A stretch of DNA of 64,000 nucleotides. Source: a virus. Lineage: Duplodnaviria > Caudoviricetes. Shown here one piece after another: positions 1 through 64,000 of this stretch. A model generated the notes under the pieces. That model saw nothing but the letters and a program-made list of their open reading frames with translations. It was not told the DNA's origin and did not search any database. Positions within the stretch are counted from its first letter, which is position 1. Every line of letters starts with the position of its first letter. The position numbers and the translations under genes were made by a program. The stretch lies in the IMG/VR virus record IMGVR_UViG_3300020399_000003, positions 9,994 to 73,993 of that record. One strand, 5' to 3'.

Positions 1-1524
1 GAAGATTTAAGTAGATATAGTAAGAAAGAACTTCTTAAATATAATCTTATAGATGCATTATCAACTTTTTATTGTTGGGAACAATATCATGACCAATTAG
101 ATTCTCGTCCATATAAAGAAATATTTCAGCCTAGTTTCGTAACATTATTAAAAATGATGTTAGTAGGCTTACCAATGGATTCTAATCGTGTAGACGAAGT
201 TCACACAATTTTAAAATCTAAAGAAAAAGTTCTACTAGAACAAATACAAGAAAATAACCACGTAAAAAATTTCACTAAAATATTACAAGAAACAGCATGT
301 ACAACTGCTAATTCTAAACTTAAAAAATTAGTTAAAACAATAGAACAATTTTACGATGTTAAGTTCAATCCAAGTAGTCATCAACAGTTAGCTCTTTTAT
401 TATTTGGTCATTTACAATTACCTATTTTAGATAAAACTAAATCAGGAGCACCAGCTACTAGTGCAGATGTATTAAAAGATTTAGCTAACCATACACAAGA
501 CGTAGAAATAATAGATCTACTTAAGTTTGTTACAGACTTAGCAGACGTTACGAAGATTAATGGAACATTTATTAAAGCTTTCCTAAAAGAGAAGAATTTC
601 CTACATGGAAATTTGAAACTTGGTGGTACTCAATCTGGAAGGTTGGCAAGTAACTCACCTAACTTGACCAATCTTCCCGCTCATGGGCCTATGGGCAAAC
701 TAATCAAGAGCTGTATTGTAGCTCCTGATGGTTGGCTATTTGCAGGAGCAGACTTTGCTGCTCTTGAAGAACGTATTGGAGCAATACTAAGTAACGATCC
801 TAATAGAATTAAAGTATATACCGATGGTATGGATGGGCATTCAATGAGAGCTTACAAATACTTCTCAGATCAAATGCCAGATATCGATCCTAACGATGTA
901 GATAGCATTAATTCAATCCAAATTAAATATCCTGAGCTGAGACGGAAGTCTAAAGGTCCAACCTTCGCCCTACAATATATGGGCACAGCTCATACCTTAC
1001 ATAAGCGTACTGGCTTTCCTAAAGACCAAGCTAAACAAATCTATGATGCTTTTCATGAATTATATAAAGTTTCTGGTGATTTTAATAATCAGAATAGAAA
1101 ATTTATGGAAGAGCATGGTTATGTTGAATGTGCATTTGGTCTTAAACTGCAAACACCAATTATAACTAAATGTATAATGGGTAATTCAATTACTCCTTAT
1201 GAAGCAGATAAAGAAGCGCGTAGTGCTAATAATGCTGTTACTCAATCTTGGGGCATGCTACTCAATAGAGCTATGAATGCCACTAATAAACGCATTGAAG
1301 AAGCAGGATATGGAACAGATATTCTTCCCTGTAACATGATTCATGATGCAGGTTACTTTATTGTAAGAGATACACCTGAACATATTAAATTTTTAAATGA
1401 TGTTCTTATTGAAGAAATGGAATGGAATGATGATGATGCAATTAGATCAACTGATGTCCCAATGTGTGCTCAATTAGAAATTGGCAAATCATGGGATAAA
1501 TTAACCCCAATTGGAGAAATATGA
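1..1524 (+). CDS. Family A DNA polymerase (N4 gp39-like), 5' end outside window
   Basis: Frame 1 is open from base 1 (ExoIII-like KYNLID). Motif A ADFAALEER, motif B RRKSKGPTFALQY, motif C MIHDAGY, GRLASNSPNLTN. Confidence 0.93.
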   Translation, partial: EDLSRYSKKELLKYNLIDALSTFYCWEQYHDQLDSRPYKEIFQPSFVTLLKMMLVGLPMDSNRVDEVHTILKSKEKVLLEQIQENNHVKNFTKILQETACTTANSKLKKLVKTIEQFYDVKFNPSSHQQLALLLFGHLQLPILDKTKSGAPATSADVLKDLANHTQDVEIIDLLKFVTDLADVTKINGTFIKAFLKEKNFLHGNLKLGGTQSGRLASNSPNLTNLPAHGPMGKLIKSCIVAPDGWLFAGADFAALEERIGAILSNDPNRIKVYTDGMDGHSMRAYKYFSDQMPDIDPNDVDSINSIQIKYPELRRKSKGPTFALQYMGTAHTLHKRTGFPKDQAKQIYDAFHELYKVSGDFNNQNRKFMEEHGYVECAFGLKLQTPIITKCIMGNSITPYEADKEARSANNAVTQSWGMLLNRAMNATNKRIEEAGYGTDILPCNMIHDAGYFIVRDTPEHIKFLNDVLIEEMEWNDDDAIRSTDVPMCAQLEIGKSWDKLTPIGEI

Positions 1525-2810
1525 ATTACACCCCAGATCAAGTATCAGCTATTAATGGTGTAACGGATTTACTCTTAGATCCTACATCCCATAAGTCTGC
1601 TGTACTTGCAGTGCTTACCGGAGCAGCAGGTACCGGAAAAACTACTGTTATCGGGCAAATTATGAACGCTATTAGTAAAAAACAACCCCATACACCTATA
1701 TCTTTATGTGCAACAACTCATAGAGCAGCTGAAGTATTAGAAAATATAGTTCATTATCCTGTATCAACAGGGCATGCTTTATTTAAACTACGTCCTAGTA
1801 TTACTAAACATGGTAAAGAAATTCTTAAACGTGTAGGTATATGTGAAATACCATTTGAATCAATTGTTATTCTTGATGAATCATCAATGATTGGTAATAA
1901 ATTTTTAGAAGCAATTGTTGATATAGTTCAATACAGAAATTTAAAAGTATTATTTGTTGGAGATTATTTTCAACTCCCTCCACCTAAAGATGCATGTAGC
2001 ATATTTGATGGATCATTAGCTACATTCCCACTAACTACAGTACATAGACAAGCATTAGGTAATCCTATCTTAGCTAAAGCTACTGAGTTTGTAGAACATA
2101 TTAAAGGAGGTCCTAAACCTACTATTCAAACTACTTTGAATATAAAAGGTGAAGGCATCCATGTGCTACCACATTCAGAGTTCGTAACTAAATTTGTAGA
2201 ACGGTATATGGACTATGAAACAGGAGCACAAGTAGATATTCCACTATGTACTTATACAAATGATTCTGCAATTAATTATAATAGTATGATTCGTAAAGCA
2301 GCTTACTTTTTAGAAGAAGATACTATTAAACCTTATTACTCAGGTGAACGATTAATTTCTAATAATGTAGTACTAGATGGAGAACATACAATATTAACTA
2401 ATAATGAAGCAATTCATGTCCTTAGTTATACAGAAACTGAAAAATATGCTATCCCAGGCTATACTATTCGAGTTAAAGGAGACTACTGTAAGCATACAGG
2501 AACTGATACAAAAACTGTATTTGCTCCTCAATCTAAAGCAGTAGCTGAAAATATATTAGCTGTCCATAGAGAGACAGCTAAGAAAGCAAATCGTGCAACT
2601 GAGTGGCATAAATTCTATCAGATTAAAAATTCTTTAGCTGATTTACGTCCACCATTTGCAGGAACAACTCACAAAGCTCAAGGTGGAACCTTCCCAGCTG
2701 TATTTATAGATAAACTTAATATTGATAAATGTCGTGATGCAGTTACTAAAGCACGACTATTCTATGTAGCTCTTACTAGAGCAACTACTAATGTGTACAT
2801 AAACAGTTAG
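1521..2810 (+). CDS. SF1 RecD/Dda-like DNA helicase
   Basis: Walker A GAAGTGKTT, ILDES, VGDYFQLPP, HRQ, THKAQGGTF, YVALTRA. Confidence 0.92.
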   Translation: MNYTPDQVSAINGVTDLLLDPTSHKSAVLAVLTGAAGTGKTTVIGQIMNAISKKQPHTPISLCATTHRAAEVLENIVHYPVSTGHALFKLRPSITKHGKEILKRVGICEIPFESIVILDESSMIGNKFLEAIVDIVQYRNLKVLFVGDYFQLPPPKDACSIFDGSLATFPLTTVHRQALGNPILAKATEFVEHIKGGPKPTIQTTLNIKGEGIHVLPHSEFVTKFVERYMDYETGAQVDIPLCTYTNDSAINYNSMIRKAAYFLEEDTIKPYYSGERLISNNVVLDGEHTILTNNEAIHVLSYTETEKYAIPGYTIRVKGDYCKHTGTDTKTVFAPQSKAVAENILAVHRETAKKANRATEWHKFYQIKNSLADLRPPFAGTTHKAQGGTFPAVFIDKLNIDKCRDAVTKARLFYVALTRATTNVYINS

Positions 2811-2819
2811 GAGATAAAT

Positions 2820-2996
2820 ATGGCAATGATGTACGGTGACATTGATAAATCAAAACAAAAACGTAATGATTTAGATATTATAATTAAAAATTTACAAGAT
2901 TTAGTAGATAACACTGATTTTTTCGAAAGACCAGATTTAGAAAAATATGCATGGACAGCATTAGAAACTGCACAAAAATTAAGAAAGGAAATGTAA
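2820..2996 (+). CDS. Small hypothetical protein (58 aa, MAMMYGDIDK...)
   Basis: GGAG RBS before ATG 2820; fills the gap between helicase and nuclease; stop abuts ATG 2997. Confidence 0.65.
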   Translation: MAMMYGDIDKSKQKRNDLDIIIKNLQDLVDNTDFFERPDLEKYAWTALETAQKLRKEM

Positions 2997-3992
2997 ATGG
3001 CATTTGAATACACAAATAAACTTAATATCTCTTTACCATTAGCTGTATTTCTTATGTATGACAGCTATGATCACGATCAGCGTGATAATGTCATTAGCGC
3101 TACTGGACTATTAAGACCTATTAAACAACTAGTATTAACTCAACAAAACAAACATCTAGATACAATTAAAGATGTTAGTGACCTAGTAGCTGCCCGGATG
3201 GGTACTGCTATTCACGATGCTTGTGAAAAATCTTGGTCTAATCGTAATAATGTATTAGAAGCTCTTAAATTAATGGGAGCAGCTGATGGTGTTGTTGATA
3301 GTATTAGAGTCAATCCAGAAGATCCTGACTCATTAGAAGAAGGGCATCTAGCAATTTATGTAGAACAACGAGCTGAAAAAGAAATTATGGATATGATTGT
3401 ATCAGGTAAATACGATTTAGTATTAGATGGTCAATTAAGTGACTATAAATCTACTTCTGTATGGACATATATTTACGGTAGTAAAGTAGAGGACTATATT
3501 AAACAAGGTAGTATTTATAAATGGTTAAGCCCAAGTAAAATTACAGGCGATACAGTCACTATTCATTATATATTCACAGATTGGTCAGCTAGTGCAGCTA
3601 GAAATGATCCTAAACGATATCCTCAACAACGAATTCTCTCTAAAGAATACCCATTATGGAGCATAGAAGAGACTGAAAATTGGATCAAGAACAAACTAGA
3701 ACTTTATCAAACACTTGCACACTCTTCTCAAGAAGAATTGCCAGAATGTACTGATGAAGAGCTATGGGCCACAGAGACTAAATATAAATATTATAAAAAT
3801 CCTGAAAAAACTCTAAAATCTACTAAAAATTTCAGTACAATGGATGCAGCACTAATCAAAAAAGCGGAAGACGGTAACGTTGGAATTATTAAAGAAGTTC
3901 CAGGAGAAGTTAGAGCTTGTCAATATTGCCCCGTAGCACAGATTTGTACACAGGCTGAATTAATGCAGGCAAGTGGACGACTATTACTATAG
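2997..3992 (+). CDS. PD-(D/E)XK (Cas4-like) nuclease, N4 gp42-like
   Basis: GKYDLVLDGQLSDYKS motif, GTAIHD, C-terminal CQYCPVAQIC cysteine cluster. Confidence 0.8.
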   Translation: MAFEYTNKLNISLPLAVFLMYDSYDHDQRDNVISATGLLRPIKQLVLTQQNKHLDTIKDVSDLVAARMGTAIHDACEKSWSNRNNVLEALKLMGAADGVVDSIRVNPEDPDSLEEGHLAIYVEQRAEKEIMDMIVSGKYDLVLDGQLSDYKSTSVWTYIYGSKVEDYIKQGSIYKWLSPSKITGDTVTIHYIFTDWSASAARNDPKRYPQQRILSKEYPLWSIEETENWIKNKLELYQTLAHSSQEELPECTDEELWATETKYKYYKNPEKTLKSTKNFSTMDAALIKKAEDGNVGIIKEVPGEVRACQYCPVAQICTQAELMQASGRLLL

Positions 3993-4073
3993 GGGAGTAC
4001 TATACATTTTAACGGACTCGGCCTTTCTCTGGGGGCACGTGTAGGCTGTTAAAGATGTGTAGTGCTCCTTTTT
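3992..4073 (+). other. Long G-U-rich RNA stem-loop followed by T-run (terminator or processing site)
   Basis: About 24-bp stem GGGGAGTACTATACATTTTAACGG / CTGTTAAAGATGTGTAGTGCTCCTT with G-U pairs and one bulge, then TTT. Confidence 0.6.
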
Positions 4074-4089
4074 AGAGAAAGGTGAAATA

Positions 4090-4488
4090 ATGATTCATGG
4101 TGTAAAAATTTATAAGGGAGACGGAACTTTAAAGGAAGAGATATCGAGTGAAAAAGCTAGAGAATTATATAATGATAGGAATAGAAGTGATTGGGAGTTA
4201 TCTGATACTCAAAGACTTCACTGGGACAGGCAAAAGCTTATTCAGAATCCTAAGGAGCCATATAAGACACAAGGCTTACAGCCGGGGATTGACCGTAATT
4301 ACAAAAGGCATAAAGCGGTTTATAAAATAATATGTAAAATTTGTAAAACAGAAAAATTAATGGCTAATCAAAATGCTAAATTTTGTAGTTCTAAATGCCA
4401 AAGTATTCAGAGAAATTTAAAAGCAAAAAAACTTTACCAAACACGACAGAAATTCAAGAATTTTAATATAAAAAAAGTGCATCTATAG
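4090..4488 (+). CDS. Hypothetical protein with C-terminal CxxC...CxxxC Zn-ribbon
   Basis: ORF with RBS; CKIC and CSSKC; N-terminus resembles ORFs at 37268 and 60721. Confidence 0.6.
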   Translation: MIHGVKIYKGDGTLKEEISSEKARELYNDRNRSDWELSDTQRLHWDRQKLIQNPKEPYKTQGLQPGIDRNYKRHKAVYKIICKICKTEKLMANQNAKFCSSKCQSIQRNLKAKKLYQTRQKFKNFNIKKVHL

Positions 4489-4563
4489 CCTAGCTCTGAT
4501 CACATTGAGTTGTTGAGTTTCAGCTTGTGAAGGGAAAAAAAGACAATGTGTATGCAGCTATAG

Positions 4564-4833
4564 ATGCATTTACTTTTACGAGGTGCCAGCATGCCAATGA
4601 AAAAATTCAAAATAACATTTAATCAAGTTGTTGAAGCAGAGACTGAAAAAGATGCAATAGAATGGTTACTTACTTATTTACATGTAACTGTAAAACACGA
4701 AGAAATTGATGATGGATTTAAAATTGAATTACTTGATTGTCCCAACAAGCTAGAACCCAAGACAGATCACTTACCCGAAAAAGCCCGTAAAACAATACAA
4801 GAAAAATATGGCCTAGGCCGATCAGAAGCATAG
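4564..4833 (+). CDS. Small hypothetical phage protein (true start may be the downstream MKKFKITF)
   Basis: ORF in the co-oriented gene run. Confidence 0.55.
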   Translation: MHLLLRGASMPMKKFKITFNQVVEAETEKDAIEWLLTYLHVTVKHEEIDDGFKIELLDCPNKLEPKTDHLPEKARKTIQEKYGLGRSEA

Positions 4834-4840
4834 TAACTTT

Positions 4841-4916
4841 GCCCTTGTAACTCAAATGGTAGAGTAACTGATGATTAAATCGGTAGTTGGTGGTTCAAAT
4901 CCACCCAAGGGCCCCA
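4841..4916 (+). tRNA. tRNA-like element with an abnormal 8-nt anticodon loop (identity uncertain, Thr-like body)
   Basis: Acceptor GCCCTTG/CAAGGGC, D stem ACTC/GAGT, anticodon stem ACTGA/TCGGT with loop TGATTAAA, T arm GGTGG-TTCAAAT-CCACC, encoded CCA. Confidence 0.7.
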
Positions 4917-4933
4917 TTATTAAAGGAAATATT

Positions 4934-5338
4934 ATGAATACACATGGACAACATCAAATGAGTCTTGGTGCAATTATTAAAGCAATAAGTAAATACGATA
5001 TTCATTTACCTGTATATTTAGATACAGCAGCTAAAGAAAGCCCAGGTACTCCTCATAGTTATAAAGATTACGCTAAAGATTTAGCATTCGAACCTACTAC
5101 AAATATAGTACTAGCAGGAGACTTTGTTTCTGTACTAGCATCTTGCGTAGATAAATCATTTATGGGTTTTGAAGACTCAGATGGATTTTATGCAGATAAA
5201 ATAATGCGTATTAACACTCCATGCTGGATATCCCCAATGGATACAGCAAGTAATCTTGGTATTACTGATGTATTACATAATGGAACTAATATTCTAATTA
5301 TTACAAAACTAATGCCAGAGGAGGTGAGTGATGCATGA
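4934..5338 (+). CDS. Hypothetical phage protein (PGTPHSYKDY...DLAFEP motif)
   Basis: AAGGA RBS before ATG 4934; the track's upstream start at 4871 lies inside the tRNA-like element. Confidence 0.65.
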   Translation: MNTHGQHQMSLGAIIKAISKYDIHLPVYLDTAAKESPGTPHSYKDYAKDLAFEPTTNIVLAGDFVSVLASCVDKSFMGFEDSDGFYADKIMRINTPCWISPMDTASNLGITDVLHNGTNILIITKLMPEEVSDA

Positions 5339-5492
5339 TGATGTACCTTTAAATACTATACAAAAATTAAAATATATAGAAGTTATATTATCTGACGAAG
5401 GAGACATTACAGATCAAGTTTTAATAGATGTAGCTATTCAATTTACAAGAGAATTACAGGAGATAGAAAATGCAAGATCACGAAATGACTGA
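5331..5492 (+). CDS. Small acidic hypothetical protein (53 aa, MHDDVPLNT...)
   Basis: GGAGG upstream; overlaps both neighbours. Confidence 0.5.
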   Translation: MHDDVPLNTIQKLKYIEVILSDEGDITDQVLIDVAIQFTRELQEIENARSRND

Positions 5493-5775
5493 TGTTGAAA
5501 TTATAAAAGATAGAGAAGAAAAGTATGGTCCTCCAAAAGAATGCTTTGAGACATGGGCAACTATCTGCGCAGCATTAGATGACTATGCAAAAGAATCCCC
5601 CTGGGAAAATAAAGCTCATCTATATTCATTAAAGATGGCAGCTTTAAAAATGGTTCGATCCGTATGGAACCCATACACAGACGATAACTACGCAGATGGA
5701 AGAAACTATTTCAGTATCGCTCAACTATGTAGCAGAGATGCCTTAGCCCAAAAAAGAGCAGGAGAAGAAGTATGA
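5470..5775 (+). CDS. Hypothetical protein, DUF6378-like
   Basis: Pattern R-x-x-x-YG-x-P...F...LKM-x-R...DNYAD...NY recalled from a common phage family. Confidence 0.55.
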   Translation: MQDHEMTDVEIIKDREEKYGPPKECFETWATICAALDDYAKESPWENKAHLYSLKMAALKMVRSVWNPYTDDNYADGRNYFSIAQLCSRDALAQKRAGEEV

Positions 5776-7946
5776 CAAAAAAGAAGTACCATCCGTTTTC
5801 AGAACAGATTGTCGATATCCTTGTTAGAAAAGTCAACAATGATAATCGACATTTTTTTCGTATTCTAGTTGGATATTACTTATCTAAAGTAGCATCGATG
5901 ATGCGATGTAATATTCAAACTAATGATAGAGATGTCATTCCAGTTAATACTTATGTATTAAATTTAATGGTATCAGGTACCGGTAAAGGTCATTCAACTA
6001 ATATTTTAGAACGTGAGTTCGTATCTCATTTTAAAAAAGAGTTCTTAAACTCAGTATTCCCTAGAAAAGCAGAAGAGAACATTGAAGTTCTAGCTCAAGA
6101 AAGAGCTCAAGCTCGAATAACGAGTGGACAATCTATTCTTCCATTAACTGAAGAATACGCAATTCAAAAAGATAGGTTCACACATCATTTTGATCGATTA
6201 GGAGAACTAGCATTTAGTTTTGATAGTGGTACTTCACCAGCTGTTAAACAAATGCGAGAGAAATTACTATTAGCTTCTGCAGGTTCAATGAATCTAGAAC
6301 TAGATGAAGTTGGATCTAATATGTCTGCTAATGTAGATGTTCTTAATACATTTCTAGAATTATATGACATAGGCTTAATCAAACAAAAGCTTATTAAGAA
6401 CACGCCAGAGAATATTCGATCTGAAGAACTGCCAGGCAATACACCTACTAATCTAATGATGTTTGGTACTCCAACTAAATTATTGGATGGTGGACGTGTT
6501 GAAGATGAATTTAAACAATTCTTAGAAACAGGTTACGCACGTAGATTACTATTTGGCTACACAGTTGATAGTCATAGAACTCAATATGCATCAGCTGAAG
6601 AACGCTATGCTGAGATGGTAGACATTAATCTAGCTACTAGTATTCATACTATACAAACTGCATTTAGTAACTTTGCAAAAAGACCATTTAATCCTGTATT
6701 ACAGATGTCTAAGGATAACTCTATTTATTTAATTAAATATCAAATGAAATGCGAAGCAACAGCAGATCAATTTAAAGACCATATGGCTTTACATAAAGCA
6801 GAGATGAGTCATAGACATTATAAAAGTCTTAAATTAGCAGGTGCTTATGCATATGCTGATAATTCTCCAGATGTAACACAAGATCACCTAGATTACGCCA
6901 TTAGTGTAGTAGAAGATTCTGGTGAAGCTTTTCATCTACTAATGCGTAAACAAGGACCCTATGAGCGTTTAGCTCATTACTTAGCTGATTGTGATAATGA
7001 AGTTACTCAACATGAACTAATTGAAGAACTACCATTCTATAAAGGCTCTGAATCCCAGCGTAAAGATCTAATGACACTAGCAATGTCCTTTGGCTATAAG
7101 AATAATATTATTATTAAGAGACGAGCCATTGATGATATCGAATTCTTTATTGGTGAAACACTAATAGAAACTAGCTTAGATAAGTTAACTACTTCTATTA
7201 GTAAAGATATTGCACATGATTATGTTCTTGAGCATCCACCATTCGATAAACTCCATAAGCTTACAACTGCTGATGGGTATCACTATGCAGCACATGCATT
7301 TATTAATGGACATCGTAAAAGTGAAAATGCTATTGCAGGATTTGATCTTTTAATTCTAGATTGTGATGGCGATGTAAGTATATCTACAGTTAAAGTTTTA
7401 TTAGAAGACTACAATTTTCTAATCTCAACAACTAAACGACATACACCTGAACTAAATCGATTTAGATTAATACTTCCGTTATCTCATAAGCTAAAGTTAT
7501 CTTCAGATGAGTATTCAAGATTTATGACTAATGTATTCGAATGGTTACCATTCCCAGTAGATGAAGCTGCTAAAGATATTGCACGAAAGTGGGCATCACA
7601 CCCAGGGCACTATGAATACAATCAAGGTAGTGTTATAGATGCAACAATGTTTATTCCAGAAACTAAACGTTCTGATGAGACCAAAGCACAAATCAGTGCA
7701 GCAGGTATGAATAATATTGAACGATGGTTCAGAACTCATACATCTCAAGGTAACAGAGCTAATCATTTATACAGATATGGCATGGTAATGATAGACTCAG
7801 GAATGCATCTAGGTGAAATTGTGGAAAAGCTAGAAAGCTTTAATCATTCACTAGCAGTTCCCTTACCAGAAGATCAATTTATGAACAGTACAGTTAAATC
7901 TATCAGTAAAGAACTAACTAAAAGAGGATTAATAGATGAACAATAA
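5772..7946 (+). CDS. N4 gp43-like DNA primase/replication protein
   Basis: 724 aa; SGTGKGHS P-loop, LDCDG and RFRLILPLS prim-pol-like motifs, C-terminal GNRANHLY (PriCT-like); synteny with gp44 and SSB. Confidence 0.8.
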   Translation: MTKKKYHPFSEQIVDILVRKVNNDNRHFFRILVGYYLSKVASMMRCNIQTNDRDVIPVNTYVLNLMVSGTGKGHSTNILEREFVSHFKKEFLNSVFPRKAEENIEVLAQERAQARITSGQSILPLTEEYAIQKDRFTHHFDRLGELAFSFDSGTSPAVKQMREKLLLASAGSMNLELDEVGSNMSANVDVLNTFLELYDIGLIKQKLIKNTPENIRSEELPGNTPTNLMMFGTPTKLLDGGRVEDEFKQFLETGYARRLLFGYTVDSHRTQYASAEERYAEMVDINLATSIHTIQTAFSNFAKRPFNPVLQMSKDNSIYLIKYQMKCEATADQFKDHMALHKAEMSHRHYKSLKLAGAYAYADNSPDVTQDHLDYAISVVEDSGEAFHLLMRKQGPYERLAHYLADCDNEVTQHELIEELPFYKGSESQRKDLMTLAMSFGYKNNIIIKRRAIDDIEFFIGETLIETSLDKLTTSISKDIAHDYVLEHPPFDKLHKLTTADGYHYAAHAFINGHRKSENAIAGFDLLILDCDGDVSISTVKVLLEDYNFLISTTKRHTPELNRFRLILPLSHKLKLSSDEYSRFMTNVFEWLPFPVDEAAKDIARKWASHPGHYEYNQGSVIDATMFIPETKRSDETKAQISAAGMNNIERWFRTHTSQGNRANHLYRYGMVMIDSGMHLGEIVEKLESFNHSLAVPLPEDQFMNSTVKSISKELTKRGLIDEQ

Positions 7947-8667
7947 TCATTTAGTACTTATTTCAGGGAAATCCAGCTCTGGCAAGAGTGCCAGTCTAAT
8001 GGCTATGGATAATCCTGAAGGTGTTATGTACTTAAATTGCGAAAATGGTAAGAAATTGCCATTTAAAACTAAATTTAAAGAATTAATAGTTACTGATCCA
8101 ATGCAGGTATATCAAGCTTTTGAAGAAGCTGAAAAACCAATGCATAAAGATGTACATACCATTGTAATTGATACACTTACATATCTAATGGATATGTACG
8201 AAAGTACTAAAGTACTTAATGCTACCAATACTATGCAAGCTTGGGGACAGTATGCTCAATACATGAAACAACTCATGTCTCAAGTAGTTGCTAAATCTAC
8301 TAAAAATGTAGTATTTCTAGCTCATACCTCAGATATCCTTAATGAGGCCGAAATGGTTAATGAGACCTTAGTTAAGGTTAAAGGATCACTAATGAATCAA
8401 GGTATTGAGAGCTTCTTTACTACTGTAATATCCACGAAAAAACTTCCACTAACCAAGTTAGATGGTAAATTTGCTAAATCTAAGTTATATGTGATTACAG
8501 AGGAAGATAAAGCTAATGGATTCAAGTATGTCTACCAGACCAGACTTACAAAAGAGACCGTTAATGAGCGAATGAGAGCCCCTATGGGGATGTGGGATAT
8601 GAAGGAGACCTACATAGATAACAATCTTCAAAATGTTGTTAATAGACTTCACGAGTATTATAAGTAG
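7936..8667 (+). CDS. AAA ATPase (N4 gp44 / Sak4-like)
   Basis: Walker A GKSSSGKS, IVIDTLT, FLAHT. Confidence 0.82.
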   Translation: MNNNHLVLISGKSSSGKSASLMAMDNPEGVMYLNCENGKKLPFKTKFKELIVTDPMQVYQAFEEAEKPMHKDVHTIVIDTLTYLMDMYESTKVLNATNTMQAWGQYAQYMKQLMSQVVAKSTKNVVFLAHTSDILNEAEMVNETLVKVKGSLMNQGIESFFTTVISTKKLPLTKLDGKFAKSKLYVITEEDKANGFKYVYQTRLTKETVNERMRAPMGMWDMKETYIDNNLQNVVNRLHEYYK

Positions 8668-8684
8668 TTGTGATAAGATACAAC

Positions 8685-8876
8685 AGAGTACTCTAATGGT
8701 ACCTGCCTTATGGGTTCCTCCTCCTTCATTAGGATACTCTAACGGAAGCGTTATAAATCACTAGTCCTCTATTTTATGATCGCCAGATCATTAGATAGAG
8801 GCAGTTATGTTAGCCACCGGGGGATAGTAGCGGTGAATAAGGCATTAATCTCCCTCTGCCCACTGCTACTATTCTT
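8685..8876 (+). other. Three consecutive stem-loops (structured non-coding region)
   Basis: Inverted repeats at 8685-8740, 8766-8801 and 8820-8876. Confidence 0.55.
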
Positions 8877-8886
8877 CCTCAAGTCC

Positions 8887-8915
8887 TTGATAAATCTACC
8901 TAAATATGCTATTAT
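8887..8915 (+). promoter_or_regulatory. Sigma70-like promoter upstream of the SSB region
   Basis: TTGATA-17 nt-TATTAT. Confidence 0.5.
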
Positions 8916-8947
8916 AGCTAATATTCAGCCTAAGTAAAGGAGCCAGC

Positions 8948-9148
8948 ATGAATTATGATGCAGACAACAAAATGCACCATTTAACTCAAGATATTGTGTT
9001 TAATGCTGTAGAAATAGGTTTTGCAGTAGTACAGGAAGTAGCTGATAAAACATTAGCTACACGACCTAATTTATCTCTTAAAGATTTCACTAAAGTATTA
9101 GAGGATTATCTTATAAAACAAAGAGATATAAATCAGAAAAATGGTTAA
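8948..9148 (+). CDS. Small hypothetical protein
   Basis: AAGGAG RBS, 66-aa ORF. Confidence 0.65.
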   Translation: MNYDADNKMHHLTQDIVFNAVEIGFAVVQEVADKTLATRPNLSLKDFTKVLEDYLIKQRDINQKNG

Positions 9149-9186
9149 ATAGAAGTTAATACCACTATAAGAAAGGATATTAAATT

Positions 9187-9933
9187 ATGAGTGAATGGGA
9201 ACTACCAAAAGGGTGTGAAATGCCTTCAATTGAGCGAGTAGGAGGCGGAGGATTCGCATGGGAATCTGGAGTATATGATGCATCAATTACGATGGCATAT
9301 CTCAATCAGACTACATCTGAAGCCCAATGGTTGAATATTATACTGAAGAACTCTGAAGGTAAAGAAATGAGAGAGAACTTCTGTATTCGATCCGGCAAAG
9401 CTAAAGGGAATAAAGTTTACTATGTTAAAGATGGTAAACAAATTCCACTCCCAGGTTACGCTAGTGCTAACTCTTTATGTGTTGCTGTTACCGGTAAATC
9501 TCTGGCTGAGTGTATGAAGCCTGCTAATAAAGGTGGCACAATCGAAAAGAAGACCATTAATATCTGGAATGTTGAGCTGAAGAAAGAAGCTCCAACAGAA
9601 CGTCCAGTTGTTATGGCTTTAGTTAATAAGTCTGTCAAAGTAGCTGTTCATCAAACTATTGAAGATAAGACTGCTAAAGGTACAAATGGTACTTATGAGC
9701 CTACAGGCGAAACTAGGACTACTAATGAATGTAAGTTCTTTGGTAGTGTCGATAGTGGTAAAACCGCTGAAGAGATTACTAAAGATGAAGACGCTACTAT
9801 GTTTGATCGATGGGCTGCTAAGAATACTGGCACTGTCATTGATAAGAGTAGTAAAGATAAGCCTGCATCAGCTGCAGCTATCATGGGTAGCACTCCTGCT
9901 GAAAGTAATGCACAAGGTTCATTATTTAATTAG
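9187..9933 (+). CDS. Single-stranded DNA-binding protein (N4 gp45-like)
   Basis: Position between gp44-like and RuvC-like genes; ESGVYDASITMAY and LPGYASANSLC pattern; C-terminal SLFN. Confidence 0.72.
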   Translation: MSEWELPKGCEMPSIERVGGGGFAWESGVYDASITMAYLNQTTSEAQWLNIILKNSEGKEMRENFCIRSGKAKGNKVYYVKDGKQIPLPGYASANSLCVAVTGKSLAECMKPANKGGTIEKKTINIWNVELKKEAPTERPVVMALVNKSVKVAVHQTIEDKTAKGTNGTYEPTGETRTTNECKFFGSVDSGKTAEEITKDEDATMFDRWAAKNTGTVIDKSSKDKPASAAAIMGSTPAESNAQGSLFN

Positions 9934-9942
9934 GAGTTTACC

Positions 9943-10470
9943 ATGCTAATTGCAGGTATTGATCCAGGAACTAATGGAGCAATCGCTGTTCTGGACTCAG
10001 AGAGTCCAGACAGCGTTGCCCTGTTAGATTTAAAGAAACAGGATACTTGGTATATTCAACACTGGTTGTACGAATTTATCGACATACTAATGAAGAAACC
10101 ACTGTTATCTCGAGAATACTATATATGGATAGAAGATGTACATTCTATGCATGGAATGTCAGCTAAATCTAATTTTGGATTTGGTAAAAATGTAGGAATG
10201 ATTACTACTATTGCAGAACTACTACTAAAAGATTCACCTCACATAGTTACTCCTAAAGTATGGCAAAAATATATAGGTGTAACTGTTAAAGGTAAATCTA
10301 TTAAAAAAGAAGTAGCTAAGATAGCTCAAGGATTATATCCAAATGCAGAACTACATGGTAAACGTGGAGGTCTACTAGATGGTAGAGCCGATGCATTAAT
10401 GATTGCTCACTATGGATTAAAACATTGGGAAATAGATGAAATTACCAAAATACAACTGGAGGAAGAATGA
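9943..10470 (+). CDS. RuvC-like Holliday junction resolvase
   Basis: IAGIDPG, WIEDV, SNFGFG, DGRADALMIA. Confidence 0.88.
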   Translation: MLIAGIDPGTNGAIAVLDSESPDSVALLDLKKQDTWYIQHWLYEFIDILMKKPLLSREYYIWIEDVHSMHGMSAKSNFGFGKNVGMITTIAELLLKDSPHIVTPKVWQKYIGVTVKGKSIKKEVAKIAQGLYPNAELHGKRGGLLDGRADALMIAHYGLKHWEIDEITKIQLEEE

Positions 10471-10916
10471 AAATAGAGATAGATATAGATGTTGAATCTA
10501 TAGTAAAAGAAGCACTTAAAAAGAAACAATCAGAACAGATAGTTTCTGCTCCTATAGAAGCTCCTCCTGTTAATGGAAAATCTAAATGGGAATATGGACG
10601 CATATCAGGTAAGAGACGTACTACTGAAGAACTAGCTCTCCATGAAGCTGAAAAGAAACTAAAGCGTAGACTTACTCCTGAGGAAAAAGGAGAGATCAAA
10701 GCTAAAGTACATATCGATGAAACAACAGAGAATAAGATTAAAGAAGCTGTTATTAAAAAAGATCGTATCGAAAAGATAGCTGCTGGAGGTATGGCCGCAG
10801 CAACTAAAGAATTAAAAGAAGAAAAAGAAATTATATTAGAATCTGATATTAAAATTGTAGAAGAAACAATTCCTGAAACAGAAGATTTTAATCTTCCTAA
10901 ATCCTTATTCCAATGA
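10467..10916 (+). CDS. Hypothetical charged protein
   Basis: ORF coupled by ATGA overlap. Confidence 0.65.
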   Translation: MKIEIDIDVESIVKEALKKKQSEQIVSAPIEAPPVNGKSKWEYGRISGKRRTTEELALHEAEKKLKRRLTPEEKGEIKAKVHIDETTENKIKEAVIKKDRIEKIAAGGMAAATKELKEEKEIILESDIKIVEETIPETEDFNLPKSLFQ

Positions 10917-11068
10917 TCCAGATTAAAAGTATACTCTATACTATTGGAACTCTGATTCTACTAATCGCGGGGATACTTATGTTACCTCTAGGATTACTAT
11001 TACTGGCTGTAGCTATACTCTATGGTTTCTATAGAGTTCTATTCACCGTGAGACATACCAATGATTAA
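10913..11068 (+). CDS. Small membrane protein (51 aa)
   Basis: ATGA overlap; MIQIKSILYTIGTLILLIAGILMLPLGLLLLAVAILYGF hydrophobic stretch. Confidence 0.6.
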   Translation: MIQIKSILYTIGTLILLIAGILMLPLGLLLLAVAILYGFYRVLFTVRHTND

Positions 11069-11225
11069 TCTACAAGAAGCACTACTAATAGTGAGTAAAC
11101 TATTAAATGATTACTTAAACGATCCTAATATTTCAGTAACCAAAGAACAAGAACAAGCTGTACTATTAATTAGAGATATAGCTGAGGGTAACGGTTGGAG
11201 TATTCAGAATGAATTCCGGGATTAG
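11061..11225 (+). CDS. Small hypothetical protein (54 aa)
   Basis: Overlaps the previous stop; converges on the vRNAP stop. Confidence 0.5.
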   Translation: MINLQEALLIVSKLLNDYLNDPNISVTKEQEQAVLLIRDIAEGNGWSIQNEFRD

Positions 11226-14200
11226 AAATTCTTTAGATCTGATAGTACTTCAAAGAGAGTTATATTATTTGCTTCATCAAATAGATCATCAGTCTGGAAG
11301 ACATTCGGTGAGAAGTCTCCACCCATCCAAGCACTATTCACATTACCTAGAGTAGGAATTCCGGACATTTCCTGTAGAAGAGCAGAGATAGCAACAGATG
11401 ATGGATTACTCATTACTAGTTTCTTAACAGCTCTTTGATTTCTTAACCAATAAGATAAAAAGGAAGTAGCACCAAGAGCGTCAAGCATTTCTAATGGAGC
11501 AATAAGAGACTCATCAAATAATACGAATGCTTCTAATGCTTCATGTAATGATTCTTTAAAGGATTTTCCTAAAACATTTTGACTATGTTCCATCATTACA
11601 TATCGACCCATAAAATCTGTCATCTGTACTACTTGTTTAGAGTATTGATATGGAATACTTTCTTTAGTCCAAAACAATGTATGTGCAACTGTTTGTACTG
11701 ATCGTGGAATTTTATCCCCAACGTTTTTAAGTTTACCTTTAAATAGTAGACGAGACATTCTATTCCAATATCCATCCAACTGAGCCGCATTAAGATCCTC
11801 AATAATTAATGAATCCACACCTGCTTCATTCATTTTATGAATTTTATTTCCTTTAATTCTAACTCTTAATCTTTTTACTTTTTGAGCTTCAGGACTATTA
11901 TCTGGTAATTTTTTTGTATCAATATCATACTGAAGCTTATTCATTTCAATAGTATCTTTACTGTATTTCTTATATTCAGAAAGTCCTTCAATTAATTTAT
12001 TAAAAATATAAGACGGTGGAATTTTACGCATCATTAACTGTGTTACATTTGACATCATATTCAAAAATATAACTTTTGGAATTGCTAATACTACTCGATT
12101 CTTACCCCACCCTACTGTTTCTTTAATTGTATAATGACTTAAACCGGCAACTCTTTCAGCTAATGGATGTTTATTATTCTCAAAAATTTTTGCTTGAGTA
12201 ATATCTTTTTGTTTATATCCAAAGACCTTATCAACAATATCAATTCGAACCATGAACTCACCATTAACAGCAAACTCTTGCATATATTCTCGAATTGGAC
12301 GAGGCATTTTCTTATAACGTTCATGATATGCCGATGCGGGATCTAACATATTAATAAACTGCTTCGGGTGAGTTTTATATAGCTCTTCCTGTTCATGTAC
12401 TAATAAGTGAATTGTTTCTTTATCATTTAAAATCGTATTTTTACGATCCACTAAATTAGAATGCATATGCGCAAATACATTCTGGAATTCTAAATCAGGT
12501 CTAATAATATTTTTTGTGTCTTCATGATTCATCATTATTCGATAATCAACTATCTTATTATTCTGATCAAATAACGGACGAAATTTAAATCGATCATCAA
12601 ATCCTAACTTCTTAGCTAGTTTATTTTGATGTTGTTTAAATTGTTTAAGCTTAGCGCGAATTGCAGGCATATCTGGCCTACCAGTATTACCAACCTGATA
12701 GGCAGGATTTAAACTTAATATTTCTGTTAACGTTGTTCCTTGATTCCGTGTATTAGTCGTAGACATAATCCCAGATACATCTTTTACTTCTGGTTTATTT
12801 CGATTAATATACATAACATAGTGTGTTTGATTAGTAGCTATTTTACTTAATTTAACAGACTCTGTATATCCTCTCTCATCAAATTCCTCTTTTTGTTCTA
12901 CTGTACCAATTTGAATATCAGTTAGATTATCCATGCGTTCGACAACGTATCCTTTCATCATTTGAGTAGGATCACCATCGAATAAATCTTTTCGAGATTT
13001 TGCTTTAAAATTAATATGCGCTTGCATAATACTAATAATGCCATTTTGTTGAGAATCAGCTTTAAATTCATTTTTAGCTAAGTCTTTAATTAAATGAGCA
13101 TCTTGTGTATCAATATGATCTAATGCTGAAATGGTTGCATATGCATCTAATAAACCTACTCGTTCTTCTGTAGGATTAGAAAGATAATCTAAAGCTATTG
13201 AATATGCATTAGATCGAGCGTCTGCTAATCGTTCAGTTAATCCTGTCATTTGCCAATACCCTAATTCATCAGCATATTGGATAGCAGCACTATCTGCTGT
13301 TACACCTAATCTGCGTAGTATATCTAGTTGTAATTGTTTTCTAGCTCGTATTGAATTCTTATCTTTACCAATTAATCCAATAATCTTTTTCATTCCAGCA
13401 GGTGAATTAAGATCTAAACCGGCAGTTATAAGTTGAGATATATCACTGCGTAACATTACATTAGTGAGTGCTTCCCTGGTTTCAACAGACATAGCATGTC
13501 GTTTAGTTGGATCTAATGATTTCCAAATACTTTTTATCCCATCTCGTTTATTTCCATTAAACCAATCTATTTGGAATGTTTCTGCTAGTTGACGTTGTTT
13601 TGATATATGAACTTTTGATTGAAGTAGTTGTTCAATCATTTTCTCACTAAGAACACCATCTCCAAATTCTTTAAGAAGTCCTCGCATTGAATAGTTCATT
13701 TTTTCCATCCAACTATTCCGAGCTTCAGTGATAGTATTATCTTCACCAAAATAAATATATGGTAGTGCAATTAATCCAGTAGCAATTTTTAATCCAGGAT
13801 CAGCACTTTCAAAACTAGGTTTTCCTTCTTCAGTAGATTTAACTACTGCTCTCGCATATTTTTTATAAGCTTTATTAGCAAAATTTCTAATTATTTGATC
13901 AGATGCATCTAAAGCTTTATATGTTTTACTTTGTATTTGTTCAGCTTTACTTTTATGTTTATTCTGAATTGCAACGAGTTGTTCAGTTATGGCAATAGCT
14001 TCTGACAACTGTAAGTCATTCTCAGGCTTATACACACGTTGCCCTAACACTTCTCTAACAATATCAACAATATTTTTAATCATATCTAACATTCGTCCGT
14101 ATAACCCGGTCCTTTGAGCAATGGAATTACTCTTCATGAAATTAGATAGAGACGCATTCGTATTAGCATAAGCCATAAACTCATGTAATCGAGCTTCTTC

Positions 14201-17200
14201 TTTTGCATGGAATGCATGCTGATATTGTTTTTTAGCCATAACAATTTCTGCAGCAGTAGCTAATTTTGTAGGACCTGTACCAGGTGGTAAGAACACTTTA
14301 TAACCTTGTCCTTTACCGTATGTTAGTTCTAAAGTAGTTTCAACATTTGAATACAATCTTTCAATTCTTTGCCTAACTAAAGGGGATTGATCAATAGCTA
14401 TAGAAGTCATCCCATGTAGTAGTTCATGAGTATAGACTTCCTGAGGAGATTGACCATTACGAATTCTTGGGGCATTTCGACTAGCTGAAATTGTTATTCT
14501 TTCTTGAGCTTCACTATATGTTCCTTGAGTAATTCCTTCGATTTGTTCATATGTTAATTGAATGCCTGCTGTTGCATCAAAACCTTTACTTAATATATCT
14601 AATACGCGACTTAGACTATCTGTATGACTAGCTTCTTCTTCCGCGTTATTATAATAATTACCTGATAGCTCAACAAAATCATTAAATAATGTTTTAACTT
14701 TATTACGAGTTATGTCACCCATATCTTTTGGGTCACCATAAATCTTTCCTTTCTCAGCCAGTAAAGATTTTAATTCTTGTTTATCCTCTTCAGTAAAAAA
14801 GTCAAAAGAAGTTTGATGTTCTTCGTACGTTCTAGTAAATGTTTCTGCGATCTCTTTTTTAGCTACTGGATTACGTTCTCTATTATTAACTGATTCTTCA
14901 GCTGTAGCTAACATTCCCTCTCTCAATACTTGATCTTGAGATTGACCTTCTGGTTTCTGCATAAACATTTGTAGAGATTCATTAAGTCCACCATTTTCAG
15001 AAGCTAATTTTTCAAGTTGTCGTCTTGCTTCTAAAACTTTGTCTTTTACTTTTGCAAAACCTTCTATTAGTTCTTGATAACCAATTTTGTCATCATCAGA
15101 TTTATTCTTATTATCAAAAAATTCATTTTTAACCCAATCCATAAGTTCTGCTTCAAGACTACGAACACCTTCAGGCCATTCATTATTGTTTTTTTCTACA
15201 ATATCATTATCCATTTGAGAGGTAATACCAAGAACCTTTTGGACTTGATCATAAGTTTGCTCAATAACACTATGTGTTCGATTATAGTGGAGAAACAATT
15301 GTCCATAAGCTGCACTAATGGTAGATAGCTGTTCTGGGCTAGCCATAAATGCATCATGTAGCATTAATACATTTAAATCCCCAACCCAACGTTTACCATC
15401 AACATTAATATTTGAATCACCATTCATTGTCTGAGTTAGCAGAACAGAGTCCATATTAATGATCTGACGAATTAAAGCAGACACTCCAGGCTCAATAAAT
15501 CTTAATTGTTGTGGGAAGGTATTATGAGTTTGAGAAGTATTAGAATCATACTTACCATCTTTACCCTGATTAGCTGTTCTATATTCTATTCTTTCGTCAG
15601 CAAGTTTATCTCTACCTTGAAGACTTGAAACTAAATCTAATTGTATTTCTTCAGGAATATCCTTTTTAAAATTTATTATTTTAATTAATCTAGTTTTAGC
15701 ATTTTCAGTTAAGTCATCTACATTCTCTTCAACAAAATTAATGAGTTCTTTACTACTCATTTTATCAATGTTTTCAGGTACTCCTATTTTCTCGTTTAGT
15801 ACTGAAACATTTTCAGTTTTAGATAAATCAATAAATCCTTCCGTATTACCATTTTCATCAATACTAGATATAGGTCCTTTATACTGAGGAAATACTTTAA
15901 TCAACTCACCTTTTGTATCTTTAATTAACTTAGTTAATTCATGTTTAGTTAAAGAACTACGACCAACTTCTTTTAATTTTGTATCATAGGCTCGTTTAAA
16001 ATGAACCATAAACGTACCATGCAGTACTCCACCCATTTGAACAATGGTATCTCTAGCTTCCTGAGTAGGCGCTAACATAGTCTTAAGACCATGATCAAAT
16101 CGAGGAGCTATTGTAGTACTGATATTGGCACGGAGGTAATTATCATTAAAATATTTATTTAATGATTCACCTTTTTTCATAGATTCTATAAATTGTGCTT
16201 TTGTAACAACAGGTTTAGTACCTCGATTCTCTTGTCGAAAAGCTCCTAATGCTTCTAATGCATTTACAAAATCAGTCATCTGTTTTGCATAACTTCGTAA
16301 TTCTTGAGCAATATCTGCAGCTTCTCCTTCAAGTCGTTCACCTACGTCTGTAAATTTATATTGTTGGAAAAAAGCTTCTGCTTCTGCAGACGATGCTCTC
16401 ATACTATTGTATGTTTGTTGCATTACTCCAACTTGGGAGTAGAGTTCACTAATAATATCTTTAGTAACGTCTTTAGAAATACGATCTATACCGCCACCGT
16501 ACATATGGATAATAAACGGGTATTTAACTACACTGCGTAGGGCTCCAGCATCTTGTGTAAAATCGGGGTAGATAGTATTAAGTGCAGCATTTAATTTATT
16601 ATAGTCACTAAGTAAATTCTCAGCAGCTTTCTTCTCAATTTTTTCATTACCTTTATCTTTTTTCTTTACATGATAATTCCATTTATTTTCTTTATATAAA
16701 GAGAATTCACTATAATCATCTTTCCATCGATTCTTATTAATAAAATCAATTGCTATCTTATTGGATTTAGATTCAAGATTTAATGTTCCATCGCCCATTG
16801 CTTCTTGTACATACTCTGCAAGAGTCTGATAGGTATCTGGAGCTTTAGTATCATGCTCAGTATCATTACCAAAATATGTAGCTACTTTAGCAAGCATCTC
16901 TGGCATATTTTTCCACATAGGAAATTGCATAACATTCATTGCAAAGCCATTAGAGATACCATCAATCTCCATAACAATATCTGATTCAAATGATTTATTA
17001 ATTGTTTTTCTAAAGCCAAGCTTAGCTGATTTACTAGGAGATACGGTCATGTACTGAGCTAATCCAGCAATACCCTGGAGTAAAGACATGTTGCCACCTT
17101 TAGTATCTTCGCCAAATTTAACAATAGATAACGCATCAGCAAATTCTTTAGCTGCTGCTTTCTTCGCCACCAGTGCATTCTTATGCTTAGTCTTATTAGC

Positions 17201-20200
17201 TTTTTTAAGCTTAGTGCTCTCTACAAGATTTCTTGCTTTAGTTAATTTTTGATAAGCATGAACTGCAGCTAATACATTACTGTTATTAACAAGATCATTA
17301 AAATAAGTTTTTGAGTCACCATAAGTTTGTTTATCAATATCACTTCCAAAATTCTGAGCAACAGCTAACTCAAACTTCCATAGATTTTTTTCGTTGTAAG
17401 TTTTTGGTTCCCAGGATTTTAATAGGAAACGATCAACTTTACTTCCTTGAGGATTGATCTTGCCTTCTTGCATAATACGATGATGATTCTGCAGGCTATA
17501 AGTAAAATAAAATTTATCTAATTCATTACGATCATTAGCCTCTACAAGTCTTTTTAAGCTAGCTAATTTATCTCTATTAGAAGCTGCTTTAGACTCCATA
17601 TCATATTCATGCCATCTACCTTTTTTAATAGGTTCACCGTTTTTATCTATTTTACGTTTACCATCTTTATCTAATACATATACATATTCACCATTAGCAT
17701 CTTTTTCATATAATTCTTCAATACCCATTACTTGTTCTAGAACATCACTATGATCTTCAAATAGATCACTAACTATATCCATTGGTTGAGATTTACTCCA
17801 TTCAACCTTATGTAGTTTTTTCATGAGTCTTTGAACTTCTTGAGGTACTTCTCCAAAAGTACCGGGTACATCAGTTCGAATATCTCGTGGATTTTGTAGC
17901 GGACCAGCATTAGATTGAATATCTAAATTAAGTGTTGTAGTTAGATCCTTTACTGCAGCTAATCCCTCTTCTGAAGGTGGGCGCTTCTCATTAACCTTAA
18001 GTTGCCTATATCCAAATCCATCTTTATCAGCTTTAGACCCCTTAACATTATTGTTATAGGCTCTGCCTGGTACAGTAGCTTCATCGAATGCCCATTTATG
18101 TACATCTTTAATAAAGTAAGCTTCACTATCATTGCCTTGAGCTGTTTCAATAGCTGCCATTCCAAGAGCAGGAATTAGATGTTCATAGTATATATCTATT
18201 CCTTCTTGTGTTAATTCACCAGAAGCTTTAGTTGGGGATAAGTGTAGCATCTGGGATATGTCATATCCTATCTGTCTAGCTACATCGTTATAGCTGTATC
18301 CTAATTTACCTAGTTCAGTCTTCTCATTTTGATTTAATTTTTGAGTATTATTATAGAGAAAAGTTTCCATTTTATAGTCACTATCTCCAAATACATTATT
18401 ATCTGCAGTTCTTTGTCTCCATGTCATTGCACCAACCATCATTGAGAATATAACTTGATTAGGTAATATTCCTTGATGATTATCAGGATTTTTCGTATCT
18501 TCACGATACAGTAATGACAAGGGTTGTCTAATAGCGTAATTAGTTGTATCAATTAAATTTGCAAGTGGGACTGTAAGAGCTTTACCATCATTTGCATTAG
18601 GAGCTTGAATTACTGCTTCTTTTCCTTTAATAGCTAAAACTTTAAATTGGGTACCCGCATATTTAGCTTCATTTTCAGTAGAGCTACTATCTACTAATAC
18701 AACTGTATTTCCTTTTACAATTGCATGATAAAGAGTTTCTCTAAAACGTTTTGCAAATTTGCTGTACCTAGCAACTAAAACTTTAGCTGATTTAGGATCA
18801 AGTCCTAGATTTGTTAATGCTTTAGTTAGTGCTTTAGTAGATTCAAAATCAGCATCAGAAAGAGTATGAATACCTCCTTCTTTAACTCGTTTACCTATAT
18901 TAACTAAATCAGTAAATTTTTTCCCAACTAGGCCGAGAGCTTTATCTAAATTATCTTTGCTTACTGCTTTAAGAGCTGTTTGATATATTAGAGTAGCAGA
19001 CTCTACAAAATTCTTTCCTGCGAAGGAGAATTCGATTTGCTCTCCGGGCTTACCTTCTTCATCTTTAGTAGTTTCTCGCACATCAGGAGTAGATTCATCA
19101 GGAGATTTAGCAGATTCTTCAGGTGCTTTATCTTCTGTCCGAGTGTCATCTCCTGCTGGTTCATCAGTTTTGGATTCTGCGATACGTGATTCAAGACCTG
19201 CAATTGTTGTTTTGAGTTCGTCAATTTTGTCTCGAAGAATTTTTTTATTCTCATCACCTTCCCCCAGTTCATTAAATGCATCAACAGTAGTCTTTAATTC
19301 TGTTTTAGCTTCTTTTAATTGATTTTCTAAAGTAGAAGCTTCGTCTACTGTTTCATCAATTTTAATATCTTCTCGTTGTTCATCTGTTACTTCTTCAACA
19401 ACGCGAGGCATAGCCCCTCTTAGCTTAACTAGTGTGTCATATACGTTTTGCTTAGCTTTAATCTTAATTTCTTGATTAGCAGCTGTTTGGGCCATAGAAG
19501 TCTTCTTATAACCCTGCACTGTTCCCATAATTAACTTGCCATATTTAACTTCTCCTTCTAAATTATTAATAAGACCATCAGACTTATTAATAGTAAAGTT
19601 TGCAAATTTATGGGTTTTATCACTGATAAGAGTAACGAATTGTCCATTAGTTTTACGAGCTTCAAATGATGATCCTTCTTTATATTCAACTCCATTAGCT
19701 TTAGCTTGAGCTTTTGCATCTGCTTCAGTTAATGGCATAGAAACCGTTTTGTAGTTCATTTTGCGTACACCTCTCGGTGACTTTTCATCAATTGAACCTA
19801 CAACAACAGCACCCATACCAGAGGCTAAGTTAGGGATCATACCTTTAGCTCGTTTAAACTCAGCCAATTTACTACTTAAATTAGTCGCATGAGTAATCAT
19901 TTTCGAAGTAAGTGCTCTAATATGTCTGTCACGAAGTACAGGATCAGTTAGATTCTTATACGAATTAATAATTTCTTCATGGTATTTAGCTAAACCTTTC
20001 CACTTTTTAGTATCACCTTCTAAAATTTCTTCATGAACATCAGCCATTGTTTTTTCGGCTTGTTCTTCTTTTTCAGCTCTTTTAGCTTTTTCTATTTTTC
20101 TATCAACTTGATTTTGCCAATAGAGTGTATCTTCTGCAGGAGCATCTGGATCTGCTTTTGATTGCGCTAATTTTTTCTTTGTTTCATCAATGGATAATTT

Positions 20201-23200
20201 ATCATGCTCTTCTTCGCTATCCTCAATAGAACCAAATGTTTTACCCCCTTTACCGTCATCTTTAGGAGCATATTTTTTAACAAACTCATCAAATTTAGCT
20301 TGGACTAATTTTCGAGCCTCATCGCTCATATTGCGTTGAGTTAATTCTTGAAATTTTTCTAGTATCGTACGAGGAGTTTCATCAGGGCGAACTCGAGGAA
20401 TTAACTGGTCTACTGGAATAGTTTCAGTTAGACCTTTTATGCGTACATGCACTTTTCCATCTTTTAATAATCCAACAATTTCTTCAATTACATAGCCTTG
20501 TGTATCTTGACTTTCTTGATTTTCATCATTTTTTAGATCAACTATATCACCAGGTCCGTAATCTGGATGATCTTCAATAGGTATGTAGTTAGGATTATTT
20601 TTTGGCTCAGCAAGCATTGTTATTTCTTCTAAAATAGCATCAACCCCACTATCATCAATATCTTTTCCAGCATTTTTATTAATTTGAACATTAACTATAT
20701 TTTCTTGCTTACCTTCAAGTTGAGTTGTTACTTTTTCTAATTGAAGTTTTTGATATTCTTTTTCAGCTTTTAATAAACTTGGTTTAGCTGTTTCTTCTAA
20801 TACCTTTCCAATTTTATTTATTTTTTCTTGTACTTTTTCCGTAGCTATAATTTTTTGAATATCAGAAGATTTTTCATCAGCTTCAATTGTTTTAAGATCT
20901 TCTTCATATCCTTCAACTTCTTTATTTAATGCTTCCCCATATTGTGTATCTTTTACTTTAATCGTATCAGTATCTGACCGTCCTGCAAAAGTTTCTCTTA
21001 TACTATTTTCTTTAGTAACAACTTGAGGTAAACGACTTTGTAATGTATCTAATTCTGACCCTGAAGTATTTAAATTTTCTTCTAAATCTGTACTAATAGC
21101 ATTTATCACATCGTCTACAGTACCATTAGTTTGATTAGCTAAATCTTTATGTTTCTCAAATAATTTTTTAATTTTAGGATTTTTTGTTTCTACTTTTAAT
21201 TCACCACTTTTTGCATCAGTAGTAACATTAGGTAATTCAGCTATAGCTGATTCAACTTCTACAACTTCATTAGTTAGTTCTTCTAAACGCGCAAGATCTT
21301 TAGGATTCGTATCCTTTTCAAATTTTTCAATTCTTTTAATTTGTTCTTCTATTGCAGTTTTTTTCTTTTTTAATCCATCTTTTAATTGTTGTTCATTTGA
21401 TGGACTAAGAATTTTTTTAGTAACAGCTGTTGTTACATTTGCTGCAACAAATGTAGGTCCTAATGTTAGAGATCCAAGTCCTTCCATTAATGCGCCCTTA
21501 TATGTTGCTCTCCAATCAACTGTTTCTTTGGGTAGTTGTCCCTCAATAACTACTTCTGCACCACCTTGAACAGCTTCACCAGCTGCACCACTTACGAAAT
21601 CAACAGCTTTACCTCCAATTTTACCTAAAATTTTAATGCTAGTAGGAGTATTCTCTCCTATCTTTTTAGCTATTTTTCGAATCCACTGCACATGTCCTCC
21701 AGGAGGACCTTTACCAACTACTTTATCTAAATAACCTAAACTTATTTTTTGAGTAATTACTTTTAATGCCATCCAATTTTCAATAGAATTTTGAACTTCT
21801 GGCGTGTAATTTTCTTCCCCATGCTTTTCAATCCATGCTGCTTTAGCACGTTGAGATTCATCTCTAATAAAAGTAGTTAATGTGGCACTTCCTGTAAACA
21901 ATCCTCCAGCAACTAAAGCTAAAGAATACGCAGCACTACCTAATCCTTCTTTAGCATAAGCTGCTTTATGATTTTTTAACATTTCCCAAACAGCAGCAAG
22001 TTCACCATCTTTATCAGCAATTAAATCATAAATTGATTGACTCGCTTGAAATCCAGCATCATTTGTTGGGAAAAGAGCTCTCCATTTATCCGCGTATTCT
22101 GTAATCCTTTCTCTTTGTTCGTTGTTTTCATCAGCTTCTTTTTGTAATTTAGAAAGTACTCCAAATTTTGGATCGTTTTTAAATTGTTCTTGAGCAGTAG
22201 TTAAAGTTTTACTAGTAAGAATAGATCTATACATTTTAACATCTGCAGGTGTAAGATCAGTTTCTTTCTTATTAAGTAGTACTTGAGCCTGTTTTAATTT
22301 ATTATAATTATTAACTTTTCCTTGTAGACTTTGTTCTCCAACAATAGCACCTGCAACATATGCATCAAGACCACCAATACTTCCCATTAAATAGTTCTTA
22401 ACATCACCAATAGACCATTCTTTATAAGCACCATTAGCTTGATTTGCAGCATCTCGTGCAAAACGAGTAGCATAATAAGTTGCTTCTTCTTCAGTTAAAT
22501 TAGTTACGGGTTTACCATTAATAATTGCAACCCATGTACCATCTTCAAGTCCTAAAACATTAGGTCCTTTAGTTTTAACAACTGGAGAATTTATCTCCAT
22601 ATGTGGTGCTTCAGTTAATGCAAGAACACTAGCTTTTACATGTGGACTAACATCCATATTCATAATAGATAAACGTTGTTCTTCTTTAGGATCACTGCTA
22701 CTTACTAAATCATAATAATTAACATTAGATGGGGGCGGTAATGTAGATGGATCTGATTTTGCTCCTACTCCTATAGCTATACTATCTCCTGCTTTTCCTA
22801 AACCTTCTAATGCTTCACCTGGAGCTTTAGATCCACCTTTAACTAATGCATCTTTTGCATCAACCCATTTTTCTTTATCAGATAGTATTTCTCCAGATTT
22901 ACTTACTCCTTTTACAAAATTATTTTTTGCATCAACTAATCTATTGCCAAGTTCTTTAGCTATTTCAATATCAGCTAAAACATCTTTTGTTATTACTGTA
23001 GCGGTACCTTTAACTTTAGCAACTCCTGTATCAATAAGTTCATCTGCTTTATTAAGTATGTCATTACCAAATGCTTCTAATTGATCAAATACTTTAGCAG
23101 CATCAGCAGTAGAAGGAAGATCAGGAAGTTGATCTGTAATTGATTTAACAGCTTTTTCGGCACCTTTTAGTGCTAAATCTGGAGCTTGTGAAACACCACT

Positions 23201-24742
23201 AATAAAAGCATCTTTTGCTTCAACTAATGTATTGCCAAGTTTTGTGGCTTCTTCACTAACTTTTTCTACACCTGCTTCTAATTGATTAAGTACTACTGAT
23301 TCTTTTTCAGGATGGGGCTTATGTTCTTTAAGAGGAGTTAATTTCTGTTCAGTCTCTTCAATCGATTCTTCAACAACAGGTTCAACAGCGGATGTTTCTG
23401 GAGCAGGAGTAGCGTATGTATCTTCAGCTCCAAATTCATCAATTCCTTCAATTCCCGCACGGATACTTTTAAGCTCCTCTTCTTCATCCTTAACCTCCGG
23501 TGGAGGAGTTAGTGGTCTACCAAGTTTTTCTGGGTGTCTCTTTAAATCTTGTTCATACTGTGCTTTTCTAGCTAATGCATCCTGTTCTTCTCTACTAAGA
23601 CTAGTATCTTCTAATTCATCACCAGGATCAGGTTCAATAGGTGTAGCAGACTCTTGGCTAACGCCCGAGTCTGCTACGCTACCATCTCCAAATTGGTAAT
23701 CTTCTTCTTCAAAATCAATAGGTTTCTCAAAAAATAGTTCCTGACCCTCCACTATGGAGTCAGGATCTTTTTTAGTCCAAGGGTTGTATTCTTTTAACTT
23801 CTCTAATGATATATTATTGCGTTTAGCAATTAATGATAATGTATCACCCTTTTTTACCACATATGTGCCTGTCGGTGGATCAGCTGGGGCATACTGATGT
23901 AAATGCTTTGACAAGTGATCTACTAGACCCTGTGGAGTGGGCTTATTCCTAAACCAGGATTCATTATTTAATGGAACTCTCTTACTAAGAAATGTTGAAG
24001 CTTCCTTAGTCTCTCCATCTCTAGCAAGTTTCAGAATTTCAGGCCCCTTACCTGATCCGAGAGTATGCATTATGTACATATTTGTATTCGTTATAGGAAG
24101 ATTATTCTTTTTCAAAATCTTTATATTGTCGTCCATGAACGCTTCATGTGCTTTCCTTGCTTGTTCTGGATCTTTACGTCCGTCTATAGCCTTGGGATTA
24201 GCTTTACTTGGGTAAGTTAGACCCAAATTAGGATGCTTCTTCATTAAATCCAACCATGTGCCTTCAATAAACTGGAAACTTCCAGTAGCTGATGAAGTTT
24301 TATTTTTAGCGTTGGACCCTTCCGCACCACCTTCTGCTGGCATAACAAGGTTAGTATATGCATTTCTATCCCATTCTTTTTCTCCTGGTGGAATTTCTGT
24401 TGGACCCGTTCCAGTCCGTACAGTATTGAATGTAGAAGCAGGGGGTTTATCAGCTGGGGCATAAGCATTTACATCATGTGCATCTACGATGTCCATGTGG
24501 TTTGTAAGCGTTTCAACACGAGGATCAATACCTAAAGCTTTTTTAACTTTAAGTACAGCTTTAGCTGTATCAACATTTTGCTTTGAATTGTTTTTTGCAA
24601 AAGCTAATTTAGCTTTAGCCACTGCAACATCGGATGTTTCTGTAGGAGGGGGAGTAGCTACTGCAGCGCCATTCGTAGATTGATCAGGAGTTGTGGAGTT
24701 TGTTAATTGTTGTATAATCTCTTCATTGGTCGGCTGAGCCAT
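11222..24742 (-). CDS. Virion-encapsidated RNA polymerase (N4 gp50-like) with N-terminal lytic transglycosylase + LysM extension
   Basis: 4506 aa, no Cys found on reading. T7-like motifs: HRIMQEGKINPQGSK, A EIDGISNG, B RSVVKYPFIIHMYGGG, C LHDAF. HELLH zincin motif in the C-terminal part; AEGG...SSATGSFQFIEGTW and a LysM near the N-terminus. Confidence 0.95.
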   Translation of the reverse strand: MAQPTNEEIIQQLTNSTTPDQSTNGAAVATPPPTETSDVAVAKAKLAFAKNNSKQNVDTAKAVLKVKKALGIDPRVETLTNHMDIVDAHDVNAYAPADKPPASTFNTVRTGTGPTEIPPGEKEWDRNAYTNLVMPAEGGAEGSNAKNKTSSATGSFQFIEGTWLDLMKKHPNLGLTYPSKANPKAIDGRKDPEQARKAHEAFMDDNIKILKKNNLPITNTNMYIMHTLGSGKGPEILKLARDGETKEASTFLSKRVPLNNESWFRNKPTPQGLVDHLSKHLHQYAPADPPTGTYVVKKGDTLSLIAKRNNISLEKLKEYNPWTKKDPDSIVEGQELFFEKPIDFEEEDYQFGDGSVADSGVSQESATPIEPDPGDELEDTSLSREEQDALARKAQYEQDLKRHPEKLGRPLTPPPEVKDEEEELKSIRAGIEGIDEFGAEDTYATPAPETSAVEPVVEESIEETEQKLTPLKEHKPHPEKESVVLNQLEAGVEKVSEEATKLGNTLVEAKDAFISGVSQAPDLALKGAEKAVKSITDQLPDLPSTADAAKVFDQLEAFGNDILNKADELIDTGVAKVKGTATVITKDVLADIEIAKELGNRLVDAKNNFVKGVSKSGEILSDKEKWVDAKDALVKGGSKAPGEALEGLGKAGDSIAIGVGAKSDPSTLPPPSNVNYYDLVSSSDPKEEQRLSIMNMDVSPHVKASVLALTEAPHMEINSPVVKTKGPNVLGLEDGTWVAIINGKPVTNLTEEEATYYATRFARDAANQANGAYKEWSIGDVKNYLMGSIGGLDAYVAGAIVGEQSLQGKVNNYNKLKQAQVLLNKKETDLTPADVKMYRSILTSKTLTTAQEQFKNDPKFGVLSKLQKEADENNEQRERITEYADKWRALFPTNDAGFQASQSIYDLIADKDGELAAVWEMLKNHKAAYAKEGLGSAAYSLALVAGGLFTGSATLTTFIRDESQRAKAAWIEKHGEENYTPEVQNSIENWMALKVITQKISLGYLDKVVGKGPPGGHVQWIRKIAKKIGENTPTSIKILGKIGGKAVDFVSGAAGEAVQGGAEVVIEGQLPKETVDWRATYKGALMEGLGSLTLGPTFVAANVTTAVTKKILSPSNEQQLKDGLKKKKTAIEEQIKRIEKFEKDTNPKDLARLEELTNEVVEVESAIAELPNVTTDAKSGELKVETKNPKIKKLFEKHKDLANQTNGTVDDVINAISTDLEENLNTSGSELDTLQSRLPQVVTKENSIRETFAGRSDTDTIKVKDTQYGEALNKEVEGYEEDLKTIEADEKSSDIQKIIATEKVQEKINKIGKVLEETAKPSLLKAEKEYQKLQLEKVTTQLEGKQENIVNVQINKNAGKDIDDSGVDAILEEITMLAEPKNNPNYIPIEDHPDYGPGDIVDLKNDENQESQDTQGYVIEEIVGLLKDGKVHVRIKGLTETIPVDQLIPRVRPDETPRTILEKFQELTQRNMSDEARKLVQAKFDEFVKKYAPKDDGKGGKTFGSIEDSEEEHDKLSIDETKKKLAQSKADPDAPAEDTLYWQNQVDRKIEKAKRAEKEEQAEKTMADVHEEILEGDTKKWKGLAKYHEEIINSYKNLTDPVLRDRHIRALTSKMITHATNLSSKLAEFKRAKGMIPNLASGMGAVVVGSIDEKSPRGVRKMNYKTVSMPLTEADAKAQAKANGVEYKEGSSFEARKTNGQFVTLISDKTHKFANFTINKSDGLINNLEGEVKYGKLIMGTVQGYKKTSMAQTAANQEIKIKAKQNVYDTLVKLRGAMPRVVEEVTDEQREDIKIDETVDEASTLENQLKEAKTELKTTVDAFNELGEGDENKKILRDKIDELKTTIAGLESRIAESKTDEPAGDDTRTEDKAPEESAKSPDESTPDVRETTKDEEGKPGEQIEFSFAGKNFVESATLIYQTALKAVSKDNLDKALGLVGKKFTDLVNIGKRVKEGGIHTLSDADFESTKALTKALTNLGLDPKSAKVLVARYSKFAKRFRETLYHAIVKGNTVVLVDSSSTENEAKYAGTQFKVLAIKGKEAVIQAPNANDGKALTVPLANLIDTTNYAIRQPLSLLYREDTKNPDNHQGILPNQVIFSMMVGAMTWRQRTADNNVFGDSDYKMETFLYNNTQKLNQNEKTELGKLGYSYNDVARQIGYDISQMLHLSPTKASGELTQEGIDIYYEHLIPALGMAAIETAQGNDSEAYFIKDVHKWAFDEATVPGRAYNNNVKGSKADKDGFGYRQLKVNEKRPPSEEGLAAVKDLTTTLNLDIQSNAGPLQNPRDIRTDVPGTFGEVPQEVQRLMKKLHKVEWSKSQPMDIVSDLFEDHSDVLEQVMGIEELYEKDANGEYVYVLDKDGKRKIDKNGEPIKKGRWHEYDMESKAASNRDKLASLKRLVEANDRNELDKFYFTYSLQNHHRIMQEGKINPQGSKVDRFLLKSWEPKTYNEKNLWKFELAVAQNFGSDIDKQTYGDSKTYFNDLVNNSNVLAAVHAYQKLTKARNLVESTKLKKANKTKHKNALVAKKAAAKEFADALSIVKFGEDTKGGNMSLLQGIAGLAQYMTVSPSKSAKLGFRKTINKSFESDIVMEIDGISNGFAMNVMQFPMWKNMPEMLAKVATYFGNDTEHDTKAPDTYQTLAEYVQEAMGDGTLNLESKSNKIAIDFINKNRWKDDYSEFSLYKENKWNYHVKKKDKGNEKIEKKAAENLLSDYNKLNAALNTIYPDFTQDAGALRSVVKYPFIIHMYGGGIDRISKDVTKDIISELYSQVGVMQQTYNSMRASSAEAEAFFQQYKFTDVGERLEGEAADIAQELRSYAKQMTDFVNALEALGAFRQENRGTKPVVTKAQFIESMKKGESLNKYFNDNYLRANISTTIAPRFDHGLKTMLAPTQEARDTIVQMGGVLHGTFMVHFKRAYDTKLKEVGRSSLTKHELTKLIKDTKGELIKVFPQYKGPISSIDENGNTEGFIDLSKTENVSVLNEKIGVPENIDKMSSKELINFVEENVDDLTENAKTRLIKIINFKKDIPEEIQLDLVSSLQGRDKLADERIEYRTANQGKDGKYDSNTSQTHNTFPQQLRFIEPGVSALIRQIINMDSVLLTQTMNGDSNINVDGKRWVGDLNVLMLHDAFMASPEQLSTISAAYGQLFLHYNRTHSVIEQTYDQVQKVLGITSQMDNDIVEKNNNEWPEGVRSLEAELMDWVKNEFFDNKNKSDDDKIGYQELIEGFAKVKDKVLEARRQLEKLASENGGLNESLQMFMQKPEGQSQDQVLREGMLATAEESVNNRERNPVAKKEIAETFTRTYEEHQTSFDFFTEEDKQELKSLLAEKGKIYGDPKDMGDITRNKVKTLFNDFVELSGNYYNNAEEEASHTDSLSRVLDILSKGFDATAGIQLTYEQIEGITQGTYSEAQERITISASRNAPRIRNGQSPQEVYTHELLHGMTSIAIDQSPLVRQRIERLYSNVETTLELTYGKGQGYKVFLPPGTGPTKLATAAEIVMAKKQYQHAFHAKEEARLHEFMAYANTNASLSNFMKSNSIAQRTGLYGRMLDMIKNIVDIVREVLGQRVYKPENDLQLSEAIAITEQLVAIQNKHKSKAEQIQSKTYKALDASDQIIRNFANKAYKKYARAVVKSTEEGKPSFESADPGLKIATGLIALPYIYFGEDNTITEARNSWMEKMNYSMRGLLKEFGDGVLSEKMIEQLLQSKVHISKQRQLAETFQIDWFNGNKRDGIKSIWKSLDPTKRHAMSVETREALTNVMLRSDISQLITAGLDLNSPAGMKKIIGLIGKDKNSIRARKQLQLDILRRLGVTADSAAIQYADELGYWQMTGLTERLADARSNAYSIALDYLSNPTEERVGLLDAYATISALDHIDTQDAHLIKDLAKNEFKADSQQNGIISIMQAHINFKAKSRKDLFDGDPTQMMKGYVVERMDNLTDIQIGTVEQKEEFDERGYTESVKLSKIATNQTHYVMYINRNKPEVKDVSGIMSTTNTRNQGTTLTEILSLNPAYQVGNTGRPDMPAIRAKLKQFKQHQNKLAKKLGFDDRFKFRPLFDQNNKIVDYRIMMNHEDTKNIIRPDLEFQNVFAHMHSNLVDRKNTILNDKETIHLLVHEQEELYKTHPKQFINMLDPASAYHERYKKMPRPIREYMQEFAVNGEFMVRIDIVDKVFGYKQKDITQAKIFENNKHPLAERVAGLSHYTIKETVGWGKNRVVLAIPKVIFLNMMSNVTQLMMRKIPPSYIFNKLIEGLSEYKKYSKDTIEMNKLQYDIDTKKLPDNSPEAQKVKRLRVRIKGNKIHKMNEAGVDSLIIEDLNAAQLDGYWNRMSRLLFKGKLKNVGDKIPRSVQTVAHTLFWTKESIPYQYSKQVVQMTDFMGRYVMMEHSQNVLGKSFKESLHEALEAFVLFDESLIAPLEMLDALGATSFLSYWLRNQRAVKKLVMSNPSSVAISALLQEMSGIPTLGNVNSAWMGGDFSPNVFQTDDLFDEANNITLFEVLSDLKNF

Positions 24743-24777
24743 GAGGTATCTTTACTTATATAAAAGTTCATAAAAAG

Positions 24778-26754
24778 TTATTGATAAGGATTCTTTGAAT
24801 TTCCTTTATTAATCTTTTTACCCATTATTGCATTTTTTGCATTTTTTACAGAAGTATTTATCTTCGAGTAATCAACATTAACTGTCCCAGTAAGACTACT
24901 AAATCTATTACTTACAGGTATAGGTTTTAACCTATCAAAATTTGCTCCCAGACTATTAAGAGAGGTTTTTACTGATCTCCACCCACTAGACATCCTACCT
25001 AAATCTTGAGATTGCGCATCAGCAAGTCTTCCTTGAGCAAATTCAGTAAATCTATTAATTCCTTCTGTTACATTAACATCTCCATCTCTATTCGTTTTAA
25101 TAGATCGTTGTGAATCTGGGAGTGCTTCTACAAATAAATTTAACAATTCATAATCGGAAGTATCACTCATTTGTCGATATCTATTTAAAGTTGAAAATAC
25201 AAGATCATTTCCGTCAAATGGTAAGCTATCTTCATCAATACCTGCATTTCCAATAATAGCTTTAGAGACAGCTAATCGGAACGCTGCTAATGTTTGTTTA
25301 CTAGCACCAGGAAGAAATCTACCCTTTTCATCCTTAAAAAATCCTTTTATTCGATCTACTACTTGTGCAGTTTCCCTAGATATTTCATTAGCATCTTCAT
25401 GAGAGATACTATCACCAGATTTAAATTTTAATTTAGTTAACTTATTAGTCAATCTATCGGCTATATAAGTTTTTGTACCATGCTGTGCCATATTAAAGAG
25501 AGCTTTATGCTGTTGTGCTTTATATTCCTGAGCTGCCTCTCTAAAATCTGAATCTAGATTTGATTGAAATGCAGCATCTTTTTTTCCCTCAGAAATAGCG
25601 TAACCTAGTGCTTGATTATTTTTAATAACTTTAGCAATTTGCGGGTCTAATAATCTATCTGGTAAGTTAGGATATTTTTTACGATATGTTTCTTTTAAGT
25701 CTGCTATTAACAAAGAAGCCTGCATTGGTGATATTTTTTTTGCTGTTTTATAATCTACACCACCATACTCAGCATTTTCAAAAACAGCAGCAGGATCTAC
25801 CTTAGAACGATCTAATGCTAATTCTACATTTTTATTAAATACGTCAGCTTCTGGTCCAGTTATGTTATTTGCTTGTAAGAAATTTAAAGTCTTATTTACT
25901 TCAGCATCAACTAAATCAGGATCTTGTAAACTAATTGCATTTGCTATAGCTGCACTACGTTCTTTTAATCGAACACTTTGAGTAGTTTCGCCTGCTTCAA
26001 GTTTAGTTTGTCGATCAAAATTTTGTCCCCATTCAGATTTACTTAATAAATCTTTAGCTCTTTTATCAAATACTGATTTATCACGTATACCGGGCCATTG
26101 TGCTTCTAACCTATCTGAGATAGTACTAACAGCTCTATCATGTGCTGCTTTACCAAAATTACTTGGATTAGTCATATCCACGCCTACTCCTACAGCAGCT
26201 TGGATGGTATCAGGACTTACAGTAATATCAGCATTACCAAATTCTTGATCATAAATGTCAGTGATTGCTTTATCAGGAGTTCCGGTGGCAAGATTACGTT
26301 GATGTAGTTCTTCTGCTTTTGCTTTGTATTCAGGTGTACCAGGAGTAAATTGTGCAAGTTCCCCAAGTTCTTTTTTTATTGTTATCTTATTTTGGTATCC
26401 TTCTAATACATCTTTAGCACCTATATCTGAAATAATATTAGCTGTTCTTAATTTCTCTTCGTTTAATAAACCTAAAGTTCGTGCATCTCCTGCTGTACTA
26501 GCTGTCCCTTTATCTGCTAAAGGGCTAAGATTACCTAATATATTTTGAACTTCATCTTTAGTTTGAGCTTGAGATAGAGCTAAATTAACATCATCATCAG
26601 CGCTACTACCTATAGTCCCAAGTGCGTCTTTAGCTTCTGCTAATGCAGCATTACGAATGCTAGCAGCATCTGTGTATCCTGCTCGCAGTTTATCTAAGAG
26701 AGTATTATCTCTCCTACGCATTACTGATGATATATTTCCTTTTAATACTGACAT
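24778..26754 (-). CDS. Putative ejection/internal virion protein (gp51 position)
   Basis: Directly upstream of vRNAP; Ala/Asp/Lys-rich, no Cys seen. Confidence 0.6.
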   Translation of the reverse strand: MSVLKGNISSVMRRRDNTLLDKLRAGYTDAASIRNAALAEAKDALGTIGSSADDDVNLALSQAQTKDEVQNILGNLSPLADKGTASTAGDARTLGLLNEEKLRTANIISDIGAKDVLEGYQNKITIKKELGELAQFTPGTPEYKAKAEELHQRNLATGTPDKAITDIYDQEFGNADITVSPDTIQAAVGVGVDMTNPSNFGKAAHDRAVSTISDRLEAQWPGIRDKSVFDKRAKDLLSKSEWGQNFDRQTKLEAGETTQSVRLKERSAAIANAISLQDPDLVDAEVNKTLNFLQANNITGPEADVFNKNVELALDRSKVDPAAVFENAEYGGVDYKTAKKISPMQASLLIADLKETYRKKYPNLPDRLLDPQIAKVIKNNQALGYAISEGKKDAAFQSNLDSDFREAAQEYKAQQHKALFNMAQHGTKTYIADRLTNKLTKLKFKSGDSISHEDANEISRETAQVVDRIKGFFKDEKGRFLPGASKQTLAAFRLAVSKAIIGNAGIDEDSLPFDGNDLVFSTLNRYRQMSDTSDYELLNLFVEALPDSQRSIKTNRDGDVNVTEGINRFTEFAQGRLADAQSQDLGRMSSGWRSVKTSLNSLGANFDRLKPIPVSNRFSSLTGTVNVDYSKINTSVKNAKNAIMGKKINKGNSKNPYQ

Positions 26755-26763
26755 GCTAGCCCC

Positions 26764-27273
26764 TTATACAGTAAAGTTAGTTTTCTTATTTTCCATGCCT
26801 TGTGCTTTACGATGTTGATTCTGATCTTCTTCTCTAACTCTATAGTCACCCATACCTAATTTCCATTTTCTATTTACATCCTTTTGATCAAATACCATAG
26901 CTTTTTCTACTTGATCCATATACTGTTGTTGTTGGCCCATTGCTTGATTTTGATTATAAGCACCCCAAAGATTCATTGCTATTTTCGCAGCATCCATAGG
27001 ATGACCACCCATCCAAGAACCCATTTTACTAAGCATACCTGGAACTGGCTGAGGATCTGCTAAAATACCGGAGTTTGATCGCATACCCTGACCAAATTTC
27101 TCTTGTAATCTCCATATAGGAACTCCACCAAGGGTTGGCGAAGTATCTTCCATAATACCTCCACTCATATCGTGAAGCCCATCTTGCTGCCCAGCTCTCG
27201 GTTTCCATGACGCTTTCCATCGATCTTCCCAATTATTAAAATTTTGTTGATTTAAAGGTTTACCATAATTCAT
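26764..27273 (-). CDS. Putative internal virion protein (gp52 position)
   Basis: Gln/Gly/Met-rich; synteny. Confidence 0.5.
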   Translation of the reverse strand: MNYGKPLNQQNFNNWEDRWKASWKPRAGQQDGLHDMSGGIMEDTSPTLGGVPIWRLQEKFGQGMRSNSGILADPQPVPGMLSKMGSWMGGHPMDAAKIAMNLWGAYNQNQAMGQQQQYMDQVEKAMVFDQKDVNRKWKLGMGDYRVREEDQNQHRKAQGMENKKTNFTV

Positions 27274-27319
27274 TTGTTATCTCCTGCGTCTATATACAGT
27301 TGTCATTGAAATCATACTA

Positions 27320-30049
27320 TTATACGTCGTACGTTGCACCATAAAAATCAAAATCTGGAGTAATAGCAATACTTGCTAATGTCATAGGAACTATACCTAT
27401 CCCCCCTGCAATGGTCCATTCAGCATACATAGGTATTCCAGATTGTTTTCTCCATGACATTTGAGTTGCTCCTGCAACACCATATTGATCCATCCCATAG
27501 TCTATTTCAGTTAATTTTTCAATTTCTGTTAGTTTTTTTGCTCGTTCTATATCCCAAGCACTTTTTCGAGCTGATAATTCTTCCAGACCTTCTGCAATTG
27601 CTATTGCTTTCAATGAACTCATACCACTGAATGCTTGCACCGCCAGTCCAGCCCACTGCAGAGGAGTAAACGATGCTGGACTTTTAAAACTTGTCATAGA
27701 ATTAAAATGAATACTTGAAGGAGCATTTGCAGGCATAGGTCCTACAAAATCTGGTGGTGCTTGTCCATATGTAATACTTCCTTCCCAGGACATGAAAGCT
27801 ACAGTAGCTAATAGCTGAAGAATCATACCTAATTCAGTATCTCCTGCTACTTCTACAATAATCTGTTGGATAATAGCCATAACTACCCATTTAAAGGCGT
27901 AAACAGCTAATTTACTTAATACTATTTGAGCCGCAGCTAGTAATCCAGAAGTAGCCGCAGCTCCTGCAACAGTTGCTAACCATGCCTTTAAAGCAGTAGG
28001 ATCAAATGTGGTAATAGTATAATAAATAATAACTACAAGAAGAATAAGCATTACGAGAGCTGTAAGAAAATCCATACCTGCATGATGGATAACTTCATAA
28101 TGAGCTACATAAATGGATAGATGAGCTCCAGCTAAAAATAATTGAGCCTGATCTGTATTCGATAGACCTTTTACAAATGTATATACAAAAGGGACCATTA
28201 AATCTTCTTTGGCTCCAAGATTGAATTTAACGGTTTTAAATACACCTGTATCACCATCAATAACACGCATAGCTCCAATAGGAGCAGCAACCGTATATGC
28301 AGCTAATCCACTAGGTTTGATTTTGTAGTAAGTAATTGATTGTCCAGACGTTGTTTCTTCTGAGGCTTGTTGAACTAATTTTAATACACCTGATCCATTA
28401 TTCTCATATACGGCATCAGGAGTTAAATAAATTAATGTAGCTGTACTGCCATCAGATTCCTGTAATACAGGAGTTGGATTGTTATAACTCATTCTTTCAG
28501 TTACTTGGAGCCAATTGGTTGCTTCTGATGTAGTAGTACCAGGATTAGTTACCCCATTACCTGTTAAAAAATCAGCTACTTCTGTTAAATTATCAGCTTT
28601 ATATCCAACGTTATATGTACCTTTGCCAGATGAACTATAGTAAGGCGTAGCTAAAATATTATTAGCATCAAATTTTGACATATCCGAATAATAGATTCCA
28701 TTCTCTGTACTTCCACTATTAGCATTAATATCTACTAATGAGGTAAATGCGTAACTAATATAGTTCCACTGAAATGCATCCTCTTTATCTTCAGTACGAG
28801 TTAAAATATTATTAGTTGGAGGGACTTCACCCGGTTGTGTATTGTTATATATCCCTTGAGTTGAACCTTGGGCAGGGTATAAGTTTTCAAACATTCTAAA
28901 TAAATAAGACATACCTGCTTGAGAGGTATCCCACATTCTTACCCCAAAATTTACATATACATTATCTATATCCCCTGGAGCTAAACCAGCATCAGCCATT
29001 ACACCAGTTATAATTTCATCTGGATCTAAATGAATAATTCCTAATAAATCTTCTATTGCTGCTTGTTTAGTAGCCCCAAAGGTTGTGTAATTTGAATTAC
29101 TAATCCTTAAAGGTATAGCAGGCATTGCTTGTATTACGCTGTTATCAATATTAATAGGTTCTTCTACTGTATCTAAATCAACATAGGTTCCCTCTCCAAC
29201 TTTATAAACAAATAAATATGTTCTACCTGGGTCTACATTTCGAAAATATTCAGCTACATAATGTAGTTCTGTAGGTCTAGATGGCGCATTATATGGGAGA
29301 GTTATTGTTACACCAGCTGCATTGTATGCTTCAATCGTATAATCATCTGTAGGTACGTTATATACAATAGTGCTTAAATTAATTAGCCATCTCGTATCAG
29401 CTAATACATCATCTGAGGGAGCTACTGCACTTGTTATATCTAGTTGGATATTGCCCGGGCTAAGAGTAACATTATGTGTATCTGCAGCAGGCGTAAATGG
29501 ACCAGTAGTAACTTCACGATATTCTGTGCCTAGTAGATTAGCACCTACATCATAGCCTTTGTTTTCTTGCAACCAGTACTTAACCCAATCCTGTTTAGTA
29601 AGAGCTCTAAGAGCTGATACTCCGGGTGTACACGGAACTCCATTAAGAGTTTGTAGTGCGGCTGTTAATTCATCATAATCAACAATTACAATATATGAAT
29701 CAAGTTCAGGAAACCCTTCAAAATAGTTTCCATTTTCAATAAAAGCCATAAACTCTTTAATATTCCCTTTCATACTACGGAATACTAAATTGTAAATTAA
29801 AGAAGTAGATAGATCTTTATTTTGGAGGATTGCTTGTAGTAATGCTTGTGTGGTGGGATTTTTGCGATCTACATCTTCAAAAAGGGGGTAATTACGAACT
29901 TCAAAGTACTCAACAATTTGGGTACTTCCACCATACCCAAGAAGTACCATAATTAACTGCACAACCATCTCAACTATTTGTACAACTGCTTCTACTATAT
30001 AAACAATAACATCTACAATTGCTGAGATTACACTAGCGATAAAACCCAT
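27320..30049 (-). CDS. Virion structural protein (gp53-like) with hydrophobic N- and C-terminal segments
   Basis: 909 aa; synteny; predicted TM stretches (FLTALVMLILLVVIIYY). Confidence 0.6.
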   Translation of the reverse strand: MGFIASVISAIVDVIVYIVEAVVQIVEMVVQLIMVLLGYGGSTQIVEYFEVRNYPLFEDVDRKNPTTQALLQAILQNKDLSTSLIYNLVFRSMKGNIKEFMAFIENGNYFEGFPELDSYIVIVDYDELTAALQTLNGVPCTPGVSALRALTKQDWVKYWLQENKGYDVGANLLGTEYREVTTGPFTPAADTHNVTLSPGNIQLDITSAVAPSDDVLADTRWLINLSTIVYNVPTDDYTIEAYNAAGVTITLPYNAPSRPTELHYVAEYFRNVDPGRTYLFVYKVGEGTYVDLDTVEEPINIDNSVIQAMPAIPLRISNSNYTTFGATKQAAIEDLLGIIHLDPDEIITGVMADAGLAPGDIDNVYVNFGVRMWDTSQAGMSYLFRMFENLYPAQGSTQGIYNNTQPGEVPPTNNILTRTEDKEDAFQWNYISYAFTSLVDINANSGSTENGIYYSDMSKFDANNILATPYYSSSGKGTYNVGYKADNLTEVADFLTGNGVTNPGTTTSEATNWLQVTERMSYNNPTPVLQESDGSTATLIYLTPDAVYENNGSGVLKLVQQASEETTSGQSITYYKIKPSGLAAYTVAAPIGAMRVIDGDTGVFKTVKFNLGAKEDLMVPFVYTFVKGLSNTDQAQLFLAGAHLSIYVAHYEVIHHAGMDFLTALVMLILLVVIIYYTITTFDPTALKAWLATVAGAAATSGLLAAAQIVLSKLAVYAFKWVVMAIIQQIIVEVAGDTELGMILQLLATVAFMSWEGSITYGQAPPDFVGPMPANAPSSIHFNSMTSFKSPASFTPLQWAGLAVQAFSGMSSLKAIAIAEGLEELSARKSAWDIERAKKLTEIEKLTEIDYGMDQYGVAGATQMSWRKQSGIPMYAEWTIAGGIGIVPMTLASIAITPDFDFYGATYDV

Positions 30050-30052
30050 TGC

Positions 30053-30577
30053 TTACCCCGTAGGTTCAGCGTTTGTGATTTGGGTATTTATATTTCCTGT
30101 TCCAGTAACATTAAGAGCTGTTACACCAGTAGAAGCAACTCCAGCTGTAGATATATTAACCGCCCATGCATCTAATAATGTTTTAAGATATTTTTGATCT
30201 GCATTCCATTTAAAACCTTTAGCTTGTTCACTAGACAAGTTATTTGCTCTCCCTGCCACAGAAGTAGTTGTAGGAGCTACTTTAGTAGATTGTTCAGTTT
30301 GAGCAAATTCAGTAACTTCTTTTTGGAACAATAGAGCTTCTTCTGCATTGCCTTTCTGCATGCCTACTGTATAAGCTACAGCTTGTTGAACAGCTGCTTG
30401 CATAGCTGTTAAATATACTGTTGCATAATCACTGCCAGTAATACGGCCTAAATTAAATTGGGCAGCCATATGTGCATTGACGGTTTCCATTAAGTCATCG
30501 AATACACCTGTACCTGTTACTACATTACTAGCATCGGTAGTTACACCGGCAGTTAGATCAGCAATAGTAATAGCCAT
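30053..30577 (-). CDS. Virion structural protein (N4 gp54-like)
   Basis: GTGVFDDLMETVNAHM...RITGSDYATVYL pattern; synteny. Confidence 0.7.
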   Translation of the reverse strand: MAITIADLTAGVTTDASNVVTGTGVFDDLMETVNAHMAAQFNLGRITGSDYATVYLTAMQAAVQQAVAYTVGMQKGNAEEALLFQKEVTEFAQTEQSTKVAPTTTSVAGRANNLSSEQAKGFKWNADQKYLKTLLDAWAVNISTAGVASTGVTALNVTGTGNINTQITNAEPTG

Positions 30578-30580
30578 TAG

Positions 30581-31198
30581 TTAACTCCCTTGATGAAATG
30601 CAGGATTTGCTGCTTGAGATGCAGCCAATCTTTCTAACTCTTCTTTAGTTAGTGGATCTAATATTCGAACATTAAATTTCTTAGTAATATATGGCTCTAA
30701 TTGTTTTTCACCATTAGGCATAGTTACTGTTTTAAATTTTTGCATTTCAGCATATTCAATTTGATTCAGGATAACTTGCGGAACATGCCATCCTTCTTCG
30801 TTGTTAAAAGGAACATACTTTTTAATCATTTTCCCGCCATTAAGACCTGAAGCACCTACAGTAAATATGAGACCGGGATAACTACTCATTAGCGGGTCAT
30901 TAGGCGTAACAACAATACGCACAAGTTTCATAGCTTCTTTCTCACCCGTTTTTGTTAATGCTTTTGCAGCAGCTGCTTTAGCGGCTTCACTAGCATCTGG
31001 CAGCCCACCCTCATAAGGTCTATCATCTACAGCAACTGGAATATCTTGCACCATTACTTCTGGGTTTTCCCGAGCAGTATATAACAGTTCAGCTAATTTA
31101 GATGACCCTGTCTTATGATGGAATTTAATTCCATATTCTTTTAATTCCTGTTTAATTTCTTCATCAGTAAGCTCACTGATAGGTGTTTCAACTTGCAT
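30581..31198 (-). CDS. N4 gp55-like protein
   Basis: KLVRIVVTPNDP...GWHVPQ pattern; directly downstream of MCP. Confidence 0.65.
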   Translation of the reverse strand: MQVETPISELTDEEIKQELKEYGIKFHHKTGSSKLAELLYTARENPEVMVQDIPVAVDDRPYEGGLPDASEAAKAAAAKALTKTGEKEAMKLVRIVVTPNDPLMSSYPGLIFTVGASGLNGGKMIKKYVPFNNEEGWHVPQVILNQIEYAEMQKFKTVTMPNGEKQLEPYITKKFNVRILDPLTKEELERLAASQAANPAFHQGS

Positions 31199-31226
31199 AC
31201 ATCTTCTCCTTAGTTAAACGTCCCCC

Positions 31227-31244
31227 CGAGGGCTAACGCCCTCG
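31227..31244 (-). terminator. GC-rich hairpin after the capsid gene
   Basis: CGAGGGC-TAAC-GCCCTCG; no clear U-tract. Confidence 0.4.
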
Positions 31245-31263
31245 AGGTGACATCTATTTATGA

Positions 31264-32574
31264 TTATACAGCTGCCAAAGCAGTCCAGATAATTCCTAGA
31301 CGTTCTGGGCGAAGCGCCATAAATCCATAGTACCATTTGATAGAGTAGAACCCTACTTCACCATATGGATCATCCAAAGAAGCTATTTCTTTACCAGGCT
31401 TCTTATGGTTGATGCTGAATTTAACGCTTTTTCCATCTGTCTGGAAACCGATAGTAGTGAAAGCACCATCACCAACAACTAACATTGGGTAGATGTCTGC
31501 ACCATTATCTCCGGTACCTGCAGTATCAGCGGCAGATGCACCACCGTTTTCGGTGAATTGCATTTCTGGTACTACAACAATTCGGAACTGATCTACTGTT
31601 CCAATTTCACCATTCATAACATTACCAGCGTCTGCATATTTTTCAACAGAAACAAATGCAGGTGCACTATGTAAGTCAGTCATAGCTCTTAGAAGAGGAA
31701 TCAATTCTGAACCAACATACATGATACGTCCACCATTAACGGTTTTAGTATCAACCATTCGTGAACCAGCAATAACTTTCGTTTGCTTAGGAGTTTTATT
31801 ATCATCCAAAGCAATAGAAAGATTCATGAGGTCCGTATAGGTAACAACTTCATCAACATCCAATTTACTACCTGTCGTTACGGCAGCAGCAGCTGAACAA
31901 TAATAAGCTGTACCATTAGCAGTTGCATTGGTAATAAGATCTGCCTGAAGCTCTGCTTCAGTCAACTCATTAGCACCAACGAGAGCTTCCTCAGTAATAT
32001 GAGACAACAATTCTGAATCAGAATCGAAATCCATAGATTCCTGAGTGTACTCTGTAAAGAAACCACGTTTTAGCAATTCGCCTTCAATTTGCGTACGTGT
32101 GAAACCAACTCTGTTAACTCGACCACCGTGCTCACGGAGAGTCGGGATTTTAGATTTAATTGTACCGGTATCTTTAGAAGAACCGTACAAGTTTTGATCA
32201 TTCAATCCAACTTCACCACCAGCACCAGCTGCGGTTACCGCATCTGCTCTGTTAGCTTCGTCAGAAGATTGAAGAACACCAGAAGAATTCCATGCAGACC
32301 AAGTGCCAGCTGTAAGAGCTGTACCTGCTGCATTGAGTCCCTGATCACCAGTATTCAATACATCAAGCAATGGAACATATACATCTTGCTTGATTTTCTT
32401 ACCCATATGCTTCGGCATTGCACGAACATCTGCCAAAGGCATAAAGTACATACGGTCTCGAACACTGATAAGCGCTTTCTTAAAATAATAATCAGTTCTT
32501 GCTTGTGCGCCTATGTCCGATGCAGACCCACTAGCAGTACTAGATGGGGAATTATATGCATTTTCATTAGCCAT
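31264..32574 (-). CDS. Major capsid protein (N4 gp56-like)
   Basis: MPKHMGKKIK, FTEYTQESMDFDSD, C-terminal DPYGEVGFYSIKWYYGFMALRPERL. Confidence 0.93.
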   Translation of the reverse strand: MANENAYNSPSSTASGSASDIGAQARTDYYFKKALISVRDRMYFMPLADVRAMPKHMGKKIKQDVYVPLLDVLNTGDQGLNAAGTALTAGTWSAWNSSGVLQSSDEANRADAVTAAGAGGEVGLNDQNLYGSSKDTGTIKSKIPTLREHGGRVNRVGFTRTQIEGELLKRGFFTEYTQESMDFDSDSELLSHITEEALVGANELTEAELQADLITNATANGTAYYCSAAAAVTTGSKLDVDEVVTYTDLMNLSIALDDNKTPKQTKVIAGSRMVDTKTVNGGRIMYVGSELIPLLRAMTDLHSAPAFVSVEKYADAGNVMNGEIGTVDQFRIVVVPEMQFTENGGASAADTAGTGDNGADIYPMLVVGDGAFTTIGFQTDGKSVKFSINHKKPGKEIASLDDPYGEVGFYSIKWYYGFMALRPERLGIIWTALAAV

Positions 32575-32601
32575 AATATTTACTCAAGTTAATAGTGATA
32601 A

Positions 32602-33750
32602 TTACGGTGTAGCATATTTCTTCATAAACTCGTCATCTGATAGACCTAAAAAGTCATCAGTAGCAGGGCCTTTCTTAGAAGAAACTTGCTTCACTGGCGC
32701 TGCTGCTTTTCGTTTTTTATTACGATCAGCATTAGCTTCTTGTTGTGGTACAGATTCATTTGATACATTAGAAGCTTTACTACCATTATCACTAGACATA
32801 ACGAGCTTATTGTTTTTATACATGTCTTCAGCTGTTAATCGATACGCTTCTACATCAGGAGTATTTTTAAATTTACCTAAAACTTTCCCTTGTTGCATTT
32901 GCGCATGAACTTGGTCAAAAACACCGGTAAGCATATGTTCATTAACTATAGAAATAATTTCAGGTTGATCAGAAATAGTAGTTCTACTTTCTGAATCCCA
33001 TTCTTTAGTTAGAACATCGATAGTCCGAGTAAATGTTTCCGTTTCTTTAATTTCATCAAGAATACGGTCCAAATTATATTCTTTATCTGTAATAGAATAA
33101 TTATTTGGTTGGTAGTTTACTGCAGCTTCATTGTCAATCTCTAAAGGATCTACATTACTTTCTTGAATTAGCTTAGTAATTGCTTGAGGGTCTTTTTTAG
33201 ATAGATCAATTAAATTATTTAATTTTGCTTCATCTAATAGCTCATTATTTTCTAACATCTTAATAAGCTTTAAATTCGGCTTTAATTGAGACATCTTCTT
33301 CTGATAATTAGCACCCATTTGCATTAAACGGATAACATCATCAGGAGATTCAACCTTCATTTCAACACCATTGGCTTTGAAAGGTGCAGTAACCTTTTTG
33401 AAAGCACTTTCGTAATCAAACTCTGTAGTATCTGGAGTATCCTCTTTGGTGTCAGTCGAGTCTGATTTACTAGTATCAAGAGATTCTGTCGTATCACTAC
33501 CAGCAAAAGGTTCAGGCTCCTTCGGAGTATCCTCCGTAGGTTGGCTTACTTCTTCTGTTACAGTTTCAACTTCAGTTTGCTCCTGTGCTTCACTACCCTC
33601 TGGCGAGGGTTCTTCAACAGCATCAGTTTGATCTGATGCAGTAGTTTCTTCTTCAACTGCTGTTTCTTCAGCAGTTTCTTCAGCTAAAAAATCATTAGGA
33701 TCTTTAGCTAGGAATTCTTCGTCAGTTAAGTCTAATGCGGTATCTGTCAT
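32602..33750 (-). CDS. N4 gp57-like scaffold / tape-measure-annotated protein
   Basis: Acidic disordered N-terminus; PFKANG...LMQMGANYQKKM; lies between portal and MCP. Confidence 0.75.
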   Translation of the reverse strand: MTDTALDLTDEEFLAKDPNDFLAEETAEETAVEEETTASDQTDAVEEPSPEGSEAQEQTEVETVTEEVSQPTEDTPKEPEPFAGSDTTESLDTSKSDSTDTKEDTPDTTEFDYESAFKKVTAPFKANGVEMKVESPDDVIRLMQMGANYQKKMSQLKPNLKLIKMLENNELLDEAKLNNLIDLSKKDPQAITKLIQESNVDPLEIDNEAAVNYQPNNYSITDKEYNLDRILDEIKETETFTRTIDVLTKEWDSESRTTISDQPEIISIVNEHMLTGVFDQVHAQMQQGKVLGKFKNTPDVEAYRLTAEDMYKNNKLVMSSDNGSKASNVSNESVPQQEANADRNKKRKAAAPVKQVSSKKGPATDDFLGLSDDEFMKKYATP

Positions 33751-34082
33751 TTATTTAATCCTTCCGCTAATATTTCTTCACGAGTTTGTTCGTGTTCTCC
33801 AATAGCTTGATCCATTTCAGTTCCACGTCTCATTACTGATTCAAGAAAATTAGCTAAAGCTCCAATACCATATTGCATGTTATCAATAAGTTTCATCTGA
33901 TCATCGTTTAAATTAGAACTTTTTGCCATAACTAATCTAGCTGCTTCTTCTTTAAAGTACCCTTCTTCAATAACTTCTTTAAAGTATTTACTATCCATTA
34001 ATTTAACACAATGATCTCGGAGTTCACGCATGCGTTGTGCAGCTGTAATTTGTATTTCAACTTGTTCTAATTCTGTGCTCAT
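33747..34082 (-). CDS. N4 gp58-like protein
   Basis: FKEVIEEGYFKEEAARLV pattern; synteny. Confidence 0.7.
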   Translation of the reverse strand: MSTELEQVEIQITAAQRMRELRDHCVKLMDSKYFKEVIEEGYFKEEAARLVMAKSSNLNDDQMKLIDNMQYGIGALANFLESVMRRGTEMDQAIGEHEQTREEILAEGLNK

Positions 34083-34132
34083 TAGTACCTACCTTATGAT
34101 TTAGTTAATATAAACAACCTCTTAATGTCTAT

Positions 34133-36235
34133 TTAACGATCAATTCCGGCATTGTCAACATTTATTTCAGCATCAAGCTGTCTATTATCTAAATTAGCTT
34201 GTCTATCAAACTCTTTACTTTCTAAATTTTGAGCATGTTTTTTATCTTCAGTTGCTGCTTCTCTTGTATCTTTACTGCCAGATTCTTTATCCACAAAATC
34301 AAGATCAGTAAGATCTGCTCCACTTTCCAGACTTCTTGCTTTAGCTTGCTCTGTCGCAGTCTTAGCAGTTTTAAGTTGAACATCAACAGCATTTTCTTGA
34401 CCTTTAGCAGTTTCATTTTGAACTTGTGCTTCTAGCAATGCTAATTCAAGTTGAGCTTTCTGCTGGGCCATTGGATCAGGTTGTGGTTGGTATTCTTCAA
34501 TACGTTTAGCTAAATCAGGCATTTTACGCAATTTAGCTATGTCCGCTAAAATCATTTGACTCATTTCAGGAGGCATAGTATTACCCATAGTTTGTAACAT
34601 AAATGCTAATTCACTTCCTTTTTGTTCGTCAGCTTCAGCAGTAGAAATATTAAGTCTAATATCATATTTACCGCCTAAATCATTTCTATTAATAGCTACA
34701 AATTCTTCATTAGTAATTCTAATAATTTCTTCATCATCAAGAAATTCAGCATTCATAGAAATAACTTTACGCCCAATTTGATTTAATCCATTCGACAGTC
34801 TACGAAGAATTCCTAATTCTCTTTTAGATGTAGCATCAAGTGCTGATCTAATACCAGTAGCTGTAGTACCTAGCGCCTGTCCAGATATTCCCTGGGTAAA
34901 TGCTTTAACTCCTGTTAATGCTTCAGCATCATTGTTCTGCATATTAAGTACTTCTAATGCGGACCGAGGTATTTCTGGGTAAACTTCCATATGAAATGCT
35001 TGACGAGGATCTACGTTAGCATTAAATTTATAATCATCTCCACGTTCAAATTTACGTGCGTTAGTAACATCTAAAGCATCTTTACGAATACCTTGTTGCC
35101 CGCTAGCACTGCGTCCAATAATGTCAATGATTCCTCGAGTAACAGCACCTACTATTTTTTGATTATCTTCAATAAGAGCTGCGTCTGGTTCTCCATAAAT
35201 ATTTTTACGTCTAGGTAAGTATTGAACTAATACAAATGGAATTTTTTTATCAGGAAATGGATTCTCTTCCATTCTGATAATTGTGTCTCCTATCCAGGTA
35301 GCTACAAATGGTTTAACTTCACCAGTATCATCTATATCCCAATACCCCCAGTATTCTCTGGCGATAACTTTCTTACGTGCCTTATCTTTAAACGTAAAAG
35401 AAGTATCGTCACTATTAACTTCATGATCTGGTTCAGCTAATACAGAGGCACTTTCAAAATTAATATCATCTAGATTTTTATATCGCCCATCTTTCTTAAG
35501 TTCAGATAGTGATGTTTCAAAACTATAAATTGCAAAGTTAGCGTTTTCTAGATCGCCATCACAAGTTGGATCTACAATTATATTGTTATAATCACAAACT
35601 GTTAATACCGGTTGATTTTTAATAGTAACTGTTTTAATTTTTGATTTCTGTCCAACCTTTTGTTCTTGCATTACTGGTTGACCAGTTTGAGGGTCCATAG
35701 CAGGTTGTCCTGTTTGTGGATCAAGGACCATTTGCATTTCCATTACATCTTCGTAGACTTTACGTTTGCCTTCTTCAAACTCCCATCCAACACGTACTAC
35801 AACAGTTCCTTCATCAACAGCTGTTCTAATATATTCATCAACAAATACAACTTTATCCATACGACAGTTAAGTTGATAATTTAAAAGCATACCATTTTGT
35901 ACAGCATAAGGTTTATCTTCAAATGTTTGGGGGGAAGTATTAAACAGATCATCAGTAGAAAGGAAAGGTTCAGATAGAGCAGCATAACGCCATTCCGCTT
36001 GTTTACGAACTAATTTTGGTACTAATTTAGAACGTCCACGTTTAGCATTAATAGTCTGTTCACCATTTAATACACGAAGCCAGGTATCAACTTCTTGAGT
36101 ATGCACATCATGGGCTACCTTAGCTGATTCATAATCTTGTTTAAGATCAGCTAAAGTTGGTGGGTTTTCCCAATCAACTAGATCATTAGCATCAACTGCA
36201 GTTGTTTTGTCTTCATCTAAGTTTGATTCAGCCAT
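34133..36235 (-). CDS. Portal protein (N4 gp59-like)
   Basis: 700 aa; RSKLVPKLVRKQAEWRYAALSEPFL; DIIGRSASGQ; synteny. Confidence 0.9.
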   Translation of the reverse strand: MAESNLDEDKTTAVDANDLVDWENPPTLADLKQDYESAKVAHDVHTQEVDTWLRVLNGEQTINAKRGRSKLVPKLVRKQAEWRYAALSEPFLSTDDLFNTSPQTFEDKPYAVQNGMLLNYQLNCRMDKVVFVDEYIRTAVDEGTVVVRVGWEFEEGKRKVYEDVMEMQMVLDPQTGQPAMDPQTGQPVMQEQKVGQKSKIKTVTIKNQPVLTVCDYNNIIVDPTCDGDLENANFAIYSFETSLSELKKDGRYKNLDDINFESASVLAEPDHEVNSDDTSFTFKDKARKKVIAREYWGYWDIDDTGEVKPFVATWIGDTIIRMEENPFPDKKIPFVLVQYLPRRKNIYGEPDAALIEDNQKIVGAVTRGIIDIIGRSASGQQGIRKDALDVTNARKFERGDDYKFNANVDPRQAFHMEVYPEIPRSALEVLNMQNNDAEALTGVKAFTQGISGQALGTTATGIRSALDATSKRELGILRRLSNGLNQIGRKVISMNAEFLDDEEIIRITNEEFVAINRNDLGGKYDIRLNISTAEADEQKGSELAFMLQTMGNTMPPEMSQMILADIAKLRKMPDLAKRIEEYQPQPDPMAQQKAQLELALLEAQVQNETAKGQENAVDVQLKTAKTATEQAKARSLESGADLTDLDFVDKESGSKDTREAATEDKKHAQNLESKEFDRQANLDNRQLDAEINVDNAGIDR

Positions 36236-36238
36236 TAT

Positions 36239-36577
36239 CTATGTCCCTGCTTCTTCTAAATGTTTTTCATATTGACTGTATTTGCTTTTAAGATAGTTAT
36301 CTACCTTATAAAACTTAAGCCCATCTATCGTATCATAATACGTTAAGTAATTGTCAAACATAGAATGTTCACCTTCTAATTGAATAGAACAATAAATATC
36401 ATCTGCTTGTACAATTTCCGATACAAAATACGTCCAAACTTTTGCAAAATCTAATCTAGCTTCAACACTATCTACTATAATAAGCCCAGCTATCATATAA
36501 CCATTCATCGGCTTATTAAAGTTATAAAATAAAACTGCTTCCCCTTCTTGTATTAAACTAGCGTGTGCAAATATCAT
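36239..36577 (-). CDS. Hypothetical protein, coupled to the ACP-like gene
   Basis: ATGA overlap with the upstream ORF; directly before portal. Confidence 0.6.
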   Translation of the reverse strand: MIFAHASLIQEGEAVLFYNFNKPMNGYMIAGLIIVDSVEARLDFAKVWTYFVSEIVQADDIYCSIQLEGEHSMFDNYLTYYDTIDGLKFYKVDNYLKSKYSQYEKHLEEAGT

Positions 36578-36960
36578 GAATTAGTGCCCCCAAAATAATT
36601 ACCTTTATAGTTTCCTTTATTTATTGTTGCATCAACTTCTGCGTATGAATATGTTTTTGTTGCTTCTAATGTAACAAATTTTTTAATAGCACGAATTGTA
36701 AAATCTCGTTTACTAACAAAATCTCTCATAATTTTCTCAGGAATACCAAATAAATGAACTATCCAAATAAAAAATACCGTCATACTTAAACTATCTAATT
36801 CATCTAAATTTAATTTATCATTAATAGAATTAAGGGGAGTATATTCATCTTCGTCTAGATCTATACGACATAATGAATTAATGACTTTTAAGAATTCTGC
36901 ATCTGTAAAATTAAATGATGCCATAGTGTTGAATAGTTTAGCATTAGCGTGTATAGTCAC
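36574..36960 (-). CDS. Acyl-carrier-protein-like protein
   Basis: LNLDELDSLSMTVFFIWIVHLFGI matches the ACP helix-II DSL motif followed by FGI; true start may be MASFNF. Confidence 0.5.
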   Translation of the reverse strand: MTIHANAKLFNTMASFNFTDAEFLKVINSLCRIDLDEDEYTPLNSINDKLNLDELDSLSMTVFFIWIVHLFGIPEKIMRDFVSKRDFTIRAIKKFVTLEATKTYSYAEVDATINKGNYKGNYFGGTNS

Positions 36961-36987
36961 GCAACCTATTCTAATGGAGGATACATT

Positions 36988-37263
36988 ATGGTAAAAGTAG
37001 AATTAACAGATAAATTAGCAAAACAATTAAAAATAGGAAAAAGTAAAGCCCATAAAATAGTTAATGCCGTTTTAGAAGAAATTAAACAAGGAATAATAAC
37101 GGACGGTATAGTAACACTACGCGGCTTTGGATCTTTCCGGGCCCGTATGAAAGTAAAACGTTTAGGACGTAATCCTAAAACAGGAGAATCAGCAGTTATT
37201 ACAGCGAGACGAGTTCCTTCTTTTAAAGCATCAAAACTACTAAAAAATAGAGTTAACGGATAA
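36988..37263 (+). CDS. HU/IHF-family DNA-bending protein
   Basis: VTLRGFGSF...GRNPKTGE...ARRVPSFKASKLLK; GGAGG RBS before ATG 36988. Confidence 0.92.
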   Translation: MVKVELTDKLAKQLKIGKSKAHKIVNAVLEEIKQGIITDGIVTLRGFGSFRARMKVKRLGRNPKTGESAVITARRVPSFKASKLLKNRVNG

Positions 37264-37267
37264 ATTT

Positions 37268-37594
37268 ATGGTTTTCAGGGTTAAAGTCTTTAAGCCAGAT
37301 AAAGACGGTAATCTAGTACTAGAACAAGTACTACCAGTAGAAGATGTTTCTAGGATACATTGGACTAAATTTAATAGAGATAATAAATATCAAGTTGATT
37401 TTAAAGGAGATACTACACTTACATATCATAGACTTGGAGCTGATCCAAAACAATGTGCGGAAGAAGGTTGTACTGAAATGGTTGATGATCCTAGAACATT
37501 AACTTGCTCAAAGAAGTGTAAACTCAATAGGTTACGCAGAAAAAATAAAGAAGCTAGAGCACGACAACGAGCTAGACAACTTAAAAAGGAGTAG
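37268..37594 (+). CDS. Hypothetical Zn-ribbon protein
   Basis: CAEEGC...CSKKC; N-terminus paralogous to 4090 and 60721. Confidence 0.6.
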   Translation: MVFRVKVFKPDKDGNLVLEQVLPVEDVSRIHWTKFNRDNKYQVDFKGDTTLTYHRLGADPKQCAEEGCTEMVDDPRTLTCSKKCKLNRLRRKNKEARARQRARQLKKE

Positions 37595-37596
37595 TC

Positions 37597-37959
37597 ATGG
37601 GCGATTTAACTGCTAATTTTGATCGATCAGAGTATGCTTGTAAATGTGGATGCGGTAGAGATGATATTAAGCAGGAATTAGCTGAAAAGGTCCAACTAGT
37701 AAGAGATAAATTAAAACGCGGTATTCGGATTAATAGTGGGGTTAGATGCGAAAGACACAATGGTAATATAGGAGCCAGTGCTTCTAGCTCTCATGTAGGT
37801 GGCTGGGCGGCAGATTTAGGCTATCAAGGCTCTAGACAACGGTTTGAACTTATTACTGTATGTGCGCAAGTATTTGATAGAATAGGGATTGCAAAGAATT
37901 TTATACATGTAGATGTAGATGCTAATAAGACTGCTGGTGTAATTTGGATGTATTCTTAA
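37597..37959 (+). CDS. Peptidase M15 family endolysin
   Basis: INSGVRCERHN...SSHVGGWAADL...FIHVD Zn ligands. Confidence 0.88.
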   Translation: MGDLTANFDRSEYACKCGCGRDDIKQELAEKVQLVRDKLKRGIRINSGVRCERHNGNIGASASSSHVGGWAADLGYQGSRQRFELITVCAQVFDRIGIAKNFIHVDVDANKTAGVIWMYS

Positions 37960-38044
37960 TGTATTCTTGACATTGCTACAATATAAGCAATTAACAAAAT
38001 AGTAACAATAGCGGATACTCCACCCAAGATCCAAAGAAATATTT

Positions 38045-38707
38045 TCATTTTGTTTTAGTCATAGCTGCAAGTGGATTCTCCAGAGCTTTCATAATCTTCT
38101 TATCAATCTTCGTTTCTAATGCTTCTATTTGGGAATCAACTTTTGTAAGCTTATCATCCCATCTTTTAGATGTATCAAGTATTAGTTCTCTTACTTCTTT
38201 CTCTGTATTCCGCATAGCTTGCCTAGTCTCTAAGCCGTCTGCTCTCGATCTTTTATCTATAGCATCAATCTGATCTAGTTGTTGATTAACAGTGTTTTTA
38301 ATATCTGTTCTAATATCTCTGGCTGTTGCCTGAGCATCAGATACTAAAGTTTGTACTGCTAATATTTCGGCTCTTATTGTATCTTCTGTTTCAGTAACTA
38401 CTGCTCCTAATGTCCTGATTTCAGCATTAATAATTTCTTTTAGTGCAGTGACTTCTGTATTTACAACTTGTCGTTCAAGTTCTAATGAAGCTTTTACACC
38501 ATCTACCGATGTTGTTATAACTTCTAAACGTTTATCAAAAGTTGCTAAATCTGGGGCTACATAAGTAGTAATTTGTTCTTTCATATCCATGTAGTCTTTA
38601 TAGAATTCAAATCCTCCCCATAGTCCTCCGCCCAGTGTTCCTAGAAGCGGTAAGATAAGTAGTAATTTACCACCTGAGATTTTTATACCACCGTATTCAG
38701 CTTCCAT
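38045..38707 (-). CDS. Membrane-anchored coiled-coil protein
   Basis: N-terminal TM (LLLILPLLGTLGGGLWGG), helical heptads. Confidence 0.65.
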   Translation of the reverse strand: MEAEYGGIKISGGKLLLILPLLGTLGGGLWGGFEFYKDYMDMKEQITTYVAPDLATFDKRLEVITTSVDGVKASLELERQVVNTEVTALKEIINAEIRTLGAVVTETEDTIRAEILAVQTLVSDAQATARDIRTDIKNTVNQQLDQIDAIDKRSRADGLETRQAMRNTEKEVRELILDTSKRWDDKLTKVDSQIEALETKIDKKIMKALENPLAAMTKTK

Positions 38708-38709
38708 AT

Positions 38710-40131
38710 TTATTTCTCAAAGTTATATTGTGAGTCAATCATTTTATTCATCATTTGGTCACTACCTAATGTGTAAATAGAGCTTAAAGGATCAATTAAT
38801 GTTTTTTCATAAGGAATTTCGCTGACATACATTGGCATATCTGGTATACCCGCTTGTTGGTAGTCCTTAAATCCAGGTGCTCCAAGAGCGCCCATCAATG
38901 CTAATTTAGTTCCATCCACATCTCCTCCAGCCATTGAAACTACTTCTAAAACTCTTGAAACTATAGCTTGTACAGCTTTTGCTTTAGACGCATTAGTTTG
39001 TTTTACATCTTGTTTTGATTCTTGTTTAGCTGCCGGTTTCTGTGGCTTTTTAGACTCACTTTTTGGTGTGCTTTTACTTACTGGTGCTGCTGGTGTACTT
39101 TTAGCTACTGGGGCTGCAGAAGCTACAGGAGCTGCCGGTGCTGAAGGTGCTGCTTGTATTTTAGCTACAGCAGCAACTGCACTAGAAACTTGAGGTGCAG
39201 CGACAGGTGGTGCACTTGGAGCAGACATCCCTGTATTAATAGTTATTGGCTGGATTGTTCCGGCTGTGCTAGGAACCGATATAGTTATAGCCCCCGGACT
39301 TACTGCTACAGGGACATTGAGCATTTGTTGTCCAGCTGGGGTAGCAATAGTAATTTGCATATTTGTTCCCACACTAGCATTTACAACCTGACCTAAAGGA
39401 GATGGAGTTGTTGGAGACATGTCGTTGTTCTGCATGATATCTTGGCTACTAACAACAATATCATCAACTGCATTAGCTACTAAATCTAGAATAGTATTTT
39501 GAACTTGATCATTAATAATATCGTATGTAGCAGTTAGATTAATCATATTCGTTTGCGGTCCACCATAACCACCACTTAAACTTGCTCCATCGAGGATTAA
39601 ACCAAATGTTGCTAAGGAATAGGTTAATGTATTCTGTGGGACAATTAATTGACTTGTTACTGTTTGGTAGTCTTGACCTGCAGGAGTTGTAAATGAAGCT
39701 AAATCTGAATAAGTAGTAGTTCCATCTGTAACTTCAATTTTCATAGTAAATGGATCTCCGCCTATATAATTTCTATCCCGTAATCCAACAGAAGCATCCA
39801 TAGTGAACCCCTGAAGCATTTCTTCTTCAGTTAGGAATGATTTAACATCATTAGTAATCTTCCATTCTGTATCAATCCCATAATTGTAGTTTGGATAAAG
39901 AGCACCATGATGATCCCAATAAACGACATCATCATCATCACCACCATCTGAAGCAATATCACTTCTTGGATCAAAATTATAATTTGTACATCTTGTTGAA
40001 CAGGAGGTTTCTGCACCAGCTGAATCTTCAGTAACGTCAGCAGTTGTTTTTGTATCTGCATTGGAGATTGCACAAAAACTTATTTGCGCTAAAAGAATAA
40101 CTAAAAATATAGCTAATTTAAAAATCGTCAT
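38710..40131 (-). CDS. Exported protein with Ala/Pro-rich linker
   Basis: Signal-peptide-like N-terminus; beta-rich domain; APSAP/AAPV low-complexity tract. Confidence 0.6.
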   Translation of the reverse strand: MTIFKLAIFLVILLAQISFCAISNADTKTTADVTEDSAGAETSCSTRCTNYNFDPRSDIASDGGDDDDVVYWDHHGALYPNYNYGIDTEWKITNDVKSFLTEEEMLQGFTMDASVGLRDRNYIGGDPFTMKIEVTDGTTTYSDLASFTTPAGQDYQTVTSQLIVPQNTLTYSLATFGLILDGASLSGGYGGPQTNMINLTATYDIINDQVQNTILDLVANAVDDIVVSSQDIMQNNDMSPTTPSPLGQVVNASVGTNMQITIATPAGQQMLNVPVAVSPGAITISVPSTAGTIQPITINTGMSAPSAPPVAAPQVSSAVAAVAKIQAAPSAPAAPVASAAPVAKSTPAAPVSKSTPKSESKKPQKPAAKQESKQDVKQTNASKAKAVQAIVSRVLEVVSMAGGDVDGTKLALMGALGAPGFKDYQQAGIPDMPMYVSEIPYEKTLIDPLSSIYTLGSDQMMNKMIDSQYNFEK

Positions 40132-40681
40132 CCCACTCTACCTCTCCACTAGAATATGTATTACCTGTATGGTTATTTAGATCAACAACTTTTTGATTTT
40201 CTTTTTTATTTTTCCATTCATCATAATCAGGTCTTCTATGGGGTTGTTTATCCCATATCTGTTTCGCTTCTTCTCCAAGTTTGCCATCAACGGGACAGGG
40301 TGTTCCTGCCTGTTCCATAGCTTGAAAAACTCTAGTGTCTTGGCATAGCAAAGATACAGAAGCAACTTTCATTCCCATACCATATAGAGAACGTGCAAGC
40401 TTTAATCTTTCACAGTTCTTATCCACAACCGTATTACCAAAAGAAAGACCAAACCACGCAGATTGAGCTGCACCAGCCATTGCGGTAGTACAGACATCCT
40501 GGTTATTTAACATTATGTTTGGAGAAGCAGCAGTACTAGGTGTTCTATCTACTGTTGTTGTACCAGTAACAGTCCCAGAAGATGTAACAGTTGAGGATAC
40601 TGTTGTATTAGTATCTACAGCAAATGCAAGGGAGGGAATAAATAGAATAATAATAAGAGGTAAAATCTTCCATGATTTCAT
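40118..40681 (-). CDS. Exported Cys-containing protein
   Basis: Signal peptide ending AFA; Thr/Ser-rich start; DKNCERLKLAR...LLCQD...GTPCP. Confidence 0.65.
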   Translation of the reverse strand: MKSWKILPLIIILFIPSLAFAVDTNTTVSSTVTSSGTVTGTTTVDRTPSTAASPNIMLNNQDVCTTAMAGAAQSAWFGLSFGNTVVDKNCERLKLARSLYGMGMKVASVSLLCQDTRVFQAMEQAGTPCPVDGKLGEEAKQIWDKQPHRRPDYDEWKNKKENQKVVDLNNHTGNTYSSGEVEWDDDF

Positions 40682-40690
40682 GCCATAACC

Positions 40691-40783
40691 TCATTTACGT
40701 GGTTTTTTAGTAGGTTTTCTTCGAGGTTTACGTTTAGGTGGTCTTCCGCGTCTGTTACCATACGTTCCAATTCCTCTAGGCAT
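40691..40783 (-). CDS. Tiny basic protein (30 aa, AT-hook-like)
   Basis: MPRGIGTYGNRRGRPPKRKPRRKPTKKPRK; start overlaps the upstream stop (TAATG). Confidence 0.6.
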   Translation of the reverse strand: MPRGIGTYGNRRGRPPKRKPRRKPTKKPRK

Positions 40784-41094
40784 TATTCATTGTTCTCCGT
40801 ATCTTTAGGATCACAGACTTCTAAATAGATATCATTATTTTTAGCTACTTGGGCTAAATCCTCACTTACAATTGGAGGAGGATTATTCTGAAGTAACCAT
40901 TGTTTAGTATCTTCACTAAACTTAACCTGTCCATACCAGGCACACTCTTTAGAATAATAAGTATCAGCGTTGTAGAGTCCTAGTCCGAAGTTGGCGACAG
41001 GAGCCGCCAATTCGGATAGAATACCCATACTGCTACAACCCGTCAAGAACGTCAGGCATACCAGCCCTGTCGCGAACCTTTGCTTTAGCTTCAT
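40783..41094 (-). CDS. Lipoprotein, possible o-spanin
   Basis: Lipobox FLTGC; overlaps the 3' end of the upstream membrane gene in another frame. Confidence 0.55.
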   Translation of the reverse strand: MKLKQRFATGLVCLTFLTGCSSMGILSELAAPVANFGLGLYNADTYYSKECAWYGQVKFSEDTKQWLLQNNPPPIVSEDLAQVAKNNDIYLEVCDPKDTENNE

Positions 41095-41320
41095 CGATTT
41101 CTTTCTCTACAGCTGGAGCTGCAGCCATTCCTTTTGGGTGATTAATATTGTTAAATACATTTCCAGCTAACCAATTGAAAATAGGCCAGACAGTTCCTAG
41201 TACTGGAATTTTCTGTACAAATTTATCAGGTAGAGATCCAGTAATAGCAGTAAATACAAGTACTATTTGTCCTGCTATTGCAAACCATCCTTGTCCTTCA
41301 AACATTGCAGCAATATCCAT
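41033..41320 (-). CDS. Membrane protein (i-spanin/holin candidate)
   Basis: Hydrophobic segments; Rz/Rz1-like overlap. Confidence 0.5.
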   Translation of the reverse strand: MDIAAMFEGQGWFAIAGQIVLVFTAITGSLPDKFVQKIPVLGTVWPIFNWLAGNVFNNINHPKGMAAAPAVEKEIDEAKAKVRDRAGMPDVLDGL

Positions 41321-41321
41321 A

Positions 41322-41627
41322 CTAATCTCCTACGTTCATTTTTAAAGATTTAGGTGGCTCAACTGGCATCCAATAATTTGGGTGCCGAATAAATGTTGGA
41401 GTACTTAAATCATATACAGCGTAACAATCTGTTTCTGAAGATTTGAATACCATCTCCTTATTATTTCTAGGTCGAAATGAACATGATACTGGCGATGCGT
41501 TATAGCTCACCTCTAAGCCAGATTTATGTATTAACTGGACCTGCGTTGGAACTTGATTCACAGTCCAGAAAGCCATTTTATGTGGAGCAGGTATTACGAG
41601 TAAAATCGCAATAGCGAGCTCATTCAC
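41322..41627 (-). CDS. Hypothetical protein
   Basis: ORF with ATGA coupling. Confidence 0.55.
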   Translation of the reverse strand: MNELAIAILLVIPAPHKMAFWTVNQVPTQVQLIHKSGLEVSYNASPVSCSFRPRNNKEMVFKSSETDCYAVYDLSTPTFIRHPNYWMPVEPPKSLKMNVGD

Positions 41628-41818
41628 TTTTTCTTACGATCTTGCCCCATCTTCCAAGTAGCCGCACCGCCAATGCCTAGTACTCCCCAAGCTTCTTGAT
41701 CGAATTGATGATAGCCCATCATTTGACAAACCATCATTGCTATACCGATTAACATAATTGCGTACGTTTTGTGGCCCGGCATCATTTTATCCACAAATTG
41801 AATAATTGTTTTAATCAT
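41624..41818 (-). CDS. Small two-TM protein (holin candidate)
   Basis: GHKTYAIMLIGIAMM...WGVLGIGGAA; basic C-terminus. Confidence 0.55.
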   Translation of the reverse strand: MIKTIIQFVDKMMPGHKTYAIMLIGIAMMVCQMMGYHQFDQEAWGVLGIGGAATWKMGQDRKKK

Positions 41819-42027
41819 TTTGGTGTATCTCCTTTATTTATTAAATGTGTGAGTACCATCTCAACATTGCGTTCTAGTGTATTAAGATCTGCTTTAGTCA
41901 CAACAGTTTTTTCTAATGCAGTGATACGATCACTTAAACTATCGTGATTATTAAATACTCTCTTGGTAATAAACGTGCCTACTATGGCGAGACCACCAAG
42001 TAACATTTCATTAAGTTTGTCTGTCAT
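41815..42027 (-). CDS. Small TM + coiled-coil protein (holin/antiholin-like)
   Basis: N-terminal TM, RITALE heptads. Confidence 0.5.
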   Translation of the reverse strand: MTDKLNEMLLGGLAIVGTFITKRVFNNHDSLSDRITALEKTVVTKADLNTLERNVEMVLTHLINKGDTPK

Positions 42028-42052
42028 AGCATTCTCCGTTATTAATCAACTA

Positions 42053-42607
42053 TTATTCTCCCATAGAATGATCATGTTTTATACCTCTAATCTGGATAGT
42101 TAACCGATTATCTACAGCTGATTCACTAATAGGAGTAATTAAATGTCTTTCACAGTTATCAAAAATAACTAATCTACCAAATTGAGGCTTAACTACATGT
42201 TCTTTATTGTCATTATCAAGCCAAACTAAAAATCCACCCCAATCAATATTCCAAACGGTATTAAGATATAATGTCGCACTGAAACTATACTTTATATCAT
42301 CATGCATAATTAGATGACTTAATGGTTCCCATTTATAAAAAGTATAAGTTATTGTAAAGGTAGGTTTTATTTGAACAATAGGAGCTAAATATTGTTCTAA
42401 ATCTGCGTGAAGTTGCTGGCACCAAATATCCCTATTCCAGATACCCTGTAATTCTATTATACTAGGTGCTGTTCCCCACTTAACTTGTCTCCAATCGTCA
42501 TTAGGTGCATGCATATCATCCAATATATCGATTGCTGTTTGTGGTGTTAGCACATTTTCATACAGGAGTGTCATTTTTAACCTGTTGAATTTGTTGAACT
42601 TTGCCAT
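42053..42607 (-). CDS. 2OG-Fe(II) oxygenase, prolyl-4-hydroxylase-like
   Basis: MHDD, WNIDWGG, HLITPI, RLTIQ. Confidence 0.85.
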   Translation of the reverse strand: MAKFNKFNRLKMTLLYENVLTPQTAIDILDDMHAPNDDWRQVKWGTAPSIIELQGIWNRDIWCQQLHADLEQYLAPIVQIKPTFTITYTFYKWEPLSHLIMHDDIKYSFSATLYLNTVWNIDWGGFLVWLDNDNKEHVVKPQFGRLVIFDNCERHLITPISESAVDNRLTIQIRGIKHDHSMGE

Positions 42608-42947
42608 CCTTTAAAACATATTCATCACCTGCTGTAAGATAATGTACAAATACACCATCAAAACTAGGATGGTAATGGGGGTGAGTTCTCTCGCCATTAA
42701 CCTGATAATGACCAGATACCGTAGCTTCTATATTTAGAGATTTAGCATCCGTAATATTATAAGCATTTGTTAAGTAATACCGAATAACTTCATTCGCAAT
42801 CTTTTCATATTCTTTTACAAAATCAAATGTTGGGTCTAGAACAGCTTTATTTACAATTAGTTCCATCAATTTTATCTTTATATCTTCAGGGGTGTTTAAC
42901 TGCATTTTGCCAATCTTTGTGGTCCAATTTTTAGTTATTTTCATCAT
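42558..42947 (-). CDS. N-terminal half of a TIGR02466-like 2OG-Fe(II) oxygenase
   Basis: THPHYHPSFDGVFVHYLTAGDEY; lacks the DPRP/WHE half. Confidence 0.65.
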   Translation of the reverse strand: MMKITKNWTTKIGKMQLNTPEDIKIKLMELIVNKAVLDPTFDFVKEYEKIANEVIRYYLTNAYNITDAKSLNIEATVSGHYQVNGERTHPHYHPSFDGVFVHYLTAGDEYVLKDGKVQQIQQVKNDTPV

Positions 42948-43779
42948 AGATTGTCGATAAAGGTTTTACTATCGTAGAATTTGTTTTTGTCAGTATTCTG
43001 TAATTAATAACGATTGATACTCTTATTCCACTTCCTGTAAACGTATTAGACTCATGCCAAATACAGGCAGGATGCATCAGTAGAGTTCCAGTTACAGGAC
43101 TCCATGCAAGCGCTTTATTACAATAAGGATAATTTTGTGAGGGTCTTGGATCTTGAAGTATTAAATTACCAGAACCATCAGTATTACTAGTTTTTAAATT
43201 ATTATCTAAATCAACAGGATACCTATTATCATCTAGTACATATTCATTACCCGCTGTTAAATAGTAAATTAGCACACCATCAAATCCATGATGGTAGTGA
43301 GGGTAGGTTCTACCACCGTAAACTTGATGATTACCAAATGATCTAGCTTCTATATCAAGATCATCTATATTCGTAATACCGTACGCTTCAGTAATATAGT
43401 CTCTAATTATTTTATTTGAGATTTTCTCAAATTCTCTAATTGCGTGTGCATTAGGATCATCGTTAGGGTAAATAAAAATGTTTGAACCATCATTTGCTAT
43501 TACCTGTATAAGTTGTTTTCTTAATTCTTCACCAATTTCTATTTTATCCTCGCCTAATGGTGTTGTCCAATGATCTGTAATTTCCATTGAAATTGGATGA
43601 ATACCTTGTGCATACGGATCATTAACCTCCTTAGATTGATTTCTTTCAATCATAAAGGTTGGATCAGCCGTAGTAAACAAGACTTCATCACATTCAATTT
43701 CAACTGCTTTATGTAGATCAGAAGTAGCACCAGGGCAATTGATAGCCCCATTCGGAGGTATTACAAAGTAATCCTTCAC
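42931..43779 (-). CDS. 2OG-Fe(II) oxygenase (TIGR02466-like)
   Basis: TYPHYHH, LILQDPRP, WHESN, GIRVSIVIN. Confidence 0.82.
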   Translation of the reverse strand: MKDYFVIPPNGAINCPGATSDLHKAVEIECDEVLFTTADPTFMIERNQSKEVNDPYAQGIHPISMEITDHWTTPLGEDKIEIGEELRKQLIQVIANDGSNIFIYPNDDPNAHAIREFEKISNKIIRDYITEAYGITNIDDLDIEARSFGNHQVYGGRTYPHYHHGFDGVLIYYLTAGNEYVLDDNRYPVDLDNNLKTSNTDGSGNLILQDPRPSQNYPYCNKALAWSPVTGTLLMHPACIWHESNTFTGSGIRVSIVINYRILTKTNSTIVKPLSTIYDENN

Positions 43780-43988
43780 TGTCCTGGCTGGATTAACTCG
43801 GTTAGTACTCGATAATTCACAACAATTGCAACCCGTATTCCATTTCCTAAAAATGGATTTGATTCATGCCAGACATAGGAAGGATGGCATATTGCCATTC
43901 CAGACTTCGGTGTAATAACATGAGTCTTTTCGTTAATAGGATAATTAACTACTGGTCTAGGGTCTTGAAGTATTAGTTCTCCTGTCAC
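43776..43988 (-). CDS. C-terminal half of a TIGR02466-like oxygenase
   Basis: GTG start overlapping the rSAM stop; LILQDPRP, WHESNPF, GIRVAIVVN. Confidence 0.65.
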   Translation of the reverse strand: MTGELILQDPRPVVNYPINEKTHVITPKSGMAICHPSYVWHESNPFLGNGIRVAIVVNYRVLTELIQPGQ

Positions 43989-45325
43989 TTGTCCTCCTTA
44001 GCATATTTTAGGGTCTCAAACCCAAATACATCTTTGCGATATTCTGGTAATGTTTCATGTTCAATTCTATGAAGAACATGCCCGGTTATCTCAAATAGGG
44101 AAGCTGCAAGCCACACTGCGTTGTCACTATAGGAGTTGTCGCATGACAATTCCCACTCTTTACTACCTCCTGACAAGAATAAACAAGAACCTTGACACAA
44201 ATGAAGTACTGGGCAAGTTCTACATTCTTCCCTATCAGACCAATGCGTTCCTGATTTTATATCAACAGATTCCAAATCATCCATTGTCCCAATCTTATGT
44301 GAAACACCGCCTGGGTTATTACCAGACACCGTTACGTTTTGGCAAGTAGTCACGTTTCCATTCAGATCAACTGCCATTGTATTTGGTGAATCCATTCCGC
44401 ATTTTTGCATTAAAGAACTAGAAGGTTGTTGGGATTTTAAAGAACCAATAAAATTCTCAATCTTTTGATTCAAAATAACAAAATGTTTTATTTTCTTATC
44501 CATAATTTCCCTAAAAGCTTTTCTTCTATAGCCAATATGTTCTTCTTCCGATTGCCATGACATAGAAGCTCCGCCTTCATCATATGCATCAACAGTTCCA
44601 CCTTCACCAATTCCAATCATCCCAAAGTTATTTATCATCCACCTTTGAATTTCTGCCCTACTATCGTTATCTTTATGAATCATAGAATTAACAGAAAATT
44701 TATTTCTTGGAACTAATAGATTCCTTAATTTGAATAACCATTTCTTTTGTTCTGGATCATCCAGTGGATCTGGACCTCTTGTTTTTTGTCCTATAGCATC
44801 ATGTGAAATAGATACACCAAAATCATATTTCAGGATAAAATCAATTATTTCTTGATTTATAAGAGAACCATTTGTAATAACACTATAGGTTGCATCAGGA
44901 TATTTAGCATGTAGTTGTTCTGTAACTAATTTCATTTTATTAAAATACAAGAATGGTTCACCACCCCACATTTCAAAGTGTAATTCTTCTCCTACAGTAA
45001 CTGTGTCAAATTTCTTTATAAAACTTTCAATTTCATTAGCATCTACATCTTCTGGCGAATATGTATCATCTGTATTTCTAGGTACAAATCTTTGTGAGCA
45101 ATATTCGCAGGAATAATTGCATTTTAAACCAAGTTGTATTTTAATTTTTGTAAGATCACGTTTCCCTGCATCCATCTTATGAAATGGAATCCAATCTTTA
45201 AATGTGTCCTGCGGTACTACAATATCACCAGATTCGTAACGTAATTCAGACGTTTCATTATCGTAATCCAATACCATCTCGTTTCCGCTTTCTGGTGATT
45301 CTAAATGAAATTTAAATTTTGCCAT
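43985..45325 (-). CDS. Radical SAM enzyme with SPASM-type C-terminal domain
   Basis: CNYSCEYC, WGGEPF, ITNGSL, VSISHD, CGMD...GNVTTCQ, CRTCPVLHLCQGSC. Confidence 0.93.
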   Translation of the reverse strand: MAKFKFHLESPESGNEMVLDYDNETSELRYESGDIVVPQDTFKDWIPFHKMDAGKRDLTKIKIQLGLKCNYSCEYCSQRFVPRNTDDTYSPEDVDANEIESFIKKFDTVTVGEELHFEMWGGEPFLYFNKMKLVTEQLHAKYPDATYSVITNGSLINQEIIDFILKYDFGVSISHDAIGQKTRGPDPLDDPEQKKWLFKLRNLLVPRNKFSVNSMIHKDNDSRAEIQRWMINNFGMIGIGEGGTVDAYDEGGASMSWQSEEEHIGYRRKAFREIMDKKIKHFVILNQKIENFIGSLKSQQPSSSLMQKCGMDSPNTMAVDLNGNVTTCQNVTVSGNNPGGVSHKIGTMDDLESVDIKSGTHWSDREECRTCPVLHLCQGSCLFLSGGSKEWELSCDNSYSDNAVWLAASLFEITGHVLHRIEHETLPEYRKDVFGFETLKYAKEDK

Positions 45326-45326
45326 T

Positions 45327-46106
45327 TTATATCCTAATTAGTGGATCAATAGATTTACTTGTACTAATATTAAAATTAACAGTAATAGCTACACGAATAC
45401 CAGAACCCATAAATGGATTTGACTCATGCCATAAATAGCCTGGATGTAATAACGTCAATCCTACTTCTGGTTTAAGATGCCAAGCCTTTCTATTATACGG
45501 ATATGATATAGCAGGTCTAGGATCTAAAAGAATTAAATTACCCGGTTCTTCAAATTCTTTTGGATGTGTACTAGGAGCTGTAGGAGCAAATGATACAATT
45601 TTTACAGCTTTAGGTGCATCAATTAAAAAATCTTCCCAATTATTATTTTCCATACAATCTACATCAATACTAATCTCATCACCCAACGTAAGATATGTAA
45701 TTGCTACGCCATCATAGCCATGATGGTAGTGCGGATAAGTACGTTGTCCCCATGATTGAACATTACCAAAACATTTTGCTTCTATATCCATATCTGCCAC
45801 ATTTTCAACATTCCACGCATTAGCAACATAATAACGAATTAATTCAGCTATATTTTTCTTATATAGATCAACAAATTCATTATCGGTAGAATTAGCAAAT
45901 AAATTATAATAATGTTTATTGCTATATCCATTCTCCATTGGATGAACATGTTGATATGTTTGTTTAACAATACATTTAATTAAACCAATTCGTACTTCGT
46001 CTGGCAAATCAAAACTAATTAATCCAAGGCTACTTGACCAATCATCCCGCAGTTCAAACGAATTATTTAAAGGATGATCTATATTATTTAAATAATGGTC
46101 ATTCAT
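45327..46106 (-). CDS. 2OG-Fe(II) oxygenase (TIGR02466-like)
   Basis: TYPHYHH, LLDPRP, WHESNPF, GIRVAIT. Confidence 0.82.
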   Translation of the reverse strand: MNDHYLNNIDHPLNNSFELRDDWSSSLGLISFDLPDEVRIGLIKCIVKQTYQHVHPMENGYSNKHYYNLFANSTDNEFVDLYKKNIAELIRYYVANAWNVENVADMDIEAKCFGNVQSWGQRTYPHYHHGYDGVAITYLTLGDEISIDVDCMENNNWEDFLIDAPKAVKIVSFAPTAPSTHPKEFEEPGNLILLDPRPAISYPYNRKAWHLKPEVGLTLLHPGYLWHESNPFMGSGIRVAITVNFNISTSKSIDPLIRI

Positions 46107-46894
46107 TCTAATGGTTTCAATAGTTCATTGTAACCATGTGAAACAATTCTAAAATTAACTACAATACATACTCTTATTCCTTCACCAAGCCACGGATTTG
46201 TTTCATGCCATACATAATTGGGATGAACAATTGTTAACCCTACTCTTGGGCTAATAGTATGTACTTTTTCCCAATACGGATAGCTTATTGCAGGTCTTGG
46301 ATCTTGAAAAATTACTGTGTGACCTCCATGCCTAGCAGATTTTTCAAAATCTTTATTCATTTGTTCTTCTAAAGGTTTATCTTCATCACCCATTTTAAGA
46401 TAATGAACTAAAACACCATTAATATCTTGATGATAATGAGGATAAGTTCTAGCTCCCGGCTGTTGAACATTACCGAAACATCTTCCTTCAAGCTGCATAT
46501 CATCTGCTTGTTGAACTCCCCAACCCTTACGAATGTAATAACGGATCATCTGGCAAGCTATTTCCTTAAATCCTAAAATTGAATCTTTTGCAAAAGGAAA
46601 TTCATTAACAGAATCAAAAAGATTATAGTGAGTAGTAGCATAAAATCCTTTTGAATGAGCCATTCCATAAAATTCAGGATTACTTTCTTTAAGTTCAGAT
46701 AATGCTGTTTCTTTGTGTATTAAAACCTTTACTAGATCTTTCCGCATTTTTTCTGGCAGACTTGTATCAGACTCCATAAAAGGGGTAGTAAATTTCTGAT
46801 CAATCTTTGCAAAATTATCTAAAGGATGACTAGTCGTATCTAGCGGTTCATCTTTTAAGTTTTTGTAAAACTCAACATGTTCTGCTGTTTTCAT
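46103..46894 (-). CDS. 2OG-Fe(II) oxygenase (TIGR02466-like)
   Basis: TYPHYHQ, FQDPRP, WHETNPW, GIRVCIV. Confidence 0.82.
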   Translation of the reverse strand: MKTAEHVEFYKNLKDEPLDTTSHPLDNFAKIDQKFTTPFMESDTSLPEKMRKDLVKVLIHKETALSELKESNPEFYGMAHSKGFYATTHYNLFDSVNEFPFAKDSILGFKEIACQMIRYYIRKGWGVQQADDMQLEGRCFGNVQQPGARTYPHYHQDINGVLVHYLKMGDEDKPLEEQMNKDFEKSARHGGHTVIFQDPRPAISYPYWEKVHTISPRVGLTIVHPNYVWHETNPWLGEGIRVCIVVNFRIVSHGYNELLKPLE

Positions 46895-47649
46895 GATATC
46901 CTCATGGATTCTTCATCCGTGTATACATTCAAATTAGTTTGTACACTCCATCTTTGTTCAGTACCCCGATATGGATATACAGCATGATCTAACCATTTCG
47001 GAAAAATGTAATAGTCCCCTACAGTTGGTATAATAAAACTAGTAGTTTCTGGACTATAATCATCTAGCGTACCTATATATTGGCTTTGCCATCTAAATTG
47101 TAACAGTCCGTCTGTTAAAAATCTTCCATTATTGTCAGGATTTTCTCGTGATTTAAAAGCATCTTGTCTAATATGTTCTGGTACTTTAATGTAACAGATT
47201 GTTGCAAGGCCAGTTCTTGCCTTAGTATAATGAGCATGTATAGGATTGTAATCATTCTGATTCATTTTTACAGACCAACAACTATCAATAGTTATTGTCC
47301 TATGCTCGTTCTCAACATTTACATTCGGTCTACCCATAAAATTTTGGTATGCGATACCTCCTTCTATAATTTCACTACAAAAGTTTCTCATTAATGGGTG
47401 TTCAATATCTAAGTTTGATTGATCTCCAGATATATTAGCCGCTAATTCAGAATTTGCTGAATTGTCATTAACATTTGCAATATATTTATGTACATCCGTA
47501 ATAATATCTTTAGACATTCTACCTCTTAATACACTGATAGCATGAAATGATGTCATTTCTTTTGTTTCAGTAATTGGTGTAGTTACTGTAGTAGCTTGAT
47601 GCCCCTTATTATCTATTTTCATATTAGATAAGTTGGAAGAATATCCCAA
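46891..47649 (-). CDS. 2OG-Fe(II) oxygenase (divergent member)
   Basis: YNPIHAH, IFPKWLDHAVYPY, RWSVQTN. Confidence 0.8.
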   Translation of the reverse strand: MGYSSNLSNMKIDNKGHQATTVTTPITETKEMTSFHAISVLRGRMSKDIITDVHKYIANVNDNSANSELAANISGDQSNLDIEHPLMRNFCSEIIEGGIAYQNFMGRPNVNVENEHRTITIDSCWSVKMNQNDYNPIHAHYTKARTGLATICYIKVPEHIRQDAFKSRENPDNNGRFLTDGLLQFRWQSQYIGTLDDYSPETTSFIIPTVGDYYIFPKWLDHAVYPYRGTEQRWSVQTNLNVYTDEESMRIS

Positions 47650-48428
47650 TTCCTATTTTCGATATTAAAGTTAATAACAATAGCAACGCGGATACCAGCT
47701 TTTGTATGTGTTTGGGTTTCGTGCCAGACATAACCAGGATGAATGAGAGTCATTCCTACCTCTGGTTTAAATGTTTTTGCTTTGTTATTGTATGGCATTT
47801 TAATGGCAGGCCTTGGATCTAGCATAATCAAGTCTCCACTAAAATCAGAATTTATAGCCTCAGGATCTTTATCATCTATAGCTTTTCGACCACCCGCGGA
47901 GCGGGCTGTGATTTGTACTAAATGGTCATTGGTTGACATAGTCCAATCATCAGCATCACTAAATAACGGGTAATTAAATTCCTCTCCAACAGTTAAATAG
48001 TGAACCAAAACACCATCCCATGCATGATGGAAATGAGGGGCAGTTCTTCTACCAAATGGTCTTTGTACATTACCAAAGCACCGAGCTTTAATTGCTGCAT
48101 CCTCATCTAGCCCCCATGCTTTATGAATGTAAGTCCTAATGATTTTTGAAGAGATTTTTTCAAATTCTGCTAAAGCATCTATTTCATTAGCGTCTAATAC
48201 TGTTTTCTGATCGTCATAATCAAATAGATTATAAATTTTATCGTCAAACTTTTTTAAGGCTTCAGATGTATTATTTACTTTATTATAGGTGTGTTCTGTA
48301 AATACAATACCCTGTTTAGTTAAGATAACTATTAAAATTTGTCTTAACTCTTCGGGTAAATAAATATTGATACTACCAATGGGAGTTGTCCATTCGTGTT
48401 CAACATTTAGCTTGTCATGTAGGTCCAC
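47619..48428 (-). CDS. 2OG-Fe(II) oxygenase (TIGR02466-like)
   Basis: TAPHFHH, MLDPRP, WHETQ, GIRVAIVIN; GTG start overlapping the upstream stop. Confidence 0.82.
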   Translation of the reverse strand: MDLHDKLNVEHEWTTPIGSINIYLPEELRQILIVILTKQGIVFTEHTYNKVNNTSEALKKFDDKIYNLFDYDDQKTVLDANEIDALAEFEKISSKIIRTYIHKAWGLDEDAAIKARCFGNVQRPFGRRTAPHFHHAWDGVLVHYLTVGEEFNYPLFSDADDWTMSTNDHLVQITARSAGGRKAIDDKDPEAINSDFSGDLIMLDPRPAIKMPYNNKAKTFKPEVGMTLIHPGYVWHETQTHTKAGIRVAIVINFNIENRNWDILPTYLI

Positions 48429-49423
48429 TAGGCTACCGTATAATTAACATCCTGGACACCAGTCAGATTTCTAAAACCAATCTTCACCTTAAATGTATCA
48501 CCAGATTCTAATCCTAGGGCTGTTACTTTAAAAGTACCAAGACCATCAGTTATAGGTACTCGAGTTTTAGGTAAATACCCAGCAGTTGATTCTAAATAAG
48601 CTTCAGAAGTTCTCGCAATTAGTGCACCATCTTTATCTACCATTTTAAAAGCAACAGTATCGGTACCATCTGCATCAATACTAGTACCGCCAGAAGTAAC
48701 CGTAAACGTAGGAAAGGCTTCATTCATTTCACCTAAATAGTTGTAACCATCGCCAGAAGTCTTAAACAATGCTTTTTCATCTGTTCCAATTAGCCAATCA
48801 TTCATTATATTTGTACTAAAACCACAGCCACGATTATATTTCATCGTAATTGAACAATCTGTGAAATTGTCTGTGTTAAATGATTTATAGATAAAAAGAG
48901 CAGCAGGAGCATTTTGCTGACGAACTGATCGCAAAGGATGGGCCTTACTATAGTGTGTATTTGTTAGTGAATTGTAACTAGCACTCGCTGAGAAGTCTGG
49001 TTTTATGCCTATCACCCAACAAGCAACATCTGATTTTTCACCAGATGCAATTGATGGATCAGTTGGATCAACCCAGGAGAACCCTGTATTTCTAAACCAT
49101 GTATCTTTTAATTTTTCTGTATAGGTGTCACGAATATTAGCAGGTATCTGCGGTAAAAATGTTTCACCAGTAACCATAGTTCCATGAAGTATTCCCGTTG
49201 GTAACTTGTCGTGGAAAACTCCACTCATAGCTGCTGGAAATTCTCCCAAAGCAGGAGCTGCTGGCATATGTAAACTTTGTTCTGGAAAAGGTCTATTAGG
49301 CATTGCACCGTTAAACTCATCTTCGTCAATGGGAGACCAGACTTTCAAACATACAAAATCATCATTAACTAATAGTTCTAAGTGGACTCCCATACTTAAA
49401 CTATCATAAAGTTTTTTAAACAT
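48428..49423 (-). CDS. Hypothetical protein with C-terminal Ig-like (Big-1-like) beta sandwich
   Basis: C-terminal SIDADGTDTVAFKMVD...GYLPKTRVPITDGLGTFKVTALGL...VKIGF. Confidence 0.5.
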   Translation of the reverse strand: MFKKLYDSLSMGVHLELLVNDDFVCLKVWSPIDEDEFNGAMPNRPFPEQSLHMPAAPALGEFPAAMSGVFHDKLPTGILHGTMVTGETFLPQIPANIRDTYTEKLKDTWFRNTGFSWVDPTDPSIASGEKSDVACWVIGIKPDFSASASYNSLTNTHYSKAHPLRSVRQQNAPAALFIYKSFNTDNFTDCSITMKYNRGCGFSTNIMNDWLIGTDEKALFKTSGDGYNYLGEMNEAFPTFTVTSGGTSIDADGTDTVAFKMVDKDGALIARTSEAYLESTAGYLPKTRVPITDGLGTFKVTALGLESGDTFKVKIGFRNLTGVQDVNYTVA

Positions 49424-49435
49424 TTTGTTCCTTTC

Positions 49436-49966
49436 TTAGCAATTACAAGCACAGGCACAAGCACATGCCCCACCAAAACAAGCCGGACCGTTAGTTGTGC
49501 AATTAGGATGATTGTTGCAGTTATTTGGAGAATTATTACAATTAGTCTTACCATTACCATTTGTTGCGCAATTGGGATGATTATTACAATTACTAGAGGA
49601 GTTGTTACAATTAGTAAATCCTCCTCCATTAACTGAACAGTTAGGCATACCATTCCCATTAGTTGTACAATTTGCATGCCCAGAACCATTGGTTGTACAG
49701 TTAGCATGATTAGTACAGTTAGTTTGCCAGGTATTATCTCCTCTTAAATACTTTCCAGCACTAGGAGAGGCTCCCATTCGTGCAGGAACTAATGTACCAC
49801 TACTAATGTTATCCGCATTAGTGGTATCTGTTGTAGCTGAAGCAACCAGAGCAGGTTTGTTTAATAAGGTATTCCAATCTGATGCAGGGGCATTGTCTAA
49901 TGCTCCTCCAATAACATCACCGCCACTATCTAAAAGTCGTGCTATTTCATCTGCTCTAGTAGTCAT
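49436..49966 (-). CDS. Tail-fibre-like protein with Asn-Cys repeat C-terminus (copy 4)
   Basis: LLNKP, TTNADNISSGTL, YLRGDNTW, then 15 Cys; ends CACACNC. Confidence 0.75.
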   Translation of the reverse strand: MTTRADEIARLLDSGGDVIGGALDNAPASDWNTLLNKPALVASATTDTTNADNISSGTLVPARMGASPSAGKYLRGDNTWQTNCTNHANCTTNGSGHANCTTNGNGMPNCSVNGGGFTNCNNSSSNCNNHPNCATNGNGKTNCNNSPNNCNNHPNCTTNGPACFGGACACACACNC

Positions 49967-49978
49967 TAATTAACCTCT

Positions 49979-50488
49979 TTAACAATTGCAGGCACAAGCA
50001 GCGCAAGCACCATTATGTGTACAATTGGGATAGCTAGTACAGTTGCCGCTAGAATTATTACAGTTAGTTTTACCATTGCCATTCGTAGCGCAATTACTAT
50101 GATTACTACAATTACTAGAAGTATTATTACAGTTAGTTTTGCCATTACCATTAGTTGCACAATTAGTATGACCACTACCATTAACGGCACAGTTTGCCAT
50201 ACCGTTACCATTCGTTGTACAATTTGCATGATTGGTACAATTAGTCTGCCAAGTTCCATCGCCTCGTAAGTATTTTCCAGCACTAGCAGAACCGCCTACC
50301 CGTGCAACATTTAATGTACCTGTGCTGATATTATCTGCATTAGTGGTATCAGTAGTTGCACTAGCCACAAGTGCTGGCTTATTTAAAAGGGTATTCCAGT
50401 CACTAGCAGGCATATTATCTAAAGCACCTACAATAACATCTCCACCGCTATCTAAAAGCCTAGCTATCTCTGATGCTCTAGTTGTCAT
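49979..50488 (-). CDS. Tail-fibre-like Asn-Cys repeat protein (copy 3)
   Basis: Same leader; 14 Cys; ends CAACACNC. Confidence 0.75.
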   Translation of the reverse strand: MTTRASEIARLLDSGGDVIVGALDNMPASDWNTLLNKPALVASATTDTTNADNISTGTLNVARVGGSASAGKYLRGDGTWQTNCTNHANCTTNGNGMANCAVNGSGHTNCATNGNGKTNCNNTSSNCSNHSNCATNGNGKTNCNNSSGNCTSYPNCTHNGACAACACNC

Positions 50489-50500
50489 TAATTAATCTCC

Positions 50501-51010
50501 TCAACAATTACAAGCACAAGCTGCCGGAGCACCATTTGTTGTACAATTAGGGTGATTCGTGCAGTTACCGCTAGAGTTATTACAGTTGGTATAAGTATTG
50601 CCATTAGTGGCACAATTAGCATGATTGGTGCAGTTACTAGAAGAGTTATTGCAATTAGTTTTACCATTGCCGTTTGTTGTACAATTAGCATAACCATTTC
50701 CGTTAGTCGCACAATTAGCGTGACCACCGCCATTTGTGGCGCAATTCCCGGTATTAGTACAATTGGTTTGCCATGTTCCATCTCCCCTTAAATATTTCCC
50801 TGAAGTTGGAGACCCACCTAATCGAGCAGCATCTAACGTACCTGAGGTTATATTATCTGCATTAGTAGTATCTGTCGTAGCAGACGCAACTAATGCAGGT
50901 TTATTTAGCAAAGTAGTCCAATCTGATGGAGGAGCATTATCTAATGCACTACTCTCCACATCGCCACCACTATCTAGAAGATTTGCTATTTCTGTTGATT
51001 TAGTTGTCAT
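50501..51010 (-). CDS. Tail-fibre-like Asn-Cys repeat protein (copy 2)
   Basis: Same leader; 13 Cys; ends CACNC. Confidence 0.75.
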   Translation of the reverse strand: MTTKSTEIANLLDSGGDVESSALDNAPPSDWTTLLNKPALVASATTDTTNADNITSGTLDAARLGGSPTSGKYLRGDGTWQTNCTNTGNCATNGGGHANCATNGNGYANCTTNGNGKTNCNNSSSNCTNHANCATNGNTYTNCNNSSGNCTNHPNCTTNGAPAACACNC

Positions 51011-51022
51011 TAATTTAGTTCC

Positions 51023-51613
51023 TTAACAATTACAAGCGCAAACACCTGGAGTCAAAACAACCGCTGTTCCAACAACACTTAATGTGCCGCCATAAGTATT
51101 ATTTGCAGATCCACTTGCGGATGTAAGCGTCCCCGCACAATTAGTACAGTTAGTGTGACTGCTAGTTCCAGAACAATTAGCACAATTAGCCATACCATTT
51201 CCATTTGTTGCACAATTCCCAAAACTATCTGTGCCTGAACAATTAGTACAATTACCATGATTCGTACAATTAGTAGTCCACGCCCCGTCTCCTCGAAGAT
51301 AATTTCCTGAACCACCAGTGCCACTTCCCATTCTAGCAACATTTAATGTTCCGGTACTAATGTTGTCAGCCGAAGTAGTATCTGTAGTAGCAGAAGCCAC
51401 TAAACCAGCAACTTGAGCATTCGGAAGATCTACAATTCGTGCGTTAGGCAACGTTCCTGTATTAATATTACTAGCATCACGAGTATCTGTATCTGCATGA
51501 GCAGGTTTATTTAATAATGTCGTCCAATCAGAGGCAGGAACATTGTCTAAGCCAGCTGAGATAACATCCCCGTCTGCTTCTAGTAAGTTTGCGAGTTCTC
51601 TAGCTTTGCTCAT
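51023..51613 (-). CDS. Tail-fibre-like Asn-Cys repeat protein (copy 1, divergent)
   Basis: MSKARELANLL, duplicated NIxTGTLxxAR repeat, NCTNC motifs; 11 Cys; ends CACNC. Confidence 0.75.
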   Translation of the reverse strand: MSKARELANLLEADGDVISAGLDNVPASDWTTLLNKPAHADTDTRDASNINTGTLPNARIVDLPNAQVAGLVASATTDTTSADNISTGTLNVARMGSGTGGSGNYLRGDGAWTTNCTNHGNCTNCSGTDSFGNCATNGNGMANCANCSGTSSHTNCTNCAGTLTSASGSANNTYGGTLSVVGTAVVLTPGVCACNC

Positions 51614-51625
51614 TGTTTTATCCTT

Positions 51626-51982
51626 TTAGAAATTTATAAATTCCATTGTATCTAAAATAGTAGCCCCTGTTGCTAGTTCTATCGTAGTACCATTAGTAGC
51701 TTCAAAATCGTTAGCTGCACCATTTAATAATTTAACACCATTCATAAATACCTGTACTCGTCCTACAACATATACATGAGGAAAAGTTGTTTGACCTGCT
51801 GTAGGAACAACAATGGTTTCAGAATAGTCATCAGTTGCTGTTAATGTATGACCTCCTGCTGTTGAACCATCATGTACAACTAAAGTATCTTTATCAGTAT
51901 CTACAGTAACTTCACGAAGAGCTCCTGTAAATGTAGCATGCTGAGCAGTCGTTCCGCCTCTTAACTGTAGTTTTTTAGCCAT
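51626..51982 (-). CDS. Virion/tail protein with Mtd_N-like N-terminus
   Basis: LQLRGGTTAQHATFTGALREVTVDTDKDTLVVHDGSTAGG; C-terminus VQVFMNGVKL shared with the next ORF. Confidence 0.7.
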   Translation of the reverse strand: MAKKLQLRGGTTAQHATFTGALREVTVDTDKDTLVVHDGSTAGGHTLTATDDYSETIVVPTAGQTTFPHVYVVGRVQVFMNGVKLLNGAANDFEATNGTTIELATGATILDTMEFINF

Positions 51983-51991
51983 GATGTCCCT

Positions 51992-52273
51992 TTATAAATT
52001 TATAAATTCTAATCGGTCTGTTGTATCAACCCCAGTTGCTAAAACTACAGTTGTTCCATTGGTAGCTTCAAAATCATTGGATGCACCTACTACTAATTTA
52101 ACTCCATTTAAATAAACTTGTACTCGCCCTACTGTGTATACATGATTAAATGTTACTTGTGCAGCCGTACCGGGAGTAACTTCAGTTTCAGAAATTGTAA
52201 CATTTTTAGAAGTTAGAGGATCTACTAAAAGACCAGAACTTCTGCCTGTATTGTTATCAACTATTCCACTCAT
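51992..52273 (-). CDS. Small virion/tail protein, paralog of the C-terminus of 51626..51982
   Basis: HVYTVGRVQVYLNGVKL...NDFEATNGTTVVLATG. Confidence 0.65.
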   Translation of the reverse strand: MSGIVDNNTGRSSGLLVDPLTSKNVTISETEVTPGTAAQVTFNHVYTVGRVQVYLNGVKLVVGASNDFEATNGTTVVLATGVDTTDRLEFINL

Positions 52274-52283
52274 AGTTTATTCC

Positions 52284-52613
52284 TTATAATGTCTGATCAA
52301 GATATGAAACACATACATCAATGTCTGATGCACTTGCAGTAATAATTGATAAATGATCTGATGCTTCCATTACAAATTTACTAGTATGCTCAAACGTTTG
52401 TTTAGCTCCTATTGCTTGATCAAAATAAATATATGTATCTGCTCCAGAGCCTCCGTCATCAATCAATAATTTGAATGTTTCTGCCGCATCACCTGTCTCA
52501 CAAATGGTTACACTTAAAACCGTACAAGTATGCCCACTTGCAACAGTAAGTAATGCTTGAACGGAAGAAGCATCACCCCTAAATGTTGCTAGTTTTAAAA
52601 CTTCACTTGCCAT
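52284..52613 (-). CDS. Small beta-rich virion protein
   Basis: ORF in the tail block. Confidence 0.55.
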   Translation of the reverse strand: MASEVLKLATFRGDASSVQALLTVASGHTCTVLSVTICETGDAAETFKLLIDDGGSGADTYIYFDQAIGAKQTFEHTSKFVMEASDHLSIITASASDIDVCVSYLDQTL

Positions 52614-52622
52614 AACTTTCTC

Positions 52623-55058
52623 CTAAAATCCAAGGACTAGAGCTTTGCCCGTACTTGTTATTGTTGGGTTCATAATTGTTGTTGATGAGGTTATGTTGTA
52701 TCCTAAAATATCTAAATCACCAGCAAGTTGAGGAGTAGCATCAGCTGATACCTCTATAGAAACAGTTCCAAAGGATAATTGACCAGCACCGTCAGTCTTC
52801 ATATATTGATCTAGTAAACCATCCGCTTGCGGGTGTTTTAACCCATCAATAATAACATCACCTGAACCATTAGGAGTAATCGCTATATCACCATTAGACG
52901 CACTGATTATCGAATTGCTATTTACATCTAAATCTCCACCTAATTCAGGACTTGCATCTTCTACTATATTTCCAAGACCAGGAGCAATACCAGTCCAAGC
53001 ACTACCCGTATAATATTTAAGAAGGTTGTTGGTACTGTCGTACCAAAGATCTCCTGCTGAAGGAGAACCTGGGGAAGAAGCATTTATAGAATATTCATCA
53101 CTGTATCTATTAATAGAGGATTCATTAAGTGCAGCAGTTGTAATATTTCCTGCTATGCCTGCACAAGTCGTAACATTAGCACTAATTGCTGCTAAAGAAT
53201 TCATGTCAGTTACGTTCTGAGCCGTACCCAAGACGTTCATATCATTTACTACATCTGCGGTGCCCAAAATATTCATATCGTTTACAAAATCAGCCGAGGC
53301 TATAACATTTAAATCACTAACGAAATCAGCTGTTGCTACGATATTTAAGTCACTGACAAAATCAGCGGTTCCAACAATTGCTAGGTCTGCTATTGTTGCC
53401 GCATTCCCCAAGAGTCCAATTTCAGTTGATACACCGGCTACACTTGTAACATCACTAGATATTCCCGCTACGGTAGTCGTATTTGCTGAAATGCCTGCAA
53501 CTGTTGTAACATTTGCAGCAACTGCTGCTACGCTTGTTACATTAGCAGCAATCCCGGATACTATTCCAATTTCAGTAGTGTCTCCAGCAACGACTCCAAT
53601 TTCTGTGGTATCCCCAGCTACAGTTGTGACGTTAGCAGCGATTCCAGCAACGGTAGTAATATTTGCTGAATTAGAATTAACGGCATTAATATTTGTTGAA
53701 TTAGAGTTTACGCCTGATACAGCAGAAGAAATAGCGTTAACTCCTGACACGGCAGTAGAAATTCCTGCTACTGATGTAACATTGCTAGAAATTCCTGCAA
53801 CTGTTGTGACATTACCGGATATTCCTGCCACTGTTGTAATATCAGCACTCGCTCCTGCCAATGCACTAATATTATTAGTAGGAGTAATTTGTCCTGCTAC
53901 TGTATCAATATCAGCAATATTATCTGCACAAGATGTTATATCTCCATTACCAGTAGAACTATCTAATGCATCAGCAATGCTTCCTAGATCCTCGTTAAAA
54001 ACAACATCTCCTGCAACGACATTAATATTAAGCTGATCAGATGCACTTGGCGCAGTTGCTTGCCACACTGTACCAAAACTACGAAGTTCATTACTGGTCG
54101 TATTAAAGTAAAGATCACCTGCATCGTTATCAGTGCTAGGCTCAGTTGCGGAAATCCGATATCTATTTGCAAAATTATCTACATTAGTTATATTCGAGGC
54201 TACCGTAGCTATATTAGCCGCAGCAGTAGTTTGAGCTACCGTAGTAACATTTGCAGCTATCCCAGCCACAGTCGTAACATTACCTGAAATAGGCGCTACT
54301 ATATTTACGTTAGATATATTAGTTCCAACTGTATCTACATTCGTTATGGAGTTTGCTACTGTATCAATTTCTGATGTGGCTTCATTTAGATCATTTGCAA
54401 CAGTTTCAATTTCAGAAACTGCTTCATTTAAATCATTAGCTGTAGTAATAATTTTAGCTATATCTGATGCACAAATATTGATGTTAGCTTGGTTTGCTTG
54501 AACTGCATTAATATTCGTTTGATCCGCAGTTGTAGGTGTAGTGCGTAACCAGGAAGTATTCCCAAGGTCATAGACCATAAGTACATTATTAGTCGTATTG
54601 AAATAGGCTGTTCCATCTAATAACGCATCTCCGTCATTATTAAGAGTAGGATCTGAAGCTTTATCCCCTAACCAGCGATCATCAAAATTATCATAACTCG
54701 TAGCGGCATTAGTTTCAGATGTAGCAGCAGCAGCTGCGCTGCTGGCTGCGTTAGCTACTGTCTCTGCTAATGCATCCGTTAACATAGCTGTTGTTACACG
54801 TAATTCACAACGATCATCTAAAACAAAAGTACTTGCTGTTGTTCCTTCTTGTGCACGAAGAACAGTAAGTGTATTTGAGCCAATAGCTTCACATTTAATA
54901 ACTTCAGTAGCAGTAGCACTAACTAAAGTTAAATAACAATAATCTCCAACTCCTAAAGTAGGAAATACTGAAGCATCAGTTACAAGAATACTTGTAGCAG
55001 CAGCAGATATAGGCCCTGGTAATGTTGTAGTTGCATTATTTGAATATTTAACTCCCAC
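52623..55058 (-). CDS. Long tail fibre / fibritin-like protein
   Basis: Decad repeats (NVTTVAGIxx), 12-mer and 14-mer repeats, three GDLY/WY knob modules. Confidence 0.75.
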   Translation of the reverse strand: MGVKYSNNATTTLPGPISAAATSILVTDASVFPTLGVGDYCYLTLVSATATEVIKCEAIGSNTLTVLRAQEGTTASTFVLDDRCELRVTTAMLTDALAETVANAASSAAAAATSETNAATSYDNFDDRWLGDKASDPTLNNDGDALLDGTAYFNTTNNVLMVYDLGNTSWLRTTPTTADQTNINAVQANQANINICASDIAKIITTANDLNEAVSEIETVANDLNEATSEIDTVANSITNVDTVGTNISNVNIVAPISGNVTTVAGIAANVTTVAQTTAAANIATVASNITNVDNFANRYRISATEPSTDNDAGDLYFNTTSNELRSFGTVWQATAPSASDQLNINVVAGDVVFNEDLGSIADALDSSTGNGDITSCADNIADIDTVAGQITPTNNISALAGASADITTVAGISGNVTTVAGISSNVTSVAGISTAVSGVNAISSAVSGVNSNSTNINAVNSNSANITTVAGIAANVTTVAGDTTEIGVVAGDTTEIGIVSGIAANVTSVAAVAANVTTVAGISANTTTVAGISSDVTSVAGVSTEIGLLGNAATIADLAIVGTADFVSDLNIVATADFVSDLNVIASADFVNDMNILGTADVVNDMNVLGTAQNVTDMNSLAAISANVTTCAGIAGNITTAALNESSINRYSDEYSINASSPGSPSAGDLWYDSTNNLLKYYTGSAWTGIAPGLGNIVEDASPELGGDLDVNSNSIISASNGDIAITPNGSGDVIIDGLKHPQADGLLDQYMKTDGAGQLSFGTVSIEVSADATPQLAGDLDILGYNITSSTTIMNPTITSTGKALVLGF

Positions 55059-55067
55059 GATGCTCTC

Positions 55068-55514
55068 CTAAGAAACGGTTACGTCCCAACTAATTGTCAT
55101 AGAATCAGCTGCACCTTTATTAATAGTAGCAAATACAGTTCTAGCCAGCATATCCCCTGCTGAATTAGCATTAAGAACTCCTGCTTCTGTAATAGCTCCA
55201 GTACCAACACCAGCTGCATAAGTACATTCAAATGTAATCACAGCAGCAGCAACTACTCCTCCTGAAACATTTAGCGCTACTCTAGCAATTTCAGTACCTA
55301 ATGCAGTATCCCCAGCAGCAGCTGCAGTACTACCAGTACCTATAGCCATATGACTCATTACGCCAAGTGAAACTCCTTGCATTCTTTGAGCTATCCAATT
55401 TTTACCAACGGTAACCACAAGATTTCTAATTTCTTGTACAGTTTCCCCGTTAAGCGTAATTGTTAATTTACCTGTTAGAGCAACTGTATCCTTGAAACTC
55501 ATATTGATCTCCAT
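55068..55514 (-). CDS. Virion/tail protein
   Basis: MAIGTGSTAAAAGDTALGTE...ITEAGV...MLARTVF pattern common in tail modules. Confidence 0.6.
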   Translation of the reverse strand: MEINMSFKDTVALTGKLTITLNGETVQEIRNLVVTVGKNWIAQRMQGVSLGVMSHMAIGTGSTAAAAGDTALGTEIARVALNVSGGVVAAAVITFECTYAAGVGTGAITEAGVLNANSAGDMLARTVFATINKGAADSMTISWDVTVS

Positions 55515-55810
55515 TAACTTACGGTAATTGTTACATCTTCATGCCGTGGATTAAGTATTCCATCCCACAATAATGCATGTGTATTTATTGGGGCACCATT
55601 AAGTAGTGCGCTGTAATAAGGCCATCTTAGATCATCTGCTGTCAGTGCATCAGCTAAATTCATGATGTAAGTAACAGTAGATGTATCTGAAAGTACTGCT
55701 TGATCTCCAGTGAGTTTTGTATTTTTAGTGTCGTAATCTAATACAACATTTGCTGCAGCACGAGCGTATTTAACAACAGCTGCTGCTATGGGTACACTGG
55801 CTCCACTCAT
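55514..55810 (-). CDS. Hypothetical virion protein
   Basis: Coupled ORF. Confidence 0.5.
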   Translation of the reverse strand: MSGASVPIAAAVVKYARAAANVVLDYDTKNTKLTGDQAVLSDTSTVTYIMNLADALTADDLRWPYYSALLNGAPINTHALLWDGILNPRHEDVTITVS

Positions 55811-56187
55811 TAGAAGTCATCCCTCACTTTAAATTTTAATCTGTCATATAAAGTCCAAATAGCTCCACTTGTATAAGTTAATTCAATTTCACCTTCATAT
55901 GTCCCAGCAGCAACTGCTAAAGTAGTTGCACCCCAAGGCATATAGCATGCTCCATCTGTGTAAGGCGCAACTTTAACACAAGTCATTGTATCTAAAATAG
56001 AAGACCCACCTAATAACCGGAATTTTACTACAATAGTTGGATCAGTAAGATCAATAGCTGCCCAGGTAGAAGAATCATCTGGGTCAAGGGTTTGACCAGC
56101 CGCAGCTGTATTGGAATCTTTTAAGGTAAGGTTTACTTCTGGTTTAGTATCATTGGCTACTAATTGTATTTCATCGTAATAAGCCAT
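55810..56187 (-). CDS. BppU-N-like tail adaptor protein
   Basis: NDTKPEVNLTLKD...YEGEIELTY. Confidence 0.5.
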   Translation of the reverse strand: MAYYDEIQLVANDTKPEVNLTLKDSNTAAAGQTLDPDDSSTWAAIDLTDPTIVVKFRLLGGSSILDTMTCVKVAPYTDGACYMPWGATTLAVAAGTYEGEIELTYTSGAIWTLYDRLKFKVRDDF

Positions 56188-56240
56188 ATTTAACTCCGTT
56201 GGAGGTTGTTCTCAGCATTGGCTATACAGCATGCAGTTAT

Positions 56241-56270
56241 AAGATACGTTAGTAACACTAAAAGTGTCAA
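56241..56270 (-). promoter_or_regulatory. Possible sigma70 late promoter for the tail operon
   Basis: TTGACA-18 nt-TATCTT on the minus strand. Confidence 0.35.
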
Positions 56271-56273
56271 ATT

Positions 56274-56525
56274 TTAATTACCAGAACCATATGGAGCACT
56301 TACTCCTCTCCTAGCTGCGGATCTTGTTCTAGCTGCTGCTCGTTCATCAAATTCTTCTAATTTTTTCCGAGCTTTTTCTTGATCAGATACAAACGTATTC
56401 GTAGCACGTTCTCTAGTTGTCGGTGATGCATATGTTTTTTTGCCTTTGGTTTTGTCTTCTAATCTTTTTCTTCTAGCTTTATCTGATATATCTATTTCCT
56501 TAGAAAATCTACTTTTACTAGCCAT
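56274..56525 (-). CDS. Small basic hypothetical protein
   Basis: 83-aa Arg/Lys-rich ORF with RBS. Confidence 0.55.
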   Translation of the reverse strand: MASKSRFSKEIDISDKARRKRLEDKTKGKKTYASPTTRERATNTFVSDQEKARKKLEEFDERAAARTRSAARRGVSAPYGSGN

Positions 56526-56536
56526 TTATATCTCCT

Positions 56537-57217
56537 TTAAACAAATCCATTATCTTCTAATTTTGTATTAATTTCGATTTGATTATTACCCCACATACCA
56601 GAATTAATAAGTTGTTTACATGATGCTTCATAGCGCATGTAATAGGTATTATTTTCATCCTGCATACCCCCACTAATAGCACTATGAGCTTTATATGCAG
56701 CATAATTTAGCAATGCTTCCGTGTATACCTCGTTAATTTTCAAATCAGTATAGATTTTAGAAGCTCTTTTAGGAGCAGCTGCATACTTTAAAATAATTTG
56801 ACTACGTTTTGGAGTTTCTGAATCAGTACCTTTAATAGTTGCTTTAAAAGGTTCTGGTAATAAAATTGCTACATGCTGATCTACTTTTTGAACTAATTTA
56901 ACTGAGTCATCACTAATATGAACTTTAACATAATCACTAGTATAGTAAGCATGAATTGGAACTAAAAAATCTGAAGGCAATGCGTATTCTTCTTTATCTA
57001 CCGGTTGGTCCATTTCGTAATCTTTTACCAATAGATGAAATCGTTTATGCAGAGCTAAGTTAGCTAAATTTATATAATTAATAAATTTATTTTGATTAAC
57101 TATCTGAACTGCCGTAGGCACTGGGCTTGGGTTTGCGGACATGTCACCTACACTAGCAATAGCTAGTTTACTGCACTCACCTGTTATTAAATAATCAACA
57201 TATTCAGAAATTTTCAT
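56537..57217 (-). CDS. Head-tail adaptor (N4 gp67-like)
   Basis: INLANLALHKRF, EALLNYAAYKA, YYMRYEASC; adjacent to terminase. Confidence 0.72.
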   Translation of the reverse strand: MKISEYVDYLITGECSKLAIASVGDMSANPSPVPTAVQIVNQNKFINYINLANLALHKRFHLLVKDYEMDQPVDKEEYALPSDFLVPIHAYYTSDYVKVHISDDSVKLVQKVDQHVAILLPEPFKATIKGTDSETPKRSQIILKYAAAPKRASKIYTDLKINEVYTEALLNYAAYKAHSAISGGMQDENNTYYMRYEASCKQLINSGMWGNNQIEINTKLEDNGFV

Positions 57218-57226
57218 ATTTAACCT

Positions 57227-58837
57227 CTATACAAAATAAGAACTATCACCTATTTTTTTAGTAGTTGAATCTCCCCACATATTAGAATTTTCTAATTCTT
57301 CTGAGGTATCTTCATCCTGTATGGAAACTTCACTTGGCTTCCATGCATTTAATTCAGCAAGCATAGTAATCGTATCGATCTGATCATCATGTTTACTTTT
57401 AAACCCTTTTAGAGTAGCAAGTGACAACTCAAAGAGCAACTCTGTAAGTTCCTCACTGTCTTTTAATTCTTCAGGTAGCCATATTTTTTTAGATTTAAAT
57501 AAGGGTATTGCATTTTGTTGAAATCGAGACATCTTATCTTTAGTAGGCCGGATACCAATCGTGTTGCTATTCTTGCCTTTAGACAATGTAAAATAATTAT
57601 TACGAAGGCCCATTTCATTTTGTATCCAACTAATAAACCCACCCTGCTGCCCGGTAGTCTCTATGCCGACTTCCTGGGGGCTGTACATTTGAACTAAACG
57701 AAATAAATTATCTATCGTTTCATTCATCAAGGCTCGTTTACAAAATCCATCTACCCACATCCAATCTGCATTATTATTGTAGGCCCATACGTTAATTACA
57801 CTAAAATCAGCATGTTCTCGATCAGATGTAGCAAAATCAGTAGTTACATAAAAGTTATAAGCGCCTTTGTTTTGTAAAACATTATTACGTTTATACCAAA
57901 TGAGGTCTGCATCATTAACGAGACGCTCTTCTTCACTCGTAATACGCAACATTAACTCTTGGTTAAACGAGTCTAATTTACCAGCACCTTTTGATTTAAA
58001 ATATTGATTACTAACATATTCATAACTAAATCGATCTTCCCAGGCCCCTTTAAAATCTTCTTTTGTACACGGAAAACTTTCACATACAGGGTAAACATTT
58101 ACGTGCCAGACACCAGATTCAATAGCTTTGTATAAAGGGTCTTTAGAGTTAAACGGAGTTCCACTCCAAATAACTTTCCTCTTATTCGGATGTAACGCAT
58201 AATCAATAGCCGAGTAGACTGTGTTCTCAACATTTTCAATAATCGTAGCGGACCGAGCATCTTCATCACCGAGTAGATCGTCCAGTACAGCAAGTTGAGG
58301 TCTCGTATTCAGTTCAACTGTTCCACGAACCCCTGTTTTAGCACCATGTCCTGTAACAACAAATTCCTTTCCAGAAGCATTTTTAAAGTACCAACGAATA
58401 TCTGTAAATCTCGATGTCTTAATATATGTTTTTAGAAAGGCGCTATTTTCACAGCGTCTTTCCATACGCAGTCGCATCTTCTTAACACCATTTTCGATAC
58501 TGTCAGAAACATACAAAGCGTAATCTACATTGCCAAACCCAGGGATGGACCCATACACAGCTATATACAAAAATAAATATTCTGCAAATATAGTAGTCTT
58601 AGCAAGGCCGCGCGCGCACATGTTAGCGGTGTTCTGGGTTTTACCCGCGATTTTGTCGATCATCTGGTAATGAATAACAGGGGTTTTATTTTCTTCGCCT
58701 TTTTCGCCATTAACTAATTTAATAAACGAAACAAATTCTAAGGCAAATTCACTAGGTACATAGGAGGGGTCATCGTCATAGTCGATATCATTTAACCAAT
58801 CATCGACTGTTTTTTTAATCAAACTCATAAGGAACAT
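57227..58837 (-). CDS. terL: Terminase large subunit (N4 gp68-like)
   Basis: CARGLAKTT, RPQLAVLDD, SGTPFN, VTTDFA, HDDQIDT. Confidence 0.92.
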   Translation of the reverse strand: MFLMSLIKKTVDDWLNDIDYDDDPSYVPSEFALEFVSFIKLVNGEKGEENKTPVIHYQMIDKIAGKTQNTANMCARGLAKTTIFAEYLFLYIAVYGSIPGFGNVDYALYVSDSIENGVKKMRLRMERRCENSAFLKTYIKTSRFTDIRWYFKNASGKEFVVTGHGAKTGVRGTVELNTRPQLAVLDDLLGDEDARSATIIENVENTVYSAIDYALHPNKRKVIWSGTPFNSKDPLYKAIESGVWHVNVYPVCESFPCTKEDFKGAWEDRFSYEYVSNQYFKSKGAGKLDSFNQELMLRITSEEERLVNDADLIWYKRNNVLQNKGAYNFYVTTDFATSDREHADFSVINVWAYNNNADWMWVDGFCKRALMNETIDNLFRLVQMYSPQEVGIETTGQQGGFISWIQNEMGLRNNYFTLSKGKNSNTIGIRPTKDKMSRFQQNAIPLFKSKKIWLPEELKDSEELTELLFELSLATLKGFKSKHDDQIDTITMLAELNAWKPSEVSIQDEDTSEELENSNMWGDSTTKKIGDSSYFV

Positions 58838-58962
58838 CCCTAGCTAAATAATCAACGACACAATCATCTGTTCTATTGGTGAGTTGGTCTTCCTGCTTGC
58901 TGCACCTGCCTTGTTGACCACTACTATCGCCTTCCCACCACACACAGTTTTCACATGTTTCT

Positions 58963-59772
58963 TCAAGCAGATTTTTGCTCATTGTCAGGTTCAATGTCTA
59001 TTACATCTGTCTCAACCTTAGCTGCGATAATTTCACTATGCGCTATTTCTTTAGCACTAGACTGTCCATTCATAATCATCTTTAATTGCTGTTGTGCTAG
59101 TGCTTTCGTTGTTGCGCGCAAGTCTTCAACAACGTCATTATTATAATTAACTTCTAATTCTACTTTAGAAATAGCAGGGGCAGCTAAGTTTGTAATCAAA
59201 GTCTCAGCTGCCTTCTGTCTAACCATCTCAGACTTAGCTGTATGCATTAAGTCTGCCTGCACGTTAATAGCTTCCTGGTAGACATGAGCATTAAGTATAT
59301 GGGTAGGTACCATAGTTTGCTCAAAAATTTTAGTGATCAACTGCGAATTAGCATAATTTTGAGCAAAGGAAGCTATTTGCGAAGTTGAAGTGCCCTTGTC
59401 TACCAAACCTTGATACCTATCCGGGAATACTTTGCTATAAGCTGTTGATGTTGTATCTCCTAGTAATTTAAGACTCACAAATTTAACTGCATTAACATAG
59501 GCTGTTAAACTAAATCTACCGCCAGAAAGAACATTAGCGAAGCTTAATGTATTGTCCCTAAATACTCTTCTTAATTCACTATCAGGTTCAGCATTAATAA
59601 TATCAACGACATTATCAGTTAAGTGCTTCCTAAAACGTTTATCAGGCAATGCACCTGCTAGCATATCTTTAGTTAAGTTATCGCTATTTTCAGTATTTGA
59701 AACCTGTGTTGCTACATCAGGTAAGTTACTTAGTTGCATGACAGACCTCATCCCATTTCTGAAGTAAAACAT
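58963..59772 (-). CDS. N4 gp69-like protein (putative small terminase); start probably at MQLSNL
   Basis: YVNAVKFVSLKL...AYSKVFPDRY; SEMVRQKAA; synteny. Confidence 0.7.
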   Translation of the reverse strand: MFYFRNGMRSVMQLSNLPDVATQVSNTENSDNLTKDMLAGALPDKRFRKHLTDNVVDIINAEPDSELRRVFRDNTLSFANVLSGGRFSLTAYVNAVKFVSLKLLGDTTSTAYSKVFPDRYQGLVDKGTSTSQIASFAQNYANSQLITKIFEQTMVPTHILNAHVYQEAINVQADLMHTAKSEMVRQKAAETLITNLAAPAISKVELEVNYNNDVVEDLRATTKALAQQQLKMIMNGQSSAKEIAHSEIIAAKVETDVIDIEPDNEQKSA

Positions 59773-60043
59773 TATGATTAGCGTCCGGAGAGTAACACTC
59801 GTGAGGTGACATCATCCAAGTATCCTCATTGAGTTGCACTATAATTCCGGCTTCTTCTAGCTCATTCCAGTACTTATTCCAAGTTCTAGAGTCTTTAATC
59901 CAATCAACAAGTTTATCTGTAAAGTCCTTCTTGTTGATTTCATTATCTTTATTGCACATTAACGTTAGAGGCAGCAGTAGTGCGCATGCTGTAGTACTTC
60001 CACTCCACTCCCAACTAGTCTCTAAATTAATATATTTACTCAT
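59726..60043 (-). CDS. Winged-HTH/RepL-like protein
   Basis: Similar to 60351..60728 (LLL-x-L...N-x-I, MMSP). Confidence 0.4.
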   Translation of the reverse strand: MSKYINLETSWEWSGSTTACALLLPLTLMCNKDNEINKKDFTDKLVDWIKDSRTWNKYWNELEEAGIIVQLNEDTWMMSPHECYSPDANHNVLLQKWDEVCHATK

Positions 60044-60191
60044 CTACCTTTTCTTCTTCCTCAGCTTCATCGATTTCATCGTTAATATAGTCGCCTATTA
60101 CATCACCTAATGTGTTAGTTAATATACCAACACCGACATTAGTAGCTATTGTACATCCATTTAGCATTAATACAAATAACAAGTATTTCAT
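60036..60191 (-). CDS. Small lipoprotein (51 aa)
   Basis: MKYLLFVLMLNGC lipobox; ATGA overlap; acidic tail. Confidence 0.6.
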   Translation of the reverse strand: MKYLLFVLMLNGCTIATNVGVGILTNTLGDVIGDYINDEIDEAEEEEKVDE

Positions 60192-60463
60192 TTTTTTGAC
60201 TTATAAGGAGCAATAGGTTTCTCGCGCACAGCAAGCTCCGGCCATCTTTCCGTTATCTCAGATACATACTGCCTAGATAAACCATAGACCTTAGCAACAT
60301 GTGCTTTACGGTTACCTTCTCTTACCGCTTCTAAAACATGTGCATCCCTGTCACTCGGTACTGTTCTCCTGGGCCGACCTCTCATGATTGACCTCTCTGA
60401 TACCCTTAGTTGTTTGGGTATCCCACATATGTTTAACAACATAGTATTGTTTATCCGTCCCAT
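60188..60463 (-). CDS. Small HTH DNA-binding protein
   Basis: RGRPRR...RKAHVAKVYGLSRQYVSEI. Confidence 0.6.
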   Translation of the reverse strand: MGRINNTMLLNICGIPKQLRVSERSIMRGRPRRTVPSDRDAHVLEAVREGNRKAHVAKVYGLSRQYVSEITERWPELAVREKPIAPYKSKK

Positions 60464-60728
60464 TAAACAATATATCTGGGTTAAGCATATACTCTTTCTT
60501 CGTGTACTTCCTAATAAAATCTAATTGTTTCAACGTTCTTAGCCCTCGATTAAATATATGGAGGTTCCCTCCAGCCAGTTTAGAAATACTCTCCGGAGTC
60601 CCCTCAATAATATTATTTCGATTGATCTGATACATTAACTTCAATAGAACCAGCCCGGCTGTATTCGGCAAATTAGCCTTAGCTACATGCAAAGCTGCAT
60701 GCGAGGTTAGCTGCAGTTTATTAAACAT
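60351..60728 (-). CDS. Winged-HTH/RepL-like protein
   Basis: LLKLMYQINRNNII...GLRTLKQLDFIRK...YMLNPDILFNG. Confidence 0.5.
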   Translation of the reverse strand: MFNKLQLTSHAALHVAKANLPNTAGLVLLKLMYQINRNNIIEGTPESISKLAGGNLHIFNRGLRTLKQLDFIRKYTKKEYMLNPDILFNGTDKQYYVVKHMWDTQTTKGIREVNHERSAQENSTE

Positions 60729-60906
60729 TCTTCGTTCCTCGTTTACCTATACAAATATTGCAATATTTTTTATTTGAAGTCTTCACCTTACAGGTAGGAC
60801 ACGGATGGGCCACAAACCTTCTATTAGGTTTAGCGTCAGCATCAAACTCCGGCTGAACAATCCTTAGTAGATTCCCTTTCCCATCAAATATTTTAACTTG
60901 ATACAT
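60721..60906 (-). CDS. Small Zn-ribbon protein
   Basis: CPTC...CNIC; VKIFDGKGNLL N-terminus. Confidence 0.6.
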   Translation of the reverse strand: MYQVKIFDGKGNLLRIVQPEFDADAKPNRRFVAHPCPTCKVKTSNKKYCNICIGKRGTKNV

Positions 60907-60914
60907 AAATAGAT

Positions 60915-61016
60915 CTACTCCTTCCAGATTCCCATGTTCACTACCCCAGCATCGTAGCTAAAAAAATACCAAGCTACATATGCTGTAATTCCGAGTGCTA
61001 TAATCCATTTAGCCAT
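60915..61016 (-). CDS. Tiny membrane protein (33 aa)
   Basis: AAGGAG RBS; MAKWIIALGITAYVAWYFF. Confidence 0.5.
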   Translation of the reverse strand: MAKWIIALGITAYVAWYFFSYDAGVVNMGIWKE

Positions 61017-61206
61017 AACTACTCCTTTAAGTATTAATTAGCAAAACACCACATTAATATACCTATTTCTTGCATAATGCAACATTAAAATCATCCTAAT
61101 AGTAAATATGCGATTAAACTAGCCATCTTAATAGCATATATGCGATTGTAGATCTTGTAACTTATTGTATCTAAATCTGTTACAGACCACTAAGAAAGAG
61201 AAGAAC

Positions 61207-61219
61207 AGGTCTCCGACCT
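61207..61219 (+). promoter_or_regulatory. Candidate N4-type vRNAP hairpin promoter
   Basis: Minus (template) strand AGGTC-GGA-GACCT: 5-bp stem with C-GGA-G loop. Confidence 0.5.
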
Positions 61220-61316
61220 TCGGACTCCTAAAGGAGCCCTTAGGCCTCGACCTTTATTTCCCCCATAACAATAAATCTACCTTACTTATACATATATAGA
61301 TGAGCTTCACTCCACT

Positions 61317-61329
61317 TGGGCTGCGCCCA
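61317..61329 (+). promoter_or_regulatory. Candidate N4-type vRNAP hairpin promoter
   Basis: Template strand TGGGC-GCA-GCCCA: 5-bp stem with GNA triloop. Confidence 0.45.
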
Positions 61330-61477
61330 GCTCCGTTCGCTCTTACCCCATTTCAATTTTCTATAGCCCGCGTGAAAAATATTATTTCTAGGTGTAAGTG
61401 CAGTACTAACTGACAGAGTCAGGAGGGCGGGAAACTACCCCCGCCCTCAAAAAGAAAAAGGATTCTTTTACACATGA

Positions 61478-61500
61478 GAACCGGGCTTCGCTTATCAGGC
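61478..61500 (+). repeat. ACC-NN-GCTTCGC-WTA motif, copy 1 of 4 (others at 61936, 62615, 63783)
   Basis: Four intergenic copies in the early region; template strand reads GCGAAGC. Confidence 0.7.
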
Positions 61501-61533
61501 ATGTGCCAACAACTATAGTTAAGGAGATTTAAA

Positions 61534-61785
61534 ATGAAAGATCAAAACGATATATCCGTAGTAGAAACAACTGGTGAGATGCTCAACAGTATCATGCGTA
61601 CTGGCATCTCTTCTGGCAATACCGTCTTCAATCTGGTAGCTACGTGCGAAGATGACTCACTAACAGTACGCTTAAGTTCTGGCTTGAAAAACCAGGACAA
61701 AGTTCAGCTGTTAATTGATAACGCTGTAGACCCTGTTAAAGCCCAGGCATTCTACGACAAAATCCGCGCTGAAACGCGTCGATAG
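61534..61785 (+). CDS. Early hypothetical protein
   Basis: AAGGAG RBS; 83 aa. Confidence 0.7.
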   Translation: MKDQNDISVVETTGEMLNSIMRTGISSGNTVFNLVATCEDDSLTVRLSSGLKNQDKVQLLIDNAVDPVKAQAFYDKIRAETRR

Positions 61786-61791
61786 GCTCTT

Positions 61792-61830
61792 AGCCCTTCC
61801 CAGAACATCGGGAAGGGCTTAACCTTTTTA
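61792..61830 (+). terminator. Rho-independent terminator
   Basis: AGCCCTTCCC / GGGAAGGGCT stem followed by TTTTTT. Confidence 0.75.
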
Positions 61831-62131
61831 TTTAAGTAAAAAGAAACACAAATCTAAATCAAATACACAAGGGAAGATAGTACCAAGGAAGATCATACAA
61901 GTACTCTATTCATACATTTCATCAAAAAACACCAAGCTTCGCATAGTAGGTGGTGAATGAACATCACTTAATATTCAGTGTTCTCTTGTGTATCGGCTGA
62001 TCTTGGACCAGAGCTAGCATATGTCGTGATTTGCTACCACTGTATGTCTAGTTGAGGGCTGCTGTTATCACCTTCACAATTGTCTGTGAGACGGTCGCAT
62101 ACATAAGAGAACTCCATTTTAGGAGATTGAA

Positions 62132-62326
62132 ATGGATTACGCACAACTGATTGCTGAAGAAGCACGTTTAGTTCAATTATTGAATGAGCCTTATATTCTT
62201 GCTAATGAAAAGCAAGAGGCAATAGTAATTGATCAACTGAACGATGTGCAGGCAAGAATCTTTGACCTGCAAGAAGATTGTGTCCGATCTTACGGACATA
62301 CAATAGGTAGTTTACTGGCTGCCTAA
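62132..62326 (+). CDS. Early hypothetical protein
   Basis: AGGAG RBS; 64 aa. Confidence 0.7.
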   Translation: MDYAQLIAEEARLVQLLNEPYILANEKQEAIVIDQLNDVQARIFDLQEDCVRSYGHTIGSLLAA

Positions 62327-62329
62327 TCA

Positions 62330-62410
62330 AATATGCAGGGCAGTGTCTTGGGCTAGAGCTTGTATAGTATCGTCTAGTTAAGGGACGACCCAAACGCTGC
62401 TCTGCATATT
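62330..62410 (+). other. Long RNA stem-loop (RNase III-like site or ncRNA)
   Basis: AATATGCAGGGCAGTGTCTTGGG / CCCAAACGCTGCTCTGCATATT, with G-U pairs and one bulge. Confidence 0.55.
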
Positions 62411-62441
62411 AATATTAATACTTATATAACGGAGGTATCTC

Positions 62442-62603
62442 GTGGCTACATTTAATCATTATCAAAGATCATTATCTAATCCAAATGTGCGTAGGAGATA
62501 CGCACGTTATTGTAAACGTATAACAATCATGGATATCGCTGGATCAGTCATGCTATTTGGATTAGCTGGAGCTGTTGGTTGGATATGCATGGCTATATTC
62601 TAA
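62442..62603 (+). CDS. Early small membrane protein (53 aa, GTG start)
   Basis: GGAGG RBS; C-terminal TM. Confidence 0.6.
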   Translation: MATFNHYQRSLSNPNVRRRYARYCKRITIMDIAGSVMLFGLAGAVGWICMAIF

Positions 62604-62997
62604 CCCAACACCTTGCTTCGCTTATTGGACGGCACGATAACCACCGTTTATTTACCCTAGTCGTAGGGTTATCACAACGCCTGAGCATGCGTAAAACTGC
62701 TCAACTACTCTAATAGGAGATAGAACAATGCATAAATTGTAACTCAAATGTCAGTTAAAGCGGTGAACGGTATCTCTGCACCGAACACCTATGGCATCGC
62801 ATAAGCAAGATGCAAGCAACCTAGAATCCGATAGGTTGCCCAAGGAGAAAGAGGCACCCTTTGTACGCTTAATAAGTAGTCGTTCCAGTATTATTAAGAT
62901 GAACTCTCTGTGGGCTAGCGGTCCAACCCGTGAAACTAAAATGGCGGTAGGTCTTTTGACCTCTATAACCTAAAACCTAATATCAGGAGATAATATA

Positions 62998-63294
62998 ATG
63001 CTTTTATACGGACAGGATGACCATTTAGATGATAATTGTACCCCAGATAATAGACATTGGCAAGATAACCATGTACCACAATGGACAACCCTTAAGAAAC
63101 AGCATGCATTAAGGGGACGGTTATTAACTAAACTCAGGGCTGAGCTAGATGCAGTTAAAGCTGAGAATAAACTATTAATGGCTGAGACTGAATCGCTTAA
63201 ACGCAGTCGTCAGGACTTAGTCGATAGAATTGTAGAGCTCGTTCCTGAGATAAAATACTCGCATTACCTCAAGGAGAAAGGAGACCGATCATGA
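62998..63294 (+). CDS. Early coiled-coil protein
   Basis: AGGAG RBS; heptads. Confidence 0.7.
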   Translation: MLLYGQDDHLDDNCTPDNRHWQDNHVPQWTTLKKQHALRGRLLTKLRAELDAVKAENKLLMAETESLKRSRQDLVDRIVELVPEIKYSHYLKEKGDRS

Positions 63295-63491
63295 CATTAC
63301 TTGAATTGATATTCATTTGGATCATTCCAATAGCCTGTCTTATCTCAGCAATTACCTTTGGGATAGGAGAGGTTAGAAAGGATGAAGAAACTATCAAACA
63401 ACTAAGATTAGAAAAAGAATTAGGCTTGAAAGAAACCATTAAACAATTAAAAGAGGAGCTAAAACAATGTCACAAGCAACATTCTGTTTAA
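63291..63491 (+). CDS. Early small membrane protein
   Basis: N-terminal TM; ATGA overlap. Confidence 0.65.
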   Translation: MTLLELIFIWIIPIACLISAITFGIGEVRKDEETIKQLRLEKELGLKETIKQLKEELKQCHKQHSV

Positions 63492-63670
63492 TAGTATCAT
63501 CCGGTGCAGTAGCTGCAACGTACTTCTGGTACAAGGTCTGTGACCTAATCAAACGTATTGATCGTATTGAAGTTACTATGGCAATGGACGATGCTTATGA
63601 TTCCCAACCACTCACGGACGATGAAGGCAACATCGTTCATCCAGCCCATTTAGATCCTGAACTTCGCTAG
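63467..63670 (+). CDS. Early small membrane protein
   Basis: GAGGAG RBS; N-terminal TM. Confidence 0.65.
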   Translation: MSQATFCLIVSSGAVAATYFWYKVCDLIKRIDRIEVTMAMDDAYDSQPLTDDEGNIVHPAHLDPELR

Positions 63671-63682
63671 ATGCCCATCCAA

Positions 63683-63722
63683 TAGGCGTACTCCTTTAGG
63701 GGTACGTCTACCTTCCTTTTAC
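63683..63722 (+). terminator. Rho-independent terminator
   Basis: TAGGCGTACTCC / GGGGTACGTCTA stem followed by CCTTCCTTTTT. Confidence 0.65.
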
Positions 63723-63881
63723 TAAAAGATAGACTCCTGAGCTAACTGATAGTGCCACACCTTAAATCAAAATCAAAACCGTGCTTCGCATATCGGGTGC
63801 TTTTATAAGCATCTTCCCTATATCAGGGAGTGGACGGCTAATAACAGTCGTCTTTATACCTTAAAACCTTTGGAGGTTAAA

Positions 63882-64000
63882 ATGACAGTAGAAACAGTAG
63901 TAAATAATGGTGCAGAAGCTACAAATAGCAAGTTTAGCTTTGATGAAGGTCAAGCTGAAGTGGTTCTGTTTGATCTTGGTGAAAATTCCGGTCATTACTT
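63882..64000 (+). CDS. Early hypothetical protein, runs off the window
   Basis: GGAGG RBS, ATG 63882, open to the end. Confidence 0.6.
   Translation, partial: MTVETVVNNGAEATNSKFSFDEGQAEVVLFDLGENSGHY

Follow-up and report, generated by a model that had tools for sequence, protein, structure and literature searches.

The virion RNA polymerase gene and its surroundings

The window, by which we mean the whole 64,000-nucleotide stretch of viral DNA analysed here, carries on its minus strand one very long open reading frame whose product is identified by profile matches and motifs as a genuine N4-type virion RNA polymerase (vRNAP), surrounded by structural and ejection genes of the N4 type. The features at the level of the gene and its surroundings are the following:

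11222..24742, minus strand: whole vRNAP gene (4506 aa), a single ORF matching PHROG 2206 'virion RNA polymerase' (E 1e-144)
11294..14917, minus strand: N4-type C-terminal domain, residues 3276-4483 (profile match E 0.0; PHROG 2206)
14414-14428, minus strand: HELLH (HEXXH) at residues 3439-3443, which is the motif that Iyer et al. 2017 (PMC5512222) call zincin-like
15293..18463, minus strand: T7-like single-subunit RNAP domain, residues ~2094-3150 (motifs A, B and C; iterated N4 mini-vRNAP profile; weak PF21894 match)
21866..21922, minus strand: candidate membrane segment, residues 941-959, the sole strongly hydrophobic 19-mer of the vRNAP in a Kyte-Doolittle scan
24778..27273, minus strand: two genes (658 aa and 169 aa) at the positions of the N4 ejection proteins gp51 and gp52, so placed by position and size only
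37597..37959, plus strand: separate 120-aa endolysin/peptidase candidate (PHROG 894 'endolysin', E 8e-25)

The frame contains no internal stops, and both the N4-type RNAP and C-terminal domains were detected in it, in line with the 4506-aa vRNAP proposed by the sequence-only reading. The PHROG 2206 profile covers residues 3431-4500, and the polymerase motifs were located at 2594 (A, DGISNG), 2736 (B, RSVVK..Y) and 3129 (C, HDA). An iterated profile derived from the solved N4 mini-vRNAP matches residues 2094-2971 (E 4e-108) and was required here, as plain phmmer searches of the PDB with the whole protein or with residues 2001-3300 missed the N4 RNAP structures. The hydrophobic 19-mer, which may be a membrane segment, is conserved in two relatives (P0156 and P0003).

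The protein had also been described as free of cysteine, and it has none in 4506 aa, as is the case for N4 gp50 (3500 aa), compared with about 1% in the other ORFs of the window; its 70 relatives have between 0 and 3 each. Cysteine suppression is a conserved trait of the Schitoviridae ejection operon according to the DEV paper (PMC11445570), which refers to a previous proposal that explains it by transit across the periplasm. Both proteins at the gp51 and gp52 positions are Cys-free too. No wall hydrolase was detectable in either of them, and the gp51-position protein gave nothing with PHROG, Pfam or the PDB, or by BLASTP against roseophage gp58. Elsewhere in this region, genes of the gp53-like, major head, gp57-like and portal families could be identified. 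The gene order, the Cys-free ejection proteins and the RNAP and C-terminal domains are all like those of the N4 gp50/gp51/gp52 operon (PMC13434306; DEV PMC11445570). Since a separate endolysin candidate is present, lysis would be independent of the N-terminal module of the vRNAP described below.

The excess of about 1000 aa over N4 noted in the sequence-only reading is real (4506 versus 3500 aa), with motif A lying 1038 residues farther from the N-terminus than in N4, but the transglycosylase and LysM module covers merely ~250 of the extra residues. No similarity between the N-terminal half of about 2000 aa and the N-terminal domain of N4 could be detected, and an iterated profile of that domain (N4 residues 1-906) found no match in the clade of the window protein.

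Transglycosylase and LysM domains at the N-terminus

The region 23729-24742 singled out by the sequence-only reading corresponds to residues 1-338 and comprises a leader, an SLT-like domain and a LysM domain, followed by an acidic linker:

24518..24742, minus strand: N-terminal leader, residues 1-75, conserved in the closest relatives
24449..24463, minus strand: 15-bp direct repeat, copy 1 (YAPAD, residues 94-98), just before the SLT cassette
23888..24370, minus strand: predicted phiKZ gp144-type lytic transglycosylase, residues ~125-285 (PHROG 4067, PDB, AF2 and Foldseek)
24332..24334, minus strand: codon of E137, the predicted catalytic Glu (equivalent to gp144 Glu115; family alignment and spacing to the SSATG motif)
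24065..24076, minus strand: codons Y223..H226 (YIMH), aligned by phmmer with gp144 Tyr197 and His200
23879..23893, minus strand: 15-bp direct repeat, copy 2 (YAPAD, residues 284-288), just after the SLT cassette
23735..23863, minus strand: LysM peptidoglycan-binding domain, residues 294-336 (PF01476, E 1e-11)
23243..23725, minus strand: acidic linker, residues ~340-500, 26% Asp+Glu, of variable length among strains

All four motifs from which the domains had been proposed are present, namely MPAEGG (134-139), SSATGSFQFIEGTW (150-163), YIMHTLG (223-229) and the LysM string (294-321). The SLT-like part is matched by PHROG 4067 'transglycosylase' (E 3e-18; HMM envelope, residues 99-302), and its sequence match in the PDB by phmmer is the phiKZ gp144 lytic transglycosylase (3BKH/9XPS, E 1.4e-8). 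An AF2 model of the domain (pLDDT 87.9) has the all-alpha lysozyme-like fold; in a Foldseek search its best match was again 3BKH (probability 1.00, TM 0.66, rmsd 2.9 A), the next matches included MltE, MltD and Slt70, and almost all were lytic transglycosylases or lysozymes. PHROG 3201, annotated as 'tail fiber protein', matches the domain as well; we tentatively take this family to be gp181-like, judging from its profile length of 2408 residues, and count the gp181-type transglycosylases from the virions of jumbo phages, with gp144, among the closest known systems.

In our alignment of 25 family members, at least 90% of the sequences keep E137, the putative catalytic Glu of MPAEGG, while H226 is invariant and Y223 nearly so. 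E137 precedes an S-S-A-T-G-x-x-Q-F motif, and the spacing maps it to gp144 Glu115 (Slt70 Glu478); the roles of gp144 Tyr197 and His200 have been described (PMC5406664). The residue following E137 is Gly, where the family usually has Ser. As gp144 lacking Glu115 keeps about 30% of its activity (PMC5406664), the catalytic picture of the family is not simple.

Pfam supported only part of the proposed architecture: in searches with the full-length sequence and with residues 1-350, the LysM domain scored 42-45 bits against a gathering cut-off of 20.9, and the Pfam SLT family (PF01464) gave no match, even at E 10. A homologous roseophage SLT domain does pass PF01464 (30.4 bits). By fold and catalytic residues, residues ~125-285 are assigned to the phiKZ gp144-type, family-1 lytic transglycosylases, with predicted activity. 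For annotation, this means that Pfam overlooks gp144-type SLT domains within giant virion proteins, and that PHROG, the PDB or fold comparison has to be used to find them.

The two copies of the direct repeat that flank the cassette are exact and 570 nt apart, that is, 190 codons and in frame. A relative (L003) has the same pair of repeats, and one strain (sequencing run X5) has a G>A substitution at 23888 in copy 2. Chance was considered as the origin of the repeat and rejected, as 1-2 of 1000 shuffles reach 15 bp. In the X5 contig the linker shows a 6-nt in-frame deletion and the replacement of 41 nt by 176 nt (net +135 nt, in frame). The leader is conserved in P0003, P0156-P0159 and L003-L005.

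Continuity of the frame and exchange of the hydrolase among relatives

Given that the window is a metagenome assembly and that roseophages carry the SLT domain in a separate gene, the vRNAP gene could have been fused to a distinct lysin gene by chimeric assembly or because a stop or frameshift had been overlooked. An independent 7.3-kb metagenome contig, originating from a different study, covers 23318-24745 with only substitutions and in-frame indels relative to the window and no frameshift or stop; the continuous fused frame is also found in L003, L004/L005, P0003 and further independent assemblies, and a separate gene at the gp51 position is still present upstream. The sequencing-run comparison used Logan contigs, among which those of runs X3 and X6 were low-coverage, uninformative fragments. 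The fusion is therefore no assembly artefact, as independent marine contigs share the continuous frame; an artefactual origin is effectively refuted and its probability negligible.

The same fusion is present in other N4-like vRNAPs. A peptidoglycan glycosidase was detected at residues ~80-350 in 17 of the 23 nearest vRNAP cluster representatives, belonging to one of three families (gp144-like SLT, Pfam SLT and Enc34-type lysozyme). The remaining six have no detectable hydrolase, although some may be truncated gene calls, and in two of them (P0164 and P0160) PDB searches yielded no alternative wall enzyme; the module would thus be dispensable in some backgrounds. P0003 and P0158 share roughly 95-100% identity across 4400 aa in most blocks of 100 columns, yet the SLT domain of one is cleanly replaced by an Enc34-type lysozyme in the other. 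Such a swap between near-identical sisters suggests that the selected trait is the presence of a wall-cutting enzyme at that place rather than one particular domain. The alternative cassette of L005 weakly matches PHROG 342 'internal virion protein with endolysin domain' (E 0.006). In the roseophage DS-1410Ws-06, the SLT family of the window protein is found in a separate ejection protein adjoining the vRNAP (44% identity, E 5e-22).

The idea of a hydrolase-armed vRNAP is not new: fusions of vRNAP and lysozyme were described by Iyer, Burroughs, Anand, de Souza and Aravind in 2017 (PMC5512222), who proposed a wall breach at invasion. Their polyvalent N4-like vRNAPs, such as Moraxella prophage DR90_1081, likewise combine an N4-type RNAP, an HEXXH domain and a peptidoglycan glycosidase in one giant virion protein, whereas the hydrolase of the window protein is of the gp144 type, lies at the extreme N-terminus and is followed by LysM. 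The window protein further differs in belonging to a marine uncultured clade in which, as judged from the relatives surveyed, the fusion is the rule (17 of 23) and the hydrolase an exchangeable cassette. In the parts of that paper available to us we found no extreme-N-terminal gp144-type SLT with LysM, no marine clade rule and no exchangeable cassette.

A possible role of the module at entry

We consider it probable that the first ~340 residues of the vRNAP are an entry module that cuts the cell wall during ejection. In the course of events that we infer, which concerns packaging, topology, timing and enzymatic activity, the vRNAP would be packaged in the capsid and precede the DNA in ejection, leaving the tail N-terminus first and then crossing the periplasm. 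The module would consist of the short leader, the gp144-type transglycosylase and LysM, with the acidic linker joining it to the remainder of the protein. LysM would most likely anchor it to the glycan strands, while the transglycosylase would make local cuts at MurNAc-GlcNAc bonds and thereby widen the peptidoglycan mesh for a trans-envelope channel, and the polymerase and C-terminal domains would continue into the cytoplasm.

T7 gp16 has an N-terminal transglycosylase domain that is used at entry, and the sequence-only reading had proposed by this analogy that the vRNAP digests peptidoglycan during its own delivery, a proposal which the domain matches, the model and the comparison support. 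Like the vRNAP, gp16 belongs to a short-tailed phage, in which it is the largest of the ejection proteins, and it forms the inner-membrane part of the ejectosome (PMC13434306); unlike it, gp16 has neither an RNA polymerase nor a LysM domain, and we regard it as a likely functional analogue and not as a family member. The analogy fits because the N4 ejectosome model puts the vRNAP, the third and largest ejection protein, in the place of gp16, with its N-terminal part remaining in the envelope (PMC13434306). In that model wall hydrolysis is needed, but the N4 ejection proteins, in contrast to the window vRNAP, have no recognised peptidoglycan hydrolase, the activity being 'presumably provided in trans' (PMC13434306). 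The same model has the periplasmic tunnel protein leave before the vRNAP, which counts against a simple order of wall events, and the silence of PF01464, the Gly after E137 and the six relatives lacking a detected hydrolase also speak against the entry role.

Other known enzymes share parts of this architecture. In phiKZ gp144 (PDB 3BKH/3BKV), the best match in sequence and fold, Glu115, Tyr197 and His200 have conserved equivalents in the window domain; gp144, however, is a lysis enzyme of 260 aa in which the wall-binding domain precedes the catalytic one and is not LysM, whereas the window domain sits in a 4506-aa polymerase that would be ejected. MltD of Gram-negative bacteria (PDB 8RHF, among the fold matches) is likewise a family-1 transglycosylase tethered by LysM, but it is a bacterial housekeeping lipoprotein and differs in domain order and LysM copy number.

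Two further accounts of the module have to be weighed. It might be mainly an anchor, with LysM and an SLT groove of little or no activity fixing the N-terminus of the polymerase to the wall while the membrane-associated polymerase transcribes and pulls the DNA in. LysM is indeed a binding domain, the Ser usually found beside the catalytic Glu has been replaced, and N4 vRNAP is membrane-associated, with an N-terminal part thought to stay in the envelope (PMC13434306). Yet E137, Y223 and H226 are all retained, LysM was found in just 2 of 70 cluster representatives, among which the glycosidase is common, and replacement by an unrelated lysozyme type from an experimentally active family (Enc34) argues that catalysis is selected, so that we hold a mainly anchoring function to be unlikely. 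Alternatively, the protein's own HEXXH metallopeptidase might release the module, which would then act as an enzyme on its own, either in the periplasm during entry or elsewhere. Such processing was proposed for polyvalent proteins by Iyer et al. 2017 (PMC5512222), HELLH at 3439 lies within the conserved C-terminal domain, and a long acidic linker follows LysM; on the other hand, no cleavage site is known, and recombinant full-length N4 gp50 was undegraded, with its N-terminal domain intact by immunoblot, in a 2026 study (PMC13434306). Self-release is in our view quite improbable, and it is a variant of the main explanation, not a true rival.

If the module does cut the wall at entry, the clade reveals possible seats of the wall-cutting activity missing from the N4 ejection proteins: the polymerase itself in the window phage and most of its nearest relatives, and a neighbouring ejection protein in roseophages. 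The swap of unrelated cutters at one fixed place between near-identical phages is comparative evidence for selection on the activity. It is tempting to speculate, though we do so tentatively and think it the less likely outcome, that the vRNAP N-terminus is a hot-swappable 'wall-opener' slot, in which unrelated glycosidases (gp144-type SLT, Pfam SLT or Enc34-type lysozyme), with or without LysM, are exchanged on near-identical polymerases; entry would then be under diversifying selection by changes that hosts make to their walls, O-acetylation for example, or by periplasmic inhibitors of lysozymes or transglycosylases, and the cassette would be a post-adsorption determinant of host range. The swap itself also points to wall crossing as a step of infection that varies in these N4-like phages, and that may decide which hosts they can infect.

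The giant polymerase gene

Judged from its sequence, the giant ORF of the window, whose source is a 74-kb marine metagenome assembly, is an N4-type virion RNA polymerase (vRNAP). It occupies positions 11222-24742 on the minus strand as one frame of 4506 codons with no internal stops, and matches the 'virion RNA polymerase' family PHROG 2206 (E 1e-144), chiefly over residues 3431-4500. The closest cultured phages show only ~23% identity, over the C-terminal part of the vRNAP, and plain PDB searches with the protein missed the N4 structures. An iterated profile from N4 residues 998-2103, built over 72 vRNAPs, matched residues 2094-2971 (E 4e-108), and the profile of the N4 C-terminal domain matched residues 3276-4483; the profile of the N4 N-terminal domain had no match anywhere in the clade of the window phage. 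The following motifs were located (vRNAP residues, minus strand):

Residue 2594: polymerase motif A, DGISNG, T7-like; the N4 equivalent is DGVTNG at 1556, D559 of mini-vRNAP
Residue 2736: polymerase motif B, RSVVK..Y, T7-like
Residue 3129: polymerase motif C, HDA, T7-like
Residue 3439: HEXXH of the C-terminal domain, HELLH; the N4 equivalent is HELVH at 2228

The neighbouring genes form an N4-type structural block (portal, gp57-like, major head and gp53-like genes), and two Cys-free genes, of 658 and 169 aa, occupy the gp51 and gp52 positions beside the vRNAP. The sequence-only reading had described the vRNAP as devoid of cysteine throughout, and none is indeed present in its 4506 aa, whereas cysteines average ~1% in the window's other ORFs. 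That the ejection operon suppresses cysteine has already been published (PMC11445570).

An artefactual origin of the fusion between this polymerase and its N-terminal module was ruled out by three lines of evidence. Three related IMG/VR loci have the same gene order and a giant ORF opened by the module, and many more full-length relatives are found in the protein database, from ENA, JGI, Tara and NCBI. In addition, an independent study of marine plankton yielded a 7.3-kb contig that spans window positions 23318-24745 and, compared at the level of assembled contigs, contains no frameshift or stop over that interval. It differs from the window by substitutions, a 6-nt deletion and the replacement of 41 nt by 176 nt (net +135 nt), the last two both falling in frame within the acidic linker.

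The N-terminal transglycosylase and LysM domains

The vRNAP carries an N-terminal phiKZ gp144-type lytic transglycosylase (SLT) domain and a wall-binding LysM domain within residues 1-338 (window 23729-24742). The four motifs on which they had been recognized were found at these places:

Residues 134-139: MPAEGG, with the putative catalytic Glu
Residues 150-163: SSATGSFQFIEGTW
Residues 223-229: YIMHTLG
From residue 294: the LysM string

The Pfam check of the N-terminus bore out the LysM, which scores above threshold at residues 294-336, and left the SLT domain unseen by the Pfam SLT model. Residues ~143-279 are matched by PHROG 4067 'transglycosylase' (E 3e-18) and, among solved structures, by the lytic transglycosylase gp144 of phiKZ (E 1.4e-8). 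When 1.8 billion representatives were scanned in full with HMMER, 2902 proteins proved related to the domain, and almost all of these have 200-1200 aa. When the window SLT was aligned with 24 relatives, E137 was kept in at least 90%, and A152, G154, Q157, T162, W163, R189, N206, H226 and G229 were invariant. Judged from a phmmer alignment and from the conserved distance to the SSATG motif, the gp144 counterparts of E137, Y223 and H226 are Glu115, Tyr197 and His200, the residues studied in PMC5406664. One departure from the family is the Gly following the catalytic Glu, a position usually taken by Ser.

The lysozyme-like fold anticipated for the N-terminus was likewise recovered in an AlphaFold2 model built on the relatives' alignment (pLDDT 87.9, confident), whose best PDB match is gp144 (3BKH; prob 1.00, TM 0.66, rmsd 2.9 A); further fold matches are nearly all lytic transglycosylases or lysozymes (MltE, MltD, Slt70, phi6 lysin). 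The impression that the module explains the ~1000 residues by which this vRNAP exceeds that of N4 was wrong, since it accounts for ~250.

Exchange of the wall-hydrolase cassette

We surveyed 70 vRNAP cluster representatives, collected by their C-terminal domain, using a gp144-like family HMM together with seeds representing other wall enzymes; four representatives were checked against Pfam. Among the 23 nearest vRNAPs (C-terminal identity of at least 45%), the N-terminal enzymes were distributed as follows:

gp144-like SLT: 9 of 23, within residues ~80-350
Canonical Pfam SLT (PF01464): 6 of 23, residues ~116-265
Enc34-type lysozyme: 2 of 23, residues ~70-290
No wall enzyme detectable at the N-terminus with the gp144-like HMM and the other-enzyme seeds: 6 of 23

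Some of the last group may be truncated gene calls, such as P0179, a representative 1450 aa shorter than its sister. An N-terminal wall enzyme is common in the window clade. For the Enc34-type domain, matches were obtained to PDB 7Q47 (E 3e-8; the 'unusual lysozyme fold' of PMC8943055) and to the N-terminus of the 1295-aa protein Gp29 (entry 9VVP). A more distant relative, P0205, combines VanY with Phage_lysozyme2, and LysM is restricted, among the 70 representatives, to the window's cluster and P0156.

Other modules were also seen. Precomputed Pfam assignments place a helicase-type module (AAA_30/AAA_19) in some clade vRNAPs (P0173-P0176, P0179, P0199 and P0212), with UvrD_C_2 present in P0173-P0176 and P0212. 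Of these, P0173 was scanned, and there the module occupies residues ~3139-3625, after the polymerase and before the HEXXH domain. Other clade vRNAPs carry a 2OG-Fe(II) oxygenase (PF13532) or NADAR (PF08719).

In a maximum-likelihood phylogeny built from the C-terminal domain, at least 12 switches of hydrolase type occur among 34 rows, and two sister pairs have unlike types. Aligned over 4400 residues, the representatives P0003 (SLT) and P0158 (Enc34-type) have ~95-100% identity in most 100-column blocks and 60-90% in a few internal ones, whereas columns 101-300 (two blocks) show only 20% identity, the domain being replaced between sharp boundaries. At the DNA level, window positions ~24725-23460 (leader, SLT, LysM and most of the linker) are 89-100% identical to the related locus L003 in most 90-column blocks, falling only across a short indel-rich linker stretch, while from ~23370 onward the vRNAP is ~90-98% identical to a second locus, L005, and only 50-70% to L003. 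In the compared interval 21743-26754, the vRNAP over its first ~1300 nt and the gp51-position gene at its 5' end resemble L003 (~90-100% identity), and the middle of the gp51-position gene matches L005 at ~90-98%; the putative junctions lie at ~23370-23460 and ~24815-24905. By these comparisons the region is a mosaic of L003-like and L005-like ancestry, and this mosaicism together with the cassette swap indicates that natural populations pass the N-terminal module from one polymerase backbone to another.

The SLT domain is flanked by two identical 15-bp copies of a direct repeat (plus strand, ATCAGCTGGGGCATA; translated as YAPAD):

24449-24463: first copy
23879-23893: second copy, 570 nt (190 codons) away and in frame

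The P0003/P0158 swap boundaries fall roughly at these positions, and L003 carries the same pair at 8476 and 9046. A repeat of this length was reached in only 1-2 of 1000 shuffles, and in one strain the repeat contains a mismatch. If the two copies recombined, the SLT domain would be deleted in frame; the pair may be the footprint of recombination or may serve as a substrate for loss of the cassette in frame.

Two further features lie downstream in the vRNAP. Residues ~2700-2900 (window ~16040-16640), between motifs B and C, make up another variable insert, this one within the polymerase domain, with a large indel or replacement relative to the 93%-identical P0156 (8-23% identity, 52-83 gapped columns per 100). 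Residues ~500-700 (window ~22640-23240), downstream of the acidic linker, contain three copies, by eye, of a ~16-residue motif (LVEAKDAFISGVSQAP, LVDAKNNFVKGVSKSG and WVDAKDALVKGGSKAP), the last of which is kept in P0003.

Proposed wall hydrolysis at entry

In the N4/DEV model, three Cys-free proteins are ejected: gp52 as an outer-membrane pore, gp51 as a periplasmic tunnel, and gp50, the vRNAP, which stands in for T7 gp16; the polymerase and C-terminal domain of gp50 enter the cytoplasm, with the N-terminal part lying in or at the inner membrane (PMC13434306, PMC11445570). Peptidoglycan hydrolysis was stated by the N4 authors to be required but not to have been found in the ejection proteins of N4 (PMC13434306). 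In the window phage, a plausible source of this activity is the first 340 residues of the vRNAP. Anchored to glycan strands by the LysM, the module would cut the wall locally through its transglycosylase, and the long acidic linker and residues 941-959, the single strongly hydrophobic segment of the vRNAP and a conserved one, would part the periplasmic module from the cytoplasmic enzyme. We infer this entry role as a whole from anatomy and comparison.

In Dinoroseobacter phage DS-1410Ws-06, the same SLT family is found in a separate 629-aa protein at the gp51 position, gp58 (positions 13440-15329 of that phage's own sequence, 'hypothetical protein'), so that the activity would appear on either of two neighbouring ejection proteins. 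The gp58 SLT is recognized at Pfam level (PF01464, residues 172-232), shares 44% identity with the window SLT domain, and makes gp58 a candidate unannotated virion transglycosylase in a cultured Schitovirus.

A role of the module in lysis is argued against by a separate endolysin candidate, on the strand opposite to the vRNAP among the small genes after the portal gene:

37597-37959, plus strand: 120-aa ORF matching PHROG 894 'endolysin' (E 8e-25) and also a peptidase family, probably the phage's lysis enzyme
38045-40131: ORFs of 220 and 473 aa, with no family assignment; the 120-aa ORF lies between the portal gene and these two

N4-like RNAPs fused to a lysozyme or transglycosylase domain had already been listed, with a Moraxella prophage as example, and the lysozyme domains of 'polyvalent' injected proteins had been proposed to help breach the wall (PMC5512222). 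In the literature searched, we did not find a gp144-type domain paired with LysM at the extreme N-terminus, an N-terminal wall enzyme as the rule in a marine uncultured clade, or three glycosidase families exchanged at one slot between near-identical phages. Altogether, our analysis supports the first reading, in which the injected polymerase would cut the wall, and its value lies mainly in the cassette exchange and in its relevance to the unsettled problem of cell-wall passage by N4-like phages.

What the first reader, a model, noticed from the sequence alone, without database searches (positions are those of the whole stretch)
42053..51613. Candidate RiPP-like system for modifying virion fibres: four Asn-Cys repeat tail proteins, a radical SAM/SPASM enzyme and a battery of 2OG-Fe(II) oxygenases
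Seen: one co-oriented, gap-free operon directly after the tail genes. It encodes four paralogs with a shared tail-fibre-like leader and an Asn-Cys repeat C-terminus, an Ig-like protein, four oxygenases, an rSAM/SPASM enzyme, and further oxygenases (six intact plus two halves in total). Known: rSAM/SPASM enzymes install Cys thioether crosslinks in RiPPs (sactipeptides, ranthipeptides, including Cys-to-Asn beta-thioethers), and 2OG oxygenases such as FIH and AspH beta-hydroxylate Asn. Inference: the phage matures its own structural fibres by crosslinking or hydroxylating the NC repeats, with the constant N-terminus acting as leader and virion anchor. This could build a rigid, metal-binding or receptor-mimicking tip. 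I cannot confirm that it is undescribed.
Basis: partly seen in the sequence, partly recalled or inferred. Interest (0 to 1): 0.93.

Follow-up and report, generated by a model that had tools for sequence, protein, structure and literature searches.

The report
Radical-SAM cassette for cysteine-tagged phage fibres
This marine phage, like hundreds of unrelated phages, pairs tail-fibre proteins that end in a short run of alternating cysteines with a radical-SAM enzyme of the peptide cross-linking kind, so it very probably modifies the tips of its host-binding fibres by a reaction I found described in no paper.

Summary
Window 42053-51613 (minus strand) is one tightly packed gene row. It holds four paralogous fibre-like proteins that all end in C-A-C-N-C, a two-domain Ig-like protein, six intact 2OG-type oxygenases plus two fragments, and one radical SAM/SPASM enzyme.

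The important result lies outside the window. The enzyme belongs to a large phage and prophage family (at least 539 viral contigs and 306 bacterial genome contigs). In 107 of 110 distinct loci with enough upstream DNA, a same-strand gene nearby carries an alternating-Cys run such as NCNCNC, NCNCDCNCC or CACACNC; in 99 of them it ends the protein. The background is 7 of 5350 ORFs. The reverse also holds: 15 of 15 fibre-end tags found by DNA pattern alone have the enzyme downstream.

The usual cassette is tagged fibre, Ig-like protein, usually one oxygenase, then rSAM. This window has the largest oxygenase set I saw.

A controlled complex model places the last nine residues of the tag in the enzyme's active-site barrel (score 0.64, best control 0.00).

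The most likely chemistry is thioether cross-linking of the fibre tip. This is inferred, not shown.

The scan has already noted the same kind of cassette in other genomes. I found no paper describing it.

The parts
51023..51613 (-). NC1, 196-aa fibre-like protein. It has the conserved N-terminal domain and NC-rich middle, and ends GVCACNC.
   Evidence: Marine homologues all end CACNC.
50501..51010 (-). NC2, 169-aa paralog with eleven [N/D]-C dipeptides; ends AACACNC. Its residues 161-169 dock into the rSAM in the complex model.
49979..50488 (-). NC3, 169-aa paralog (78% identical to NC2); ends AACACNC.
49436..49966 (-). NC4, 176-aa paralog; ends CACACACNC.
48428..49423 (-). c0, a 331-aa two-domain beta-sandwich protein with a conserved Ig-like (Big_1/invasin-like) C-terminal domain and a variable N-terminal part. 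It is the commonest companion of the tagged fibre. No catalytic motif is conserved.
   Evidence: It is homologous to RSP15 ORF047. The family is present in 89 loci. See alignment A3, the model (pLDDT about 90 for residues 240-331), the fold hits and the atlas lead.
47619..48428 (-). oxA, 269-aa PF13759-type oxygenase with an H-x-H...H motif.
46891..47649 (-). oxB, 252-aa divergent PF13759/TIGR02466-type oxygenase.
46103..46894 (-). oxC, 263-aa PF13759-type oxygenase. This is the type most often found just upstream of the rSAM in related phages. It was modelled with pLDDT 88.
45327..46106 (-). oxD, 259-aa PF13759-type oxygenase.
43985..45325 (-). Radical SAM/SPASM enzyme, 446 aa. The CxxxCxxC motif is at C69/C73/C76. 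The seven SPASM cysteines are C309, C328, C368, C371, C377, C381 and C395.
43776..43988 (-). 70-aa fragment matching only the C-terminal third of the PF13759-type oxygenases (47-56% identity).
42931..43779 (-). oxE, 282-aa PF13759-type oxygenase.
42558..42947 (-). 129-aa fragment matching only the N-terminal half of the PF13759-type oxygenases (44% identical to oxE). It carries HPH.
42053..42607 (-). oxF, 184-aa PF13640-type 2OG-Fe(II) oxygenase (H-D-D motif). It is a distant relative of the second oxygenase type seen in other cassettes.
51626..55058 (-). Context: an 811-aa tail fibre and three small fibre-type proteins (one with an Mtd_N domain) directly upstream of the cassette.

Best explanation
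The region is one copy, expanded in this phage, of a widespread and apparently undescribed phage cassette that matures tail-fibre tips.

The fibre proteins carry a short tag of alternating cysteines at or within a few residues of the C-terminus ([N/D/A]-C repeated 3-8 times; here C-A-C-N-C). The radical SAM/SPASM enzyme takes this tag into its active-site barrel.

Most likely, a tag cysteine binds the open iron of the first auxiliary cluster. The 5'-deoxyadenosyl radical then abstracts a hydrogen from a neighbouring residue (Asn, Asp or the terminal residue), and a Cys-S-to-carbon thioether forms. Repeated along the tag, this would give a reduction-proof staple at the distal end of the fibre. 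In a trimeric fibre the staple could form within or between chains.

The Ig-like protein encoded right after the fibre is non-catalytic. I read it as a fibre-tip partner or chaperone.

The 2OG-type oxygenases are optional tailoring enzymes tied to particular tag endings. This phage has four tagged fibres and the largest oxygenase set seen.

What is shown: the gene set, its conservation, and the two-way coupling of tag and enzyme. What is supported by a model only: docking of the tag. What is inferred: thioether chemistry, the roles of the Ig-like protein and the oxygenases, and the benefit to the virion.
For: Coupling of tag and enzyme:
- rSAM homologues at 41-43% identity sit after tail-fibre genes in the unrelated cultured phages RSP15, JWF and Achromobacter phage 2-1.
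- The family is large: 237 representative clusters at E<1e-30, at least 539 viral contigs and 306 genome contigs.
- Of 110 distinct loci with at least 3 kb upstream, 99 have a same-strand ORF ending in C.C.C and 8 more have the run internally. Four of those 8 are directly followed by a self-cleaving Hint domain. Only 3 loci have none. The background is 7 of 5350 ORFs and 0 of 1858 same-strand ORFs.
- Reverse tests: three contig sets chosen by fibre homology alone all carry the rSAM. All 15 in-frame C-terminal CNCNCNC tags found by DNA pattern, with at least 5 kb downstream, have the rSAM.
- Tagged proteins elsewhere score as tail fibres in PHROGs.

Enzyme type:
- It is a full SPASM enzyme. Its nearest named families and structures are protein or peptide maturases: anSME, PapB, QhpD, CteB and 8vpo.
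- It has only seven SPASM cysteines and lacks the extra auxiliary-cluster Cys of anSME, like CteB.

Complex model: score 0.64, best control 0.00. That mark was reached by 58 of 80 solved complexes and 2 of 110 mismatched pairs. The runs agree in at least 6% of contacts, and the partner's pLDDT is at least 28. The interface joins tag residues 161-169 to enzyme residues next to C76, C309, C328 and C381.

Precedents:
- CrpC installs ranthionine cross-links on a Cys-rich protein (PMC13692751).
- PapB accepts Cys-Xn-Asp with n = 0-6 (PMC9413430) and can link a Cys to the C-terminal residue (PMC12373016).

Oxygenases and tag:
- Adjacent Cys-Cys in the tag occurs only where an oxygenase is present (45 loci against 0 of 27).
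- The PF13640-type oxygenase goes with a CCG ending (19/4/82/0). In independent pairs this goes the same way 5-6 times and never the other way (median p 0.031).
Against: - No chemistry was measured. The type of modification is inferred from family likeness and tag composition.
- The spacer residue is not fixed (Ala in 11%), and in this window the tag has only one Asn. Cys-to-Asn links therefore cannot be the whole story.
- The complex model may pass from memory of solved SPASM-peptide complexes (CteB-CteA, anSME-peptide). One of its three runs failed (0.03). The tag's own fold is uncertain. The calibration did not include ligands or my own alignments.
- The window's own NC proteins match no Pfam, PHROG or NCBIfam family. 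Their place in the virion rests on position, on the YLRGDGTW-type fibre motif and on tagged relatives.
- RSP15 has only a weak tag (NCQCGN).
- The oxygenase-to-tag link rests on few independent pairs, and this window has a PF13640-type oxygenase without a CCG ending.
Confidence: 0.6

Rival explanations
1. The alternating-Cys tag is mainly a metal or iron-sulfur binding site at the threefold axis of a trimeric fibre. This would be a cysteine counterpart of the His-x-His iron sites of the T4 long tail fibre. The rSAM would then be needed only indirectly, or would build a thioether-caged metal site.
For: Alternate residues of a beta-strand face the same side, so three chains would bring 9-24 thiols together (inference from tag geometry). 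The biological role of the CrpA precedent is also suspected to be metal binding (PMC13692751).
Against: A metal site alone needs no dedicated SPASM enzyme, yet tag and enzyme are coupled both ways. The model puts the tag inside the active-site barrel. No trimer model was made.
Confidence: 0.12
2. The enzyme works like the anaerobic sulfatase-maturating enzyme. It oxidises tag cysteines to formylglycine, giving reactive aldehydes at the fibre tip.
For: anSME is the best-scoring named NCBIfam model (71.6 bits) and the second-best solved structure.
Against: The score is far below the family cutoff of 349. The tags lack the C/S-x-P/A-x-R sulfatase motif. The family lacks the extra auxiliary-cluster cysteine of anSME.
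Confidence: 0.08
3. One reading: a RiPP-like system in which the shared N-terminus is the leader, the internal Asn-Cys repeats are the core, and the oxygenases beta-hydroxylate Asn.
For: The four paralogs share an N-terminal domain and carry many NC dipeptides. Enzymes making Cys-Asn beta-thioethers, and Asn hydroxylases, are known (general knowledge).
Against: The N-terminal domain is not conserved across the fibres served by this enzyme family. No RRE/PqqD domain was detected. The modelled contact is the C-terminal tag. Oxygenases are absent from 27 of 105 cassettes, and their number does not follow the N/D-C count (rho 0.14, p 0.16). Their fold neighbours are prolyl hydroxylases.
Confidence: 0.1
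4. The rSAM and the oxygenases act on something other than the fibre: the Ig-like protein, a host surface molecule, or a metabolite. On this reading the tag is merely a co-inherited fibre feature.
For: The Ig-like protein is nearly as constant a neighbour as the tag (89 loci). No biochemical data exist.
Against: The Ig-like family has no conserved Cys or other candidate target residue; its only invariant positions are two glycines. It is replaced by other proteins in about 20 loci while the tag stays. Docking of the tag is supported against controls.
Confidence: 0.07

Closest known systems
CrpC/CrpA of Methanococcus voltae (TIGR04463 family; Dieter et al. 2026, PMC13692751)
   Same: A SPASM radical SAM enzyme acts on a Cys-rich protein rather than a short peptide, encoded next to it. 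Thioether (ranthionine) cross-links were shown by mass spectrometry.
   Different: The window's enzyme scores 38 bits against a 525-bit cutoff for that family. CrpC has an RRE and uses an N-terminal leader, and its motif is C-x-x-Q/D in 17-residue repeats. It is archaeal, with no virus context. Here the target is a C-terminal alternating-Cys tag on phage fibres.
PapB/PapA (freyrasin) ranthipeptide system, NF047865
   Same: A SPASM enzyme links Cys sulfur to a carbon of Asp/Glu. It tolerates Cys-Xn-Asp with n = 0-6 and can use the C-terminal residue as acceptor (PMC9413430, PMC12373016). The tags here are N/D-C repeats at the C-terminus.
   Different: The score is 62 bits against a cutoff of 340. 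PapA is a short leader-containing peptide made by bacteria as a secreted product. Here the substrate is a structural virion protein, and Asn is the commonest spacer rather than Asp.
CteB/CteA (SCIFF, thermocellin), PDB 5WGG/5WHY
   Same: The SPASM fold and a three-Cys first auxiliary cluster whose open site binds the substrate cysteine. The family here also lacks a fourth Cys at that site.
   Different: CteB has an N-terminal RRE and a 45-residue precursor. Similarity is low (65 bits for the profile). That the site is open in the phage enzyme is my inference.
QhpD/QhpC (quinohemoprotein amine dehydrogenase gamma subunit)
   Same: A SPASM enzyme installs several Cys-to-Asp/Glu thioethers inside a protein subunit (general knowledge). 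The TIGR03906 model gives a weak hit (53 bits).
   Different: The cutoff is 453 bits. That system is periplasmic enzyme maturation, not a virion part.
Anaerobic sulfatase-maturating enzyme (TIGR03942; PDB 4K36-4K39)
   Same: It is the best-scoring named model. It acts on whole proteins and is a SPASM enzyme.
   Different: The score is 71.6 bits against 349. The sulfatase motif is absent from the tags, and the auxiliary cluster has an extra Cys ligand that the phage family lacks.
C-terminal self-cleaving chaperone domains of phage fibres (Peptidase S74 type)
   Same: They sit at the same place, the extreme C-terminus of fibres, and are thought to secure fibre assembly. One marine paralog (P0006) carries such a domain instead of the tag.
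   Different: Those domains act in cis and are removed. Here a separate enzyme would modify a retained tag. The analogy is functional only and is inferred.

Membership tests
Radical SAM superfamily (PF04055) | CxxxCxxC cluster motif and a Pfam score above the gathering cutoff | tested here: met
   The score is 39.8 bits against 29.5. C69, C73 and C76 are invariant in 50 homologues.
SPASM domain (TIGR04085) | Seven-Cys motif CX9-15GX4C ... CX2CX5CX3C ... C, and a model score above the cutoff | tested here: met
   The score is 36.9 bits against 27. C309-x13-G-x4-C328, C368-x2-C371-x5-C377-x3-C381 and C395 are conserved.
PapB-family ranthipeptide maturase (NF047865) | Equivalog score of at least 340 bits | tested here: not met
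   The score is 62.3 bits.
Anaerobic sulfatase maturase (TIGR03942) | Equivalog score of at least 349 bits, a substrate motif C/S-x-P/A-x-R, and a fully Cys-ligated first auxiliary cluster | tested here: not met
   The score is 71.6 bits. No such motif occurs in 113 tags. The extra Cys of anSME aligns to non-Cys positions.
TIGR04463 (CrpC-type maturase of Cys-rich proteins) | Equivalog score of at least 525 bits | tested here: not met
   The score is 38.1 bits.
RiPP system in the strict sense | Short precursor with a leader bound by an RRE, and a released peptide product | tested here: not met
   The substrates are 95-686-aa fibre proteins with unrelated bodies. No PqqD/RRE hit was found. The modelled contact is the C-terminal tag. 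No protease or exporter lies in the row.
Thioether-forming (sacti/ranthi) synthase | Loss of 2 Da per Cys-carbon link, and loss of alkylatable thiols | not testable with these tools
   This needs mass spectrometry. Only indirect support exists.
2OG-Fe(II) oxygenase, PF13759 type | Pfam score of at least 27 bits and a double-stranded beta-helix fold | tested here: met
   oxB scores 50.8, oxC 36.4 and oxD 29.1. oxA (25.6) and oxE (26.0) fall just below, but they are 34-37% identical to oxC and oxD. The oxC model has pLDDT 88, and its best folds are 2rg4 and 3bvc, then prolyl hydroxylases.
2OG-Fe(II) oxygenase, PF13759 type | Canonical H-x-D/E...H iron triad and 2OG dependence | tested here: inconclusive
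   The conserved motif is H-x-H...H, with an Arg about 10 residues after the last His. The cofactor cannot be tested here.
2OG-Fe(II) oxygenase, PF13640 type (oxF) | Pfam score of at least 27 bits and an H-x-D motif | tested here: met
   The score is 39.9 bits. H-D-D lies at residue 102. There is a weak match to a prolyl hydroxylase, 4iw3.
Phage tail fibre | Homology to known fibre families, and presence in the virion | tested here: inconclusive
   Tagged proteins of other loci hit tail-fibre PHROGs strongly. The window's four NC proteins hit no family. They lie after an 811-aa fibre and share the LRGDGT motif with a tagged fibre of L066. No virion proteomics is available.

The most novel reading that the evidence does not exclude
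Phages of many lineages share a portable fibre-tip chemistry kit. A C-terminal alternating-Cys tag is covalently stapled by a dedicated radical SAM enzyme, within or between the three chains and possibly caging a metal. Optional oxygenases, whose presence follows the 'dialect' of the tag ending, then tailor it further. This would be a new, enzyme-made class of structure at the receptor-binding end of virions and a new determinant of fibre stability or host range. The present phage would be its most elaborate form, with four tagged fibres and eight oxygenase genes or fragments.
Probability: 0.3. Interest if true: 0.9.

Novelty: new variant of a known kind. Interest (0 to 1): 0.8.

Why it matters
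Tail fibres decide which bacteria a phage can infect, yet enzymatic post-translational chemistry on them is almost unknown. Here a radical-SAM enzyme class known from peptide antibiotics, and very recently from one archaeal protein, is coupled to fibre ends in hundreds of phages and prophages. These include N4-like and SU10-like podoviruses, myoviruses, siphoviruses, and prophages of Limnohabitans, Burkholderia and others.

If the modification is real, it matters in four ways:
- It adds a new step to virion assembly.
- It may explain fibre stability in harsh or reducing settings.
- It gives a short, portable tag-plus-enzyme pair of possible use for stapling proteins.
- It must be taken into account when such fibres are expressed or engineered, because heterologous expression without the enzyme may give unmodified tips.

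The system can be tested directly in cultured phages (Achromobacter phage JWF, Ralstonia phage RSP15) and in cultured lysogens.

Tried and rejected
- Megablast of the whole region and tblastn of NC2 against 50,697 phage records found nothing.
- Profile comparison of the window's oxygenases with RSP15 ORF046 and JWF gp029 showed no relation. Those neighbours remain unassigned.
- The sequence search of solved structures with the oxygenase profile gave only two proteins of unknown function.
- The number of oxygenases does not follow the number of N/D-C dipeptides (rho 0.14, p 0.16). The weak link to total Cys (rho 0.37) is not corrected for kinship.
- The link between oxygenase presence and Cys-Cys in the tag did not reach significance in independent pairs (p 0.25).
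- The promoter and terminator scan was uninformative: 52 promoter-like sites against 61 expected, and no convincing internal terminator.
- The contig of the paralog that bears a chaperone domain instead of the tag still carries tagged paralogs, so it could not separate the two solutions.
- Literature searches for phage, tail fibre, radical SAM/SPASM, NCNCNC, JWF and RSP15 found no description of the cassette.
- A first DNA pattern had too few fixed bases and was replaced.
- I considered and rejected reading the two oxygenase fragments as a recent break of one gene. They are only 44-56% identical to any intact copy and lie in swapped order around an intact gene.


Full report
**What is in the window**

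One search shows an unbroken row of minus-strand genes from 51613 down to 42053, with 1-12 nt gaps or short overlaps.
- Four paralogs (196, 169, 169 and 176 aa) share an N-terminal domain and an Asn/Cys-rich middle, and all end in C-A-C-N-C.
- Then come a 331-aa protein and four oxygenase genes.
- Next are a 446-aa radical SAM enzyme, a 70-aa fragment equal to an oxygenase C-terminus, an intact oxygenase, a 129-aa fragment equal to an oxygenase N-terminus, and a last oxygenase of another type.

Pfam and NCBIfam confirm Radical_SAM plus a SPASM domain, PF13759 for five oxygenases (three above the cutoff, two just under it) and PF13640 for the sixth.

The window is part of a 73,993-bp IMG/VR virus record with N4-like portal, capsid and primase genes and a 4506-aa ORF. 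An 811-aa tail fibre and small fibre-type proteins lie directly upstream.

**The enzyme points to the fibres**

A tblastn search of the rSAM against phage records found 41-43% identical proteins in Ralstonia phage RSP15, Achromobacter phage JWF and Achromobacter phage 2-1. These phages are unrelated to each other and to this one. In RSP15 and JWF, the two whose context I read, the gene follows tail-fibre genes.
- RSP15's fibre ends ...NTNCQCGN. It is followed by a homologue of the window's 331-aa protein.
- JWF's fibre carries NCNCDCNCNCSC, immediately followed by a Hint (self-cleaving) domain.

An exhaustive profile-free search shows the enzyme family is large, with 237 representative clusters at E<1e-30. 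A scan with an alignment of 50 members found at least 539 viral contigs and 306 contigs of bacterial genomes. The latter are mostly prophage regions of Limnohabitans, Burkholderiaceae, Polaromonas, Paraburkholderia, Ferrovibrio and others.

**Two-way coupling of tag and enzyme**

In the 160 best loci I called ORFs and looked for three cysteines at alternate positions. Among 110 distinct enzymes with at least 3 kb of upstream DNA:
- 99 have a same-strand ORF, within 6.5 kb upstream or just downstream, whose last 8 residues include such a run.
- 8 more have the run internally. Four of these have it directly before a Hint domain, which would leave the run at the new C-terminus after self-cleavage.
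- 3 have none: RSP15 with its weak tag, one frameshifted fibre and one rearranged contig.

Outside that zone, 7 of 5350 ORFs, and 0 of 1858 on the same strand, end this way.

In 113 distinct tagged proteins the run has 3-8 cysteines (mode 4). The spacer is Asn in 63%, Asp in 16% and Ala in 11%. The run is preceded by Asn in 88%. It ends exactly at the C-terminus in 58 proteins and within five residues in 104.

I ran two reverse tests.
- Contigs chosen only through homology to the window's NC protein, on three different phage backbones, all carry the Ig-like gene, an oxygenase and the rSAM downstream.
- A DNA pattern for CNCNCNC scanned over the viral collection gave 15 in-frame, C-terminal tags in ORFs of at least 80 aa with at least 5 kb downstream. 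All 15 have the rSAM.

**The cassette**

I clustered the genes lying between tag and enzyme.
- The usual order is tagged fibre, then the Ig-like family (89 loci), then a PF13759-like oxygenase (69 loci), then the rSAM.
- Alternatives are an unassigned 230-aa family (JWF gp029 type, 15 loci) and a PF13640-type oxygenase (10 loci).
- Of 105 cassettes, 27 have no recognisable oxygenase, 49 have one, 15 two, 12 three, and one each four and five.
- With six intact genes and two fragments, the window is the extreme case.

Tagged proteins of other loci are clear tail fibres by PHROGs. The window's own four match no family. They share the LRGDGT motif with a tagged fibre of L066 and sit in the fibre block.

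**The parts**

The Ig-like protein was modelled at mean pLDDT 67.5, about 90 for residues 240-331. It matches only beta-sandwich accessory domains. Its family conserves the C-terminal Ig-like domain, varies in the N-terminal part and has no conserved catalytic residue. I read it as a fibre-tip partner or chaperone, by analogy with genes in the same position after other phage fibres. This is inference.

oxC was modelled at pLDDT 88. It is closest to two PF13759 proteins of unknown function and then to protein prolyl hydroxylases (PPHD with EF-Tu, PHD2, a viral collagen hydroxylase). It is not close to FIH or AspH. The conserved metal motif is H-x-H...H rather than H-x-D/E...H.

The four main paralogs are only 34-37% identical to each other, so they are old copies. 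The two fragments are 44-56% identical to intact copies.

**The enzyme and its likely chemistry**

The nearest named families are all protein or peptide maturases: anSME, PapB, QhpD, DynA and CcpM. All score far below their cutoffs, so the enzyme belongs to none of them. The nearest structures are 8vpo, anSME and CteB.

The SPASM domain has seven conserved cysteines. The extra cysteine that completes the first auxiliary cluster of anSME aligns to non-Cys positions, as in CteB. From published work on CteB, this suggests an open iron site that binds a substrate cysteine, which is the hallmark of thioether-forming enzymes. This step is my inference.

I made a complex model of the enzyme with the last 60 residues of NC2, SAM and three clusters.
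- It scored 0.64 (runs 0.64, 0.70 and 0.03), with a best control of 0.00.
- That mark was reached by 58 of 80 solved complexes and 2 of 110 mismatched pairs. The counts hold only roughly here, because my own alignments and ligands were used.
- The runs agree in at least 6% of contacts, and the partner's pLDDT is at least 28.
- The confident interface is tag residues 161-169 against enzyme residues 77, 148-150, 170-172, 208-213, 238-246, 283-284, 308-309, 329 and 381. These lie beside the cluster ligands C76, C309, C328 and C381.
- Like complexes have been solved, so the pass may be from memory. It supports binding but does not show it.

Published precedents fit this reading.
- CrpC installs ranthionine links on a Cys-rich protein (PMC13692751).
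- PapB accepts Cys-Xn-Asp with n = 0-6, and can link a Cys to the C-terminal residue (PMC9413430, PMC12373016).

The last point offers a reason why the tag must sit at the very end, and why some fibres free it with a Hint domain. That is a hypothesis.

**What the oxygenases do**

This remains open.
- They are optional.
- Their number does not follow the N/D-C count.
- Tag endings differ with the oxygenase set. Adjacent Cys-Cys occurs in 45 cassettes with oxygenases and in none of the 27 without.
- The PF13640 type goes with a ...CCG ending (19 with both, 4 with the oxygenase only, 0 with the ending only, 82 with neither). On the enzyme tree, 5-6 of 7 independent pairs go the same way and none the other (median p 0.031).
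- This suggests that they act on the tag, but it is thin evidence. The window has a distant PF13640-type oxygenase and no CCG.

**Comparison and novelty**

The system works like the ranthipeptide and CrpC systems, but it fails every equivalog test and lacks a leader/RRE logic. It is a new family with a new kind of substrate: a terminal tag on virion fibres.

I found no paper that describes it. Only five records of three cultured phages in 50,697 carry the enzyme, which may explain why.

Earlier notes of this scan report the same kind of cassette in other genomes, with the same reading. The counts given here are my own.

**Verdict**

The leader and Asn-hydroxylation details are not supported. 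The chemistry is still to be shown.

Noticed in passing
window 42558-43988: Two oxygenase fragments flank an intact paralog in swapped order: a 70-aa C-terminal piece at 43776-43988 and a 129-aa N-terminal piece at 42558-42947. They are only 44-56% identical to any intact copy. I read them as remnants of two further old paralogs rather than one recently split gene.
   Followed up: partly
window 11222-24742 (minus strand): A single 4506-aa ORF lies in a genome with N4-like portal, capsid and primase genes. It may be a giant virion protein of the N4 virion-RNA-polymerase kind. I did not analyse it.
   Followed up: no
L002:6787-8238 (JWF gp028); also L050, L122 and L142 (Burkholderia paludis MSh1 prophage): In these fibres the alternating-Cys run is followed at once by a Hint (intein-like) domain beginning C-F-P. 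Self-cleavage would expose the run as the new C-terminus, possibly through a thioester.
   Followed up: partly
P0006 on L170:713-1291 and L171:261-839: One marine paralog of the NC proteins lacks the CACNC tag. It ends instead in an S-D-E-R-L-K segment typical of the self-cleaving C-terminal chaperone domain of phage fibres. Tagged paralogs follow it on the same contig.
   Followed up: partly
L147:7482-7937, L152 (about 7543-7938), L146:3064-3753, L148:3025-3930: A third form of the system: small proteins with the pattern QCTNC...NCxNCD...WLQxNCNCACTYNC...YNCNCxC lie directly beside the rSAM. In L147 and L152 they follow a fibre that ends in a chaperone-type segment.
   Followed up: partly
window 45327-48428 and 42931-43779; alignments A1 and A5: The PF13759-type oxygenases conserve H-x-H...H rather than the usual H-x-D/E...H iron triad. 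Three-His sites are known from thiol dioxygenases, which raises the untested possibility that these enzymes oxidise the tag's thiols.
   Followed up: no
L025:2755-6516 and L027:2857-7343: Two cassettes carry five or six consecutive unassigned genes of 230-283 aa between the Ig-like gene and the rSAM. One of these families also occurs in L081; RSP15 ORF046, which has the same position, a similar length and a similar N-terminal sequence, was not compared with it directly. Their function is unknown.
   Followed up: no
L090 (contig CAXGWP010000012.1, labelled Nitrosomonadaceae MAG from a Tara sample): This contig carries the same cassette as viral contig L017, with a 68% identical rSAM and the same oxygenase layout. 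It is probably a phage contig binned into a bacterial MAG.
   Followed up: no
window 51626-52613: Three small proteins (118, 93 and 109 aa) lie between the 811-aa fibre and the cassette. The 118-aa and 93-aa ones share a C-terminal fibre-type domain, and the 118-aa one has an Mtd_N domain (major tropism determinant N-terminus). Relatives in other cassettes have longer versions.
   Followed up: no

What the first reader, a model, noticed from the sequence alone, without database searches (positions are those of the whole stretch)
49436..51613. Asn-Cys repeat grammar and invariant CACNC terminus in four tandem paralogs
After a conserved YLRGDxxWxT hinge, nearly every Cys is preceded by Asn (9-11 NC dipeptides per protein). 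Units are 10 aa (NCxxNGxGxx), 7 aa (NCNNSSx) and 6 aa (NCxNHx), in similar order in three copies. The fourth copy uses NCxNC and 9-10 aa units. All end in C-A-C-N-C-stop. Synonymous sites differ between copies, so the duplications are old and the pattern appears maintained by selection. The leaders (LLNKP, TTNADNIxxGTL, YLRGD) resemble tail-fibre shaft motifs. Co-assembly as heterotrimers, or alternative tips, is an inference.
Basis: partly seen in the sequence, partly recalled or inferred. Interest (0 to 1): 0.75.

Follow-up and report, generated by a model that had tools for sequence, protein, structure and literature searches.

The report
Cysteine-tailed phage fibres with radical-SAM cassette
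Four neighbouring genes of a marine N4-like phage encode small tail-fibre proteins with tips full of Asn-Cys pairs, and across more than a hundred phages and prophages such tips sit beside a radical-SAM enzyme, so the phage probably modifies its host-binding fibre tips chemically.

Summary
Four tandem minus-strand genes (176, 169, 169 and 196 aa) have no Cys before the YLRGDxxW hinge. After it they have 11, 11, 11 and 9 Asn-Cys pairs in 6-, 7- and 10-residue units, and all end in CACNC. Synonymous sites are saturated and dN/dS is 0.05-0.14.

The heads are ordinary tail-fibre shaft repeats. The genes head an operon that continues with a conserved 331-aa partner protein, six 2OG-Fe(II) oxygenases and a radical SAM/SPASM enzyme.

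Of 96 distinct loci of this enzyme clade with enough upstream DNA, 93 have an upstream fibre-type gene carrying a C-x-C-x-C run. The run is terminal in 83. The background rate is 11 of 6130 ORFs. Loci include viral contigs, prophages and cultured Ralstonia and Achromobacter phages.

Only the Asn-Cys enrichment and the terminal run are conserved across these loci. The repeat number is not.

Most likely the tails are substrates of the radical SAM enzyme, probably for Cys-to-Asn/Asp thioether cross-links. The chemistry is inferred, not shown.

I found no paper describing this for phages. Earlier notes of this scan report the same system on other DNA.

The parts
51023..51613 (-). Fibre-type paralog D (196 aa). 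It has an extra shaft repeat, 9 Asn-Cys pairs and ends in VCACNC.
50501..51010 (-). Fibre-type paralog C (169 aa). It has 11 Asn-Cys pairs and ends in CACNC.
49979..50488 (-). Fibre-type paralog B (169 aa). It has 11 Asn-Cys pairs and ends in CACNC.
49436..49966 (-). Fibre-type paralog A (176 aa). It has 11 Asn-Cys pairs and ends in CACACACNC.
48428..49423 (-). Conserved partner protein (331 aa). It has an N-terminal domain with no match in solved structures and a C-terminal Ig-like domain. A homolog follows the Cys-tailed gene in most related loci (74 of 96 by phmmer).
47619..48428 (-). 2OG-Fe(II) oxygenase paralog 1 (PF13759, 25.6 bits, just under the cut-off; PHROG 81).
46891..47649 (-). 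2OG-Fe(II) oxygenase paralog 2 (PF13759, 50.8 bits).
46103..46894 (-). 2OG-Fe(II) oxygenase paralog 3 (PF13759, 36.4 bits). This is the type present in every locus of the marine group.
45327..46106 (-). 2OG-Fe(II) oxygenase paralog 4 (PF13759, 29.1 bits).
43985..45325 (-). Radical SAM/SPASM enzyme (446 aa). It has the CX3CX2C motif and the seven-Cys SPASM motif.
42931..43779 (-). 2OG-Fe(II) oxygenase paralog 5 (PF13759, 26.0 bits; PHROG 81).
42053..42607 (-). Sixth 2OG-Fe(II) oxygenase, of another type (PF13640; weak FlmC-like hit).
51626..51982 (-). Small Mtd_N-domain tail protein directly upstream. A homolog precedes the Cys-tailed gene in all marine loci.
52623..55058 (-). Main tail fibre (811 aa). 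It sets the tail-module context.

Best explanation
The four genes encode small, probably trimeric tail fibrils of a marine N4-like podovirus. Each has a shaft-type head, a YLRGDxxW hinge and a Cys/Asn-rich tip that ends in a C-x-C-x-C run.

The tip is the substrate of the co-transcribed radical SAM/SPASM enzyme. That enzyme most likely joins Cys sulfur to a carbon of neighbouring Asn, Asp or Ala residues, giving ranthionine- or sactionine-type thioethers. These bonds would give the tip a cross-linking that does not depend on redox state.

The 2OG-Fe(II) oxygenases are accessory and probably hydroxylate tip residues. The 331-aa protein is a non-enzymatic partner, either a chaperone/presenter or a tip-bound structural protein.

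What is shown: the grammar, its conservation, purifying selection, the fibre identity of the heads, and the genomic coupling. What is inferred: that the enzyme acts on the tail, and which chemistry it performs.
For: One operon:
- All genes are on the same strand, with 12-nt spacers or overlapping stop and start codons from 51613 down to 42053.

The enzyme:
- The SPASM model TIGR04085 scores 36.9 against a cut-off of 27.
- The best full-length resemblances are to anSME, PapB, QhpD-type and Cys-rich-peptide maturases.
- The CX3CX2C motif and the seven SPASM Cys are invariant across relatives that are 41-75% identical to the window's enzyme.

The coupling:
- Every marine locus with a CxCxC-ended protein that reaches far enough has the partner protein, at least one oxygenase and the rSAM gene.
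- The 54 fibre loci that share only the hinge have none of these.
- Of 96 distinct rSAM loci with at least 4.5 kb upstream, 83 have an upstream ORF ending in a run and 93 have a run somewhere. The background rate is 11 of 6130 ORFs.
- The heads of these substrates are unrelated to one another: collagen repeats, gp34-like, fib811-like. The tail is therefore the shared element.

The free C-terminus:
- In Achromobacter phage JWF a Hint domain starts at the last Cys of the run. Self-cleavage would again leave the run at the C-terminus.

Acceptor residues:
- The residues between the Cys are mainly N, then A and D.
- Asn and Asp are known ranthionine acceptors: NxxcA Cys-Asn, freyrasin Cys-Asp, QhpC (PMC8326336).
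- A SPASM enzyme has been shown to cross-link a large Cys-rich repeat protein (CrpC/CrpA, PMC13692751).
Against: - There are no biochemical or proteomic data, so no modification has been seen.
- The enzyme falls far below the cut-off of every NCBIfam equivalog, so its reaction cannot be read from membership.
- The AlphaFold2 monomer model of the fibre is poor (pLDDT 55.9, tail below 50), so no structural support exists.
- Two of the 96 loci (L201, L244) show no upstream Cys run at all. A third, Ralstonia phage RSP15 (L085), has only two Cys near the fibre's end (...NCQCGN), not a run of three.
- Gene linkage cannot tell whether the enzyme acts on the tail, on the partner protein or on both.
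- Oxygenases are absent from most distant loci (median 0), so their role is not part of the core system.
Confidence: 0.6

Rival explanations
1. The Cys runs bind metal ions or form disulfides along the axis of a trimeric fibre, by analogy with the His-x-His iron sites of the T4 gp37 needle. On this reading the radical SAM enzyme acts on something else, such as the partner protein or a small molecule.
For: - Alternating Cys would all face one side of a beta-strand.
- Some substrates carry collagen triple-helix repeats, which implies three parallel chains.
- The gp37 analogy rests on my own knowledge of the published structure, not on a test here.
Against: - The near-universal linkage of the run to this enzyme clade is hard to explain if the tail is not its target.
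- No HxH motifs are present.
- The partner protein has no conserved residues outside its Ig-like domain that would mark a modification site.
Confidence: 0.15
2. The enzyme does modify the tail, but by other SPASM chemistry: Cys to formylglycine as in anSME, or epimerisation as in YydG.
For: - The best NCBIfam hit is the anaerobic sulfatase maturase (6e-20).
- The best solved relatives include anSME.
Against: - The score is 71.6 against a cut-off of 349.
- The sulfatase motif C/S-x-P/A-x-R is absent from the tails.
- Cys-rich substrates of SPASM enzymes are, where tested, thioether substrates (PMC8326336, PMC13692751).
Confidence: 0.15
3. The four proteins are true RiPP precursors. The fibre-like head would be a leader that is cut off, and the Cys-rich core would be released as a diffusible peptide.
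For: - The layout is a conserved head plus a variable Cys-rich core in tandem paralogs beside a maturase.
- One distant locus has three substrates of only 81-87 aa.
Against: - The heads are real fibre modules with a variable number of shaft repeats. Elsewhere they are 300-750 aa fibres with collagen or gp34-like parts.
- The genes sit in the tail module.
- I recognised no protease or exporter among the annotated neighbours.
Confidence: 0.07

Closest known systems
CrpA/CrpC of Methanococcus voltae (PMC13692751)
   Same: A SPASM radical SAM enzyme acts on a large protein with a conserved N-terminal part and C-terminal Cys repeats. A companion protein is encoded in the same cluster.
   Different: - CrpC belongs to TIGR04463. 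The window's enzyme scores 38 against a cut-off of 525 for that family.
- The CrpA motifs are C-X-X-Q/D in 17-residue repeats, not Asn-Cys units with a terminal CxCxC run.
- It is archaeal, not viral, and the paper does not mention phages.
QhpC/QhpD of quinohemoprotein amine dehydrogenase
   Same: A radical SAM/SPASM enzyme installs Cys-Asp and Cys-Glu thioethers as a structural feature of a small Cys-rich protein subunit, not of a secreted peptide.
   Different: - The TIGR03906 score is 53 against a cut-off of 453.
- The substrate there is an enzyme subunit that also carries a quinone cofactor.
- It has no repeats and no terminal run.
Ranthipeptides: PapA/PapB (freyrasin) and NxxcA/NxxcB
   Same: - Cys donors are interleaved with Asp or Asn acceptors.
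- Asn is a proven beta-thioether acceptor in NxxcA.
- PapB can also use a C-terminal carboxylate (PMC12373016). This is of interest because the phage run is always C-terminal.
   Different: - The PapB model scores 62 against a cut-off of 340.
- Those substrates are short peptides with cleavable leaders and CX3D or NxxC spacing.
- Here Asn lies directly before Cys, and the substrate is a fibre protein.
T4 gp37 long tail fibre tip (His-x-His iron sites)
   Same: An alternating ligand-type residue near the distal end of a trimeric phage fibre.
   Different: - Here the alternating residue is Cys, not His.
- There is no sequence or fold match.
- gp37 needs no radical SAM enzyme.
- The comparison comes from memory and was not tested here.

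Membership tests
Radical SAM / SPASM enzymes (for ORF 43985-45325) | CX3CX2C cluster motif in a radical SAM core | tested here: met
   PF04055 matches at 6.8e-10. C69, C73 and C76 are invariant in 9 relatives.
Radical SAM / SPASM enzymes (for ORF 43985-45325) | SPASM domain with seven Cys for two auxiliary clusters | tested here: met
   TIGR04085 scores 36.9 against a cut-off of 27. The Cys pattern C309-x13-G-x4-C328, C368-x2-C-x5-C-x3-C381 and C395 is invariant.
PapB-type ranthipeptide maturases (NF047865) | Whole-protein score above the curated cut-off | tested here: not met
   62.3 bits against a cut-off of 340.
Anaerobic sulfatase maturases (TIGR03942) | Score above the cut-off, and a substrate motif C/S-x-P/A-x-R | tested here: not met
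   71.6 bits against a cut-off of 349. The motif does not occur in the tails.
TIGR04463 (CrpC family) | Score above the curated cut-off | tested here: not met
   38.1 bits against a cut-off of 525.
Phage tail fibre proteins (for the four paralogs) | Homology of the head to shaft repeats of long fibres | tested here: met
   The shaft unit is repeated in an 865-aa protein carrying PF13884. The hinge is shared with 360-2900 aa fibre ORFs.
Phage tail fibre proteins (for the four paralogs) | Position in the tail module | tested here: met
   The genes lie directly after the 811-aa fibre and the Mtd_N protein.
Phage tail fibre proteins (for the four paralogs) | Presence in virions and trimeric assembly | not testable with these tools
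   No proteomics is available. Only monomer folding was on offer, and that model is poor.
RiPP precursor peptides | A leader that is removed, with a protease or exporter in the cluster | tested here: inconclusive
   I recognised no protease or transporter among the neighbours in Pfam, PHROGs or NCBIfam. Cleavage itself cannot be tested.
2OG-Fe(II) oxygenases PF13759 | Gathering score, two conserved His and the 2OG-binding Arg | tested here: met
   Three of five paralogs score above 27 bits and two just below. H153, H230 and R241 are invariant. The acidic ligand is replaced (H-x-H, or H-x-T in paralog 2).

The most novel reading that the evidence does not exclude
Phages use their own radical SAM enzyme, here together with a battery of 2OG oxygenases, to convert the Asn-Cys tip of tail fibres into a thioether-cross-linked and hydroxylated structure. 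This structure may act as a covalent knot between the three chains. If so, the host-binding end of the virion would be a RiPP-like, non-proteinogenic surface, and the tandem paralogs would diversify it.
Probability: 0.4. Interest if true: 0.9.

Novelty: new variant of a known kind. Interest (0 to 1): 0.8.

Why it matters
Tail-fibre tips decide host range and must survive outside the cell. If phages cross-link or otherwise modify these tips enzymatically, that would be the first radical-SAM modification of a virion protein.

It would also mean that receptor-binding structures cannot be read from sequence or predicted folds alone. It would give a function to the radical SAM genes, and to some of the many 2OG oxygenase genes, of marine and freshwater phages.

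The enzyme clade is large: 237 clusters at 50% identity. The system occurs in cultured phages (JWF, RSP15), so the question can be tested directly.

Tried and rejected
- **Fibre structure prediction.** The AlphaFold2 monomer of paralog B, run with a 43-sequence alignment, gave pLDDT 55.9 with the tail below 50. It is unusable.
- **Family searches on the four paralogs.** Pfam, PHROGs and NCBIfam gave no hits.
- **Searches against cultured phages.** blastn and tblastn with the paralogs gave no match. The low-complexity filter may have contributed.
- **Solved structures.** A PDB sequence search with the family profile found nothing.
- **Partner protein.** Foldseek and VIA-align matched only the C-terminal Ig-like domain. 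BFVD gave only uncharacterised phage proteins. The ESM Atlas gave nothing usable.
- I took context from the search for related loci instead.
- **Oxygenase number versus substrate composition.** The correlations are weak and not corrected for shared ancestry, so I do not rely on them.
- **Simple DNA repeat as the cause of the terminus.** Rejected, because the terminal residues use different synonymous codons.
- **Literature.** Eight searches found no description of the phage system.

Full report
**What is there.** The window is most of a 73,993-bp IMG/VR virus record rated complete. It carries a 4506-aa virion RNA polymerase, an SU10-type portal, a major head protein and a large terminase, so it is an N4-like podovirus. 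G+C is about 35%.

On the minus strand, after an 811-aa tail fibre and three small tail proteins, lie four tandem ORFs of 196, 169, 169 and 176 aa. They are separated by 12-nt spacers that hold ribosome-binding sites.

- None of the four has a Cys before the YLRGDxxW hinge. After it they have 11-16 Cys, of which 9-11 follow Asn.
- Three copies share the unit order 6-10-10-10-7-6-10-7-6. The consensus units are NCTNHx, NC[AT]TNGxGxx and NCNNSSx. The fourth copy uses NCx plus 9-residue units.
- All end in CACNC. The terminal residues are written with different synonymous codons, so the terminus is not a DNA repeat artefact.
- Among copies A-C, dS is saturated (above 1.2) while dN is 0.14-0.19, giving dN/dS of 0.05-0.14. 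The duplications are old and the proteins are under purifying selection.

**The family.**
- A protein search found 46 relatives, all from marine metagenomes. With those found on viral contigs there are 60 distinct members.
- 56 end in CACNC and 3 in CNCNC. There is one Cys in all the heads together.
- 363 of 607 tail Cys follow Asn, against 99 +/- 8 in shuffles.
- The invariant parts are the N-terminus, the shaft unit, the hinge followed by NCTNHxNC, and the terminal run.
- The middle of the tail is hypervariable. The shortest members have tails of only 23-26 residues. The NC spacing seen in the window is therefore not a family constant.

**The heads are fibre shafts.**
- The LVASATTDTTNAxNIxxGTL..AR unit varies in copy number between members.
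- It recurs many times in an 865-aa protein with the Peptidase_S74 fibre chaperone domain.
- The hinge occurs in long fibre ORFs on 54 other viral loci.

**The context is the main result.** Directly downstream, with overlapping or abutting stop and start codons, come:
- a 331-aa protein with no family hit;
- four PF13759 2OG-Fe(II) oxygenases;
- a 446-aa radical SAM/SPASM enzyme;
- a fifth PF13759 oxygenase and a sixth oxygenase of another type.

The enzyme has the CX3CX2C motif and the full seven-Cys SPASM motif. It resembles anSME, PapB, QhpD-type and Cys-rich-peptide maturases, but it is far below every curated cut-off.

**The same gene order recurs in the marine relatives.**
- In all 25 viral loci that encode a family member, the order is: Mtd_N protein, 1-3 Cys-tailed proteins, partner protein, 1-5 oxygenases, rSAM. 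This holds wherever the contig reaches far enough.
- None of these genes accompanies the 54 fibre loci that lack the Cys tail.

**The linkage reaches far beyond this family.** Scans with the enzyme found 468 relatives on viral contigs and 206 in bacterial genomes. The bacterial hits are mostly Limnohabitans, Burkholderiaceae, Comamonadaceae and alphaproteobacteria, and are presumably prophages.
- Of 143 distinct loci, 96 have at least 4.5 kb upstream.
- 83 of those have a same-strand ORF ending in a C-x-C-x-C run, and 93 have a run somewhere.
- Among all other ORFs the rate is 11 of 6130. Six of those 11 are family members on truncated contigs, and three are antisense artefacts of a substrate gene.
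- The 86 distinct distant substrates are 81-752 aa long and have unrelated heads: collagen triple-helix repeats, T4 gp34-like parts, or the N-domain of the window's 811-aa fibre.
- They keep the same grammar. 548 of 810 Cys follow Asn, against 108 +/- 10 in shuffles. 92% of Cys lie in the last 120 residues.

**Cultured phages and clade size.**
- Ralstonia phage RSP15 has the order side tail fibre (ending ...NCQCGN), partner homolog, unknown protein, rSAM.
- Achromobacter phage JWF has a fibre with the run NCNCDCNCNCSC followed at once by a Hint domain. Self-cleavage would leave the run at the new C-terminus.
- The enzyme clade comprises 237 clusters at 50% identity with E up to 1e-30.

**The partner protein.** It folds with confidence (pLDDT 85.8).
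- Its last 95 residues form an Ig-like domain (Z about 11 to GH2 and intimin Ig domains).
- The N-domain matched nothing in solved structures. It matched only uncharacterised phage proteins in BFVD.
- Across 97 distinct homologs, only Ig-domain residues are conserved at 85% or more. It is unlikely to be an enzyme.
- Its position after the fibre gene is that of a fibre chaperone or tip protein. This is an inference.

**Mechanism.**
- Because the heads of the substrates are unrelated, the shared C-terminal Asn/Asp-Cys run is the most likely recognition and reaction site.
- SPASM enzymes with Cys-rich substrates form thioethers wherever this has been tested. Asn (NxxcA) and Asp (freyrasin, QhpC) are proven acceptors (PMC8326336).
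- PapB can also link a Cys to a C-terminal residue through its carboxylate (PMC12373016).
- A SPASM enzyme has been shown to cross-link a large Cys-repeat protein (PMC13692751).
- I therefore favour thioether cross-linking of the tip, within a chain or between the three chains. The oxygenases would add hydroxyl groups.
- None of this chemistry is shown. Formylglycine formation, epimerisation, or a purely metal-binding tail remain open.

**Prior knowledge.** Eight literature searches found nothing on this phage system. A 2010 survey noted tandem dioxygenase arrays in cyanophages and dioxygenase operons that include tail-collar proteins (PMC2938197).

Earlier notes of this scan describe the same system on this genome and on many other genomes. 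One of them gave me the CrpC paper, which I then read myself.

**Verdict.** The grammar is real and selected, and the fibre reading is right. The important point is the conserved coupling of Asn-Cys fibre tips to a radical SAM maturation cassette. This window holds the richest version I saw, with four substrates and six oxygenases.

Noticed in passing
window 11222-24742 (-): A 4506-aa ORF. Its C-terminal third matches the N4-type virion RNA polymerase (PHROG 2206, 1e-144), and residues 143-276 match a transglycosylase. It is about 1000 aa longer than the 3406-position PHROG profile.
   Followed up: partly
L086 5787-7238 (Achromobacter phage JWF gp028); also L211, L147, L193, L245: Some fibres carry the Cys run internally, directly followed by a Hint self-cleaving domain whose first Cys is the last Cys of the run.
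   Followed up: partly
L235 2004-3851 (Ferrovibrio MAG): A 615-aa substrate combines collagen triple-helix repeats (PF01391, 3.5e-23) with a terminal CNCNCNCNCNCDCNC run. This implies that three parallel chains end in the run.
   Followed up: no
L109 1868-2651: Three tandem substrates of only 81-87 aa. Each has a fibre-type N-terminal motif and an NCNCxCNC end. They are the smallest form of the system that I saw.
   Followed up: no
L226, L237, L224: A second, shorter radical-SAM-like ORF (340 aa, E about 1e-14 to the window's enzyme) sits between the partner protein and the main enzyme in some alphaproteobacterial loci.
   Followed up: no
L010 7590-8993 and L106 5995-7398: On one contig the rSAM gene is split into ORFs of 242 and 160 aa. 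Three near-identical contigs have it intact. This is either a sequencing error or a pseudogene.
   Followed up: no
window 42558-42947 (-): A 129-aa ORF with no family hit lies between the fifth and sixth oxygenases. I did not test that.
   Followed up: no
window 49396-50781 (-) and 50015-51026 (+): Long ORFs in other frames overlap the Asn-Cys coding region. They are by-products of the repetitive AAY-TGY composition, and I did not treat them as genes.
   Followed up: partly
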